NCBI GenBank assembly: GCA_977017645.1 | Contig: OZ360249.1 | Coordinates: forward strand, 35,340,001-35,404,000 | DNA: 64,000 bases | Direction: 5' to 3' | From: Torpedo marmorata | Lineage: Eukaryota | In this document: piece after piece, positions 1 to 64,000 of the stretch | How the letters are laid out: every line of letters starts with the position of its first letter | Numbering within the stretch: position 1 is the first letter of the stretch | Notes under the pieces: generated by a model | The model's database searches: none | Seen by the model: the letters and a program-made list of their open reading frames with translations, nothing else | Told to the model about the DNA's origin: nothing | Translations under genes and position numbers: made by a program

Positions 1-1
1 C

Positions 2-1607
2 ATAGAAACACCTAATCGCAGACGAGACACACAGGTCTGTCATGTGAATATGATTAAGCCATATTTTGAACAGGTGCCGGAAAAAAGGACTGAAAATTTA
101 CCAGAGGTACTGGTTATTGATCAGCGTAAGGCGGAGACAGATGAAACCAGTTTCAGAGAGGGTCATGGGACACAGAAATTGATAAGCCCGAGGTTAGAAA
201 ATTCCATGATTTTGCGCAATCTGGAGACAAAGTTGACTCATCTGAAAACATCAGAAAAGGAAGAGATGAGTCAGTAAAATTTATAAATTTATTTCCTGAT
301 GTGCCTCAGAAAATTTCTATCGCTTATCATGATGTGGATGTAGGAGATGCAAGACCGATAAAACAGCATCCTTATCGAATCAATGCAGAAAAGTGAAAAC
401 TGGTAGATCAGGAAATTGACTACATGGTAAAGAACAATATCATTCGAAAATCTACTTCCAATTGGAGTTCCCTATTGTGTTCGAGTGCCTAAGCCTGATG
501 GAAAAGTTAGGTTTTGCACTGATTATAGGAAAGTAAATGCTGTAACAAAGACAGATGCTTATCCTATTCCTAGAATAGACGATTGTATAGACAAAATGGG
601 GAAGGCAAAATTTCTTACAAAAATTGACTTATTAAAATGATACTGGTGTGTTCCTTTGACAAAAAGCGCGAGGGAGATTTCTGCATTCGTAACACCTTTT
701 GGGCTGTATATAATGTTATGCCTTTTGGTATGAAGAATGCTCCAGGAACATTTCAGAGAATGATAAATTCAGTAATTCAAGGGTTGAAAAACACAGGTGC
801 TTACATTGATGATTTAATTGTAAGTAGTGAGACCTGGGAAGAGCTTGTCTTTGAGCTAAAACAATTGTTTGAACGACTGTCCAAAGCAAATCTCACAATT
901 AATTTAAGTAAAAGTGAGTTTGGACATGCTACTGTTATTTATCTGGGTTATGTAGTAGGACAGGGGCAGTTGGCGCCAGTAGAGGCAAAGGTTGTGACTA
1001 TTTCCGAGTTCCCTGTTCCAACTAGTAAGAAAACTCTGAGGAGGTTCCTGAGAATGATTGGCTACTACCGCAAGTTCTGTAAAAACTTTGCTGATCTTGT
1101 GCTCCCTCTCACAAATTTGATTAGAAAGAAAGAAAAATTTGTATGGTCAACAGGTTGTCAGGAAGCATTTGTCAAATTGAAAGCCATGTTATGCCACCAA
1201 CCTGTGCTTAAGTCACCTAATTTAGAACAGCCATTTTCTTTAGCCGTGGATGCCAGCGATGAAGCTGTGGGTGCGGTGCTGTTACAGAAGAAGAACGAAG
1301 AGGACATTGACCATCCGGTATCCTACTTCTCGAAGAAGTTCAATGATCATCAAAGGAATTATTCAACCATAGAAAAGAGTTGTTGGCTCTTGTGTTGGCT
1401 CTACAACACTTTGATGTGTATATCTGTACAGCTCAAAAACCACTCATAGTATATACTGACCATAATCCATTGGTTTTTCTTTGTAAAATGAAAAATAAGA
1501 ATCGACGGTTGTTGAATTGGAGTCTAATTTTGCAAGAATATGATTTGGTAATCACACATATAAAAGGGAAAGATAATGTAATTGCTGATTGTCTTTCTAG
1601 ATGTTAA
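2..1607 (+). pseudogene. pol: Gypsy pol remnant (IN C-terminus, RT, RNase H) with stops and frameshifts
   Basis: ORFs 44-277, 637-1449 and 1380-1607 plus the interrupted frame between them carry the conserved RT and RNase H motifs. Confidence 0.9.
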
Positions 1608-1739
1608 ACTTTATCAATGAAAGTAGTTCATATTTTGTATTTGTGGATGAACATTGTAGATTTTGTTTATATTGTGACACCTCAATAAATTTCCAAAATT
1701 TTGTTCTCACAGACCAAAATTTTCTTTGTGGGTGGGAGG

Positions 1740-2440
1740 TGTTATGGACCATGACTGACCATTTGGACTGCGGACGGTCAGCAGGAAGGATGAAGTCTTT
1801 TGGAGTATACACTGGGACCAGGTACTGAAAGAGTTAACTTGCCCAGGACTTGCTGTACCCAGAGAGAGAGAGAGAGAGAGAGCAGAGAGAGACAGGCTGT
1901 GGAAAAGATACTTTGTTGCACTTTTGCAAAAGCAGGTGCAGACCTCTGCAAAAAGCAGACAGTTGGGAGTTGCAAAGGCTAGAGAACACAGGCAAATCCA
2001 GGTTTGTGCATCCCAGAGAAAAGGCTGGAATAATAGCACATGGCCTCCTGTCTCAGAGAAATCCTGAGTTAAAAGCAACTTCTGTGGAGAACAGGCGTGA
2101 GATCAGCGAGACCAGCTGTGAGATCCAAGCACACGCCTCAATCAGTTGTATACTGATCTGAACTCGCAATCCTTATGAAAACACAAGAAGGGAATGTCAT
2201 CAGAGAAGAAAAACAAGTATTTGTAAGCATAAACAGTCATTGTCTCTCTCCAACGTTCATTCAGAAGAACTTCTACCAGCACACAGAGCTGAATTTGAAA
2301 CCTGAACTTAGAGAGTGAATTTTATGGACTGTATTATTCTTTTTTTTTACTGACTTGTTTTTATGACTGACCTTGGGTTTTTTGGGGGAAGTTTTTCCAT
2401 TTTTACATAAGGGTTGGGCACAGACTGTAATGGTCTGGGC

Positions 2441-2471
<31 letters not shown>

Positions 2472-2618
2472 CTTTTAGATAAGAATAGTGTTTATAGACG
2501 TTTATAGTGGGGTTAATTGTTGTGAAATTATATGTTTAATTGTCTTTAATAAATATAAATTTCAATTTTACCCCTTTTGCATTGCGTCTTCTGTCATTGC
2601 TGGTTTGATTTTGTAACA
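1740..2618 (+). repeat. 3' LTR (~880 bp) of the Gmr1-like element
   Basis: Starts TGTTA directly after the PPT (GTGGGTGGGAGG) and ends TAACA. Contains (AG)n at ~1861-1891, (AC)n at ~2444-2470 and AATAAA at ~2548. Confidence 0.8.
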
Positions 2619-2747
2619 AAATATATGAATACTTGTCCTGTATGTGTATTATTTGTCTGTATATGTGTTATGTCTGGTTGTGTGTCTGCGTGTTTTGCTC
2701 CGAGGACCGCAGAATGCTGTTTCATCGGGTTGTACTTGTGCAATCAG
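2619..2747 (+). mobile_element. Rex1/Babar-type LINE 3' UTR fragment (family C), the target of the LTR element
   Basis: Matches 18120-18246 and 28620-28745 (atacttgtcctg...tgtgttatgtctggttgtg...ccgaggacc...tcgggttgtacttgtgcaatcag). Confidence 0.8.
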
Positions 2748-4114
2748 TACTATTTCCTGAATTCCCTTTAAACTCATTGAGTTCACTGGAAAGGTTATAA
2801 TATTACTGAATACTATATATCTATAATACTGCTAAACAATATCTAAAAAATGAATTGTGTGATTGGGTAACATCCAATGGCATGACACCAAAGTCTTGAT
2901 GGTGCCAGATTATCGGAGATTTAGTGGATCATTATTTCCTGCAAAGATGAATGAATCAAACTTTGCTGAGGTTAAGAACACCAAGGGAGAGGCTTGTTTT
3001 GAGTTACTGGTGCTGGCTACACGTAAGTTGCCAGTTGCGCTCACTTGAACAAATTCAGTTCCTTTAGCTTTGAGCACAACCTGTGGCCAATATATCCATG
3101 CATGTTCTAAACTAGTTCCTGGAGGCAAAGATCCCTCCCCCTCCCCCCCCCCCCAGTGTTTACATATGAAGCATTTAAAGTGTTAAAAGTCCATATAAAT
3201 GTGTTTATTGGTGAATCATGCCAATTCTATTATATTCTATTATTGGATCTTAAAATATACAACAATGGATGAGTGATTTTTATACGTGGATACAGTTCAA
3301 TGTTAGAGCCTGGATGTTGATAGTCTATAATCCTAAATTCCAGCCACATTTTGTGCAGTGATGTCAATGTTGATCTGATTCTTTTTGCAAATGGCCGCAT
3401 TCTGAAAGATTTGACATTAAGATAATGGAACATTTTCTGCGTAGATTAATTCAGCAGTCAACTCCTGACTCCCTCTGGCTTAACGGCTGCCAAAAATATA
3501 TGGGATAGGCCAGTGCTACAGCTCATGGCCAGATAAATAATTGTGATTTAACAGGAGAATGTAACCCTAATTAAGTCCACAGGTTAATTGCCAGGTCACT
3601 TACTGTTGTTAGCCAAGAAGTTACTGTTGCTAATAATATGGAATGAGGACTAACTCTTTGTGTGGAGATGCTAACTCGTAAATAAGCTAAGGAGACTAAC
3701 ACCAGTTCTAAAACACTAGTCAAGGAACATTATCAAAATCTGCAAACTATTTATCCATTCACTTCACCAATAATTGCTGATAAATCATCAGCTTTACTTG
3801 TGTTTGCCAATAGAATAATCTGCTCCACGAACATGTATCTGGTTGTTTCCCTGGGTGGGTTGTCTGGTTGACTTCAGAGTTTGTCGTCTGGCTTTTCTGC
3901 ACTCTGTGTATTTTAACTCCACATCATTCATCTTTAGGCCTGATGTGTTCACTGCCTGGAATTCAGTCTGACTAACAAGTTGGATTTTCAGGCTTCTCTT
4001 GAGTACTCTAGAACTAGTTGCTGGACCTGGTTGTAACATTTGGAATATTAGTTGATACCACTTTAAGAAATGTGGCATGTGTCCAATGTCTCTCACTGTT
4101 GTTGACACATTAAC

Positions 4115-4345
4115 AACAGATCAGCTTAGAAACAGGCCCTTCAGCCCACTAAGTCATGGCAATCAACAAGCACCCATTTACACTCATCCTAAACTAATGG
4201 CCTTTTATTCTCCCAGGCCCCCCATCAACTCCCCCTCTCCCTGATTCCACCATTCACCTACAGGCAAAGGGCAATTTACAGCAGCTAATTAACCGAGCAA
4301 CCTACACACCTTTGCGATGTGGGAGGAAATTGGAGCACCTGGAGG
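4115..4345 (-). mobile_element. Decayed SINE/CR1 3' fragment
   Basis: aacaggcccttcagccc...ggcaatttaca...ccaattaacc-like...tgtgggaggaaattggagcacctggagg is the reverse of the V-SINE core and tail. Confidence 0.5.
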
Positions 4346-6879
4346 TCAGAGGGAGAACCTAGGGTTGGATGGTGAGTGGGATAAAGCTACGAGGTGTTTG
4401 CCAACCTTCCGATCTGCAGATAGCAAATAGTATGACTCAAAGGCTCTATAACTATTACACATGGTAAAAAAGAAAACACTGGCATTCAGATAACATCTTA
4501 CAAAACCTAAATGTTTTCCAAAGTATTTTTCAACCACGCACTATGCAAACTACAGTAATTTACTATTATAATATATGAACTATTACATGTTTAGCAAAGC
4601 AGAGAGAAAACAATGTTTGTCTATTTGAAGGGAATATATTTATAATTGGTAATTCACAGACTTTTATAAAAATAGTTTCCTTTGGCATACCTTCAAGCTC
4701 AACTCGTCGCTTGTTCACTGAACTCTACAATGTATATCCAATGTACATTTTTGTCAATTATGCCTCCATTGCCAATCACTATTTGTTCCACTTTCCTCTA
4801 CGTATTTTCTTCTGGAGAATGGTTTAGGTAATGACCGTGAGCATGGCTGATCTTGTGAAAAATCAGTATTAAAGAAGGTAGAATTATCTAGGATTACAGA
4901 AAAGTTTTTCAAAGCCGATAGATGACTTTTAAAATGTGGTCACTGCTATTCTGTAAGCTATATTACAACTATGGATTTATCAAGGATTTTTCTCTCTGTT
5001 ACTTCACAGTGATTCTTGCAAGTGGGCCATTGGCTTTTGTATTTGATGTTTGCCGATAGAAGAAGTGGATAGACTCACAATTATCATGAAATAAACCATG
5101 AGTCTCTCTTGCTTAAATCAGGCTCAACAACATTCATTTTAGAAAAACAAATACAAATTATGTTAAAGAAATCCTGTTATGTTTAGTTATCAACAAAACT
5201 CAAATTTATTTATTGAAATTCAGGGTGCAAGAACCTCTCCAGGTGCATAATCAAACATACATTTTAAATGGCGAATTTCATTTGTGTTCAAAACTTTGAA
5301 CTTTACAGAATAATAAAAAGAAAACAATAGGGAAATGCATTGGCAGCACATGTGGATAAAGAAACAGAGCTAACATTTTATGTCATGGACCGTCCTTCAG
5401 AAATAGTAAACACAGGAAAGATTTCTTTACCTTCATAGCTTGTTTCAAACCTTTTGCCTGCTTTGGGGTAAAGTCATCAACCTGAGTGGTCAACATACAT
5501 TTTTCTCTCCTCAAATGCTACTTGGCCGGTTCAATATTTCTAGCATTATTTATTTTACTTTGGATTTTGGCACCCCTGCTATTTTGCTGATGTTATATGT
5601 AATACTCTATTTATGGAGGATACAAATAAACACTTTCTTTGAGCAGATGGACAACTTTTCTACTGATATAAAATCTTTAACCTCATAGCTTATTCAAAGT
5701 TTGATTTCAATTGAAATGCAGTAAGAATTCACAAAGTGAATCACAGTAAATCCTGGAATTCACAGAAATACATTTAGAAATGCATTTTTGTCTGCAAGTC
5801 TCCCTCAATCGGCACAGTTGGAAATGGGTGTGAAATTTAGTGGTACTGATTAACCAACAACCATTGAGTTCAATGCATAGAGCTTGCTAACTTTGTACTT
5901 GCTGATAATAATGATTTCCCTGGGCAGGCCACACCAATCAGGCTGTTGATTGTCTGCCTTCATGAGATGATGTCCAATGTCATGTGTGGTTAGCATAATT
6001 TAAAACTCATGGTCACAACTCAAAATTAGCCTGCAAAATTCTTAATGCAATAAAAGTTGTGTCAGAAAGCCAACACTCAGCACCTAAGGGCATGAGTCTC
6101 ATCACGACACATATATGGCTCTTCCTGAGGTCAATGGACCATCTTCCTTGACCGATTCATGGTGAGTTCCACCCTTTCTGAAACACTTTGAATTAATTAG
6201 TGAAAATCCTCTCAGCAAACCTGTCCTTTCAGCATGGAGTCTCACTGAATGGATGCAGGAGTCAATGAATCAAAACCATCTTCAAGTAATGCTCCCATTT
6301 AATAAATCCTTAACCAGAGAACACATTCTCAGGTCAATGTAGGGCATGGCAAACCTAATGCTGTGGCTTTTCGCCCTAGATTCTCACATCAATCTGCTCA
6401 TTGACTACAGTAACTTCTAAATACTTATTTTAAACTTTGCGTTGATTTACAGATAGTAGAATTAACAGATGTTTTCTGTGTCCAGGAGTCCAGAGGTTAT
6501 GCTTGTCTCTGACTTTTCCCCTTTGTTCATCAACACATATTGTGTCTAGCTTTTATATAACGTGACGGACAATAACCGTCCACTTCCTGGAGAACTCGCC
6601 ATCTGTAGAAAGAAAATAATTTTAAATTGGACCACTTTTCAATGAATCTCATACATATTGTTTCAATGTGCTGTGAAATTTCTACCAGACCTCATGGCTG
6701 ATTGTAAGTCTATGTACTATTTAATACGGCAGTACTCCCACAGGAGTGAGACCTTCCTAAGAAACTCCTGAAACGATTACCGGTACATCTGGAGAGTGGA
6801 CATTTATTGAGGTATTTTATTCTTTCTGAGGAAATCTGCAAACATGGTGGTAGTCAAGGAGGTAAGTGTGGGAGATGGA

Positions 6880-7100
6880 TGTAGAGTTGAAGTTGCAGGT
6901 GACACAGATACTTGGCTCAGCAGTCATTAAATCTGCATTTGGTTTCCACATTGCAGCGGGGACCACATTGTCAGCAGCACATGCAATGCACTAGATTTTA
7001 AGAAGTACAAGTTATTCCCTAATTCACCTTGAAGGACTGAATATATTCTTTAGATGATGGGAAAGAAAGAACTAAAATGACAGGTGCAGCATCTTCTGCT
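6880..7100 (-). mobile_element. Decayed Penelope-like GIY-YIG endonuclease fragment
   Basis: The minus strand resembles the FQV..FTC.S.NLVYCI.C..CG..Y.GETK.RL motif region, with indels. Confidence 0.45.
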
Positions 7101-7629
7101 GTTCATTGGGAAGGTATTTTTACATTCTATATTAAAAGGTGTGTTGTCAATGGATAGAGATGAGTTTATTACCTTGTTATAGCATTAAAAACATATCTTA
7201 CATTTAAAGTTGAAGAGACACAGAGTTCCACAGCAACAAAATACCCTTTGCAATATTCCTACACTAATCTCTTTTATTTTCCAATATTTCCATTAACTTT
7301 ATGTTACCACTCGCCTACACATTAGAAACAATTTACATGGCTAATTAACCTACCAACCTGCTGTCTTTGGATTTGGAAGGAAACTGGAGCTGTCAGATGA
7401 AACTGACACAGTCACAGGAACAAAATCCCCAGAGACAACATTGAACGTTATGATTAAACCTCGGTGTTGGGGCTGAGGCAGCAGCTCTACTCCACAGCAT
7501 GTACCCTTTGAACGAAAGTCAAGTGATAGCAAATAATGGGAAGCAAAGATTTGCACCCATTTTTACTTGTTAGGCAGTGAATGGAATTCTACATGCCACT
7601 ATCAATTTGAACCATTTTAATTCTTTACG

Positions 7630-7950
7630 AGTAAAAACACAAAAATACTGGTCAAGCAGTATTCATAGGAGGTAAAGAGATATAACCAACATTTTGGGAG
7701 TGATCCCTTCTTCAAGGTATGAGCAAAAAGCAGGCAAGCGCCTGAATAAAAAGGCTGGGGAGAATGGAAGATTGGGCAGGGGGAGGAGCACAGACGAACA
7801 GACAAAAGGTGATAATTCGACATAGATAGAGAGGACAGGAGAGCTGATAGTTGATTGGGGGAGGGGGTGGCTCTGTGAATGGAGAGCTAGAGGAAAGGAG
7901 ACAGAGGGGAAGGGGAAGGGGAGAGGCGAAAAGCGTTGGGGTGGGGGGGT
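7630..7950 (+). mobile_element. Penelope-like pseudo-LTR / 3' fragment
   Basis: aaacacaaaaatactgg...gatataaccaacattttggg...cccttcttcaagg followed by a purine-rich tract. Same family as 17460, 30830 and 43510. Confidence 0.6.
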
Positions 7951-9006
7951 TATTTCTTTCAAAAGCAATACTCCTTCGATGTACCTGGATCATCTCCCGT
8001 TGCTTTTGTTATTCCATGCTGTCAGGATACAGACAATACTTAAAATGTCACTCTTGTTCAGCTGGTGAAAACCTTCATTTCTGTATAATGTTGTCAATGT
8101 CCACCACAGCCAGTTCCATCAATACTGAATTGATTTCACTGCGCTTTTCAGCTTTTGCTTGTCTGCATGTGTGCACAATTCATTGAGATCTATATTAATT
8201 CCTAATAAAAGGTTATATAGTAACATTACTACAATTTCTACATTGTGATTCCCTTTCCAAATCAAATCATTCTGCTGTATCCTTGCTGTTTACACTTTAT
8301 CTGCCCATAAAATAACATTGTGAATGTAATGGTCCTTCCCTCAATGTAATGAGATAATTGTCTCAAGGATTATTAAGGTAAGATCTACCCATTATCATTC
8401 CTATAAGGCTCTTGAATTTCTTTGATGTTTGCCATTTAAAAATGTGCAAGCTGAGCCCATGCCAGTTTTCAGTGTGTGATTTATGCATAAAATATGCTCC
8501 CTGATATTTTATGGTATCTATTGATCGCTTTGTTTAAACAGATTGCCAATAATAAAACAGCCCATGACCCCAAGTTATGGATGGAGGCTCTCATATAACT
8601 GTGCTGCAATTGTGCTTGTTCAAGCATAGCAGGGAGTTCATTCTTCTGGTATTTAATTGCAATATTTGAGAACTGCTTTAAACTCCTACTGACTGACACC
8701 TGCATTGCATATTTATTTCTTTCAAAACATTTTAAGCCATTAAGTATGAGTCACATTAAAAATGAATAAAGGTTCTTAAACATGTGTGCCTGATATAGCT
8801 GAGTCAATGATTAAATGAATATAAATATTAACTTGCACGCTTCAGCCAGAGGATTTCAAGGTACCACATGTTTCCACTAGTAATACCATGTAATCTGGTT
8901 GGAATTTACCAAAGAAAACGCAAAAGGTCAGGGAATTTTAAGAGGAAGTGAATTATGCAAAAATAACCCATTGTCTGTGTTTTCTACAATCCAGTAAAAT
9001 GGTTCA

Positions 9007-9790
9007 GAATCCAGAATCAGAATTTATTGTCATGAACAAGTCATGAAATTTGGTGTTTTGCGGCAGCATCATAGTGCCAACATTCATATTATAACCCTCT
9101 TACGACATTACTATAAAAATATATATATAAATAATAGTGCACGAAAGTAAGGCTGTGTCTTTGGTTCATTGATTATTCAGGAATCTGTTGGCAGCGGGGA
9201 AGAAGCTGTCCTTGTGCCGTTGAGTGCTCGTCTTTAGGCTCCTGTACATTTTTCCCAATGGTATCAGAGTGAAGAGGGCATGGCCTGGGTGGTGGGTGTC
9301 TTTGAGGATAGAGGCTGCTTTTTTAAGACACCGTCTCGTGTAGATATCCTCAATGGAGTGAAGTCTGGTGCCTATGATGTCACAGGCCGAGTTAACAACC
9401 CTCTGGAGTTTATTCTTGTTCTGAGAGTTGGCGCCTCCATACCAGGCAGTGATGCAACCAGCCAGAATGCTCTCCACGGTACACCTGTAGAAGTTTACGA
9501 GAGTCTTCGGTGACATACCGAATCTCCGCAGACACCTCACATAGTATAGCCGCTGACGGCCTTCTTTGTGATTGCATCAAAGTGGAGGCTCCAGGACAGA
9601 TCCTCGGAGATGTTGACACCCAGGAATATGAAGTTCTTGACCCTCTCTACTACTGAGCCCTCGATGAGGACTGGGTCGTTTTCCCCTGACTTCCTCCTGA
9701 AGTCCACAATCATCTCCTTGGTTTTGCTGACGTTGAGCGCAAGGATGTTGTCATTACACCATTCAACGAGCTGATCTATCTCCCTCCTGT
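9007..9790 (-). mobile_element. 5'-truncated Rex1/Babar LINE (family A)
   Basis: ORFs 9166-9540 and 9537-9815 give the RT C-terminus ([40 protein letters not shown]). Tail is (TCTGAT)n-type. TGGTTCA flanks both ends (9000-9006 and 9790-9796), a probable TSD. Confidence 0.92.
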
Positions 9791-9881
9791 GGTTCAAGAT
9801 TGAATCCACTTTCATCAGATACTTGCAAGTAAACTACTAGTGTTAATTTTTGCTGCACACTGCTGAAAATCAGAAGAATAT

Positions 9882-10121
9882 GGGACAGCACGGTTAGCGT
9901 AGCGGTTAGCGCAACGCTATTACATCGCCAGCTACTCGTGTTCGAATCTGGCGCTATCTGTAAGGACTTTGTACGTTCTCCCCATGTCTACGTGGGTTTC
10001 CTCCGGGTGCCCTGGTTTCCTCCCACCCTCCAGAAACGTACGGGAGTTGAGGTATTTGGGCATTATGGGCTCGTGGGACGGACTAGCCTGTTAAAGGGCC
10101 TGTCTAAATTTTTAAAAAAAT
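9882..10121 (+). mobile_element. tRNA-derived V-SINE (HE1-like)
   Basis: tRNA-like head (ggttagcgtagcggttagcgc...gttcgaatc), V-domain (tgtaagga.tttgtacgttctcccc...gggtttcctccgggtgc...ggtttcctcccac) and AT-rich tail. Confidence 0.85.
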
Positions 10122-10209
10122 TAGAATTGTTCTGGAAGGCTGCATCCCACCTCCAAACTTCTGAAAGAAAAATGGTTTATAGAATAATGACATTATAGAA
10201 TAATTACTT

Positions 10210-10530
10210 ATTCTATTTGACGAAGTTCAAACTACACACCAAATCCACTTCCCACCTGACTCCATCTGTCCATCATCCCTCACCCCTCCTGGTTCACCAA
10301 TCCCCGACTGGCCCCCTGCCTGACAACCCCCCCCAACACCCCCCACCCCCACCCTCTCCCACTTCTACTGGCTATCTCCCCTCTCATTCTTGATGAATGG
10401 GATGGACCCGAATCATTGACATGTTACCTGTCCTCTCCACTATCAGTCTTGATGAAGGGGTTTGACCTGAATTGCTTTCCCGCCCACTGATGTTGACTCA
10501 TTGAGTTCCTCCAGCAGATTGTTTGTAGAC
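10210..10530 (-). mobile_element. Decayed Penelope-like fragment(s)
   Basis: Pyrimidine-rich tract plus two tcttgatgaa.ggg...gacc.gaa motifs and gagttcctccagca. Confidence 0.5.
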
Positions 10531-10878
10531 TATAGAATGGCTTTTTCAGCCAATGTACCCATACCCCCATCTACTATGCTCATCCACCCTTAGCCCCCAG
10601 GCTCTCTAGCAGTAGAAACTATTAGTGTTATTGAATGTTAAAAATATCAAATATTGATAGACATCCACTCTATTTTAGTTTTGTCAAAAATTGAGATTTT
10701 GTTTAGAAAAACAAATTCTGCAAATTAGTTTAATATTTAACACTAAAAATCACTTTTCTACAAGAAAGAACAGTTAAATCCAATAAATAATTCAATAAGC
10801 AACCTCCATTTTTTTTCCCCAGCACTTTTTTCTCTCGTTAATTTGAGTGGGACTGTTCTGATTTCACTGGGTTTAAAG

Positions 10879-11039
10879 CAGTGGTTTTCAACCTTTTTTC
10901 CCCACTCACATACCACCTTAAGTAATCTCTTACTAACCACAGAACACCTACGGCATCCTATGCCATAGGTGCTCTGTGGTTAGTAAGGAATTACTTAAGG
11001 TCGTATGTGAGTGGGGAAAAAAAAGGTTGAGAACCACTG
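10879..11039. mobile_element. Palindromic hAT (Charlie-like) MITE
   Basis: CAGTGGTTTTCAACC...GGTTGAGAACCACTG; the whole element is a near-perfect hairpin. The 8-bp TSD is not recognisable. Confidence 0.85.
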
Positions 11040-11344
11040 GAAGTGATCCAGGTTTGATGGATAGATAAACCAATATGAAAACTATGAAATCCATGGAGGT
11101 TAAATTCATAGTGAGTTTGCCTGTGCACCACTGGGTTGGCTGATATTATAAGTGTCATGGTAGAGGTTGTCACAGGCTGAACTCCACGTCAGATCTGAAA
11201 GCTGTGTCTTCCACAGGGGTACATTTTTAAGTGCCAGCATTAACACTGGAGGCTGATTGGAAGACAAACCTAATTGTGTTTAAATGATGTGAGATAACAT
11301 AACGTGTATTAAATTTGTGTGAAAAATTATTTATTACTCCAAAT

Positions 11345-11952
11345 TTAGGTGTTTGTGAAAGTTTGGCATGACATCGGAAACCCTGGCGAATTTCTACAGA
11401 TGTGTGGTGGAAAGTGTGTTGACCGGCTGCATCATGGTCTGGTATGGAGACACCAATGCCCCCAAGCGTAAAGGCCTGCAAAAGATAGTGGACGTAGCCC
11501 AGGGCATCACAGGCAAAACCCTCCCCACCATCGAGAACATCTACAGGGAACACTGCCGTCGGAGAGCAGCAGCAATCATCAAGGATACACACCACCCAGC
11601 ACACGCTCTGTTCTCGCTGCTACCATCAGGAAAGAGGCATAGATGCCACAAGACTCGCACCACCAGGTCCAGGAACAGCTGCTACCCCTCCACCATCAGA
11701 CTCCTCAACAACAAACTCAATCAGGGACTCATTTATGGACTCCTACTTTTGCATGTTATTGATTTTTTTCCTCTCTCTGTATTGCACAGTCAGTTTGTTT
11801 AAATTTCTTTATTTGTTTACATGTGTACGTTGAGTCAGTTTTTTTTTGCACTGCCAATAAGAGATAATTCTGCCTCGACCGCAGGAAGAAGAATCTCAGG
11901 GTTGTATGTGATGTCATGTATGTGCTCTGACAATAAATCTGAAATCTGAAAT
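11345..11952 (+). mobile_element. 5'-truncated Rex1/Babar LINE (family B)
   Basis: ORF 11368-11802 (NFYRCVVESVLTGCI..WYG, HPAHALFSLLPSGKR) plus a 3' UTR ending aataaatctgaaatctgaaat. Confidence 0.9.
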
Positions 11953-12671
11953 TGTACAGTGCAATACATTGCACTTTAAAAACAAAACAATTCTAGCTGT
12001 GCTTAGCTCACTTATAGGAGTTCATCGAAATACAAATGCAGACATCAGAGCCCTTGTAAGGTGTATCATTGTTTTGCACCTAGTTTTGCATAGAATATAT
12101 AGATTTGAGATTTCAGAATAGACATCATATGTCAACCTTTTATGAAAAGATGTACAGACATGGTTACAAATATGATTGAACGTGAAAGTACTTGTGGCAG
12201 ATATAAGATTCTGTCAGAGTAGAGTTCTCCTATGAGCATCGCTTATGCTAAATAAACATAAATTTGGAACCAAGTTGCTTTCTGTGTTTTGTGTGAAACT
12301 TATTTTTTAATTGGAATTGATTTAATAATCATTAAATTTGCCTAATGTGAAGCCAAAGTCAGTCTTTAGACACTCAGAAACCAAAACTAATTGCATTTTT
12401 CTTTTGGTTTGTGAAAGTTTAATTTATTACTTACTTTATCAGTGATAATTTGCCAGATTGTCTTTGTGAAATCCTGCACTCCAGCAGTTAGATGTTTGTG
12501 GAGAGGCTATGGAGCAGAAAAATGAAGAGAGGCCTGTACACAGAGCTTGCTGAGGGAAGTAAATTTTTCACACAGGAACTTCTTTCATTCATGCAGGTTG
12601 TTAACTTGTTCATTTTTGTTGCATTAGATCTGCAAGTCTCTACTTCAGATGGGAATAAACTCAGTAGAGAA

Positions 12672-13482
12672 CAAGATTCAAGATTATTTTATTGTCATGT
12701 AATAAAAATTGGCTCTAGTCTGCCATAAGATTCACCATCAACAGAAATTGCCCCTTACAGTCAGAGAAAGAGAAGCAAAAGAGAGTCCTCCCAGAGTCAC
12801 TGAGTGTCCATAGATTTGCCTCCAGCACTCCCGCAGCCTACGCAGTCATACAGACCACTCCACACCATTGGCAACCCGAGCTCCTGATCCAAACCTCCGA
12901 CATGATCAGGAAGTCTTCAGCGCCCTTGGCACGCTCTCACATCCTGGGTCTGATATCTGGTACCCCGCTTCATCTAGACTTGAGCCAGTCTCCAGCATTC
13001 CGCAGCCTAGTGTGAATCCTTTGACCGCAGTCGCCAGCAGCCTGCGTGGGTTCCTCGCTTCGAGTCACCAACAGCCCGCTGCCTGTGTGTTCTTCAGCCG
13101 CAGAGCCCCTTACTGGTCCGCCACCATGGTCACCGTCCCATAAGGTCATCTCCTCTGCTTCTCCTTCTCAAATGGAGGGGAGGTAGTCTCCCCATTTTCT
13201 GGTGCCCTGTGCCAGTACTCTGCTTCCCCAGAGTCTGCAACTCCTCGAGGCTGCTGCCGAACACAGGCACCACCATCTTGAGCCCAGACTCCATGATCGC
13301 AGGATTTAAAATAAACCACCGTCCGTTCCTTTAACAGGCCGTTTAAAGCCTGTATGGAGTTGTCGGTAGTTGGACTTGGTGATAGAACCCTGTGGAGGAG
13401 CGCTGTGTCTCCGCTTCCTGCTGTCTGCATGTCCGCACCAGCGGCAGTGCTGCCGATGCAGCAGCTACGGCATGCTGCCATT
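12672..13482 (-). mobile_element. ~800-bp GC-rich non-autonomous retroelement (family D) with (AATCTTG)n tail
   Basis: Colinear with 27225-28060. The minus strand starts AAAATGGCAGCA and ends catgacaataaaa...aatcttgaatcttg. Confidence 0.7.
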
Positions 13483-13739
13483 TTCTTTCAGATTCCCACC
13501 TGTAAATGAGCTGAGTATTTTTGCCTAGGTCAAAGATGGTGTTACCTCGGGCAGATTCAGGTCCAGACCCCATAACTGATGATTAACAATGGCTGGGGAA
13601 AACAGCTGATCATGACTTACGAATTGAAGTCTTTTTTTAAAAGTTTTTTTCAGTCCATGGCTTCTTGAAGCAAATTTAATTGTTTAAATCCTTTGAAGTG
13701 AGATTTCGGAACATTTAGGCAATCTGAGGCTTATGCAGT

Positions 13740-14135
13740 GTGTGGTTTACCTCAGCACACACTGCCAGAGGAGGTGAAGGAATCAGATACAACTACAACA
13801 TTAACCCTTTGAACTCCAGCCATTATTATCCTTTCATAATATATACTCTGGACTGGGTCCATGAGTTAACTACAGTACGAATACCAGTACGAGCTAGCTG
13901 GCAGTTGGGTATAAAACCAGTCCTGGAAAACGGGGACACGGAGTATATGCGCTTGTTGGTAGTCCTTGAAAATAGGGACATGGAGTCCAAAGGGTTAAAC
14001 AGGCATTGAGACAGACTCTTGAATAGGCAAGACAAGGAAGGATATAATGTTAATGTGGACAGCTGTAGATGGGCAAAGAGGCCAGCATGGATGTGATGGG
14101 CTGAAGGGTCTGCTTTCATGTTGTATGACACTCTG
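13740..14135 (+). mobile_element. Decayed CR1 3' end, interrupted by a piggyBac MITE
   Basis: gaggtg..gg..cagatac...aggcatt.agacag...gcatggatgtgatgggctgaagggtctg...tgtatgacact resembles a CR1 3' UTR. Confidence 0.55.
13805..13994. mobile_element. piggyBac-type MITE (190 bp)
   Basis: TTAA|CCCTTTGAACTCCA ... TGGAGTCCAAAGGG|TTAA: 14-bp TIR with 1 mismatch and a TTAA TSD. Subterminal direct repeat agtcct.gaaaa..ggggaca.ggagt x2. Confidence 0.88.
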
Positions 14136-14352
14136 CCTATTTTAACTCGCTTTAAGACCAAATATCAGGCACAGAAGTTCCCAGCCTGAAAGATGCAGAG
14201 TTTGTCAATTATGTCTTTACCTTCTTAAGGCCATGAAGTTTGGAAGGTTGTTCGATTGATTCAATTATTTTACCTGGTGCTGACGTAAGCTTAAAAAAAT
14301 TAATAACAGTCTGTATCTGACTGCTAATTCCTCAAGGAATTTATATTAACCT

Positions 14353-14893
14353 ACATAAGCAACAGATTATCTAAATTCCAAATTCAATTTGTAAAAGTTG
14401 CTCTGTCCGTAGCAAAAAAATGCATCGCAGTTACTTGGAAGTCCGACTCCCCCCTTCTCATCACTCGATGGTCTACGGAAATGTACAGCTGTATCCCCAT
14501 GGAAAAAATTACATATAGTCTTAGAAATAAGTATGATAACTTTGTTAAAGTGTGGCAACCGTACTTGGAGCACATGGGTGCTCAGTTTTAATCAAACCCC
14601 TGAGGTATGGTATACTGTAATGTATAATTATTTTAAGGGTGTGGCATCCCCAAATACTTGGACAAAAGTTGTAAGCGCTGACGGTACGTTTAGTTTTCTT
14701 TTCTTTTTCTTTTTCTTTCTCTTTTGTTTCTGTTTTATTATTTTTGGATGGGGAAGGGAGGGTTAAGGGGTGTAATGTATTCTGTACTTGATACGTTTGA
14801 AATTTGTGTATATTCGTGATTGTTTATTAATGTTTTGTGAAAATTTCTGAAAATGAAAAATAAAATATTTTCTAAAAATAAATAAATAAATAA
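14353..14893 (+). mobile_element. 5'-truncated L1/Tx1-clade LINE 3' end
   Basis: Encodes FVKVALSVAKKCIAVTWKS...CIPMEKITYSLRNKYDNFVKVWQPYL (ORF2 C-terminus), then a T-rich/G-rich 3' UTR and (AAAT)n tail. Imperfect ~19-bp TSD: aaggaatttatattaacct / aaggattgatattaacct. Confidence 0.85.
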
Positions 14894-15659
14894 AAGGATT
14901 GATATTAACCTGTACATCTCAATTATTCCATTACATCCACGCAGCGATCATCAATGCCTCATAAAAAATTTTCTCTTGCGTTCTCGCGTATATTAAGCTA
15001 CCTTCTGATTACTTTATTTATAATTCAGGTTTGTGAAGTCTTTTTTGGGCTTCAAATTAACATCTTCCTTAGTGGTTATTTTAGAGGAGGTAATCATACC
15101 TTAAAGTATGTTCTGCTTTTTCTGAGTTTCAGTTGAGATGTTAACGCCAAAATATGACAGTTGTTACAGACCATTAAAGTTGTCCCCAGTATTTCAATGG
15201 ACAATCACTTCTGACTTTTATGGCTATTTACAGCTTCAACTGAACAATGAATTAGCAGACACTTCATCTCTCAAAATGGTTTCTGTGTGTGTGTAATTGT
15301 CTTTCCCTGTGTCCAGCCCACAAAGTCCCTTTACTAAAATATGTATATATAATTTTAACCTAAAGATTAATAATAGCACAATTCCGTCACAATACCCACC
15401 AGAGAAGTCAAAGTAGACTGAGTCAAATAAGTTCCACAAGGTTGCAACAGAGTTCACCCTTGGAAAAAAAATCTACTCTATTATTTAATTATTAGCAGCA
15501 CAAACATGCCTGTGAGTAATCAGATCGGAGTGCTTTCTACTTCAGGGGACCTTGAATATTAGTACCTAGAAAATAAATTCCATTCTTGGTTGATGCCCTA
15601 AATGCTCATACCTGACCTTAACCAAATCCCATCCCAAAAATAGCAACATTGGTCAAAAG

Positions 15660-16792
15660 ATTGTTAGAGTCTTGCACCCAGAATGGAGTATGGAAGTGGA
15701 CGTTTGTAATTCCAGAAGGGACCTTATCCAATTTAGTACAGCAACAGATACTCCTCAACACATTCACCCCAGTAGAATACCACAACGTAAAGGCACACTA
15801 AAGGTCACATTGCTTCCGTTGTAACAGCACTGATTTATCACAGCTTACAAACAAATAAAGAATATACACACTCGTTTCTTTCAGCTCATCATGAAGTCGA
15901 ATTTATTTTTTTATTATCAAATCACGACCTCCGCATGGAAAATAGAAGGATTGGCTTCTTCCCCTAGTCAACAGGAGCAAATGGAACTAGAACAATGAGT
16001 CCATGGGCAATTGGAACCTCTGGCGTTTTTTCAGCCAAGCTGTCACCGGCTCAGGCAAAGTATAATACGTTTGGTCGAGAACTCTTGCCCATCTATCTCA
16101 CAGTGAAACATTTCCGCTTTTGATTGGAAGGTCGTCCTTTCACCATTTATAGAGTAACTCACCATATAGAGACTCGGGGTCCTCCGGTGGTAGTGCAGGC
16201 TCGTAGAATCGTCTTAAAATCGCGAAATCGGAATTTGAGAATTTCCTACACCCGTTACATTTGGCCAGTTGCAACGTTTTTTAGGCATGATGAATTTTTA
16301 TCACCGATTCCTGCCAAATGCTGCAACATCTCTATTGCCCCTTACTGAACTACTAAAAGGATCTGATAAGTCCGTGTCCAGAAGACCATTAACTTTGGGA
16401 GATGATGCTGTACATGCTTTCAACGATGTGAAGACTGCGCTTGCGAATGTCACGATGCTTGTACATCAAAAGCCCAACGCCTTGCTCTCTCTTACCACAG
16501 ATGCATCTGTCAGTGCTGTGGGAGCAGTGTTAGAACAACGAGGCCGTTGGCCTGCGAATGGTAAGCCGCAGTGCGAATACGGGTAGTGCCCAGAAGATCA
16601 GTGAGAGCTTGGAACAACACCAACTCGAACTGAGATCCTCGATCCGTTGGCGGATCATGCCGACCTCATTACCGTCATATTATGTTGCTGCAGTGAAGAA
16701 AAGAGAGACTCTGGTGGAGAGTGAGGGAGTAGCCTCACTTTACCTAGCTGCATGGTGAAGTGTATCAGGCTGGGAAACATAGCAACGCCACA
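15660..16792 (+). mobile_element. Scrambled Gypsy remnant (RNase H, pre-RT and connection pieces, LTR-like sequence)
   Basis: PLAFFSAKLSPAQAKYNTFGRELL...FLLEGRPFTIY (~16015-16150); VTHHIETRGPPV (~16153-16200); LQRFLGMMNFYHRFLP...LTTDASVSAVGAVLEQ (16269-16540). Confidence 0.75.
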
Positions 16793-17459
16793 ATTAGGAG
16801 CTTTTCAAAGGAACAAAAATGCAAAGTATTCTTTGTTGTCCATATTTAGCTGAGAGTAGTGAGGAGTGGGAGGGAACCCCCCCCCTGCAATGGATCCCTT
16901 AGAACTTGACCATGATGAAGGAGATGATCATGAGTGGAAACCTAATCACTAAAACAGAAACATCCTCTGCAATCTTGCCAGGTATGATCAGTAACAAAGC
17001 TTCATACTGATTATTATATCTCCTTTGACTTAATCAATTGTACACATCCTCAATAATATTTTTATTCCTGCATCATGATACATCAAGTATTACTAGCATA
17101 AAACCATCTTCTATTTTGTCTTTGCAATGTATCAGAATAAGGCCATTCATTTCCACCTCCACAGGAGAAGAAGATACAACAGGAGGAGTCATGAGGGTAG
17201 GGAGAATTAAGAGGATACAATAAGGGAGGGCAGGAATAGCTGGGGGGGGAAGATATTTTGAAATTGAAGTTGTTACTTCACAGCACCATCTCAGAATGAT
17301 GAATGAAAAGATTGGATGAAGGGGATGCTTGCCTCAAGGAGATAGACTAGGCACCAGCAGACTGGTATCACATTATAGGCAAAGTGAATTTGGTGTGGGG
17401 GCCTGCTGAAGAATAGATGTGGAGGAAGAGGAGGAGGAGAATCAATAGATTGCCCCAGA

Positions 17460-17592
17460 GTGAAAACACAATGCTGGAGAAACTCAGCAGTTCAAACAGC
17501 GTACTTTGTATAGCAGAGATAAAGATACATAACCAACATTTCGGGTCTGAGCCCTTCATCAAGGTATGTGAAAAATGTAGGCAGGCGCTGAA
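17460..17592 (+). mobile_element. Penelope-like pseudo-LTR fragment
   Basis: aaaacacaatgctggagaaactcagcag...gatacataaccaacatttcggg.ctgagcccttcatcaagg. Confidence 0.7.
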
Positions 17593-17970
17593 TCTTTTGT
17601 GTTTTAAAGACTTTCGTGTTTTACACCAACTTGCCCCAGAGAATTCTTTCAGGGAATTTTATGACCTGACTGATACAGAGTGATATTGTCAGCAGTTGTT
17701 TGTCCTGCTTGATTGAATGGAGGAGTCACAAGGAGCATGAAGATGTTCATTGTCGTGCTTTTTCAGGAGTTCTTGCAGAGCCAGTTGTGCCTATAGCACA
17801 TGGACCTTTCTGTCCCTCATCAGTACATCCCACGTGGGTTCAGTGTCAATTCTCTCACATTGCATCTTCAAAATTTGACAGCTGCTGGGATGGTACAGAT
17901 AAAGGCCACACATCCTCTGCACTATCTCAGACTGGTCCAGTTAAACTCCTGAACTGAGGTGTAACTTACA

Positions 17971-18272
17971 GGAGATACAGGAGTATCAAAGCCAGCACCA
18001 CCAGGCTGAGGAACAGCTTCTCCCACGGGCAGTGAGAATGCTGAACGACCAAAGAAACTGCTCACACTAAACACCTGAGACTCTCATTTGTACAAAACAA
18101 TATTTTTATTTATTTTCGTAGATATAATACTTGTCCTGCGTATGTATTATTTGTCTGTATGTGTGTTATGTCTGGTTGTGCATCTGCATATTTTTGCACC
18201 GAGGACCGGAGAACGCTATTTCGTCGGGTTGTACTTGTACAATCAGATGACAATAAACTTGACTTGACTTGA
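17971..18272 (+). mobile_element. Rex1/Babar LINE 3' end (family C)
   Basis: RYRSIKASTTRLRNSF motif, 3' UTR and aataaa(cttga)n tail. Confidence 0.85.
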
Positions 18273-19464
18273 ACTTCAAGTTCTAAAGCAATAGTGAATT
18301 GTCACAAGAAGGAGCTTAAGACCTGGTAAGCCAAAAGGCGCCACTCATGAGTAAATCGCTGCTTTCCCTGGATGTCGGTTTGCCCCATGGGCAGTTAGCT
18401 GTTCCCCATGAAGACAGAATGTCAGCAGAAACATGGTCCTTTACTTAACCGTGAGCAGCAGTCTGAGGTTGACATATTTAGGGGAAGTGTCTCTCTCTGG
18501 GGTCATCAAGGATATCTGTGTTGACTATAAGTGTAAGGGAGCAACTATTCAGCAGCCAGGCACATGGGGCTCTGAGGCTGTTCTTACTCCTAAACCCACT
18601 TCATAAGATGCAAAGGGCACTGAGGTATTTCAGAAAATGTGGCAATTTCTAGCTTAATGTGATTTCTATTTATTTTTTATTTTGATCCCTGCTAAGATAA
18701 GTTGATTCCCAGCTCAGAATTCTTCTCCCCTATTGTTCTCTTATTTTAGTGATTCGGTTCAGTTTTGAGGGAAGGAGAGGCAAAGAAATAAAATGGAGGT
18801 TGCATAACGTGATGGAAAATTTGTGAACTGTGCATCTTTCCGAGAAACCCCTGTTATGAAGGGCATTGGGATAGCATTAGATGAGAGAGCTGTTGTGAAA
18901 AGTGATCAATTCCACAGGGAATCATGACATTCCATTAATCAGTTTGAATTGTTGAGAGCTAAGTTTATCTCCATACTACTACTAATTACGAACAATTGTG
19001 TCTTATTGTGCTGCTTGAAATGGTCGATTGGGGCAACGGTGAAATGAACCTCAACTGAAGTCTAAGGATTTTGCATTGCTGAATGATTTTCGAATTGACT
19101 AGCTTGATATGTTATCTTTCAAATTATCGCCCCACCCATTATGCACATTGTTCTCAGCTGCTGTGGCTACAAAGCTGTCCAGCACATGGAAATCTTGCAG
19201 CAGAGTTGAGGATTTGGAACAACGTTTAGACCTGCAGAGAGGAAGATTTGAGGGCATTTTGTGTGGAAGTCGGTCATCTTCAAACTGGGTACTATTCACA
19301 GCAATACAATAGGTTCTGTGGTAAGCCTTTACACTCAGGCAACTTCAATAGAACCCACCAAAAATAAGACCAATAGTGTCAAGAAGGTCAAGGCCAACAG
19401 GTGTATTGGAAGATTATCTTCCACACCTGCATTTCCCATCCCAGTCCCTCACAATCTTTATTTG

Positions 19465-20637
19465 TGTGACGGATGTGTTAAGGTTAATATTAATATTTAA
19501 AGTTAAGTTATAGAATTAGATATCTTAGTAAGGTTAGTTGTGGGCGGGTACAGGGTCACACACAGGTCACAGCACATTTGCAGAAAAAACTATTACTGAG
19601 AGAAAGAAATTGCAGCTGGGAGTCTTTCGGAGTCGACGCATCTATCAAAGACAAAAGCCATAAAACCTGAAGTGGTTGCTTAAAAACATTTAAGTGATTT
19701 AAAAACTGAAGTGGTTTTCAAAAGCCTTATGATAGCAGCTGTTGCAACCTCAAGTGCCATTTGAGCGACATATGCCAGACTATTAGGAGTCTAATCACTT
19801 AAACCTCTTGGAACAGAGATGAGGTCAGATGTAAGTGATTTTGAAGAAAGGCATGAGGTAATGCTTTCTGAAAATGAAACTAAAATTGTGGTGATGTAAT
19901 GTCACATGATGTCAGAAATATATAATGAAAGCAGAGAGACATTTTAGAAGCAGATTGAATCAGACTGGAGAAGGCTCTGACACTTCAGAAAGACGAAGAT
20001 ATGAAGTTTGAAGAACTTTAATATTCTGGAAAGGCAGAATTTAGTCTGAACAGTGATCTCTGAGTGAGGAGGTGCTGTTCTGTGTATTATCCTTATCATA
20101 GGAGATACACCAGGAGTGGCTTTTAAAATAAGTAAGACCACTTTTCAAATTGTTTCTAAGAAAAGAGGACATCAGCGTATGTTACTCCTGATTAAGAAAT
20201 CATTTTGAAGATTACAGTTCCGTAACCCTAACAAGATAGGGGGAACCTTGTGAACATTCGTATGAAGACTATCTCTGAAAGACAACTCATCAAAAGATGT
20301 ATGAGTTTGAAAGAAATTGAATATTCCATTCTTGCTTTATAATAATTTCTGAATCACAATTTAAAGGGATCCTGAAGAAAAACAAAAGAAGTTGAAAACT
20401 GGACTTTGAAAATTGACTTTTTCAGATTTAAGTTTAAGCTGAACTAGTTTGGACTTTAACACACACATTTACATTTGCGCATAGTGGGGTTTAAGTGAGA
20501 GTTAAGTTTAGAGATAAATACCATATGTTATGTTATTAATAGTTTAAATAAAAAACTATTTTTGAATTTACCATTGTTGGTGCATATTCCATTGCTGTTT
20601 CTTTGTTAGTACTAGCAAGGTTTGTTAGTTCGTAACA
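19465..20637 (+). mobile_element. Solo LTR (1173 bp), Gypsy-type
   Basis: Termini TGTGACGGA...TTCGTAACA form a short inverted repeat. Perfect 5-bp TSD ATTTG at 19460-19464 and 20638-20642. AATAAA at ~20547. The 3' part resembles the LTR at 1740-2618 (acacac...atagtggggtt...cattgctg...gtaaca). Confidence 0.85.
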
Positions 20638-20642
20638 ATTTG

Positions 20643-20810
20643 TAATTATATTGCTAAATCCTGGAACCACATCTCCAGCAGCACTGTTGGAGTTTCTTCA
20701 CTGGAAAGACTGCAGCAGTTCAGGAAGATGACCAACTCCCACCTGTTCGAAGCAATTAAGGTTGGGCAGCCAATGCTGGCTTTGCAGGCAATGCCCAAAT
20801 CTAGCCAAAT
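20643..20810 (+). mobile_element. Old L2/CR1-group LINE 3' end (solo-LTR target)
   Basis: aaatcctggaac...agcagcactgt.gg...gactgcagcagttcaggaag...gcaattaagg.tgggca...aatgctggc. Confidence 0.55.
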
Positions 20811-21286
20811 CAGTTAAAAAGTCAGGACTTGATAACAAAACAGCTGATATCATTTTGTCTTTCCAATTCTTGGATTTAATTTTATTCTCTATTTGTACCT
20901 TCCCCAGAGGCACCTCTGACTATTTACTGGCCTTCCCCATGTTCTTCATTTGGCATCACCATTGCTTATTCCATTTGATCTCTCCTGATCTTTACCTTAT
21001 CACTGTCCTCCCCCTTTCTTCCCTCCACTCCACCCAGCTTTCTCTGGAATTTCAAACTTGTTCAGCTTTTAACTTTGTTCAGAGTGATGAAAAGTCATTA
21101 ACGAATGAAACGTGAATTCCGTTCTTCTCTCTGCAGATGCTGCCAGACTGCTGCTATTTCCTGGTTTTATTTCAAATTTCCACCATTTTGAACTTGGGTT
21201 AGAGTTTTGGAAGAGGATCATCCCCAGTTTGAGAATCAACAGTATGATATTATCTCCTAGTTTATCAATTTTTTGTTCAAATAGAA

Positions 21287-21372
21287 CAGTGGTTCTCAAC
21301 CATTTTTCTTTCCACTCACATACCACTTTAAGTAATCCCTTACTAACCACAGAGCACCTATGGCATCCACTG
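21287..21372. mobile_element. Internally deleted hAT MITE (same family as 10879)
   Basis: Left half of the hairpin plus the terminal CCACTG only. Perfect 8-bp TSD AAATAGAA at 21279-21286 and 21373-21380. Confidence 0.88.
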
Positions 21373-21511
21373 AAATAGAACACAGGTGAAAGGAGCCATC
21401 AATGTAATCCAACTAGCCAGAAATAAGAGAATTCAAATATTACAGACTTGAAATTAATGTTGATGAGATCTTGAAGGCTTATAGTTATTAAGGATTCCAG
21501 AGAATTAACAC

Positions 21512-21606
21512 TTCAGATTTCAGATTAGAGATTTATTTTCAGCGTATATACATGACATCACATACAACCCTGAGATTCTTTTTCCTGCATGCGAGGCAGA
21601 ATTACT
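21512..21606 (-). mobile_element. LINE family B 3' tail fragment
   Basis: cagattt(tcagatt)...catgacatcacatacaaccctgagattctt is the reverse complement of the tail at 11880-11950. Confidence 0.75.
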
Positions 21607-22769
21607 TGACTTTACTGTTCCAACTGCTGCATGTGAGTTTCCATTTCAAGCAATGACACAGTAATCCAGTAACGAGGCTGAAGAATTAAGAGACAGTTAA
21701 ACATTTGAAGTTGGGCTACAGAAAACTGACCAACTATTATCTGACCAGAATAGTATTGAATAGTGCACAGAAAATTACTTTACAGGCCAAGCAAAAGTTG
21801 CATTTGATAACTATTATTTTCAGGAACACTTCTGATGACAGGTTTGAGAGCAGGTGCAGCCAAATCTAGATGTCACACCTCAATAAACTTTTTAAATCAA
21901 CAACATTCCTCTCCCTGACAAACTGTAACCACCAAGTATGCTTCTAAATATTTCTGCTCTGCTAATGGTTAATAATTTAATCCAGTAATGCTAGAGCAAA
22001 CTAAGCGCTAGCAGTAGTTTATCAGGTGGCTGCTTTGCCACAGTAGAAAGTGAACAAACAGTATTAATTTTGATAGCAAAGCTGAGGATATTTTTTTCAT
22101 TATAATTAAGGAATGCATATAGAAACTTGGATGAACCTGAATATTTTTTTTAAAGGGGGTTCAATCAATGAATATGAGGGTTATTATCACTGCATACTCT
22201 CAGTGAAGAGCTCGTTGTGGGGAGGCTAGGGAGGAAATCACAGCATTACACCATTCAATCTGATTCCTGAATGCGAACAGAAGAAAATCAAGGTGCCCTT
22301 CACCAGCCAATGTTCACAAGGAGGTTGGAACTCTGATGTTCCGTGGGATTAGTATAGTCAACATGGACTTGGCGGGCTGAGGGCCTTTGCTCTAACACTT
22401 TATGACTCTATATCATTATGGCCAGCCCCGCTACAAAGGGCCTGGAGGATGGAGATAGCTTTATGTTAATCACAATCTATGGATGAAAGGCAAACAGTGA
22501 TGGTGATTGCTGAAAAGGCACAGGTAAACATCGGAATAATGTAGGAATGACCCTGCCCCTTAAGTATGGATCAACCCATATCCCATATGAAAACAATCGT
22601 ATATGAACTATACTTACATTTAATTATATTTATAAGGCAGAAGCAGAGCATTTAGCCCAAGTAGTCCAGGTTATGTTCCACTTAAATCTCTCAATATAAT
22701 AATTTTGTTCTATCAACACATCCTTCAATTCAAACTTTCTTGATAATAATATTTTTTCTTGAATCCAAT

Positions 22770-23068
22770 GGGGTTGAAAACACAAAGCTCCAGATTCAAG
22801 GACATTTTCTTTCTTTCTGTTATCAGACTCTTAAATAGATCTCTCAATGGAAAAGATGATGCCTTTTTACTGTTTTTAACTATACTTTATAACCTGAACT
22901 TTGTTTTTATAACTATATACTCTGCCGTATTTGAATTATTATAACACTACCTGCATTTTTATTTGTTTATTATTGTGCAATCTGCCTGGAATCTCAGGGT
23001 TGTATGTGATGTCATGTATGTACTCTGACAATAAATCTGAAATCTGAATAAATCTGAAATTTGAAATC
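22770..23068 (+). mobile_element. Rex1-like LINE 3' fragments, ending in the family B tail
   Basis: SRFKD.FF.SVIRLLN motif, then gaatctcagggttgtatgtgatgtcatgtatg...aataaatctgaaatctga. Confidence 0.65.
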
Positions 23069-25150
23069 ACTTGGGACACACAATGTTCTTTTGGGAAGAT
23101 TCAACATGCTGCGAAATCACAGAGCAACTATCTTTATATTGTGGGTTGAAGATTTCATAGCTTTGGTCTAATATTGACTGATGGAATGTCTCAAAGCTCC
23201 AGAAAGCCCAGGCAGCTTTTTTTTTAGATTACATCTGACTTGGTCACTTTTGCCTCATGGGCATCCATGAGCAAATTACAGTGGAAACACCGGGAAGTTG
23301 GCAGGAAACATTTAATTATGGTTGCATTGCAAATGGCTGACTCAGACATAGAGTTCTCATCGTAAGAACAAGAGCCAATAGAATCCCAGTAGGCTCCACA
23401 GCCAGCAGATAACACTCATCTTCCATTCACAGAGGAATCACTATACAAAATAGCAGATGGGATATCACCTGCCACATGCAAAGCCCGAGCACAAAGGAGG
23501 AGGAAAGTGGTAACATTCACACATGACATAATGAGTTTAATAACTATACCCAACTGATTATAATATTGTACTGGGTATTAAGTTGTAATTGCTTGGAATA
23601 ATAATAGAGAAAAGGACAAGAATAAGTGTCCTTTCTGATTTATTTCTTGCAGATCTAAATTGATAACTTTAAAAAAATCAGTAACTAGTGTGCTGAGTTT
23701 TGAATCAGTACCTGGTACACTATCTTTCTGAATGCACGGTGGGTTGCTCACTAAGTCCTCACTGGCTTTTCATTATCCTGTTTTGACGCAACTTTGGCAG
23801 CCTCTTCTATGACCCACTTAACTTCCTTTATAAGCCAAAATTACGGAGCATGCAACTGACAGGTTATTTGTGAACTCTCGGAAGATCCCTTTAACATCTT
23901 TTATGATGATTTTAGTTGCTGTGTTAATTTTGTTTCATCAATGCTCATCTTCTGTCTGCCATTACTGAAATTGTTTCATGAGCCTTAACTGCAGATGGTA
24001 GCTTTGGTCTCCCAGAAACTAGACTTTCACTCTTCCTTTTGCTTCAAATACATTTGACACAGATAATTGCCTTTAAATGAAGATATCATAGGAGTTTCCA
24101 AGGAACATGCATTATTCTGCACTGATAGTCGCATACCAATTAGATGCTGAGAGAATAAATCTCTTTCAGTTCATGTAGAGGGACCTGAATGGCAACATCA
24201 GTGAACTCAATGATCCCTGGCTTTACAAAACTAGTAGACCTGTACAATTATGTTCTCCCATAACATTGCTGCTCTTGGTCAGTGATGAAGTCAATGACCC
24301 TGTTGAATAATGCATCATTGACCTCCTTGATACCTCTGTGGACAGCAAACTAGCTGACACTGCAGATGTCCTGAGTATTATGTGGAAGGATTTTGACACA
24401 TAAGAATAGAGCAAGGTGACTTTGAGAGCACTGGCAGCACTGCACAGAAGTTCATTCTTGTCTGGCGGTCTTTGGGAAAAGGATGGCATATGATTTGTGC
24501 AGCCGCCCAGTGAAAATTTTCAACTTTACTTGGTCATGTTACTGTAATTCCCAGGCTGTGGTATCTGGCATGGTAAATGTATTGTGCACTTAGGGGATCT
24601 GATGATAAACCAGGCTTATTGCATGACATTACAAATAATACTTTCCTGACGTTACTGATCAACTCCTACTGATTGCAGTGCCAGTAGAGCATTGCATTCA
24701 TTGACCATGATAATGAATGACTGAGATTTATATAGTGCCCATAATAAGCTTAACACATCCCAAAGCATTATATAGGCAAATAACCGCCATCACCAGCAGG
24801 AGTATTATAGCCAGTTACCCAGTAGAATCCTTCAGCCATCAGCAGTTACAATAGCCAGATCTGCGGATTTTAATGAGGTGAGTTAAAGGGTATCGTTTGG
24901 TAGGACACAGAGAAATCTGCTGCCCTCCTTTGAAATAGTTGCATGGAGTCTGAGGAAGCAGATTCCCTGAATGGCAGGTCCTACTCCATTGTCATTATAC
25001 CAAGATATCTATGATCTATGGCCAGGAATGGGATTTCATCCCACAACCTTCTGACTCTGAAGCATGAAGGCTACAACCTAAGCCACAGCTGATATTACAT
25101 ACATACTCAGTGCTGGCATACAAAATCCAAAATTTAAATTGATGTAAATA

Positions 25151-26988
25151 CATTAAAACACCTGGCAGCCTCAAACAACTGGCAAAAAAATCGAGGAAAA
25201 TAAAGTTTAAAAATTAAAATAAATAAGAATAAAATAACAGGTAAAAAATATGTAAGTTTAAAATTGTAAAAGTAAATGTTATCTGAGGTAATACATAAAC
25301 CTTTGGTGAAGATGGGAATGGGAGCAAATATTCAGCTAGTGGATTGCCTTGGTTGTGCTTTGCTTGGAGCAGCTGTTTGAATAAATTTGTGTGAAACAGC
25401 ACTGGCATTGGTCAGGATGAAGAGCTCGAAAACAGCAATTCATACATACAGTTGCTCTTCATCGACTACAGCTCGGCCGTCAATACCATTATTCCCTCAG
25501 TGCTGGTCAAGAAGCTACAAACTCTAGGCCTCTGTACCCCCCTCTGCAACTGGATCCTTGACTTTCTCATCGGAAGACTACAGTCAGTACGAATTGGAAA
25601 CAACGTCTCGACCTCACTGATTATCAACACAAGCGCACCCCAAGGATGCATGCTTAGCCCACTGCTCTACTCGTTATACACCCATGACTGTGTGGCCAGG
25701 CACAATTCCAATGCCATCTACAAGTTTGCGGATGATACCACAGTTGTGGGCAGAATCACAAACGGCAATGAGGAAGCATACAGGAGGGAGATAGATCAGC
25801 TCATTGAATGGTGTAACGACAACAACATTGTACTCAATATCAGCAAAACCAAGGAGATGATTGTGGACTTCAGGAGGAAGTCAGGGGAACATGACCCAGT
25901 CCTCATTGAGGGCTCAGTAGTGGAGAGGGTCAAGAACTTCAAATACCTGGGTGTCAACATCTCTGAAGATCTGTCCTGGAGCCTCCACGTTGATGCAATC
26001 ACAAAGAAGTCTTGCCAGCGGCTATACTTTGTGAGGTGTCTGAGTAGATTCGGTATGTCACCGAAGACTCTCGTAAACTTCTACAGGTGCACCGTGGAGA
26101 GCATTCTGGCTGGTTGCATCACTGCCTGGTATGGAGGTTCCAACTCTCAGGACAAGAATAAACTCCAGAGTGTTGTTAACTCGGCCTGTGACATCACAGG
26201 CACCAGATTTTACTTCATCGAGGACATCTACTCGAGGCGGTGTCTTAAAAAAACAGCATCTGTCCTCAAAGACCTCCACCACCCAGGCCATGCCCTCTTC
26301 ACTCTGCTACCATTGGGAAAAAGGTACAGGAGCCTAAAGTCGAGCACTCAACGGCACAAGGACAGCTTCTTCCCCGCTGCCATCAGATTCCTGAATAATC
26401 AATGAACCAAAGACACTGCCTTACTTTTCGTGCACTATTATTAATATATTTTTTATATTAATGTCGTAAGATTGTAATAATATGAATGTTTTCACTATGA
26501 TGCTGCCGCAAAACACCGAATTTCATGACTTGTTCATGACAATAAACTCTGATTCTGATTCTGGTTGATGCCGCTCGCCATTGGGGTGTCTCACTTGAAG
26601 TGTCTCCTTATCCCTGCTTAGAAAGAGTCGCTCCAGTCAGAGGCTTTATCTGTAAACTTGGGGGAGGGGGGGGTGTTAGTTATCTATAATGTTATTGTTC
26701 ATCTTTCGAGTGGCTCCGTGGCGCGGGAGGAACCTGCAGATGCAGTGACGGTTAAATGTTTTCAAAGAATATGACTGAAAATAAAGTAAAGTGCTTTAAG
26801 GTTTATATATTCATGCAAGTGATGTTTGTTCAGTGTAAGTACAGTATAGTACTTTGTCTTTTAAACAGTTTATTCTCAATGCAAGTGTATTAGTTAGGCA
26901 TTGTAAGAGTAAGTCTCAAGCAACCATAAAATACACTTATCCGGTATCTACCAATCCCCATAAGTGCCGGATACCAGGGGTTTTACTG
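25151..26988. mobile_element. Tigger/pogo-like non-autonomous DNA transposon, interrupted by a LINE
   Basis: TA|CATTAAAACACCTGG ... CCGGATACCAGGGGTTTTACTG|TA. Both ends match the MITE at 62271-62492 in opposite orientation. Confidence 0.7.
25424..26563 (+). mobile_element. 5'-truncated Rex1/Babar LINE (family A)
   Basis: ORF 25452-26405: [37 protein letters not shown] and C-terminus. 3' tail aataaa(ctctgatt)n. Confidence 0.95.
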
Positions 26989-27224
26989 TAATCAGTTTGC
27001 AATGATCAAAATAGATCAGTGTAGCCCAGGCAAGAAGAATGATTCTCTGCAGTTACCAGCTCTGCATGTGGGAAAGTGACAGCACAGGCAAAACCTTCTT
27101 ACAAAACTACACATCAATAATATTCCATGGCAGGGGATGTTAAACTGCTAACAATGGCAGGTTTTGAAACTCCTGTCACTTCAGCTTCAATTTCTTTGGG
27201 TGCATATGTACATTGTACAATGTA

Positions 27225-28060
27225 TAGATTCAAGATTCAAGATCAAGATTCAAGATTTAATTTATTGTCATAGTAATAAGACAGTGTCATATTCCATGAA
27301 ATTTCTTTTTGCCTGCTACAAGGCAGACAAATTCGCCACCGGCAGAAATTGCCGAAGCACCTCTTACATTCCTTACAGCAAAAGAGAGCCCCCCAGAGTC
27401 ACCGCATGTCCATATATTCGCCTCCAGCGCGTCCGCAGCCTCCACAGCCACACAGAGTCCAGTCCAAACCATCGGCAACCCGAGCTCCAGATCCGAACCT
27501 CCAACACGGTCAGGGCGCCCTCGGCACCCCCTCGCATCTCGGTTCCGATACCTGGTACTCCTCCAGCCAGTTCGAGCAAGCCTCCAGCAGTCCGCAGCCC
27601 GGCGTGAGTCCCCCGACATCAGTCTCCATCAGCCCACAGCCTCCGTGGGTTCCTCGCCTCGAGTCGCCAGCAGCCCGCCGCATGCACCGGTCCTTCAGCC
27701 TCAGAGCCCCTCACTGGTCCGCCACCGTGGTCACCGTCCCGTGGGACGTCTCCTCCGCTTCTCCTTCTCAGACTGGGGGTGATCTTTCCGTCCTATGGTG
27801 CCCTGCTCCAGTCCTCCGCTTCCCCGGAATCTGCAGCCCCTCGTGGCTGCCGCCGGTTAAAGGCGCTGCCATCTTGGGCGCAGACCCCGCGGTCGCGGGA
27901 TCTCAAATAAAACCACCGTCGGCTCCTTTAACGGGCCGTTCAAAGCTCGTGCGGAAACTACGGCAGTCGACTGGGCAGCTGGACCTCGCGGGAGCGCTGT
28001 ATCTCCGCTCCCACACTCCCCGCGTGTCCGCACCAGCGGCTCCGGCAATGCTGCCATTCT
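27225..28060 (-). mobile_element. ~830-bp GC/CpG-rich non-autonomous retroelement (family D), younger copy
   Basis: Colinear with 12672-13482. Tail (CAAGATT)n on the + strand, head ...GCTGCCATTC. Many CpGs retained. Confidence 0.75.
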
Positions 28061-28344
28061 TCAACAATAACCTTATTATCATATGTGAATGTTACAAGTT
28101 TTTAGATTGTCTGTGTACTATAGATATTCAGGGAAATTAATGTTGATAAATGAACCCTATCATCTACACAAAAAAATCTGAAGATTGCTTGACAAGTAAG
28201 CATGTAGTTTAGATCTGCATTATATTGGTGCAGTCTTTCATGGATACTGCATGCCAGCTCCAATGCTGAATCTCCTCTGCAGGACATATGCAGAACTGTT
28301 TAACCCATTTCACTTCTGCTCAAGAACCGAGGTCACTACCAACT

Positions 28345-28772
28345 TTAATCACTGAGTCACCCTCCTCCCCAACGATGTGATCCAGCGGGATTGTCATCTG
28401 AAGATGGCACGCAAAATCATTGAGGACCCCTTCCACCTCACACACAACATCTTTCAGCTGCTCCCATCAGGGAAGAGATGCAGGAGTATCAGAGCCAGCA
28501 CCACCAGGCTGAGAAACTGCTTCTTCCCACAAGCAGTGAGAATACTGAACGACCAAAAGGACTGCTCACACTAACCATCCAAGACTCTAGAATTCACAAA
28601 ACAATATTTATTTATTTGTATATTTGAATACTTGTCCTGCATATGTATTGTTTGTCTGTATGTGTGTTATGTCTAGTTGTGTGTCTGCGTGTTTTGCACC
28701 GAGGACCAGAAAACGCTGTTTCGTCGGGTTGTACTGTGCAATCAGATGACAATAAACATGCCTTGACTTGTC
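28345..28772 (+). mobile_element. Rex1/Babar LINE 3' end (family C)
   Basis: ORF 28377-28574 (KIIEDPFH...LLPSGKRCRSIRASTTRLRNCFFPQAVRILN) plus the 3' UTR and tail. Confidence 0.85.
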
Positions 28773-29129
28773 TTAATGAACTGCAGTAGGCTGATGACAC
28801 TCGCAGACATGGACATTTGGAGGACAAGCTCCTAGTCCATCATCAACTCATTCAATGAAGGAAATGAGTGACCAATCCTTGCACTTCACATCTGCAAAAC
28901 AAAAGTCCTTACCAAGATGATCCACTGTACAACTCTGACAATAAAATCCCACAACATGACTCTGAACATGGGCAGCTTCCTATAATTCAAGAGTTACATC
29001 AGTAGGAATGGACATAGATGCTGAAATTGACCATTGCCAAATGTGCACCAATCCAGACTTTGTCCATCTGATGAAAGAGAGGGAAAAAGATTGTCTGAAG
29101 ATTAGGACCGCTAATCTCATGGTCTCCAA

Positions 29130-30133
29130 GGCATAGAGTTATAACATGGGAACAACTTTTTGTGCTAATTCATCCACGCCGACCAAGGTGTTTTCCTGAG
29201 CTTGTCCTGTTTGCGTGTATTTGGTCCATATCCCTCAAAACCGTTTCTATCCAGTTACCTCTTCAAATATATATTGTTTAATGTTGTAATTGAACCTGCC
29301 TCCACCACACATGACACCTCATTGCATTTACCTACCATCCTCTTTTGTGGAAAACTTGTCCCTCAGGTCCCATTTAAATATTTCCCTCTCATCTGCTCTA
29401 TTTTTTGATCCCCCCCCCCCCCACTACCCTGAGAGAAAGTCCTATCTGTATGCCTCAAGATTTTATAAACCTCATCATCCTTTGCTCCAGAGTTATAATC
29501 CCAGCCAATCCAATCACTCCTTAATTCAAATACCCCAGATCCTGGCAACATCCTTTTGAATATTTTCTGCAACCTTCAGCATTATTGCAGCCATCCTATT
29601 GTATGGTAACCAGAATTGTACACAATATTTTGTGTGGTCTCACCAAAATCATGTACCGGTGTATTGCGATGTCCCAATTCTAGTTTCAGTGGCCTCTCTG
29701 ATGGAAGGAAGCATGTCACACACCTTCTTCACCACTGTGTTTGCCCGTGTTGTCACTTTCACAGATCTACGTACTTCCTTTAAATTTACAGCATGGTAAC
29801 AGGTCATTTCGGCCCAGGAGCCCATGGCGCCCAATTACACCGAATCAACCTACAACCCCCGGTACGTTTTGAATGGTGGAAGGAAAGCGGAGCACCTGGA
29901 GGAAACCCACACAGACATGAGGAGAACGTACAAACTTTTTACAGACAGTGCGGGAGTCGAACCCCAGTCCCGATCGCTGGCACTGTAACAGCGTTGCGCT
30001 AATGGCTACGCTAACCATGCCACCTTCCTTAGGTCTCTCTGTTCTATTACACTCCCAGGGTCTTGTCATTCACTGTGTGTCCTTCCCTAGTTCAACTTTC
30101 AAAAATGTATAACTTTACACTTGTCCAAGTTAA
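29130..30133 (-). mobile_element. Decayed CR1 3' fragment, split by a SINE
   Basis: catagag...ggtccatatccctc.aaacc...gaacctgcctccacc...cctggcaacatcctt...ccagaattgtacacaata is similar to 57955-58700. Confidence 0.65.
29779..30024 (-). mobile_element. tRNA-derived V-SINE
   Basis: Reverse complement of the SINE at 59699-59953 (tRNA head, V-domain, tail). Confidence 0.88.
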
Positions 30134-30829
30134 AGAACCAGCAGTCACCCTGACCTCCTTAATGCTTATGAGACGTGGACTGGAGATATACCATCAACTC
30201 TGTCTCTGCAAAATCTTCCGAATCCAGTGTTAGGATGTAAACTACAATTAGCATAATCTCAAGTCCAAATTCCTCAGCAGTGAGGGTCTAATCATACCCA
30301 GTCAGCTCAGAGCAGATGGACATACCATGCCTGAAACCGTTTCAAAACTGACATTCGTTGAGTTATGTCACGTCAAACAATACTAGGTAGACAGAAGAAA
30401 AGATTTAAGGAGCTCCTCAAAACTTCCTTGTAATTGTGTCACCTATTGAAAATACTGACTCATGGAAATGGAAAGGAAGAAGAATTCGAGATGGCACTGC
30501 AAATTTTGAGTCTATCAGAAGGCCAATGCAAGTGGCTAATTCCAAAGGAACCAACCACCTGCTCCATTAAACAACATCTGCTCCACCTGGAGCAGAGCAC
30601 GTAGACTCTGCATTGGCCTTCTGAGTCTCCTCAGAATCTACTGAACAGGAAATAAGTCATCCTCGATATTGAGGAAGTGCCTGAGAACACTGTGCAGACA
30701 AAGTGTTTGGAGATTAGTATAGTGGTGTTATAGGTCTTCAAATTTGCTTTGACTGTGATTGAAACAAAAAAAACCCCAGAAAATACAGGAAATTATTAGT
30801 CGGCCAGGAAGCAACAATGAAAAGGAAAA

Positions 30830-31027
30830 TAAAAACACAAAGCTGGAGAAACTCAGCAGGTCAAACAGTGTACTTTATATAGCAAAGATAAAGATACATA
30901 ACCAACATTTTGGGCTTGAGCCCTTTATCAAGGTATGACAAAATGTAGGCAGGTGCCCGAACAAAATGGTGGGGTGAAGGGCAAGGGGAGGAGCATAGTC
31001 CCAAAGGCAGAAGGTTATAGGTGGATT
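30830..31027 (+). mobile_element. Penelope-like fragment, left part (continues at 36014-36170)
   Basis: gctggagaaactcagcaggtcaaacag...gggcttgagccctttatcaagg followed by a purine-rich tract. Same family as 7630 and 17460. Confidence 0.7.
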
Positions 31028-31236
31028 CGTGTAGTGCTACCACCAGGAGGAGTCAGAGACGAGTTGGTGTTGCATCTTGGGAAACCTGTTGCATCTTGGG
31101 TAAGAATCAAGATGGATGTCTCCACATGAGGTCCTGTTTGTGTGTGTTGTGTTCTTAGTGCTGTTTGCTTTAGTTCATCAATGTAGTTGTTCAAAAAGAA
31201 CCCAAGTTTCTTTATTGTAATAGAAGAAAAATCACA

Positions 31237-31251
31237 TGGTACCAGGAGTGG
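31237..31251 (+). promoter_or_regulatory. Primer-binding site, complementary to the 3' end of tRNA-Leu(UAA)
   Basis: TGGTACCAGGAGTGG directly after the LTR's CA. Vertebrate tRNA-Leu(UAA) ends ...CCACTCCTGGTA-CCA (from memory). Confidence 0.8.
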
Positions 31252-31354
31252 AAGAAACAGCCAAGAGTGGAAGAAACACCAGTGGTGTGCACAGGAGTGG
31301 AAGAAACACCAGGAGTGTGCAAAGTGTGTAACAGTCGATATCTGCTGAGAAAAT

Positions 31355-34300
31355 ATGGAGAGTTTAAAAGCTCCTGATGCTGTAAAATGGACTGGAAATG
31401 TCGACCATGAGTGGAGGTTGTTTAAAAAAAGATTCATGCTGTACCTGCAACCCATTGGAATCGATAGAAAACCGGATACACGGAAGATTGCACTGCTACT
31501 TACCGTGGCGGGACCTAAAGCTCTAGAGGTTTTCAACACATTTGTTTTTGCCGAGGTAGAAGACCAGAGCAAATTCGACAAGGTTATTGAGATGTTTGAT
31601 GAACACTGTTCACCAAAGAAAAATGAAACCTTCGAGAGGTACATGTTTTGCTCGCGCATGTAGCTGCAGGGAAAGAGCTTTGATACTTTTTTTAACAGAC
31701 TTAAAATTAAAAACAAGAACATGCAATTTTGGACCGCTGCAAGATTCAATGATCCGTGATCAAATTGTGTTCGGAACTATTGATAAGAAAGTGAGAGAGA
31801 GGTTGCTGCGAGAGGCAGAGCTTACCTTAGCTGGAGCTGTGAAGATATGCCACGCCAGTGAATTAGCTCTTCAGCACGCGAAAAAGTTTTGTGATATTGT
31901 AAAAGCCAGTGAAAATGAAGGCATAGTCGTAGCCACAGTATCTGGACATACACACAAACAAAATATGAGATATAGGAAATAACAAAAAGATGGAGAGACA
32001 TTCAATTGTAAACGATGTGGCACTAAACGTGCGCCAAAGCTATGCCCAGCCTATGAAAAAGTTTGTAATAAGTGAAAAGGGCAGAATCACTATGCAAAGC
32101 AATGTTTTTCCAAAGTGAAACAAGACAGAAGTAAAAGTTTACACACTATAGAAGAAACTGCTCTCAGTGATACACTTTTCGTGGGCACGGTAATGCAAGA
32201 AGTGAACAGTGTCGAGCAGGATAAGTGGACTGTGTCATTGCATACAAATGGAACAAATATTCCTTTCAAGCTGGACACAGGGGCAAAGGTCAATTTGATC
32301 TGTGAGTGCGACATCAGGGCAATGAAGATAAAGCCATACATCCATGCAAATCCTGTACTGCTGAAAGCCTACAATGGACAGAGCATCAACACGAAAGGTA
32401 CATGTAAACTCAAGGTGAAAGTTAAAGATAAAGAGCACCACCTCAGGTTCACAGTAGTCCCAGATGGACTACTTGGTGACAAAGCATGTGAAAACTTAAG
32501 CCTAGTCGAGAGGGTGTACAACATTAACAGTGACAATACACAGAACAGCTTAGAGGAAATACTGGATCAATTTCCAGACATCTTCAAGGGGTTTGGAGTC
32601 CTACCATTCACCTATAAGACACAGTTAAAGGAGGACGCACAGCCAGTAGTACATGCCCCGAGGCGAGTTCCAGCGGCACTAAAAGAAAAGCTCAAGCAGG
32701 AACTCGACCGAATGATGGCACTGGGGGTCATAAAGAAAGTGGAGCAGCCCACAGAATGGGTGAATTCAATGGTGTGTGCCAAAAAGAAGAACGGTGACCT
32801 ACGCGTGTGCATGGACCCAAAAGACTTGAATGCCAATATAAAGAGGGAACATTATCAGATTCCGACCAGGGATGAAATTACAAGTGAGATGGCTGGTGCA
32901 AAGTTTTTCACTAAATTGGATGCATCCCAGGGCTTCTGGCAAAGAAAACTGCATGAAGATAGCACACAATACTGTACATTTAATACACCGTTTGGCCAAT
33001 ACTTCTGGCTGAGTATGCCTTTTGGAATTTCCTCAGTTCCGGAATTGTTCCATAGGACAATGGAGCACATCATAGAAGGCATAAATGGGGTATGTGTGTA
33101 CATGGATGACATGATCCTATGGAACAACACAACAAGAGGCTCATCAAAGTGCTACAACGCATCCAGAAGTACGGATTAAAGTTAAACAGAGAAAAATGTC
33201 AGTTTGGTGTGAAGGAAATCACCTTTCTGGGAGATAAACTGTCAGAGGCAGGTGTGGAGCCAGACAAGAGCAAGGTGAAAGCAATTTTAGAGATGCCCAG
33301 ACCCATTGACAAAAAAGGCGTATTGAGAGTGCTGGGAATGATCAATTTCATTGGTAAATTCATACCAAACCTGTCTTCCAAAGCAATGGACCTAAGGAAG
33401 TTGTTACAGGACAAATGTGAAATCAAGTGGACAGACAACCACGAGGAAGAATGGGGACGACTGAAGACCATTCTAACTACAGAACCAGTGCTTTTGACAT
33501 TCTTTGACACATCAAGAAGGACAAAAATATCTACAGACGCTTCAAAAGATGGAATAGGTGCCGTACTACTTCAGGCTGTGGGAGAAGATTGGAGGCCAGT
33601 AGCATACGCATCAAGGACGATGACAACATCTGAATATCAATATGCACAGATCGAGAAAGAGTGTCTTGGTCTGGTCTATGGACTCGAGAAATTTGACAGT
33701 TATGTGTATGGTCTACCAACATTCGTGGCAGAGACAGACCACAAGCCATTAATAGCGATAATCAAGAAAAATCTCAGTGAAATGTCACCGAGAATCCAAA
33801 GACTGATGATGAAGCTACATCGTTATGACTTTGAATTGGTGCACACACCAGGGAAACTTATTGTGTTAGCTGATGCGTTATCCAGGGCAACGACGCAGAG
33901 TGAAGCACACAATGAGAGTTCCACAGAGACAGATGTGAATCTCCACGTGAATCTGATCACTGAATCTCCTCCCGTATCTGACATGAAATCCAAGCAGATC
34001 GCAGCTGAAGCAGAAAAGGACACAGTTCTACAGAAGGTTATCAAGAATCTGAATGAAGGATGGCCTAGAGGTGAATGTCAGCCATACTACAACATCAGAG
34101 CTGAGCTGAGTGTTGTCAATGAGCTTCTACTCAGAAATCATATTTATCATGAAATAAAGGAGTTCACCAAGGATTGAGGTTACCAGAGAAATGGTTAAAC
34201 ATTCATTCCAACACTCTGCAAATATGGGCGCCATATTTTCCAAAATATATGGTATCTATTCCTTAAGCTATATGTAATTTTCTCAAGTGGTATACAACTA

Positions 34301-35769
34301 TGAATTTTCGCATTCCATCTCTCCATTCCTAAGTCTGTATCTGATTTCCAAGTTATAGCAATACATTTCCTAGATACTGCTAAGGCAATTTTTACAAACT
34401 TTATTTGATACATATTTAATTTTAATTAAAGAATTCTGGAAAAGGACTCTCTTGACAATCTCTGGTCTTTCTTCTTACATCTTGTATCTTTTTTATTCTT
34501 TCTTCCTTCTTTCTTTGGGCTTTAGGGGGAGGGGGTGGGGGGAGTGGGATATATATATATATATCACATGTATAATGGATTAGACTATTTTAAAGATTTG
34601 TATTGTAAATTCTATTTGGTGGTTAAAAAATTAAAAAAATATATTAAAAAAAAGAGCTTCTACTCAGACAGAGCAGAATTATCATTCCTCAATCACTGCG
34701 ACAAAAGATGTTGAAAAGGGTGCATGAGGGGCACCTTGGAATGGAGAAATGAAAGAGGAGGGCCAGAACTGCTGTTTATTGGCCATGGATAAATGCTGAC
34801 ATTGACAGAATCATTTCAAGCTGTGAGACCTGTTTGAAACATCATGCAAAGCAGGCAAAGGAACCCATGATAATAACTGACGTACCAGCAGAACCATGGC
34901 AGAAGGTTGGGACTGATCTGTTCTACATGGATGGAAATAATTACTTGCTGGTTATTGATTATCTATCGAACTATCCGGAGATACCGCTGCTTCCTAGCAT
35001 ATCTGCTGCTTGTGTGATCAAATATATGAACTCGATTTTTGCAAGACATGGAATGCCTCAAATTGTCTACAGTGACAATGGACCATGCTACAGCTGTAGA
35101 GAAATCCGGAACTTTGCAGAAGAGTATGATTTTCGACATGTGACTTCAAGTCCTCTGCATTCACAGTCAAACGGTAAAGCAGAGAAAGAAGTGCATATAG
35201 TTAAACAGTTGCTCAAGAAAGCACAAGACAGTGGCTCAGACCCGTATCTAGCTCTATTGAGTTACAGAGCTTCGCCACTTGAACATGGCATGTCACCCGT
35301 CGAGCTTCTGATGGGACGTAGACTATGCACCGCACTTCCCTACTCTGCAGACCCAAACAAGAACAGAGATGTCGAAGATGCCAAATGGAAACAAAAGCGT
35401 CTGCAAGGGAGACAAAAAGCAGACTATGACAAGTCAGCGAGAAGCATAGGGCCACTGGCACAACATGACACAGTGAGACTCAGAGATTCCAACACTTGGG
35501 ACAAAAAGGTTACTGTTCTGGAGGAAGTAAATCCAAGATCCTACACTGTCAGAACAGAGGATGGTCAAATACTGAGGAGGAATCTAAAGAGCCTGCTGAA
35601 AATGCAAGAGATACTGCAGGAACAGACAGATGCAGAAGATGCAGCCTGCACAGCAACAGAGGAAACACCACCAGTGCTCGACAGTAGTAGACCAGCAGAG
35701 CCGACACAAGCACCTGTGTTAAGAAGATCCACACGTGTTATCAAAGCACCTGACAGACTGAATCTCTAA
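31355..35769 (+). pseudogene. gag-pol: Gypsy gag-pol with frameshifts, stops and an L1 insertion
   Basis: Gag (MESLKAP...KIALLLTVAG, RDQIVFG) with a degenerate double Cys/His knuckle at ~32005-32105; protease FKLDTGA; RT (LRVCMDP, KLDASQGFWQ, YMDD); RNase H (TDASKDGIGAVLLQ, YAQIEKE); integrase (PWQKVGTDLF, SDNGP, QSNGKAE), ending APDRLNL*. Confidence 0.93.
34136..34653 (+). mobile_element. 5'-inverted (twin-primed) L1/Tx1 insertion inside the Gypsy pol
   Basis: 15-bp TSD GAGCTTCTACTCAGA at 34121-34135 and 34654-34668. ORF2 C-terminus on the minus strand (34195-34413); 3' UTR and A-rich tail on the plus strand (~34430-34653). Confidence 0.9.
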
Positions 35770-36013
35770 AAGAAAAAGAACTGCACACTTAAAAAGTTTG
35801 TGTTGCTGATGTTGTGTTTAGGTTTGTGTTGAACTTTAAATTGAAATGAATACTGTATTAATGTGTCATGTTAGATTAAACATCTCAAAGAAAGGGGATG
35901 TAGCGATAGAGTGCTACCACCAGGAGGAGTCGGAGACGAGTTGGTGTTGCATCTTGGGAAACCTGTTGCATCTTAGGTAGAATCAAGATGGATGACTCCA
36001 CATGAGGTCCTGT

Positions 36014-36170
36014 CAAAGGCAGAAGGTAATTGGTAGATTAGGGAGGGAGGTCACACCAGCAAACAGGGGGAGGGGGAAGGCTCTGTGAATGGAGTGGAGA
36101 GTTGGAGGAAGAAGACAAAGGGAATGGGAAGGGAGGGAGAATGGAGAGTAGGCTAGCAGAAACCAGAAAA
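36014..36170 (+). mobile_element. Penelope-like fragment, right part
   Basis: Purine-rich tract with ggctctgtgaatggag, as at 7870. Confidence 0.65.
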
Positions 36171-36829
36171 GGAAAATAAAGTCTGTACTTCAAAGTTGAT
36201 GGCATTCCATTCACTGAGACTGAAAATCATCAGAAAATGAAGCTACAACCTTCTCAATGGTTAGAAAAAAATACATCTATGAATTAAGTGGGTTCTTGAA
36301 TACTAATTTCACCTCAACAAGACTGACAAATAGCAATCAGGTTAATGACCAGAATCATCTATCCTGCCAATGCTGGTTCAGACACTAATGACTTGAAGTG
36401 AACAAAGCACTCTCTTCATCAAATTGCACCATGGGATCCTTTGCTTCAAATAACAGCTTCTCGGACAGTGCAGCTGTTCTTCAGTAGTACATGGAAGTGT
36501 CAGCCGAGATTATGCTCTCGAATCCACAGAGATCCCCCAATCTCTTACATTCAAGCCTCAGAAGTGAACCAACGATGACACAAAATTAAAAGCCTTTCAT
36601 TGGCAGTTTTCAGATCTCGGAGTGATAAAACTTCTTTCCTTACTTGCAAAATGGGACTACACAAAACATTGGCAAAAAATCTTTTAATGATGCATTTTTT
36701 TCTTGATTTCTTTGTGGATTTGCATGTCATTAATAGTGCTCATCCCGATATTTCTTATTTCATTTGGATGATGATTAGGAGTCAGTCGCATGACTGTGCA
36801 TCTGAAGTCACATTTTGGACAGGCTACAT

Positions 36830-36979
36830 CAGTGGTTCTCAACCTTTTTTCCACTCACATGCCACCTTAAGTAATCCCTTACTAACCACAGAGCACCTAT
36901 GGCATAGGCTGTGCTCTGTGGTCAGTAAGTGATTACTTAAGGTGGTATGTGAGTGGAAAGAAAACAGTCGAGACCCCTG
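36830..36979. mobile_element. Palindromic hAT MITE
   Basis: CAGTGGTTCTCAACC...GAGACCCCTG; degenerate TSD GGCTACAT / GGCAAGAT. Confidence 0.85.
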
Positions 36980-37689
36980 GGCAAGATAAAAGTACTGGTT
37001 TTCATTCAATAAATAAAATTAGTAAATTGAGTAAATTTTCAAAACAATTCAGTGATTCCTTGCTTGCACTAGGATTTTGTCTTACTAAATTTAAATTCCT
37101 CAGCCACAGCGAGGTGATTTGAATTCATTTCTCTGAAGTCCTAATTCAGTAACATAACTATCACAGCACCACACTGACATTCAGGTCTCTGTGTATACTT
37201 CTTTTGATTTTCTTGACCTTTGTGTTCCAGCAGTAACTCTACATGAAAAGGGACTCATGTGATTCATGTGTTTAGTAATTGATGCGTCAGATCACAGAAT
37301 TAACAATTGTAACAGTTTATTTAAAAGGAATACTGTTAATTCCTGGAAGAGCCTGCCTTTACTCTCTTTTCTAATATGCTAATATGCAAGCATTTATATT
37401 CCTTGATTTCTTTTCAGAAAAATAAATCCAGAAATCATGAGTTGTGAAACAAAATGTTCACAACTGTCAATCATCATTTGGCATGTGATATACCCAGTGG
37501 CCAATAAAACTGAAATCAAAAATTATGGACTGTAGAAAAATTAAATGGGGAAACATACATGTCTCAAGTACAGATCATAAAAAGAGAGAATGTTTCCCTT
37601 TTGGCTCTAGGTTCAACTCCAGTTATGAAATATCCTCACACCTGTTTCAACAGTTTTTTAATAAAACAATTAGGATAATTCAGTCAGGT

Positions 37690-38010
37690 ACCAAGAAGGG
37701 CTTGCGAAGGGCCTCATGTGTGGAAGGCTTTCTGATCGTGTCAGAGGTTTGGATCTGGAGCTGGAGTTGCTAATGGATCGAACAGGGTTCTGTGCGGTTG
37801 GAGAGGCTGTGGGAACGCTGGAGGCAAATCCACTGACATTCAGTGTCTTTGAAGGGACTCTCTTTTGCTACTCTTTCTCTCTTGCTGTAAGGGCTGCCAG
37901 GCAATACTAATGGTGGCTGTTTATCTGCCTTACGGCATACAAAAGGACATTTTGTGTAATATTACATTTTCTGTATTATTACATGACAATAAAGGAATCT
38001 TGAAATCTTA
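37690..38010 (+). mobile_element. Family D-related retroelement 3' fragment
   Basis: gaggtttggatctggagct...gctggaggcaaatc...ctctttctctcttgctgtaaggg...catgacaataaaggaatcttgaaatctt. Confidence 0.7.
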
Positions 38011-40306
38011 AAACTTTATTCATTTTTTGCATGTTCTTTCCAAAACTGACTTTAAAATAATTTGAAATACATGTACTTTGTATTCTACATTTAATAAATG
38101 AGCTACTATTATATTATGGAGTCTATCAATTCTTGAAAATACCCATTACTTTATCATATTAGTTGCATTTTTTGCTGATTTGGCATGCTTTTGACTACAA
38201 TTGAATTGTAACAAATTTAGCCGATGATGTCTCCATAATTTCCTCATCATATCTGAACAAAAGTACATAATATGTTATGCATGGATTTCACTTTGAATTT
38301 ACTGAACCAAGTATTAGATTAAGTTAATTATGTTTGATGAAGTAATCCATGATAGTTCAAGAACAACTGTTTTATATTATTTTCTGGAAGAGACATAGCA
38401 TCAAACTGTAATAATAGCACATCCATGTAATGTGATAGAGGCACCAATTAAATTGCCAAGTGTAGTGTCCTATGACCTTATGTCAGAAATGTACATGTCA
38501 AATATAAAAACAACCTCTGACCTCTCAAAATGTAAAGGTCCATTAAGTCCTCCAATATTAAATGACACATTGGAAGAAAATCAAAACTCCATGCGCAATT
38601 TCTGTATATTTCAAACGAGATACCATTCTCCAATGATCATTTAGTTGCAGAAGATTCCATGATTTCTAAACCATATTGATAAATCGATCATGGATTTGAT
38701 CCTATTTATTGTGGGATGCATAAAAACAAAAACAAATAATTCAGGGTGAACTAATGGAGGGGTTGAACAGTTGCAAAGATATGCATGAAGGAATGATATT
38801 TATGCGAAAAAAAATCATAATGTATAGACGTTGCCATTATATGGTTGCCTGAAATATTACAAACAGTAATCTATTGAGTATTGTTTGTCGGTGGAAAGAA
38901 TTTCAGATTTTTGGAATACAATTTTCTATGAGTTCAAACATTGATTTCCTTTGTCTTTAATCTGCTGAATTAATCATACTTTAAGTAATATTATGAAATG
39001 ATGCATCATAATGACTTCACAGATTATAATAGGTATAATTATCATCATGAATGCTATAAAAATAAACAACACTTCACTGGGAGCATTGCTTTAATAATGG
39101 TATCCCATCATTAAACTGAAAATTGCTAACCTTGTCTTATCTCACAGCAGGGCACCGAAATACTGCTGCTGGATAATTGAAAAATTAGTTTCTTTCTGTG
39201 GATTGATAGTGTGCGGTTTACACGTCAGTTGTCTTCCTTCCACCACTTAGAAGTGTTATAAAGTATTAGAAAAGAAACACTTAAAAAAAAGTTCTGAATG
39301 CTTTGGAACTAAATAGATCGATGTCCTTTAAAAAACATGTTTGTTTATTAGTTTAATTGAAAGCGAAAGGATTGACTGCTCATGACAATACCCAGCTACA
39401 TTTAAATATTAACCTCAGACCTTCATATCCCTCTTGCATATGGACATAATGTGCTGTGAGTCAGAAAGTCCTGGAATGAAGGCAATATTTTATCTAAACT
39501 CAGCAAACGCATGCATTCAGCAGTCGAGACAGGTAGTCTATGTCACAGGAGAAACCTTGACCCTATCTGGATCTGCATGAGAGGTGTTAATTGAGAAGAT
39601 GGTGTAATCTATGCAGTTTATTGTCCGGAAGCTGAGGTCGAAGTTTATTTCCATTTTTCCCTCACGGATAACAATGATTTTTGCATTTTCAGAATGTGGA
39701 GCTTTCTGATGCTGGCAGAATTGTTACTGAGCAGCAGGTTCCATTATATAAGCAATGTGAGTTATATAATCATAAAGTTATAGAAATGATGTTTCTGTAC
39801 ATAGGATCTTTCTCAAGGCTGCCAAACCTCACACAATTCATATTTTGTATAGCATGGTGCTATATATTCTGCAATGCCAATCTCCTCCTCAGTGTGTCTG
39901 CGCTGCAACCATTCATAAACATTCAATAGGAGGAACAAGGGAAATGAAACTGCATTTACTTCCATGGTTCTACGAACAATACTCCGCTATTAATTAGCTT
40001 AATATTACAAAGAACATCATCCTCAAAAGTTGGGTATAGGACAACCCGGAGTCCTTTTGTCAGAGCTTGAGGCAGATAAGTTTTTGTTGAGTGAGGGTCT
40101 TGTCATGCCTCTTGGTTAACTCAGCACACTCAAGGAGAACAGATTGGAGTGTTGGTCTTTGTTGGAACCCAAACTGGATACAATAAGAATGAATGAGTAA
40201 TGAACCTCCTTCAGACCCTCAGTGCTTCTCACAGTTTTCAGAGTCAACCCAAACAAGAAAAACGCCAGACAAAAAGCACTAGTCTATTTTCATATATTTT
40301 GGTTCA

Positions 40307-40313
<7 letters not shown>

Positions 40314-40348
<35 letters not shown>
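40314..40348. repeat. (TA)n microsatellite
   Basis: About 17 TA units. Confidence 0.95.
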
Positions 40349-40354
<6 letters not shown>

Positions 40355-43300
40355 TTTTAGGACATCTTCCCCCTGCTGCACCCCACTTCAAAAACATGTA
40401 AGATGACGCTGGATAAGTATGATTCAGACATTACGTCTCCTCACTTATTTGCTATTTTCAGCACCATTGCACCAAATAGGAAATAGCTGTGAGTAGGTAG
40501 CACATTAATATTTAAATTAAGTGGTAATAATGGGGCCACCATTTGTGTCACTCCTACCAGCACCAGTCAAATTGGAATTACTGTGTGAGATCCTGGGTAT
40601 GTAATTTGCCTTTAACAAATAAAAATAAATAAAATATATCTCCCCAGATGGCCACCACCATCAGGGGTTAATGCCCTGTGGTTTTTCCTCCCCCCGTATA
40701 ATTCTCCATCCCTGTATTATAACAAAATGGCACAGAGATGAAGGGTAGTGGTCCACAAGCCTTTTGAATAGGTCCTAATTAGTTGCTTCTGCATTGTCAT
40801 TCCTTCAGCTTCAAACCCATGGAGGTACACAACCTAAACAATTGATGACATGAGGTAAATATCGTTTGGCCAAAAAATAATAATGTGTAGGGTCTGACAT
40901 GAGCAAAAAATAAACCTCTAATTTTCATTCAGAACTGAAGACAATGAATTCGAAAATGTCTTTCCTCACTTTAGCAGCTAGTATAAATCGATAAAAAAAT
41001 AACTTGTGGAACAACAATATGATACTTGTATTTTCAACTGACATTTAATGATAGGTATCGGTGTCAGTAAGGAACTGTATCTTGAGATGAGTTTGTAGAG
41101 TTACTTAAACTTAGAAAGATTTGATTCGATTAATGATAACTCAGCAAGGGGAAATAAAAAAAAACTGACATTGCTACCTGTGATAATAGTTTATTTGTCT
41201 GCTTTAAAAAAATAACATAATTCTCAATTTAATTTTGACCTGGTACGAATTATTATTTGAAAAGACGGGCAGGGTAAAATGTGGTAGCTCACTTGTGAAC
41301 CCTTTGTTGATGTCCAGGCAAGAGGCTGATTTAAAAATATACATTTGTCAATTAAAAACACAAAAGCACATACAGCAGTTCTTATCGTGATATGTGATTT
41401 TCAGGAGTAGAGAAAGAGTTATTTTACTTTTTTAAATAGCTTTTTTTGGGGCTTTGAGCACAGTGTAGCTTGGAGAAACCTTGGAAATGGCAATGGCGAT
41501 GAACAGGTGAAAGTACATTGAAACAAAACATTAAAATCGACGACTTGATATAAAGTACCGCGGTGCCCTCATGGGGAAAAACAGCCAGTTATGCACACGG
41601 CAATATCACAAGAGTGAAAGATAATCCTAATTTCCACACCTGGTAAATCACAAGTGATATAATTTAGTGAAACATTGTGCACAAGATATTTCTTCCTAAA
41701 ATATTAGCAGCTATTTATATCGCCCGAAATGTGATACAAAATCAAACTGGGATGACATATATTACTTTTCAACCTTTTTAGAATACACATTATCAACATA
41801 TTCACTTTGAAAGTACAAAATGTCAATATGTCAATGAAAATAGTGATACAAGTAACTGAGTTAATAGATCTCAGTACGTCTGTGAGTTAAAGCCTTCATA
41901 ATTATTTTGAATATAATATTCCCACATCATTCATTTACTGTTCTTTGTGCTATCAAGGTAAAGTCATAACTCGTGAAACTGAATTAAAACACCAAGGATA
42001 TTTTAATCAGATAATCAGAACAAACAGCAAAATAGCAGTCAATACAATATATGGAATATTAAAAAATTCCCATAACCAGATCTGTCTACATTACACTAAT
42101 TATTGATAAAACAGCAACTGTAATTAAAAATACCATTGTATAATAACTTTTGGGAAATGGGTGAAATTGCATTCTGCGTTCTATTAGAGCTCAAGGTCTA
42201 ATTATTTTCCTTGGCCTCAAACAAAATTAATAACACGGAAAGCAGTTTAATAAAGTCAGATATTCTCTTAAGGTAATTGTTTTTTTCTTTCTCCTTGCTT
42301 TTCATTTTACCTTAATTTTTCAGAAGGTGAAAAGCGGGCAACAGCGATGCTTAATACAGCTCCCCCTGCTCTAGGGAGCCACTGGCAAGGGACAAAATGA
42401 GGAGGTGACAGCAAAACTGGGGAAAGTTCAACACAACGAGGATGTGGATTAGTGGAGGCCTCCGCTGGTGGCTGTTGCGATCTCACAGGTCATTCTATTT
42501 CAATGCCATCTGGTGCTCTTCACAAATAGGAAATGGAATTCTCAAATGACATGAAAATGCAGAATTATCTGGCAAAGTATGCATGCATTATGCAAAACAT
42601 TAGTCTCCGAAATATATCCAACCTACTTGGTATTCTCACCTTTAGGTACGTCGGAGTTTTAGTTTGTGAGAGACCAGTTATTTTCCTTATGCTTTAAGTA
42701 CCGCAGTGTATTCCAGCACCAAATTGGAGTTCAATTAAAGTGGTGTGCTTGAAGTCGATGAGGAAATAGTTTTAGGCTTTCTGCCCACTATTCTTTTGCA
42801 ATGAATATGACAGTGATAAAACCTGTTTGTGCGTCAGCTTGAAACTTTAATTGACACTAGCCCCTAAACAGCTCACTCTGACAAAAGCCATTGCTGCCAA
42901 CAATTTATGAGTTTCCTTGAATCTATCATGCCAACAAAAATGTAAACCTTGTTCAGACAAGATAAATTACCAGTAAATTTCACGTCAGCAGTCAACTGTC
43001 CAGACAGTTAATAGATCACAAGGCCTTTTTTTAAACACTTGCATTGAAACCCTCTCTTCTTCTGTGTACCATGTATGCACATGGATAAAATTATCTTTTT
43101 AAACTGTCTCCTCTTATCAAGGCATTTGTATAACTTTAAACAACTAACACCAAAGTATACCAATTTATCAATATCTTGAATTTTAGATTTAAAAAGTGAT
43201 AAATACAAGCTTTTGAAATTAAACCATCTGGATAAAAGGTAACATTGCACTGTCATATCTTAAAAAAACACAATCAAACCTTATAGACTATTGCTTTTGC

Positions 43301-43524
43301 ATTCCAAAGTATTATAATTTTGAAATTATAATTTGTCCTATAATATCAAATAAGTTTGATTTTAAAGGTGAATTATATTTGTAGACTCAACTTATTGTTT
43401 GCAAGTCCCTATCATTGTAATTCATTTGTTACTCAGACATCCTGAATGTGAACTGATTGAAGTCATGGCAGAGAATGCAGAAACCTTAACGTATATCATG
43501 AAAACATGAAACAAATAAAAACAA

Positions 43525-43640
43525 AAAAGTTACCTTGATGAAGGGCTCAAGCCCGAAACGTTGGTTATGTATCTTTGTCTTTGCGATATAAAGTCCACTG
43601 TTTGACCTTCTCAGTTTCTCCAGCATTATATTTTTACAAA
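43525..43640 (-). mobile_element. Penelope-like pseudo-LTR fragment
   Basis: ccttgatgaagggctcaagcccgaaacgttggttatgtatc...agtttctccagcatt is the reverse complement of 17460. Confidence 0.75.
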
Positions 43641-44429
43641 CAAATGTAGCATGCAGCTTTAATGATATAGAGCAAAAAATATTGTTCTAAGTCCACAATG
43701 ATCCTTCAGATGATATAATGAAAGCTAATCTTGTCATTTTGAGTAAAACCATGTCACCTTTTATGTGCTTGAGTATTTCATAATAACTTCTAATGTTTTC
43801 AAAACAACATATTTTACATTTTCAAAATTACTAAGAATTTATCTGAAATATTAGCAATTCTGCAGTCTACAATTACATTAATTTTTGCTTCAAACACAAG
43901 CATTAAAACTAAAGAGAGAGGTTTATTTCTGTGGTCTCCCTGTTGACACACAACATGATTCTTTCTGGTCAGAATCCAAACCCTGGTTTAAGTATTTGAA
44001 GCATGCCTGAATTTTTCAGTTGTAGTCTATTCAGTCACAAGGAGCACAGAAGCTCTGCCAGCTCTTGGCAACTGTGCCAAGATGAACACAGTCACTGAAA
44101 AGTGGGGTTGGCATTTTTAAACAGAGGGCTCACATTCCACCAGCATTCCCTCAGCCTAAACCTTTTGGTAATAAAATAAAGCACAAGCTCTCTCATGTCA
44201 GGGGTAAGAGAAAAAGAAGCTGGCAATCTATCCGAAACAATGAAATCCAGAATCTAACGACGGCAACCTTACAGATGACAAATAGAATGCTAATTAGAAT
44301 TCAGCTATTTTTTTTTCTCTCTATGACAGATGAGGGATGCCCCCTATTGACTCTACCAAGCAAGCTGAAGGAAAGGGTCTTACTAGCATAGACTGCAGAT
44401 TGCAAATTGCAGTGAAACTCATGCCAAGT

Positions 44430-44437
44430 CCCCCCCC

Positions 44438-44474
<37 letters not shown>
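44430..44474. repeat. poly-C + (CT)n microsatellite
   Basis: Read directly. Confidence 0.9.
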
Positions 44475-44475
<1 letters not shown>

Positions 44476-47400
44476 AGAACCTGGCACCACATTTTGAATT
44501 GCAAGAGAAAAAGGGTATATGATGAGGAGATATGTTTTCCACTGTTCAGAGGTTCAATTGTGATATAAGGACCTGTATCTTTATCTATTCATAGATACAA
44601 TTGAACTGAGATGAGATGCTTTTTCGGTATTCTCTATAACTTTACTCTGCATAATATTATAAATGCTGAATAGTAAAACTAAAAGCAAAAATAAAGAAGA
44701 GAACCATCAATTTTCTCCATAGTAGCATGTGTTTTTTCAGGTTGTAACATGGATTGAAGGGCAAGAACATAAACAATTATTTGAATCACCAGATTTAGAA
44801 TGAAATAAATTAGAGCATTCAATACGTGCTTTTGAAAAATAAGCATTTTAAATAAAATGTTGCTACGATTACTGCAGTTAACTGCTCTTGCTAACATTAG
44901 TGCTCTCCATAATATTACCCAATACATATTTTGGAAGATTATTGGGAGGGAGATCACTGCCCTTGCTCACCCTCGGATCTGTTGAGCAAATATACAGCCC
45001 GCAGCATGTCTGATCAATGTACATGTCGTAGTTTTAAAATAAAATTAATACCAATACAGTATATGTTTATTACTTTGGCCATATTTGAGGTGATAATAGC
45101 TCTTGATTCCCCAATTTACTTTGGTTGAATCTGTGCCTAAAATAACTTAACTTAGTGTCTCAACTGAACCACAGGTAGAAATTAATGAGCAAGTGAAAGA
45201 CAGGGTTGGCTCCTTTACCAGACTACCAACCATAGGTTCCTCCATTTCTCAAGAGCCCTTAGGCTTTACTTAATGCTGAGGCATACAAAGAACTACCAAG
45301 CTCAATCAGAACTGAGATATGTATAGGTGGCTGACTTTAGGTTTGCAGCAAAATAATTCTTTGACGCTAGGTTGTTTATTGTTATTTTACTTCTGATTAA
45401 TGAAAGCAAATTAGCACTTAAACTTTATACACAGGCAAGCGTAGAACTTTAAATTTTCTGATTTTTGGAAGGTTGCCTGCATGCATCCTTAATGCCATGG
45501 GTCAAACATGTGTGCATTGGTCCATAATATCACATTATACATTTTTCTTGCATGATTACTGGAAGCGATCCTGGCCTGTGAATACCACAAGACAATAATG
45601 CAGCACACAGCAGGCCTCATTAATGTCTGTGCTCTATTTGACCTAATAAATAGAATGGAATTGCTGGATTGTAAGAAAAATTATTTACAATGCAAAATCT
45701 TTTTCCTTTAATATATTTATTACACCCGTGACCCCCCTCCCAACTTGCTCAGTAAATCAAATAGTCACACTTCTTCTCCAAATGGTATTAATATAATTCA
45801 GACAGCCTGCAATCTCATTTCCTACATTGCAAGAAATATTTATTTCCCTTATGGACAAAAGTCACAGATTGCAGATGCAGCTGCCTAGGTGCAAATTGCA
45901 ATATGTGTATGGATATTTACTGAAGGAAATATAAGCAATATACTTTCATTGAGGGAGGCACCAGCTAATCTTGCAGTAGCGTCGATGTGTGGATACCTTA
46001 TCTTTCCAGTGTCTGCCTACTATTATAAAGCTCCCTTTTTCTACCTAAGTAATGAGAATAATGCACAGAAAAATACAAATTTTTCCAAAGAAACCGTCCA
46101 GATTACTTCTGTGAGCCTCAGCCTTTATTAAACAACCCGAGTTTCATTAGACATCCAAAATCCAAGGGCAAGATAAAGTGCAATAGCACAGTTTCTGCTT
46201 TCATGAGGATTCTGAGCTGAGCCTTCGAAATGAAAAGCTTCGACACATGGTGACGGACCCAGGGCGGCTGAATGACAGATCTATTTCTCCCGCTCTCTGA
46301 TAAGAGTTGGAGGGACAGTGACACTTTTTTCCCCTCAAAAAAAACATTGACTAGTTCAAGAGCTTTTCATTAGTATCCCCCACTGTCTGGGAAACAATAT
46401 CTTGGGTTATATTTTTTTTCTGTAGGACAAGAAAAAATGCGAAGGGTCTGTATTTTTCACTCCGTAGCTGATAGACATGTCTTACAGCGAGAATGAGGCT
46501 TTCCCTTTTGTTTATCATGAGAATAAGATGAAAGGCCTATTGCTATGTCTGAGTGCATAACCACATGGAACATATCTTTCAAAATAATAGTCATGCGTTT
46601 TATATACTTTGAACAAGAAAGGTTCAATCTCTTGCTGTGAGCTATCTTGGCTAATTGTCATATGCAAATGAGAGCAATTACAAAGCTTTTAGGTGAGGAT
46701 GACAGCTGAGGTTGTCAGTTGAGTAGGCCTCACCTACCTTGTTGCCATAACAACACAAGAGGATGGAATCAACAGACAAATGGGAAGAAAAAACAAAGTG
46801 TTTTTCTGCTTAACTTCAGAGAAATAAAATTAAATTGTAATTAGTAATGAGTGTTATAGAAAGTAGTGTCTAGTCAGCAGGGTAACGTTGGTCAAAGAAA
46901 CATTGTTGGTTGAATTTCTTTTATTTATTATAACACATGGAAACACCACAGCAGTAAAGCAAAATGCTGCACACATCCTAAATATAAATTTTACTCACAA
47001 ATGGATATTTTCTATGGCAATTTATTTCACAATTACTCTTGTGGAAGCTTTCATGAATTATATATGAGTTTCGTCTCTGAATTAGGTGTTATAAAGCTAA
47101 ATTACAAGAGGCAGCCAGTAATTGAGGTGCCAGTGACACAGACCTACTGAACTAATCTTCAGCTGTGTCATGTGACCACCTCATAACCAATAGCAAATCC
47201 CTGCTGTCAAAAACAGGGCAACTGAGAAAATTGATTTTTCATATGAGCAATATTTGATAGCTTTTGAAATCAAAAATTGAAATTAACTAACCTAAGCCCC
47301 TTCAGTACAAAGAGCAAATTAAAACTGCAACAGCAAGCCTATTGATAGTGTGAAATACTGCCAAGGTGAATTTGTAAATATATTTTCAGCTGCTTCCTCC

Positions 47401-50400
47401 TTTACTTGCTTACTGTGAAGTAAATGCACACACCGATTATTTACCCAACGTGGTGACTGACTACACACTGTTAGTAGGGTGGAGTACTTGCTGACTACAA
47501 GCTATACAAATGGAATTTTCTGTCTTCACTCACTTGGGGTTTCAAGTAAAGCAGCAAATTTTGTGAGCATCAAAATATGCCATGGTTCAGCAAAAAATAC
47601 ATTTTGTTCCACAAACATCCCAATAATTAAATACACCATTTGTTCTAAATAGTTCAAATTGGTAATATTTAAAAAAACTAGCAGCAGAAATAACTGCAAT
47701 ATCTTGAATGCCTAAGTTGGGTGTTTGAAGATGGCTGCTTCTTGGAAATGCCTTTTGACAACAATGGGTTTTCAATGGTTTACCTTTCACCAACTAATAT
47801 TTTAAAAGTCCACTTTCTTTCATAAACACTGGATAGTTGAAGAGAATGTATTTTTAAAATGAAAGAGAGACAGAAAATGTTCATTGTAAAGATACTGCTG
47901 GAATTTGTACATGGTTAGAATGAAACAAAACATAGTCAGACCATTAAATTAATCTGTGCAATAGTAATATTTAAACATTCACTGCATTTGTATTGAATTT
48001 CTGCTATTTTGTAGGTGTTCACTATTAAAATAAAATAAATGACATACTCCCTTAACACAATTGGAAGCAAAAGAATTTAATGAAGGTATATTAGGGATTT
48101 GTAGTTTAAAATAGTCTAATATTAATCTACAGTTTTATAATCTTTATATTTGATTAAATGCCAAATTTATTTGAGCATTGACTTTGGTGAATCCATGTAA
48201 AAGTAAAATTAATTCCCCAGAATACTTTATTATTTATCATGAATTTATCTAAGCCTATAATCATGGCTCATCCCTCTATATCTATTCTCTGCATTTATTT
48301 TATCCAGTGAGTAGCTCATTAGATAGTTCAAGAAGGTCTCAGGGTCAATGGCTGGTATGGTCTGAGTTGGCTGAGTCAGAATGTGGCAGCAGCAGGTGGA
48401 TTCCATTTGACTCCAGTGCCGAAGGTACAAATTGGCCAAGCTTTCTGCAGCTGACTGCCACTCCGCAACCTTTCTGGGATTTGATGTGCGAGACAAATGC
48501 AACTTCACCTGAGCGACATTATAATGCTAGAACTTTATTTTTTTTCAACACATTGTATGCAAAATAAGTCTCAGCTAATTGGCGACATGCAGCTTTTAAA
48601 ATGAGGAAACCAGTGTCCTCGGTTGCAATGCCCTCTTGGCAAGATAGCCTGCCAATCAATGTCAGGGTTCACACATGAAGAATTGCCACTTGGAATGCAT
48701 GCAAGACTGTTGAAACTGTGCCCTAACTGGGAAGCAATAAGGGAAGAGAGTAAATTGATGAAGAAACAGAATGGATACTTAATCTTTAATTAAGTGGGAT
48801 TTAGGCAAGCAAACAGACTGGAAAACCTGTTTTCAGTTGTTTGTTTTTGCCTTGTTACAATTTTCTCTGTTACTACTAATCTGAATTGCTGCTTTTTGAC
48901 AAGTCAAAAACCTGTGGTGAGTTGGAGAGAGGTACTATAAGGGATTTAAACTGAATGACTCAACCTAGAAGATGACACAACTATATCAGGTCAAGTTCTT
49001 TGCATTCATGTGAAAACACCTTAATGAAGCATCCAAGCTTTACTTCATCCATTTTAATTAAACTAACTTTACATTATCCATCAAAAGTTGAAATGCTTTC
49101 ATAGATTTGTAATGTGGTGCATTGAAGAAAATTCGCATTGCAGCAAATATTATCGGCTCAAGTCAGTGCCAAAGTTGACGCCAGCTAATTATTTTCTTCC
49201 AGATATTGTTGTCAACTCGTTAACCTCATCTCACTTAGACTGGGTGAAATTGGCCATCTCAAAATTTTTTCAGAGCAGACTGAAGGGCTAGCAGCAGTCA
49301 TGTTCCTTCACTTTTGTAATATTTACAATAAATTATGTGGCAATTTCATAAGAATATATCTGTGGGGTGCATAGAATGTGATGCTTTGGGAATACTGATT
49401 TACTCAATATTGGCATATTTTTGAGCTGATTGTTTGAAGATCCTGGGCAGTAATAGCATAAAGAAACATTAGGTGGGAGAGGGTTAATGAGGAGGAGAAT
49501 AATTGTTCCTTCAAGGGAGGTACCTAGAACAGGAGTTTTTGTCAATCATAACACACAATGGGGAAACATGGCTTCCTCTAGGTAGAGTACTTAGCAGAGC
49601 TAATGAGGAGGAAGAAAGCTTATTCCCTCCAGAGAGTCAACTAAGGTAGTTTCATGAAGGTAGGTAAGGTACTGTCTCTGGTCACTGCTGGCAGGAAGAC
49701 TCAGGAGGGAAGCATTTACTCCAATAGATGGTGTAATAAGATAATCAGTCCTGACAGTCAGGAACAGGAGAAAGAAAGTTAGTCTCCCTGGAGAGCTCTT
49801 ACAGTGGAGTTGAGGTGAGAGTGTGTATCTCTTCTTCCACAGAGAGAAGGTAGGCCGGAGGAAATAGGTTGGAGGTCAAGGAGCTTCCAGCACTCCAAAT
49901 CTCAAGATAGATGTGGTAAACTACAATTATTGGCTGGTGTAAATAATTTAATCACAAGCTTGTTAACTTGTATTATTTCATGCCAATTGAGAGATTATAG
50001 TTAATACCAAAAATGATGTGAAGCAGATGTGTGAAAGCTTGTGAGATATTGTTTCATGCATGTAACATGTTAATCTCAAATGGAGCAGACATATATAAAT
50101 AAATGTATGAAACTTCAAAATCGAGATATTACATTGGGAAGAGGAGAAGGAGAGAATTTTGATATTGTCTCAAGCTCTGCAAATCCCAATTGCTGATGGA
50201 AGCAGCGGGCATGGAGGTAATCATAGCGCACACCATTCTATCACTCACAACCAAAGCTGGGTGCATTAAGCAGATAACAATGGGGGGGGGGGGGGAATGA
50301 AGGAAAAACTGTCCAAAGTATCAGGATGAAGTTTTTCAGCCGTAGAGGGCAATTTGCTTTTGTCAAGACTGGAAATATTATCGATTACCAACAAATGATT

Positions 50401-50830
50401 CCTATCATTTGCCTAAAGCGATTTTGAACAGAAAGATTTTGAAATTACAACTTTTTTATGTGTCTAAAAAAGAAAAAAGAATAGACAGAGATCAAATTTT
50501 GATTATTAGTGATATATTACAATGTCACCAAAGAAAATTTGGTTTTGCCTATGAACAGCGTTGGTTACAAAATGTGAATAATTTAATAATCTAACCTATT
50601 ATAAACTCAAACACCATGCAACAATCTGAATTTTGTCTCTAATATCAGCTATAATAACCTACAAATCAATCATTAAAATTGCTAATACAGTAATCCCATT
50701 CAAGGTGCTGGCATTATATGGAGCTAAATATGGCTAAAATGTGAATAGTTTGAATTCCATTTTATTGATAATTTGATTTGAAAATGAAATAAAATTTTTA
50801 GGTGGCATAATTTACATCTTGTATCAAGAG

Positions 50831-51418
50831 ATCAGAATCAGAATCAGAGTCAGAATTTATTGTCATGAACAAGTCATGAAATTCGGTGTTTTGCAGCAGC
50901 ATCATAGTGCAATTAACATTCATATTAACAATCTAACGACATTACTATAAAAAATTATAAACAATAGTGCACGAAAAGTAAGGCAGTGTCTTTGGTTCAT
51001 TGATTATTCAGGAATCTGATGGCAGCGGGGAAGTAGCTGTCCTTGTGCCGTTGAGTGCTCGTCTTTAGGCTCCTGTACCTTTTTCCCGATGGAAGCAGAG
51101 TGAAGAGGGCATGGCCTGGGTGGTGGGGGTCTTTGAGGATAGAGGCTGCTTTTTTAAGACACCGCCTCATGTAGCTGTCCTCGATGGAGTGAAGTTTGGT
51201 GCCTGTGATGTCGCAGGCCGAGTTAACAACCTTCTGGAGTTTACTCTTGTCCTGGGAGTTGGCGCCTCCATACCAGGCAGTGATGCAACCAGCCAGAATG
51301 CTCTCCACTGTACACCTGTAGAAGTTTACGAGAGTCTTTGGTGACATACCGAATCTCCGCAAACACCTCACAAAGTATAGCCGCTGACGAGCCTTCTTTG
51401 TGATTGCATCCACGTGGA
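50831..51418 (-). mobile_element. 5'-truncated Rex1/Babar LINE (family A)
   Basis: ORF 50997-51413 and an (ATCAGA)n tail on the + strand. Confidence 0.93.
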
Positions 51419-51589
51419 TATGGATAATGTTGACATTAGACCATCATGTGAAATGTATGTTGACCTTCTGCCTTAGAGGAAGAGACAGACTATCAAAGGA
51501 TATTATTTCTCATTGAAAACGCAAAATTATGGAGATGCACAGCAAGCCAATTCAACCCATCATGTCCAGGATTAATATAGGATCTACCG

Positions 51590-52020
51590 TACTTAAAAAT
51601 TGCATGGTATGCTGGCCCAACCATTTTAAAATGTTTCATCAATAACCTTCTCTTCATAATAAGGCCAAATCAAGATGTATATTGATGACTGTGCAATTCT
51701 GAATTCCATTCACAGGACCTCACATAATGAACTAGTCTTTTTCTGCATGTTACATATCCTGGATGACATTCAGAGCTGGCCTACGAAATGCAAGCAATGA
51801 CACTCTCCAACAACAGAGAGTTCATCCATCTCTTCTTGGAACTCAGTTGATGTGCTGCTGCAGTCTTATACCTTTATCACCCAAAGTCTGAAACTTAACT
51901 TGTCCAGCCACCTAATTACTGCGACTCTAAGGAGTGACTCACCTCCCTCCACCCCATGTACCATCAACAAAGATCAACTCAGAAATGCTATGGAATACTC
52001 TCCACTTGCCTTCCAACAAT
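51590..52020 (+). mobile_element. Old L2/CR1-group LINE RT fragment
   Basis: Decayed 'GP.IF.CFINNL..IIR...MYIDDC' region and gaaatgctatggaatactctccacttgcc. Confidence 0.5.
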
Positions 52021-55000
52021 ACCCAAGCAGGTCAGAGCAAGGAAATGGACTGAAGATACACAGTATACACCAGTCAGATCATAAAAAATTGGAAATCAAT
52101 CAGCAATAATTAAATATATTTAAATAAACCCAGTTAAACGGATAATATGTTTCATACAAAACCTTCTCCCTTGCAGTTGTTTCTTCCCAATGCAAAATAA
52201 TGGACACAGTATTCCTCAGTTCAGATAAATCCAACATAAGAATAGTGGGGTGACCTCCATTTGTAAGCATATGCGGATGATTCCCCACCTCTGCTGGACT
52301 GTGTGACAAAGTGCAGAGAACCACCCATATTGATCAATCAAGGTAAAATTGGAGCTTCTGCAATTCCACAGAAATCCAAGATTATGTTTGTAGAGACCTA
52401 CAATTCGAGGCAAAATTGATTTCCCCCCTCCCCCCCCCATAGGAAGTTCTGTGCCAACATAATGGGTTGGCTTATATTTTTGGATATCTGTCAAAAGTAT
52501 CTGGCACACACCACACATTACTTTTGCAGTCTTTCAATACAGACATTATTAAAATCTCTTTTCAAATCCATTGCACCATTTTAACCATCCTAATCTTGGA
52601 GTTACTTTTAATCTGAAAGCTGTCATGCAGTCTGTTGAGTTACCCAATCTGAGAAAGTGAATAACAATGCAGATAAGAGCAGATCAGATAAAATACTACT
52701 TTTTATTTATCTTTTCACTATCTTGTTAAGATGTTTCTAAATTGATGGCTTGATTCAAAAGTACTGGTATATAAAAAAAATACTTCTATAATTGAATCTT
52801 GTCATACATAAACAAGTGAAATTGTCAAATTGTAACAAAAATGGAAATCAACAAATATGGAGCAGTGTGTTAAGGTAAATGAAAGAAGTGAAAAGAGAAT
52901 TGTATAAATTTTACGAGACAGGTTTGAAGGGATTAAAGCACTAGCCAAAAGGTCAGTGCTGCTCATGTGTGACTATACTCAAAGTGGATAATGACTGAGG
53001 AATTCACAACCAAACTACGTGCGCTTTGTAATATTTAGGATAGCTGTGGCTGCTTAAGGTCCAGTTCAAATAGTACAAAGTATTTTTATAGACTAATAAT
53101 AAACTGTGACTGTGACAAATTCCCTTTGTACTCTTTTGATCTCTCACTGAATCTACCTAATTGCTTAACCATATACACGATAGGCTACAAGTAAACTAAT
53201 GCAGTGAAATTATTGATTTTTATGAATTGAGACATTTTAATGCAGACTCATTTTGGGGGCAATAATATTTCAGCACCAGAACTTGTTAATACATGTTAAC
53301 ATTCAGAAACTAAGTACAAAATTGTGGTTCAAACAACAGGGAGATTCGACCACATCTGTGCTCAGAGAATAACCTAGGTTGTGCTTTCAAAATTGAAGAA
53401 TTTCAGTGTGTACGCAAATTAAAAGTATATCTAAAATATATTCAAGTCCCTTCCATGTTTATTCCTGACAAATTCAGATTCTTCCTGATAAATCTTCTCA
53501 TCCTAAACTGTGCTCAATGCGTAACTGTATATATCATTCATGTTCAGTACTGTAAATTAGTGATTCAATTTAACGGCACAAATCTTTTATTAAGCAAAAT
53601 AAACACATTGAGAAAAGGGCAACTTGCTTGCTTGGGCTTACCCCCACACAGGCAGACTGGTTCTGCCCATTTCAACAGTAAATCATTTCTACTGCAATTG
53701 GTCACGTGCTGTAATTCTTAAAGAGATATACATCAATTGCATGAGCCATATATTTTACATCTTTCTTTTGTTAATGAAATGCAAACTTTCAAATTAATGG
53801 TCCAGTGTCTATGTACTTGTCATGAAGTCTTTTAGACAATTGGGATGATAAATTGTTCAGGAGTTGTTCCATAAAAGTTGCAATTCTCTTGGGGCCTACC
53901 AAGTTCTCACTCCTTATATTTAGTTGTGAATCATTCAATATTTCGACATCAGCTTTGTTAGAGTGAAGAGCCCAACCAACACCATAGTGCATCCTTCTCG
54001 GTCAGCTGTCGGAGTGACTCACACATCTTAACTTCCTGGGATGGCGGCTATCCTGCTATAAGTTGTACTCTCAGCTGTCATGACTTTGTATGACCTACGT
54101 TGTGATGTGTGTTGAGTTCTCGCTGCCTCTGTCATGCCTGGTGTTTTATGTGGCCTTCAATGTATCTCTGTTAGCAGTGGTACACACTTGTCTGATTGCC
54201 TCTGCATTGATGGCGCAGAGGTTGGAAAATGCATTGTCTTGTTGATTGCCTCTAGTTTTGGATTCCAGGTATCTGTTCTGTCCTTGAGATAGACCTTGTT
54301 AAGCATGATATCTCCAGATATGTCTTTGCCTAGGTACCAAATGTTCATGCATCCTCAAAAACATTCTCTGCAATCTCTCTATGCTCTGTGAAAGGACCCA
54401 ATAGAAATGATCCCACATGGTGTGCGATCACTTTCCATATGTACAATTCTTGCATATATGTGATGGTGAATGTTTTCCAACCAAAGCTCACTTTGTCTAA
54501 ATTTACTTCCTATTGTTCCAAGACTTTTGGATGGTGACAGCTTCTTCTTATCATCAAAGTATCATAACAGGATCTGCTATAACTGACTGCTTAATCCTTG
54601 CTGCTCAGAATCCAACCAACGCTATAATATGTCCTTCACATTCAGTTGAGTGACTCGTGCATTCTATGGAGAGAGCAGAAACATACTCATACTGATTGGC
54701 ACCAGGAAGCTTTGTATTCCTGGAGTGTCTGGTTTGGTGGGTATCTGCTTCGCCATCTTGACTTTTGCTGGATCTTGCTATAGACCACTTCTAATGAAAA
54801 AAAAATGTCCTTCAATCGGAATCTTTTTTAATGTAACTTCAGCTGTTTCTTCCTACAGCTGCCCTTCATGGCTTCCAGCTTTTGGTGATGATTTATTGTC
54901 ACTCCTGACGAAAGAGCAATTTATTATCTGTTGTGTGATTTCACCCTGCCCTCCCCCCAACCACCCCACCCCCCCTTCAGTCTTCCAGGTCTGAAATTCC

Positions 55001-56110
55001 TCTGGTGCAAATATGGATTCAAGTTGGCATTCCTCTCCAATTATTGTATATCTACCGAATGGTAACACGCTAAATCTGAGCTCTCCTCATCAAACTCTTC
55101 CACGCTCTCTGAATCCTGTGCACTGAAAATGTTTTGTCTGGCAAAGCATTAAATCAATCGTCATTTATTTGAGGGACTCTTAAAAATGCAACCAGAATTT
55201 TAAACACATCAGGAAACTAAACAATTCTTCTTGCATTTGATTGCAATTATTTTTCTAAGATTATCCTCACTTCCTGCTGCTCTGTGCCACCCTCTGCTTT
55301 GAACGTTTTTTAATAGCATAAACGATTGATTACTGGTTCCTGTTAATACTGTTCCTGGTGTGTGTTAATGCTGGTTAAATGAATTGAAAGGTTAAATGTT
55401 CACACTTAATGATGAAATGAGTTCAAATAGTTTTCTTTAGCACTGTTTGTTTTCTCTGGCTTAAACTAAATTGAAGTTTGTCTGTAATCTGGATTTGAAG
55501 GATACATGGTTTAAATTCCAAAATGACGGTAACATTTCAGTTCAAGGATGTGCTTCAAGAGAAGTTCCAGGCTCTTATTTAAATATCTGTCTGCCATATT
55601 ACTCCAGAGAAAATAAAGCAACAGAACTATTACTCCCATAGAATTTTGAAAACATCACTGAAGAACTCACCTAATATTGGCCACCACAAGATTAAGAAGC
55701 TCTGATAGATTTTTGCATTATTCCTAGGTTATGTAGGATACTGTTACTCCAGTCTCCAAAGGCCTTTCAGTGGCATATCCACAAATATATTGATTTGTAC
55801 ATTTTTCAAACCTTCTTAGGCCTAAGTAGACATTGGACGTTTTGATATCCATGAATGAGGACACCAAAATTTTTTGCAAAAATATTTAGTTCTAGTTTCG
55901 TCGTATTGTATCGAATCTGCGGACATTCAGCAAAACATATGTACATACAAAGAAGTAAGAAAGAAATATGTGTAAGTTAGAAGAACACATTGATAAAATA
56001 TATTATCAGAAAAGATGCAGGAAACAAGGCAATAAAGTCTCAGTTTGTCTTCTATGAAGAGATGGAATAGTGTGAGAGGGCACCAGTGAACAATGGGTTA
56101 TTTCCCCACC

Positions 56111-57432
56111 TCAGAATCAGAATCAGAATTTATTGTCATGAACAAGTCATGAAATTCGGTGTTTTGCGGCAGCATCACAGTGCAATTAACATTCATATTA
56201 ACCATCTAACGACATTACTATAAAAAAAATTATAAACAATAGTGCACGAAAAGTAAGGCAGTGTCTTTGGTTCATTGATTATTCAGGAATCTGATGGCAG
56301 CGGGGAAGAAGCTGTCCTTGTGCCGTTGAGTGCTCGTCTTTAGGCTCCTGTACCTTTTTCCCGATGGAAGCAGAGTGAAGAGGGTGGTGGGGGTCTTTGA
56401 GGATAGAGGCTGCTTTTTTAAGACACCGCCTCATGTAGATGTCCTCGATGGAGTGAAGTTTGGTGCCTGTGATGTCACAGGCCGAGTTAACAACCTTCTG
56501 GAGTTTACTCTTGTCCTGGGAGTTGGCGCCTCCATACCAGGCAGTGATGCAACCAGCCAGAATGCTCTCCACGGTACACCTGTAGAAGTTTACGAGAGTC
56601 TTTGGTGACATACCGAATCTCCGCAAACACCTTACAAAGTATAGCTGCTGACGAGCCTTCTTTGTGATTGCATCCACATGGATGCTCCAGGACAGATCCT
56701 CGGAGATGTTGACACCCAGGAATTTGATATTCTTGACCCTCTCCACTACTGAGCCCTCGATGAGGACTGGGTCATGTTCCCCTAACTTCCTCCTGAAGTC
56801 CACAATCATCTCCTTGGTTTTGCTGACGTTGAGCTCAAGGTTGTTGCCATTACACCATTCAACGAGCTGATCTATCTCCCTCCTGTACGCTTCCTCATTG
56901 CCGTTTTTTATTCTGCCGACAACTGTGGTGTCATCGGCAAACTTGTATATGGCATTGAAATTGTGCCTGGCCACACAGTCATGAGTGTATAACGAGTAGA
57001 GCAGTGGACTAAGCACGTATCCTTGGGGTGCGTCTGTGTTGATAATCAGTGAGGACGAGACGTTGTTTCCAATTCGTACTGACTGTGGTCTTCCGATGAG
57101 AAAGTCAAGGGACCAGTTGCAGAGGGGGGTACAGAGGCCTAGAGTTTGTAGCTTCTTGACCAGCACTGAGGGAATAATGGTATTGAAGGCCGAGCTGTAG
57201 TCGATGAAGAGCAACCGTATGTATGAATTGCTGTTTTCGAGGTGGTCCAGAGCTGAGTGGAGAGCCAGCGATATTGCATCTGCTGTGGAGCGATTGTGGC
57301 GATAGGCGAATTGCAGTGGGTCCAGATCTTTGCTTAGGTATGTGTTAATTCTGGCCATGATCAGCCTCTCAAAGCATTTCATCACAGTAGAAGTTAGTGC
57401 TACTGGGCGGTAGTCGTTGAGGCAGCTCACAC
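56111..57432 (-). mobile_element. 5'-truncated Rex1/Babar LINE (family A)
   Basis: ORF 56279-57430 covers the whole RT ([37 protein letters not shown]). A short deletion near 56380 causes a frameshift. (ATCAGA)n tail. Confidence 0.95.
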
Positions 57433-57723
57433 TACTCTACTCCAACTGCTTGTCACCGGTTAAGTCCACAGGACCTGATTTTGAGTGTGTGGTAAATTCA
57501 ATAAGAATTTGCAGATGTACTGCCTCACTGAGCAAGTGGCTGTCAGGTGAGTTAGGCTCTTCAAGTACAAATCAGAATGATTTCTTTCAGAAAATAAGTG
57601 AACTATTTCAGTACATTGATATCATTTGCAGTAAGCACAACATGTTTTTGAGGATGGGCTAACTTTCACTCAATGATCACAAATCTTTCTAAAAATGGGT
57701 TTCCTCATCTCATGTACAAGTTC

Positions 57724-57890
57724 AGAGTAGCACGGTTAGCGTAGCTGTTAGTGCAATGCTATTACAGTACCAGCGACCCGGGTTCAAATCCGATGTTGTC
57801 TGTAAGGAGTTTCTATGTTCTCCCTGTGTCTGCGTGTTTTTTTTTGGGTGCTCTGGTTTCTTCCCACCCTTCAAAAACGTACGGGGTTCC
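57724..57890 (+). mobile_element. V-SINE, 3'-truncated
   Basis: tRNA head plus V-domain. Confidence 0.8.
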
Positions 57891-57945
57891 ACTTCTCTGT
57901 TCTTCACCATCATTCCCTTAAAGTGCTGCTAAGATTGAATCCTCA

Positions 57946-59015
57946 TGATATAACCATATATAACCATATAACATTTACAGCACAGAAACAGGCCAGTTCG
58001 GCCCTTCTAGTCCATGCCGAACACATTCTCCCACCTAGTCCCACTGACCAGCTCCCGGCCCATAACCCTCCACACATCTCTCGTCCATATACCTATCCAA
58101 CTTTTCCTTAAACATTAAAATTGAACCTGCATCTACCACTTCGGCCGGAAGCTCGTTCCACCCTCCTACCACCCTCTGAGTGAAGAAATTCCCCCTCATG
58201 TTTCCTCTAAACTTTTCCCCCTTCAATCTCAATCCATGCCCTCTTGTTTGAATCTTCCCCTCTCTCAATGGAAAAAGCCTGTCCACATTGACTCTATCTT
58301 TCCACTTCATAATTTTAAATACCTCTATCAAATCACCCCTCAACCTTCTACGCTCCAGGGAATAAAGTCCCAGCCTGTTAAACCTTTCCCTATAAATCAA
58401 ACCCAGAAATCCAGGCAACATTCTTGTAAATCTCCTCTGCACTCTCTCTATTCTGTTTATATCCTTCCTGTAATTCGGTGACCAAAACTGCACACAATAT
58501 TCCAAATTTGGCCTCACCAATGCCTTATACAACTTCAACATGACATCCCAACTCCTATATTCAATACTCTGATTTATGAAGGCCAACATACCAAATGCCT
58601 TCTTCACCACCCTATCTACGTGTGACTCAACTTTCAGGGAATTATGTACCAGATTCCTAAATCCCTCTGTTCTACTGCACTTCTCAATTATCTTCCATTT
58701 AACATGTATGACCTTTGCTGATTAATCCTACCAAAATGTAGCACCTCAAATTTATCAGTATTAAATTCCATCTGCCATGTTTCCGCCCACTCTTCTAACT
58801 GTCCAATATCCCCCTGCAAGCTTTGATATCCCTCTTCACTGTCCACAACACCACCAATCTTTGTATTATCTGCATACTTACTAATCCAATTTACCACCCT
58901 ATCATCTAGATCATTAATATATATGACAAACAACAATGGACCCAGTACTGATCCCTGAGGCACTCCACTAGTCACCGGACTCCAATTTGACAAACAATTT
59001 TCCACCAGTACTCTC
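57946..59015 (-). mobile_element. 5'-truncated CR1 LINE (HER1-like)
   Basis: ORFs with SGVPQGSVLGPLLFVIYINDL, KYADNTKIGG, LYKALVRPNLEYCVQFWSP, LERRRLRGDLIEVFKI, TRGH and FFTQRVV. (ATAACCAT)n tail on the + strand. Confidence 0.95.
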
Positions 59016-59070
59016 TCAAGGTTACAGACTAAATCACGGACCGTCTTAGGATGCAGCCTACTGAACACTA

Positions 59071-59365
59071 CAGATTCAAGATTCAAGATTCCATTATTGT
59101 CATGTAATAAAACAGGAGTAATATTGCATGAAATTGGCTGCTCCATGGCTTGCTGCATGACCCTGACTTTCAGGAGCAGGGGTTGTTGCCAAACCTTAAG
59201 CAGATCGAGGCAGAAAGAGCAGTGCTCCGGTTTCCATCCACCCATCAAAAACGTATGGGGTTTGTAGATTAATTGGTATATTTGGGCAGCATGGGCTCGT
59301 GGGCCGGAAGGGCATGTTACCGCGCTGTATGTCTAAATTTAGAACTTAAAATAAAATTTAGAATT
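59071..59365. mobile_element. Family D tail fragment (-, ~59071-59155) and SINE 3' half (+, ~59222-59365)
   Basis: (CAAGATT)n + attgtcatgtaataa; gtgctccggtttcc...gggctcgtgggccggaaggg...ctgtatgtctaaa. Confidence 0.7.
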
Positions 59366-59698
59366 TAGGTCAGTGTATTCCAATTGTTAAACATCAGCTA
59401 CTACAATTACATGTTTGCCTCTTCAGACTTGACTGGGATAATGCATGGGGAACTTAACAGACCCAAGTGTGGATTTGTCCAGCAATTCCAATAATACCAT
59501 GACAGATAATTCAATGATTCAAATTCCTCTAACAAGTAGGAATGCAAAACCACTGTGCAGGTAAATACTGCTCATAGAGAAGCCCACGGGCTTCTCTGCT
59601 ATTAGTCTGGACATAAACATGGAGAGCCAAGGAAAAGCAACATCCAGATTAATCCTTATGCTTTTGGAGAACTGGTAATTTTTTACCCAAGAATAAAA

Positions 59699-59953
59699 GG
59701 CGGCACGGTTAGTGCAGCGGTTAGCGCAACACTGTTACAGCGTCAGTGATCGGGACCGGGGTTTGAATCCCACGCTGTCTGTAAGGAGTTGGTATGTTCT
59801 CCCCGTGTCTGTGTGGGTTTTCCCCGGGGGCTCCGGTTTCCTCCCACCGTTCAAAATGTACTGGGGGATGTAGGTTAATTGGGTGTAATTGGGTGGGAGG
59901 GCTAGTGGGCCGAAATGGGCTGTTACCGTGCTGTATGTCTAAATTTTTTAAAA
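59699..59953 (+). mobile_element. Full-length V-SINE inserted in the left palindrome arm only
   Basis: GGCGGCACGGTTAG tRNA head, V-domain and tail. The right arm is contiguous at ~63531-63535. Confidence 0.9.
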
Positions 59954-60424
59954 TGTGGCAGATAAAAAGCCTCTTAGCCCATGTATATGTCAGGTATTTC
60001 AAATAACTATCCAAAGATTCCCCAAACCCAACAAGTTTCCATTTTTCAGTGTATATCCAATTCCCTTTTGAATCCCTTCTGTTCTGCCTCACACCATATT
60101 TTCAGGCAAAGTAGTCAAAATCATTACACCCGTCACACTGCTTCAAACTTAATTCACTTTTTGATCTGCTGATGTTGAAGAAATTACTCTATATAATTGC
60201 CAAACCACAAAAGCAAATGTTTATAATTAATGACAGTTAGCGACTGCAGTACAGTACGCATGAGTGGATAGGATCATTGTCCAAGTCTGCCTGAGACTTT
60301 ACTTCTGGAGTAAACCGGTGATTGCCTGCTCATCAAATTAGGTTAGCAATCACTCTGTGAAGGGCTGAACTATGTGGAAAGGGAGAGAGCCTCAGTGATA
60401 GTGATGAGAATATTAAGTGTTGAA

Positions 60425-60570
60425 TGTTGAATGTTAGAGTGTTGAATGTTAGAGGCGCTTAGGCAATTTCTGCCAGTGGCGAATCTGTCTGCCTTGCAGC
60501 AGGCAAAAATAAATTTCATGGAATATGACACTGTCTTATTACTATGACAATAAATTGAATCTTGAATCTT
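60425..60570 (+). mobile_element. Family D 3' tail fragment inserted in the left arm only
   Basis: ggcaatttctgccagtggcgaat...actatgacaataaattgaatcttgaatctt matches the reverse of 27235-27365. Preceded by short duplications of the target (tgttgaa)x3. The right arm reads ggatgatcatcttcaacac without it. Confidence 0.85.
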
Positions 60571-61552
60571 GATCATCCATTATGCTTAAATTTCTTAGAA
60601 GTGTGCTCAAAATTTACTTCCAAAATTGCAGAGAGAAAATGCAGAAAATTCAATATTCTGTATTTTATCAACTTGTCAAAAGGGGGTGATTGGCAAACAA
60701 TCAAGGCTCTCCACTGGCATGTAATATTTATTGGATGTTGAATTGGACACGTAAAAAAAAAGCACTTGCTGAAAATAACCATATTGAAGCACGAAAGCCG
60801 AGAAAATAGACAACAGCGCCCATTTTTGAGCATGGAGATTCCATTTAGCCTGGAGTAGACACTTTTAGTTGAAATCGTGCCAATCAGAAAATTGGACTGG
60901 GCACTTCTGACCATTGATCCATGTGAATGTGTTTGACTTTTCCCAGGTTCAAATAATCATTAGTTGATTTTATTATTCATAATGTCTATTTTGGAGCTCA
61001 AAGCTCCACATTACAATTGTGGTGGGAAAACCTCAGTGTCATTATGATACTAGTTTTATAGCAGCTATTCACTCATTATATGAGTTTGTGATTTTTTTTA
61101 CTATGTTAAGAGTTAACATTAATATCAGATGATGGGCTAATTGGACACTCCCCAAAGTGCAACAACTAAAGGGGAGTGCTTTCTTTTATCTGTCACAATG
61201 CTCATCCAATGGATGCTTCATGGCTAACACAATTGCAAGTGACAATATATCCTTGGGTAACCACCTGCTTTTAAGCAGGGTCATTTGATGGCAAGTAAAA
61301 ACATGCCCATCAATGAAGAGCCTATTCTTGCATTGTGCCTTGGTCTTTCTGATATATTCACTGGCTTAGTTCATTCCAAATCTGTCATCATTGAGATACC
61401 TCAAATCCTGCTCTGCAAAGCCACCAGCACATGAACGAATGAATCTCTGGAACAATTAGTTCAACAGCTTGCTACAACATCTCTAAAATTCCTCATGAGC
61501 GGCACCTCACATGAAGAACACAGACTCCAAGGATCGCCAATGTTCTGGTGTA

Positions 61553-61709
61553 TGGTTTGACCAAAATGTACACAAATACCCTTTAATAAAATCTGGAATA
61601 TGCACTTTAATCACATGTGAATTGTTTGATTGCAAAGTTAAAACAGTGGAGCCAGGGGCAAATAAAGGAAAAAAATGTGTCTTTGTCTCAAACGTTATTG
61701 AGGGCACTG
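61553..61709 (-). mobile_element. Tc1/mariner TIR fragment next to the palindrome apex
   Basis: The minus strand begins TA|CAGTGCCCTCAATAACGTTTGAGACA..., a typical Tc1 long-TIR start. The other end is missing. Confidence 0.75.
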
Positions 61710-62270
61710 TATATCGGAGTGATTAACACATCACTTTATACACCAGAAGAGTGGAGATGCTTGGAGTCTGTGTTCTTCTTGTGAGGTGGCACTCATGAGG
61801 AATTTTAGAGATGTTGTAGCAAGCTGTTGAACTAATTGTTCCAGAGATTCATTCATTCATGTGCTGGTGGCCTTGCAGAGCAGGATTTGATGAGGGATCT
61901 TCATGCATTTTCTGGCCTCCACCATCTCATTATTAATAAGAGTTAAGGCACGAGAGTGTGTTTGAAGGTCTTTCACAGAATTCCAGGTATCTCAATGACG
62001 ACAGGTATGGAAAAACTAAGCCTGTGAATCCATCAGAAAGACCAAGGCATAATGCGAGAATAGGCTCCTCATTGTTGGACACGTTTTACTTCCTGTCCAA
62101 GGAGCCCGTTTTATACCAGCTGGTGAGCCAAGGATATATTGTCTCTTCCAGTAGTGTTAGCCATGAAACATCCATTGGATGAGCATTGTGACAGATAATT
62201 TCTGAAGAAAGCACTCCCCTTTAGTTGTTGCACTTTGGGGAGTTTCCAATTCGCCCATCATCTCTTGATA

Positions 62271-62492
62271 CAGTAAAACCCCTGGTATCTGGCACCTATG
62301 GGGATTGTTAGATGGCGGACAAGTGAATTTTCCGGTTGCTTGAGGTTGTGTGTTGCGTGGATTGGCGAACTAACAGCAAGGCGTGCCAATTGTAAACTTC
62401 CATATTTTTTACCTATTTATTTTCTGCAATTTTTTTGCTGGTTGCTTGAGGCTGCCGGTTGCTTTAATTCCAGATAACAGGGGTTTTTACTT
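62271..62492. mobile_element. Tigger/pogo-like MITE in the right arm only
   Basis: TA|CAGTAAAACCCCTGGTATCTGG ... CCAGATAACAGGGGTTTTTACTT|TA. The left arm has the empty site (taacattaatatcagatgatggg, ~61113-61136). Confidence 0.88.
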
Positions 62493-63586
62493 TATTAATG
62501 TTAATCCTTAAAATAGTAAAAAAAAATCAGCAAACTCATATAATGAGTGAATAACCTATAAAACTAGTATCATAATCGCTCTGGGACTCTCCCACCATAA
62601 TTTTAGTGTGGAGCTTTGATCTCCAAAATAGACATTATGAATAATGAAATCAACTCATGAATGTCTGACCCTGGGAAAAGATGAACACATTCACATCGAT
62701 CATGGTTAGAAGTGCCCAGTCCAATTTTCTGATTGGCACAATTTCAACTGGAAGTGTCTACTCCAGGCTAAATGGAATCTCCATGCAATTTTTGCTCAAA
62801 AATGGGAGCTGTTGTCTATTTTCTCGACTTTCGTGCTTCATTATGGTTATTTTCAGCAAGTGCTTTTTTTTTTACAAGTGTCCAATTCAACATCCAATAA
62901 ATATTACATGCCAGTGGAGAGCCTTGATTTTTTGCCAATCACCCCCTTTTGACAAGTTGATAAAATACAGAATATTGAATTTGCAGCATTTTCTCTCTGC
63001 AGTTTTGGAAGTAAATTTTGAGCACGCTTCTAAGAAATTTAAGCATAACGGATGATCATCTTCAACACTTAATATTCTCATCACTATCACTGAGGCTCTC
63101 TCCCTTTGCTCATAGTTCAGCCCTTCACAGAGTGATTGCAACATCATTTGATGAGCAGGCAATCACCAGTTTACCCCAGAAAATAAAGTCTCAGGCAGAC
63201 TTGGACAATGATCCTATCCACTCATGCGTACTGTACTGCAGTCGCTAACTGTCATTAATTATAAACATTTGCTTTTGTGGTTTGGCAATTATATAGAGTA
63301 ATTTCTTCAACATCAGCAGATCAAAAAAGGAATTAAGTTTGAAGCAGTGTGATGGGTGTAATGATTTTGACTACTTTGCCTGAAAATATGGTGTGAGGCA
63401 GAACAGAAGGGATTCAAAAGGGAATTGGATATACACTGAAAAATGGAAACTTGTTGGGTTTGGGGAATCTTTGCATAGTTATTTCAAAGAGCTGATACAG
63501 ACATGGGCTAGGTGGCATTTTTTCTGCCACATTGTGTTGATGTAAAAATTCACCTGTTCTCCAAGAGCTTAAGGATTACTCTAAAT

Positions 63587-63960
63587 CAGTGGTTTTCAAA
63601 CTTTTCTTTCCACTCACATACCACTTTAAGTAATCCCTATGCCGTAGGTGCTCTGTCATTAGTAAGGGATTACTTAAGGAGGTATGCGAGTGGAAAGAAA
63701 AAGTTTGAAAACCACTGTTTTAATCGTACATAATTTACTCGTTATGTGCACGGTTTCATAACTCCAAAGGAAATGGGCCAATGACAATTTTTCTCAAGCA
63801 AAATATTTCAGTAACAATTGGGTCTAGAGCAGTGGTTCTCAACCTTTTTTTCCCACTCACAAACCACCTTAAGTAATCCCTTAATAATCACAGTGCACTT
63901 ATGGCATAGGGATTACTTAAGGTGGTATGTGAGTGGAAAGAAAAAGTTTGAAAACCACTG
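63587..63960. mobile_element. Composite hAT element: two palindromic MITEs (63587-63717 and 63830-63960) around a 112-bp passenger
   Basis: A single perfect 8-bp TSD CTCTAAAT (63579-63586, 63961-63968) flanks the whole unit. Confidence 0.9.
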
Positions 63961-64000
63961 CTCTAAATGGTGCTTTTTCTTGTTTCTCCATGTTTATGTT

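Follow-up and report, generated by a model that had tools for sequence, protein, structure and literature searches.

A probable old fold-back duplication, patchily homogenised between its arms, in Torpedo marmorata

At the end of a 64,000-nucleotide stretch of Torpedo marmorata contig OZ360249.1 (positions 35340001-35404000), hereafter the window, the same DNA is found twice in opposite orientations around a short centre, which raises the question of how such a palindrome arose and why it has persisted. The first-pass annotation considered it unstable and hence kept for a function, or else the centre of a giant fold-back element.

The inverted repeat was recovered at this site by a repeat search and by self-BLAST (E values from 4e-62 to 0), in agreement with the reverse-complementary arms first described there. 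The comparison was extended into the next 100 kb beyond the window (L003), with numbering above 64000 continuing the window count, such that L003:657 is position 64657. The palindrome, rightly said to run off the window, spans 57887-64657 (6,771 nt) and reaches 657 nt past the window end. Its left limit had been set at 59610 and moves outward to 57887, and the term 'giant' does not suit a total of only 6.8 kb with about 2.2 kb paired per arm. Two inverted copies, 57887-61553 and 61738-64657, flank an unduplicated spacer of 184 nt, where almost no spacer had been reported. Sequence gaps (N) are absent from the palindrome region. The main parts are the following:

57727-57886, forward strand: truncated SINE abutting the outer end of the left arm; its 3' end is lost and it overlaps the arm by 2 nt (TT)
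57887-61553, forward strand: left arm, about 2.19 kb without private inserts
61552-61712, no strand: cut end of a Tc1/Tc3-type element, overlapping the left arm by 2 nt (AT) at 61552-61553
61554-61737, no strand: spacer of 184 nt, made of the cut Tc1/Tc3-type end followed by a small hairpin; also present in organism B (see below)
61738-64000, forward strand: in-window part of the right arm, which extends to L003:657 and is followed by unique DNA

With private inserts removed, the arms align over 2,163 columns with 161 mismatches and 18 gap events (92.6% identity). In the outward part 59017-59643 pairs with 64592-63967 at 92%, and the outermost pairing, beyond a LINE piece, joins 57887-57950 to 64657-64594. 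A sensitive comparison of the flanks beyond these ends gave dispersed repeats only. Copy number was assessed by searching the 6.2-Gb genome with four arm probes, a search that passes over very common words. Long matches were found only at the two arms of this locus, and two of the four probes each gave one more match, short and weak, at another place (42 nt and 99 nt). The duplicated material is low-copy non-coding DNA of about 2.2 kb per arm. Such structures are uncommon here: no other low-copy local inverted match with arms longer than 250 nt was detected in 1.354 Mb, for which the 554 kb surrounding the window were combined with four further blocks of 200 kb each.

Both arms contain insertions that their partner lacks. 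All those listed in the first-pass annotation were found, together with a LINE fragment outside its limits. SINE, Tigger and 'family D' are family labels taken from that annotation and from recognition by eye.

57951-59016, reverse strand: LINE fragment, left arm only, with a reverse transcriptase match (RVT_1, E 3.9e-11)
59069-59367, no strand: pieces older than the duplication, in both arms, made up of the next three entries
59069-59135: 'family D' tail common to both arms, predating the duplication
59142-59221: 80-nt piece in both arms, with a third local copy at L003:3199-3277
59222-59367: SINE 3' fragment common to both arms, predating the duplication
59690-59955, forward strand: SINE, left arm only; nearest other copy 89.5%
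60425-60572, forward strand: 'family D' retro-tail, left arm only; nearest other copy 98.5%
61891-61985, no strand: 95-nt stretch, right arm only, otherwise unmatched in 1.35 Mb
62264-62492, no strand: MITE, labelled Tigger, right arm only; also in the right arm of organism B
63580-63975, no strand: hAT-type composite MITE, right arm only, with the 8-bp target duplication CTCTAAAT

The LINE fragment is young, its nearest other copy being 96.7% identical. The arms had been described as lacking any recognisable transposable element or protein. This holds for proteins, as Pfam at its cut-off gave nothing beyond the private LINE in the arm frames (56 of 71 listed frames scanned), and fails for transposable elements, of which about 215 nt per arm (59069-59135 and 59222-59367) are old and common to both. 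Changes in the shared SINE piece (four per arm, eight shared, one both) reveal no asymmetry between the arms. A bigger and older duplication around the third copy of the 80-nt piece was considered and rejected, since no additional homology is present there.

The age of the structure can be judged from other organisms. A run search with the unique right arm, which detects near-identical DNA only, returned five DNA runs, which come from two studies and represent two organisms. Four runs, three of them from one organism B sample, were compared with the spacer and right arm at 80% likeness. Organism A differs from the window by about 1.2% (9/729) and has both right-type and left-type contigs, the latter bearing the letters of the window's left arm. 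Organism B is roughly 8-13% diverged and provided one 1,676-nt contig that runs from the right arm, including the MITE, through the spacer into the left arm on the opposite strand. The palindrome, the Tc1 end and the MITE therefore all precede the split from B. The search for relatives suggested in the first-pass annotation thus met both arms in A and in B, not a single one, and its view that the duplication is older than several waves of transposable elements gains support from the arm-private inserts and the B contig alike. None of the A and B contigs that span the site of the retro-tail (60425-60572) contains it; given also its 98.5% identity to another copy, the retro-tail is likely recent. 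The left-arm piece of organism B includes part of the 95-nt stretch, whose presence is also consistent with the record length, as judged from record coordinates. These 95 nt, correctly assigned to the right arm only, were thus probably deleted later from the left arm here, and a loss is more likely than the insertion implied by the word 'extra'.

The junctions indicate how the duplication may have formed. The SINE at 57727-57886 has 61 near-full matches (best 83%) and departs from a full copy at the junction; this truncation point is likely the second breakpoint. The ends of the Tc1-type piece in the spacer match a 3-kb copy carrying a Tc3-type transposase, and both the SINE and the Tc1-type element are truncated at their palindrome junctions. 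Overlaps of 2 nt occur at the inner and outer junctions, a length that often arises by chance and is expected at about 13% of random junctions, according to the cited portion of PMC3907307. An imperfect hairpin with a 13-bp stem and a 6-nt loop is centred on 61726/61727. The apex previously placed near 61726 corresponds to this hairpin; the long arms do not reach it. Two histories of the centre fit. In one, the break fell within Tc1 and the end then folded back; in the other, a near-perfect fold-back formed at the small hairpin, and a Tc1 insertion and a deletion on one side came afterwards. The left arm is likely the derived inverted copy and the right arm the original.

Identity between the arms is far from even. 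The number of mismatches varies between 1 and 16 per 100 columns (chi-square 75.6, 20 df, p=2e-8), a strongly patchy pattern and not the uniform neutral divergence by which the first-pass annotation would have recognised an inert duplication. Identical runs of 144, 131 and 120 nt occur, the longest of which was equalled in 2 of 20,000 shuffles. The relevant blocks are:

59315-59445, no strand: identical 131-nt run, partner L003:165-295; candidate conversion tract
60012-60301, no strand: most alike block, which pairs with 63183-63473 and contains the identical 120-nt and 144-nt runs; candidate conversion tract
61186-61400, no strand: least alike block, 16 mismatches per 100

The age of the duplication is best judged from the last of these. 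The duplication being older than the split from B, divergence between the arms should, without conversion, be no lower than that between orthologues. In block 62940-63323 the two arms differ at 12/378 positions (3%), whereas the right arm and B's two contigs are separated by 27 and 30 differences (7-8%; one-sided Fisher p 0.008 and 0.002). This low divergence points to arm-to-arm gene conversion, as far as can be read from contig tallies of one organism B sample with 40 of 266 difference rows viewed, not site by site, and the comparison would weaken with a faster substitution rate in the B lineage. Of the blocks compared, it is the only one in which the arms are closer within than between species. 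The inner block behaves otherwise, with 19/115 differences between arms and 15 and 18 against the B arms (B counts obtained by subtracting the tallies of two runs). Sites 62618 and 62686 look conversion-like; each has arm differences a few bases away, and both were excluded from the count. In organism A, a single contig covers 62931-63449 at a depth of 19.3, compared to 9.3-17 for single-arm contigs, and has five changes of its own (63184-63402) at sites where the window arms agree. It was given little weight for conversion, because it may reflect collapse by the assembler. The most alike block (60012-60301) has a GC content of 37-38% and is not GC-enriched; alike blocks in general have 33-38% and diverged blocks 33-43%, figures that describe composition only, with substitutions unpolarised.

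Taken together, the sequence comparisons make it quite probable that the palindrome is an old fold-back inverted duplication with a deletion, stabilised by its spacer and insertions and patchily converted. A single fold-back repair event is the likely origin. A DNA break would have been resected, and the resected end would have folded back, using a short inverted match, to copy the right arm. The copied end would then have rejoined within the upstream SINE with loss of the intervening sequence. The spacer, later insertions and point changes would take away most of the cruciform instability and allow the palindrome to drift to fixation. Gene conversion between the arms would occur occasionally and, over tracts of one to a few hundred bases, make parts of them almost identical again in each lineage separately.

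For such a structure the step from instability to function is weak, since most of the instability on which the functional argument was built is known to disappear with a spacer of 184 nt, arms that differ by 7% and inserts placed asymmetrically. In yeast, the cited part of one study gives a roughly 20-fold lower rearrangement rate with a 200-bp spacer and a roughly 15-fold lower rate at 94% identity (PMC10164571), and asymmetric centres are reported as stabilising in the portion cited of another (PMC8701086). Persistence therefore requires no selection, and neither does the patchiness, which gene conversion accounts for. The palindrome is likely inert and without function, and would then be an ordinary fold-back duplication that turned stable and was patchily converted. 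It may become a natural record of long-term conversion tract length once the arms of relatives are sequenced. A transcribed hairpin under selection would, if true, be of greater importance.

A rather unlikely explanation, which nevertheless survives best among the alternatives, is that the arms contain one or two conserved non-coding elements, enhancers whose copies would both be under purifying selection and evolve slowly without conversion. Divergence from organism B is 7-8% in the alike block 62940-63323 and about 13% (15/115) in the inner block, a difference that is not significant (p 0.09-0.15) and makes some constraint on the alike block possible. Selection alone, however, cannot bring the arms (3%) closer to each other than the species are (7-8%). 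The B contigs have 18 and 25 gap letters in this block, and the five changes private to organism A also lie there. Conservation against organism A is no higher in the most alike block (11/518 differences) than elsewhere (9/729). No CpG-rich unmasked window was detected in the palindrome, in a scan in which the arms mask one another, and the blocks measured for composition contain 0-8 CpG each.

Marginally less weight is given to a hairpin RNA locus, in which an apex-spanning transcript would form a duplex cut by Dicer or edited by ADAR, with selection on pairing. Selection of this kind also predicts arms closer within species than between, and both the persistence of the structure through at least one split at 8-13% divergence and the perfect runs of 144, 131 and 120 bp would suit it. 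The changes themselves speak against it, as a strand bias to G-U pairs was not found (45 versus 38 G-U-compatible changes between strands, p=0.51). Insertions of 150-1,070 nt have been tolerated in both arms, one of them recent and close to the best block, and a third long arm match that might serve as a target was not seen in a search that can miss common words. A weak point against it is the failure of two rough screens to find a host gene in 554 kb. These screens covered 86 frames picked by composition or position and 131 of 160 splice-bounded candidates, and yielded only a rapsyn fragment, a Tc3-type transposase and weak matches below cut-off; the exon-like candidate L003:8847-8993 had no homologue in a weak search. 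The more ambitious version, an ancient hairpin RNA locus of non-transposon origin whose arms co-evolve by conversion and selection to hold perfect duplexes of 120-144 bp on which Dicer, ADAR or sensors of dsRNA would act, appears somewhat less probable still on these sequence grounds; if true, it would be the vertebrate counterpart, in a large genome, of fly hpRNAs.

Rfam gave no family at gathering score. A relaxed threshold produced 42 matches, all under that score and rejected: 41 lie on two self-palindromic transposable elements and the remaining one is a weak match at the outer end of the right arm. Just outside the window, a hAT-type transposon bears the rapsyn gene fragment and has 66 matches genome-wide.

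Very little speaks for the giant fold-back element proposed in the first-pass annotation. Foldback-type elements have, in outline, long inverted arms around a short centre, as does this locus. The outer ends, sought beyond the window as that annotation had advised and located at 57887 and 64657, have no terminal repeat or target-site duplication, which argues that the palindrome is not a mobile element; moreover, the left end lies against a cut SINE, both copies are at one locus with none dispersed, and no transposase was found in the frames scanned. Palindromes are a familiar artefact of reads and assembly, but the 7.4% arm divergence, the 18 gap events, the private inserts and the contigs of two organisms from two studies that show both arms, one of them spanning the apex, mark this palindrome as old and refute an assembly fold-back, as the first-pass annotation had argued.

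The old, patchily converted fold-back duplication favoured here can be compared with several known systems, insofar as the cited portions of the literature describe them. Like Drosophila hpRNAs (PMC10317233) and mammalian expressed inverted duplicates (PMC5398296), the palindrome would give a long duplex if transcribed across the apex; unlike these endogenous hairpin RNA loci, it has no G-U bias and its duplex is predicted only. Inverted arms, a spacer and arm-to-arm conversion are shared with primate X/Y palindromes (PMC3723533, PMC8981503, PMC8327919), which are far larger, gene-bearing and GC-biased with more than 99% identity, whereas here identity is 92.6%, the alike tracts show no GC enrichment and the search for genes gave none.

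A closer parallel may be drawn with the intergenic inverted repeats of Caenorhabditis, whose arms show concerted evolution (Zhao et al. 2007, PMC1803023). These are likewise old duplications found across species, with a short spacer and non-coding arms that are closer within species. They lie beside paralogous gene pairs and are mostly 95-100% identical, in contrast to the Torpedo palindrome with no gene found and partial homogenisation (84-99%). With regard to origin, human fold-back duplications have microhomology of 2-8 bp and a spacer that is not itself duplicated (Hermetz et al. 2014, PMC3907307), and fold-back priming has been demonstrated in yeast (PMC10622511). The Torpedo palindrome resembles these cases in its inverted copy, its short spacer of unduplicated DNA, the 2 nt of overlap where arm and spacer meet, and the probable adjacent deletion. 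As portrayed in the same sources, the human and yeast events are new, large and mostly terminal, with spacers of 766-70,466 bp, whereas the palindrome of T. marmorata is interstitial and old, with 2.2 kb per arm and a spacer of 184 nt.

Five features were noted in and around the palindrome, three of which are listed first; L003 is the DNA directly past the window, its first base following window position 64000, and L052 and L053 lie farther out.

L003:1744-2825 (G000:C68:35405744-35406825 on the window's contig): rapsyn-carrying hAT-type element, outside the window, 1.1 kb past the right arm
L052:9315 to L053:2337: Tc1/Tc3-type element, 3 kb, ~230 kb beyond the window
Window 59142-59221, L003:389-472 and L003:3199-3277: 80-nt piece

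The rapsyn-carrying element is a multicopy Pack-TIR. It is non-autonomous, 1.08 kb long and bounded by 14-bp terminal repeats and an 8-bp target duplication, and it encloses ~440 nt of rapsyn coding sequence. A protein search returned 66 matches across the genome, a tally that includes some split pieces and the parent copy. Both ends were present in four of the five copies retrieved, and the target duplications of these four were distinct, with 6-8 of 8 bases matching. The likely parent of the captured sequence is L151, a stretch with 89% identity that is devoid of the terminal repeats. The element also includes a piece similar to a tandem repeat downstream of the parent reading frame, which suggests capture from DNA.

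The 80-nt piece has exactly three matches genome-wide, all local (86-92%), and is likely a small templated insertion older than the fold-back. The Tc1/Tc3-type element has inverted ends of 184 nt together with the remains of a transposase, and the palindrome's spacer matches its ends at 85-87%. Farther out (L056-L058, ~267-284 kb beyond the window), several kb of an LTR-retrotransposon-like stretch are duplicated locally in direct orientation (78-90%). At L003:1229-1641, a self-palindromic repeat pair folds into a hairpin of roughly 230 nt; it is a dispersed repeat with numerous microRNA-family matches, all sub-threshold.

The rapsyn-carrying element may be of greater interest than the palindrome. 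A literature search combining rapsyn, transposon and elasmobranch found no paper, and neither "rapsyn" nor "shark" occurs in the main text of PMC8277862. The few multicopy Pack-TIRs named in passages of that paper have copy numbers far below that of the rapsyn-carrying element.

What the first reader, a model, noticed from the sequence alone, without database searches (positions are those of the whole stretch)
60013..60300. Mosaic arm identity: near-perfect blocks within a diverged palindrome
Seen, by eye: 60013-60300 vs ~63184-63472 differ at only about 2-3 positions in ~290 nt. 61400-61500 vs 61790-61890 are also nearly identical. In contrast, 59610-60000 and 60920-61390 show frequent mismatches and indels (roughly 80-88%). 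One neutral duplication predicts uniform divergence. Inference: arm-to-arm gene conversion tracts (as in sex-chromosome palindromes), purifying selection on a conserved element in both arms, or selection for base pairing.
Basis: partly seen in the sequence, partly recalled or inferred. Interest (0 to 1): 0.75.

Follow-up and report, generated by a model that had tools for sequence, protein, structure and literature searches.

The report
Patchy gene conversion between palindrome arms
An old inverted duplication of apparently non-coding DNA in a fish-like genome has arms made nearly identical in patches, most likely because one arm was copied onto the other in this lineage: a known process, seen here in a small non-coding palindrome.

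Summary
The mosaic is real. 60013-60300 vs 63472-63185 differ at 3 of 288 columns and 60920-61400 at 59 of 477; homogeneity is rejected (0 of 20,000 permutations). The proper unit is a wider zone, 60012-60864 (20 of 709); the 288-nt block does not stand out inside it (255 of 2,000). Contigs of two relatives separate the rivals. Distant organism B has the same arm-spacer-arm layout, so the duplication predates that split. Yet over 62940-63323 the window's arms differ at 12 of 383 sites while B's two copies differ from the window at 27 of 372 and 30 of 359. B's arms share no 31-mer across 110 nt where the window's arms are identical. Close organism A differs in the block at about the rate seen outside it (at least 4 of 265 vs 9 of 729). 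The block is therefore neither a strongly conserved element nor an assembly artefact, and there is no G-U bias (24:24). Best reading: lineage-specific arm-to-arm gene conversion in a ~2-kb-arm, 184-nt-spacer non-coding palindrome. Known process, new instance; no function shown.

The parts
59611..61553 (+). Left arm of the inverted duplication (outer end open: homology reaches the window end on the right)
61554..61737 (.). 184-nt spacer; 61554-~61711 is the end of a high-copy repeat ending CACTG/TA (Tc1-like inverted-repeat end, label recalled), then ~26 nt unique
   Evidence: sequence; contig depth 10^4-10^5 over 61554-61689 and family loose ends before 61560
61738..63999 (-). Right arm, reverse complement of the left arm; truncated by the window end
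60012..60864 (+). Homogenised zone, left copy (20 mismatches in 709 columns)
   Evidence: scan statistic 0 of 2,000; BIC segment
62752..63473 (-). Homogenised zone, right copy; its inner edge matches the point where organism A's arm contigs merge (both end at 62781 = 62752+29)
60013..60300 (+).
61401..61499 (+). Inner near-identical block (2 of 99), partner 61792-61890; only marginally significant
   Evidence: not shared at the 31-mer level in organism B (record 9)
59697..59948 (+). SINE present in the left arm only (V-SINE/HE1-like, label recalled)
   Evidence: matches 9874-10118, 29779-30026, 57730-57886; absent from right arm
60425..60563 (-). 139-nt repeat fragment inserted in the left arm inside the homogenised zone; no sign of it in organisms A or B
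   Evidence: 93.9% match to 27241-27371; records 8, 13, 14 run across R 63060 unbroken
61891..61985 (.). 95 nt present in the right arm only; by contig geometry present in both arms of organism B, so a deletion from the left arm shared by the window and organism A
   Evidence: (record 2 joint, record 9)
62271..62492 (.). High-copy MITE with terminal inverted repeats and TA target duplication, right arm only; also in organism B's right arm
   Evidence: (records 9, 12; depth about 5x10^5)
63142..63153 (+). Small perfect hairpin (5-bp stem) created in the right arm by a double change at 63143 and 63145; candidate template-switch mutation
63587..63960 (.). hAT-like insertion (label recalled) with an 8-bp target duplication (63579 and 63961), right arm only; contains two self-complementary MITE-like units

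Best explanation
A single-locus stretch of non-coding DNA was duplicated in inverted orientation long ago, with a short spacer. Shown: the layout is shared with organism B, 7-12% divergent. Since then each arm has picked up its own substitutions and transposon insertions, but parts were overwritten by non-reciprocal copying from the other arm (gene conversion). Inferred: break repair using the folded-back arm or the sister chromatid as template; short events could be replication template switches. Most homogenisation of 60012-60864 / 62752-63473 happened after the split from B and before or around the split from close organism A, as several tracts rather than one. Once a zone is near-identical it stays the preferred substrate, and the more diverged, insertion-flanked parts escape (inferred from general knowledge of homology-dependent recombination). 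No function is needed to explain the mosaic.
For: (1) The duplication predates B: one 1,676-nt contig holds right arm, spacer and left arm (record 9; geometry). (2) Paralogs closer than orthologs in 62940-63323: 12 of 383 vs 27 of 372 (P = 0.013) and 30 of 359 (P = 0.002). (3) B's arms are two contigs over 62940-63323; all 31-mers of a Logan contig file are distinct, so they differ at 4 or more sites in 63184-63293, where the window's arms differ at 0 of 109; chance at 1% divergence 0.0012. (4) Organism A differs from the window at 4 or more of 265 block sites where both window arms and B agree, vs 9 of 729 outside (Fisher P = 0.75). (5) Changes on both arms in one lineage: an extra C after 63451 in 2 of 2 B contigs there, absent from both window arms and from A's contig; A-only changes at 62790 and 62807 on a contig of depth 24.9, vs 21.8 expected if on both arms and 15.6-17.2 if on one. 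(6) A carries a mosaic haplotype within 30 nt: left-type 63139, right-type 63143/63145, left-type 63168.
Against: Only two relatives, one sample each, as simplified contigs; 226 rows of the difference table were hidden and the lay could not be repeated. Logan contigs drop small bubbles, and the depth of A's long merged contig (19.3) fits its own changes lying on one arm only (19.2 expected), so continued conversion in the main block after the A split is not shown; the inner site 61801 is also ambiguous (22.7 observed; 22.1 if one arm, 28.5 if both). The tool warns that depth is no copy number. A 1-nt indel at 63139 is shared by the window's arms and B's arms, so the zone was not overwritten in one piece. 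B is somewhat less diverged in the zone (27/372, 30/359) than in 62362-62953 (67/574; P = 0.026 and 0.12), which could be mild constraint. A faster-evolving B lineage would weaken points 2 and 3. No GC-bias test was possible.
Confidence: 0.8

Rival explanations
1. The block is a conserved non-coding element (for example an enhancer) kept in both arms by purifying selection, with no exchange between arms.
For: Homeodomain-like TAAT motifs lie in the block (sequence; reading recalled, untested). B is somewhat less diverged in the zone than in 62362-62953 (P = 0.026, 0.12). With generous confidence bounds the A test gives P = 0.13. The indel at 63139 persists in both B and the window.
Against: It needs 7- to 12-fold constraint, predicting 0.28-0.48 differences to A in 265 nt; 4 or more seen (P = 0.0002-0.0015). 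B's arms differ at 4 or more of 110 sites in the window's perfect run. B holds about 8 of 104 sampled words in all, while a block 1% from the window would give about 19 from the block alone (P = 0.023). A change on both B arms (63451) needs exchange or a repeated event.
Confidence: 0.08
2. The arms are transcribed and selected to pair as a long double-stranded RNA (hairpin siRNA source, editing substrate or splicing element); conversion supplies the matching changes and selection keeps them.
For: The palindrome has survived with a 184-nt spacer across three lineages, although such structures are described as unstable (PMC1803023, Discussion read). Long inverted repeats can yield hairpin RNAs (PMC8728187, passages).
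Against: No G-U over A-C excess on either strand (24:24 overall; 8:8 in 59949-60919). Five arm-specific insertions or deletions of 95-374 nt are tolerated, one inside the zone. In B the arms are not homogenised. No Rfam match at gathering score; sub-threshold matches lie only in the self-complementary insertion. No host gene was recognised in the window (by eye only).
Confidence: 0.07
3. Assembly or polishing artefact: reads from one arm overwrote the other in the window's assembly.
For: No reads of the window's own organism were available, so its base calls were not checked directly.
Against: Independent data from organism A merge the arms over the same zone (one contig over 62931-63449; another over about 62751-62876) and keep them apart where the window's arms diverge, branching at the window's own differences 61855, 62204 and 62751.
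Confidence: 0.03
4. The arms are the long terminal inverted repeats of a foldback-type transposon, and the mosaic reflects a repeat family rather than one locus.
For: Long arms, short spacer, transposon end in the spacer.
Against: Arm contigs lie at one- to two-locus depth (about 7-50) in both relatives, against 10^4-10^5 for the true repeats in the same stretch; no other copy in the window; no Pfam match in 12 of 12 frames. The outer ends could not be seen.
Confidence: 0.02

Closest known systems
Arm-to-arm gene conversion in mammalian Y/X palindromes (e.g. human P6; PMC3723533, passages read)
   Same: Inverted arms with a unique spacer; arms more alike than orthologs; lower between-species divergence in converted parts is also reported there.
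   Different: P6 arms are about 100 kb and over 99.9% identical along their length; here arms are about 2 kb, 92.9% overall, patchy, carry private transposon insertions, hold no recognised gene, and sex linkage is unknown.
Conserved inverted repeats of Caenorhabditis (PMC1803023; abstract and Discussion read)
   Same: Similar geometry (2,207-bp arms, 126-bp spacer at one locus there); structure outlives sequence; conversion proposed.
   Different: There the arms stay about 99.7% identical and join paralogous gene pairs; here homogenisation is partial, lineage-specific (absent in organism B over most of the arm) and no flanking paralogs were found.
Long inverted repeats as hairpin-RNA loci (LIRBase, PMC8728187; passages read)
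   Same: Long arms with a short loop; 4,590,178 such repeats are catalogued in 208 vertebrate genomes, so the structure itself is common.
   Different: No transcript or small RNA evidence here; no pairing bias.
Interlocus gene conversion between segmental duplicates (general knowledge; search listing only)
   Same: Mosaic of high- and low-identity tracts between old duplicates.
   Different: Very short distance and inverted orientation allow intramolecular fold-back templating.

Membership tests
Palindrome under arm-to-arm gene conversion (concerted evolution) | Two inverted copies flanking a unique spacer at one locus | tested here: met
   single-locus depth
Palindrome under arm-to-arm gene conversion (concerted evolution) | Duplication older than the species split used for comparison | tested here: met
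   record 9 of organism B holds both arms and the spacer
Palindrome under arm-to-arm gene conversion (concerted evolution) | Paralogous arms more alike than orthologous arms | tested here: met
   12/383 vs 27/372 and 30/359 in 62940-63323; one outgroup sample only
Palindrome under arm-to-arm gene conversion (concerted evolution) | Lineage-specific changes present on both arms | tested here: inconclusive
   favoured at 63451 (B) and 62790/62807 (A); not resolved at 61801 or in the main block of A
Palindrome under arm-to-arm gene conversion (concerted evolution) | GC-biased fixation in converted tracts | not testable with these tools
   most outgroup differences hidden; block GC 0.375 vs 0.364 outside is uninformative
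Sex-chromosome ampliconic palindrome | Arms of many kilobases at over 99% identity | tested here: not met
   about 2 kb visible, 92.9% over 1455 columns; full length not visible
Sex-chromosome ampliconic palindrome | Sex linkage and testis genes in the arms | not testable with these tools
   no genome held; no Pfam match in the arms
Conserved non-coding element | Much lower between-species divergence than flanking neutral DNA | tested here: not met
   A: at least 4/265 vs 9/729; B: 7-8% vs 11.7%, at most mild
Hairpin-RNA / dsRNA locus | Excess of G-U over A-C mismatches on one strand | tested here: not met
   24:24
Hairpin-RNA / dsRNA locus | Transcript across both arms, small RNAs or editing | not testable with these tools
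   no RNA run was offered
Foldback-type transposon | Dispersed multicopy family | tested here: not met
   one- to two-locus depth in both relatives
Foldback-type transposon | Target-site duplication at the outer ends | not testable with these tools
   right arm runs off the window

The most novel reading that the evidence does not exclude
The palindrome is kept by selection as a structure: after its arms had drifted several percent apart, about 700 nt were re-perfected in one lineage and retained because they form a functional long double-stranded RNA or DNA fold-back. That would be a vertebrate hairpin locus switched back on by conversion between diverged arms, present in one lineage and decayed in its sister.
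Probability: 0.07. Interest if true: 0.65.

Novelty: new member of a known kind. Interest (0 to 1): 0.3.

Why it matters
It is a compact, datable natural record of gene conversion between diverged inverted arms outside mammalian sex chromosomes: insertions, an outgroup with unconverted arms and a close relative bracket the events. It also warns that high arm-to-arm identity should not be read as conservation. If the re-perfected zone proved to be a transcribed hairpin, it would show conversion creating lineage-specific double-stranded RNA loci; nothing here shows that.

Tried and rejected
Structured RNA within the block alone: folding z = 0.68, 152 of 200 shuffles fold as well. Rfam: 0 matches at gathering score in the window; 9 sub-threshold miRNA-model matches, all in the self-complementary insertion 63597-63978. 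No RNA holder listed (no evidence either way). Organism A has no cover at 63458-63579 (proves nothing). A 22-nt word of the block had 0 matches in metagenome and viral contigs. Own genome not held. Earlier findings: nothing by sequence or place. Depth test of site 61801 and of A's long contig: inconclusive. One single conversion tract: rejected by the persisting indel at 63139. Six paper searches listed no study of such a locus in cartilaginous fishes; the library lacks most subscription papers and no supplements were read, so this does not show absence from print.

Full report
Setting. The window is repeat-rich DNA of about 39% GC with LINE-, SINE- and LTR-like repeats. I read nearly all of it by eye (31101-35699 only as ORF translations) and recognised no cellular gene; this was not tested by a scan outside the arms. 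The repeat types recall a ray or shark genome; that label is from memory. No whole genome is held.

Anatomy. Self-comparison finds an inverted duplication with left arm 59611-61553, spacer 61554-61737 and right arm 61738-63999. Homology reaches the last bases of the window, so the true arms may be longer. The core aligns over 1455 columns with 104 mismatches and 17 gaps. Each arm has private indels: on the left a SINE (59697-59948) and a 139-nt repeat fragment (60425-60563); on the right 95 nt (61891-61985), a MITE with TA duplication (62271-62492) and a 374-nt element with an 8-bp duplication (63587-63960). The spacer is mostly the end of a high-copy repeat.

The observation. Homogeneous spacing is rejected: 0 of 20,000 permutations for the 288-column minimum and for dispersion, 8 of 20,000 after merging events within 3 nt, but 3,468 of 20,000 after merging within 10 nt. 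Segmentation prefers three segments, 11/51, 21/720 and 72/684. The low zone 60012-60864 (20 of 709) is significant (0 of 2,000); the 288-nt block within it is not (255 of 2,000), and the inner block is marginal (59 of 2,000).

Not coding, not a known RNA, no pairing bias. No Pfam family in 12 of 12 frames, no Rfam match at gathering score, block folding z = 0.68. Transition mismatches would read as G-U in 24 and A-C in 24 cases on the plus strand, so neither strand is favoured for pairing.

Relatives. A search with 62500-63535 (104 words) listed 5 runs: organism A (share 0.45) and four runs of one sample of organism B (0.08). I laid 4 of the 5 on the right arm plus spacer, 61554-63579, at 80% likeness, so that both arms of each relative fall on one reference. 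Arm contigs lie at depths of about 7-50 against 10^4-10^5 for the embedded repeats: a single locus. Logan contigs come from a k = 31 graph after simplification, all 31-mers in a file are distinct, and depth is a mean over k-mers (bioRxiv 10.1101/2024.07.30.605881, passages). That small bubbles are dropped is stated by the tool; how their depth is handled I did not see.

Organism B (7-12% divergent). One 1,676-nt contig runs right arm (with the MITE), spacer, left arm, and its lengths and depth sums place the left arm out to about 62910-62950. The palindrome therefore predates this split, and B's arms share no 31-mer from the spacer to about 62923, including the inner block. Over 62940-63323 B has two contigs at single-locus depth (10.7, 10.6; record 9 is 11.2) that differ from the window's right arm at 27 of 372 and 30 of 359 letters; the window's arms differ there at 12 of 383 (P = 0.013, 0.002). 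Being unbroken, the two contigs must differ at 4 or more sites in 63184-63293, where the window's arms differ at 0 of 109; at 1% divergence this has probability 0.0012, at 3% 0.054. An extra C after 63451 is in 2 of 2 B contigs and in neither window arm nor A's contig. B's word share is that of about 7.5% uniform divergence (9.3 of 104 expected), not of a conserved block.

Organism A (about 1.2% divergent). Right-arm contigs differ from the window at 6 of 410 and 3 of 319. A's arms are separate contigs where the window's arms diverge and branch at the window's own differences (61855, 62204, 62751); they merge over about 62751-62876 and 62931-63449. This independent match rules against an assembly artefact. 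In the block A differs at 63188, 63199, 63319 and 63402, where both window arms and B agree: at least 4 of 265, no lower than outside (P = 0.75), against 0.28-0.48 expected under the constraint needed to explain 3 of 288 (P = 0.0002-0.0015; with generous bounds 0.13). Whether these four lie on both arms is open: depth 19.3 fits one arm (19.2). A-only changes at 62790 and 62807 lie on a contig of depth 24.9, nearer both arms (21.8) than one (15.6-17.2); 61801 is ambiguous. A also has a haplotype that mixes left and right states within 30 nt (63139-63168); the right-type part is a double change that perfects a 5-bp hairpin, so a repeated template-switch mutation is an alternative to a micro-conversion.

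Against a simple story. The 1-nt indel at 63139 separates the arms in both B and the window, so the zone is a patchwork and not one tract. B is somewhat less diverged in the zone than in 62362-62953 (P = 0.026 and 0.12); mild constraint is possible, although lower between-species divergence in converted arms is also reported for human palindrome P6 (PMC3723533, passages). A faster B lineage would inflate the B contrasts; the A test does not depend on it. Only 40 of 266 difference rows were visible.

How it most likely works. Shown: old inverted duplication, lineage-specific near-identity, no strong constraint, no pairing bias. Inferred: non-reciprocal copying between arms 0.2-3.5 kb apart during break repair or replication, several tracts, mostly between the B and A splits; later a 139-nt insertion landed in the left copy of the zone (absent from A and B). 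B's left arm aligns only in patches over 62500-62920 while its right arm aligns continuously, which hints at right-to-left copying there (weak). How the duplication arose is unknown; the left arm abuts the interior of a transposon remnant, which fits either a fold-back origin or a later central deletion (inference).

Comparison and verdict. It works like palindrome conversion on mammalian sex chromosomes but is not a member of that class by size, identity or known content. Its geometry is nearest the nematode inverted repeats of PMC1803023 (abstract and Discussion), which stay homogenised and join gene pairs. Long inverted repeats are very common in vertebrate genomes (PMC8728187, passages). 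PMC3176832 (passages) concerned short Drosophila repeats and added nothing. Six searches listed no account of such a locus in this group; no supplements were read. New member of a known kind; interest 0.3. The boldest open reading, a re-perfected functional hairpin, I put at 0.07.

Noticed in passing
window 31033-36013: LTR retrotransposon-like element on the plus strand with terminal repeats 31033-31137 and 35910-36013 (96% alike) and a gag/pol-like reading frame broken into several ORFs; family label (Ty3/gypsy) recalled, not scanned.
   Followed up: no
window 1-1600 and 15950-16590: Two further decayed fragments with reverse-transcriptase/RNase H-like translations (labels recalled).
   Followed up: no
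window 9004-9790, 25425-26563, 50836-51419, 56111-57436: Four 5'-truncated copies of one LINE family, 92-96% alike, in both orientations.
   Followed up: no
window 57950-59040: 3' part of a CR1-like LINE on the minus strand just left of the palindrome (label recalled).
   Followed up: no
window 10868-11039, 21282-21366, 36824-36964, 63587-63960: Family of self-complementary MITE-like units; the two in 63587-63960 sit inside one 8-bp target duplication and give sub-threshold matches to miRNA models.
   Followed up: partly
window 63139-63168: Four arm differences within 30 nt whose combinations in the window, A and B do not fit one tree; two of them together perfect a small hairpin.
   Followed up: partly
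window 62618 and 62686: Single sites in the diverged part where both window arms agree but one arm of A and B's right arm carry another base: possible micro-conversions or parallel changes.
   Followed up: no
window 63449-63579: Organism A's merged contig runs on unlike the window for 14 letters after 63449 and there is no cover beyond 63457, a possible rearrangement at the zone's outer edge.
   Followed up: no
window 12774-13445 and 27241-28040: Two copies (75% alike) of a GC-richer retroelement-like family whose end supplied the 139-nt insertion in the left arm.
   Followed up: no
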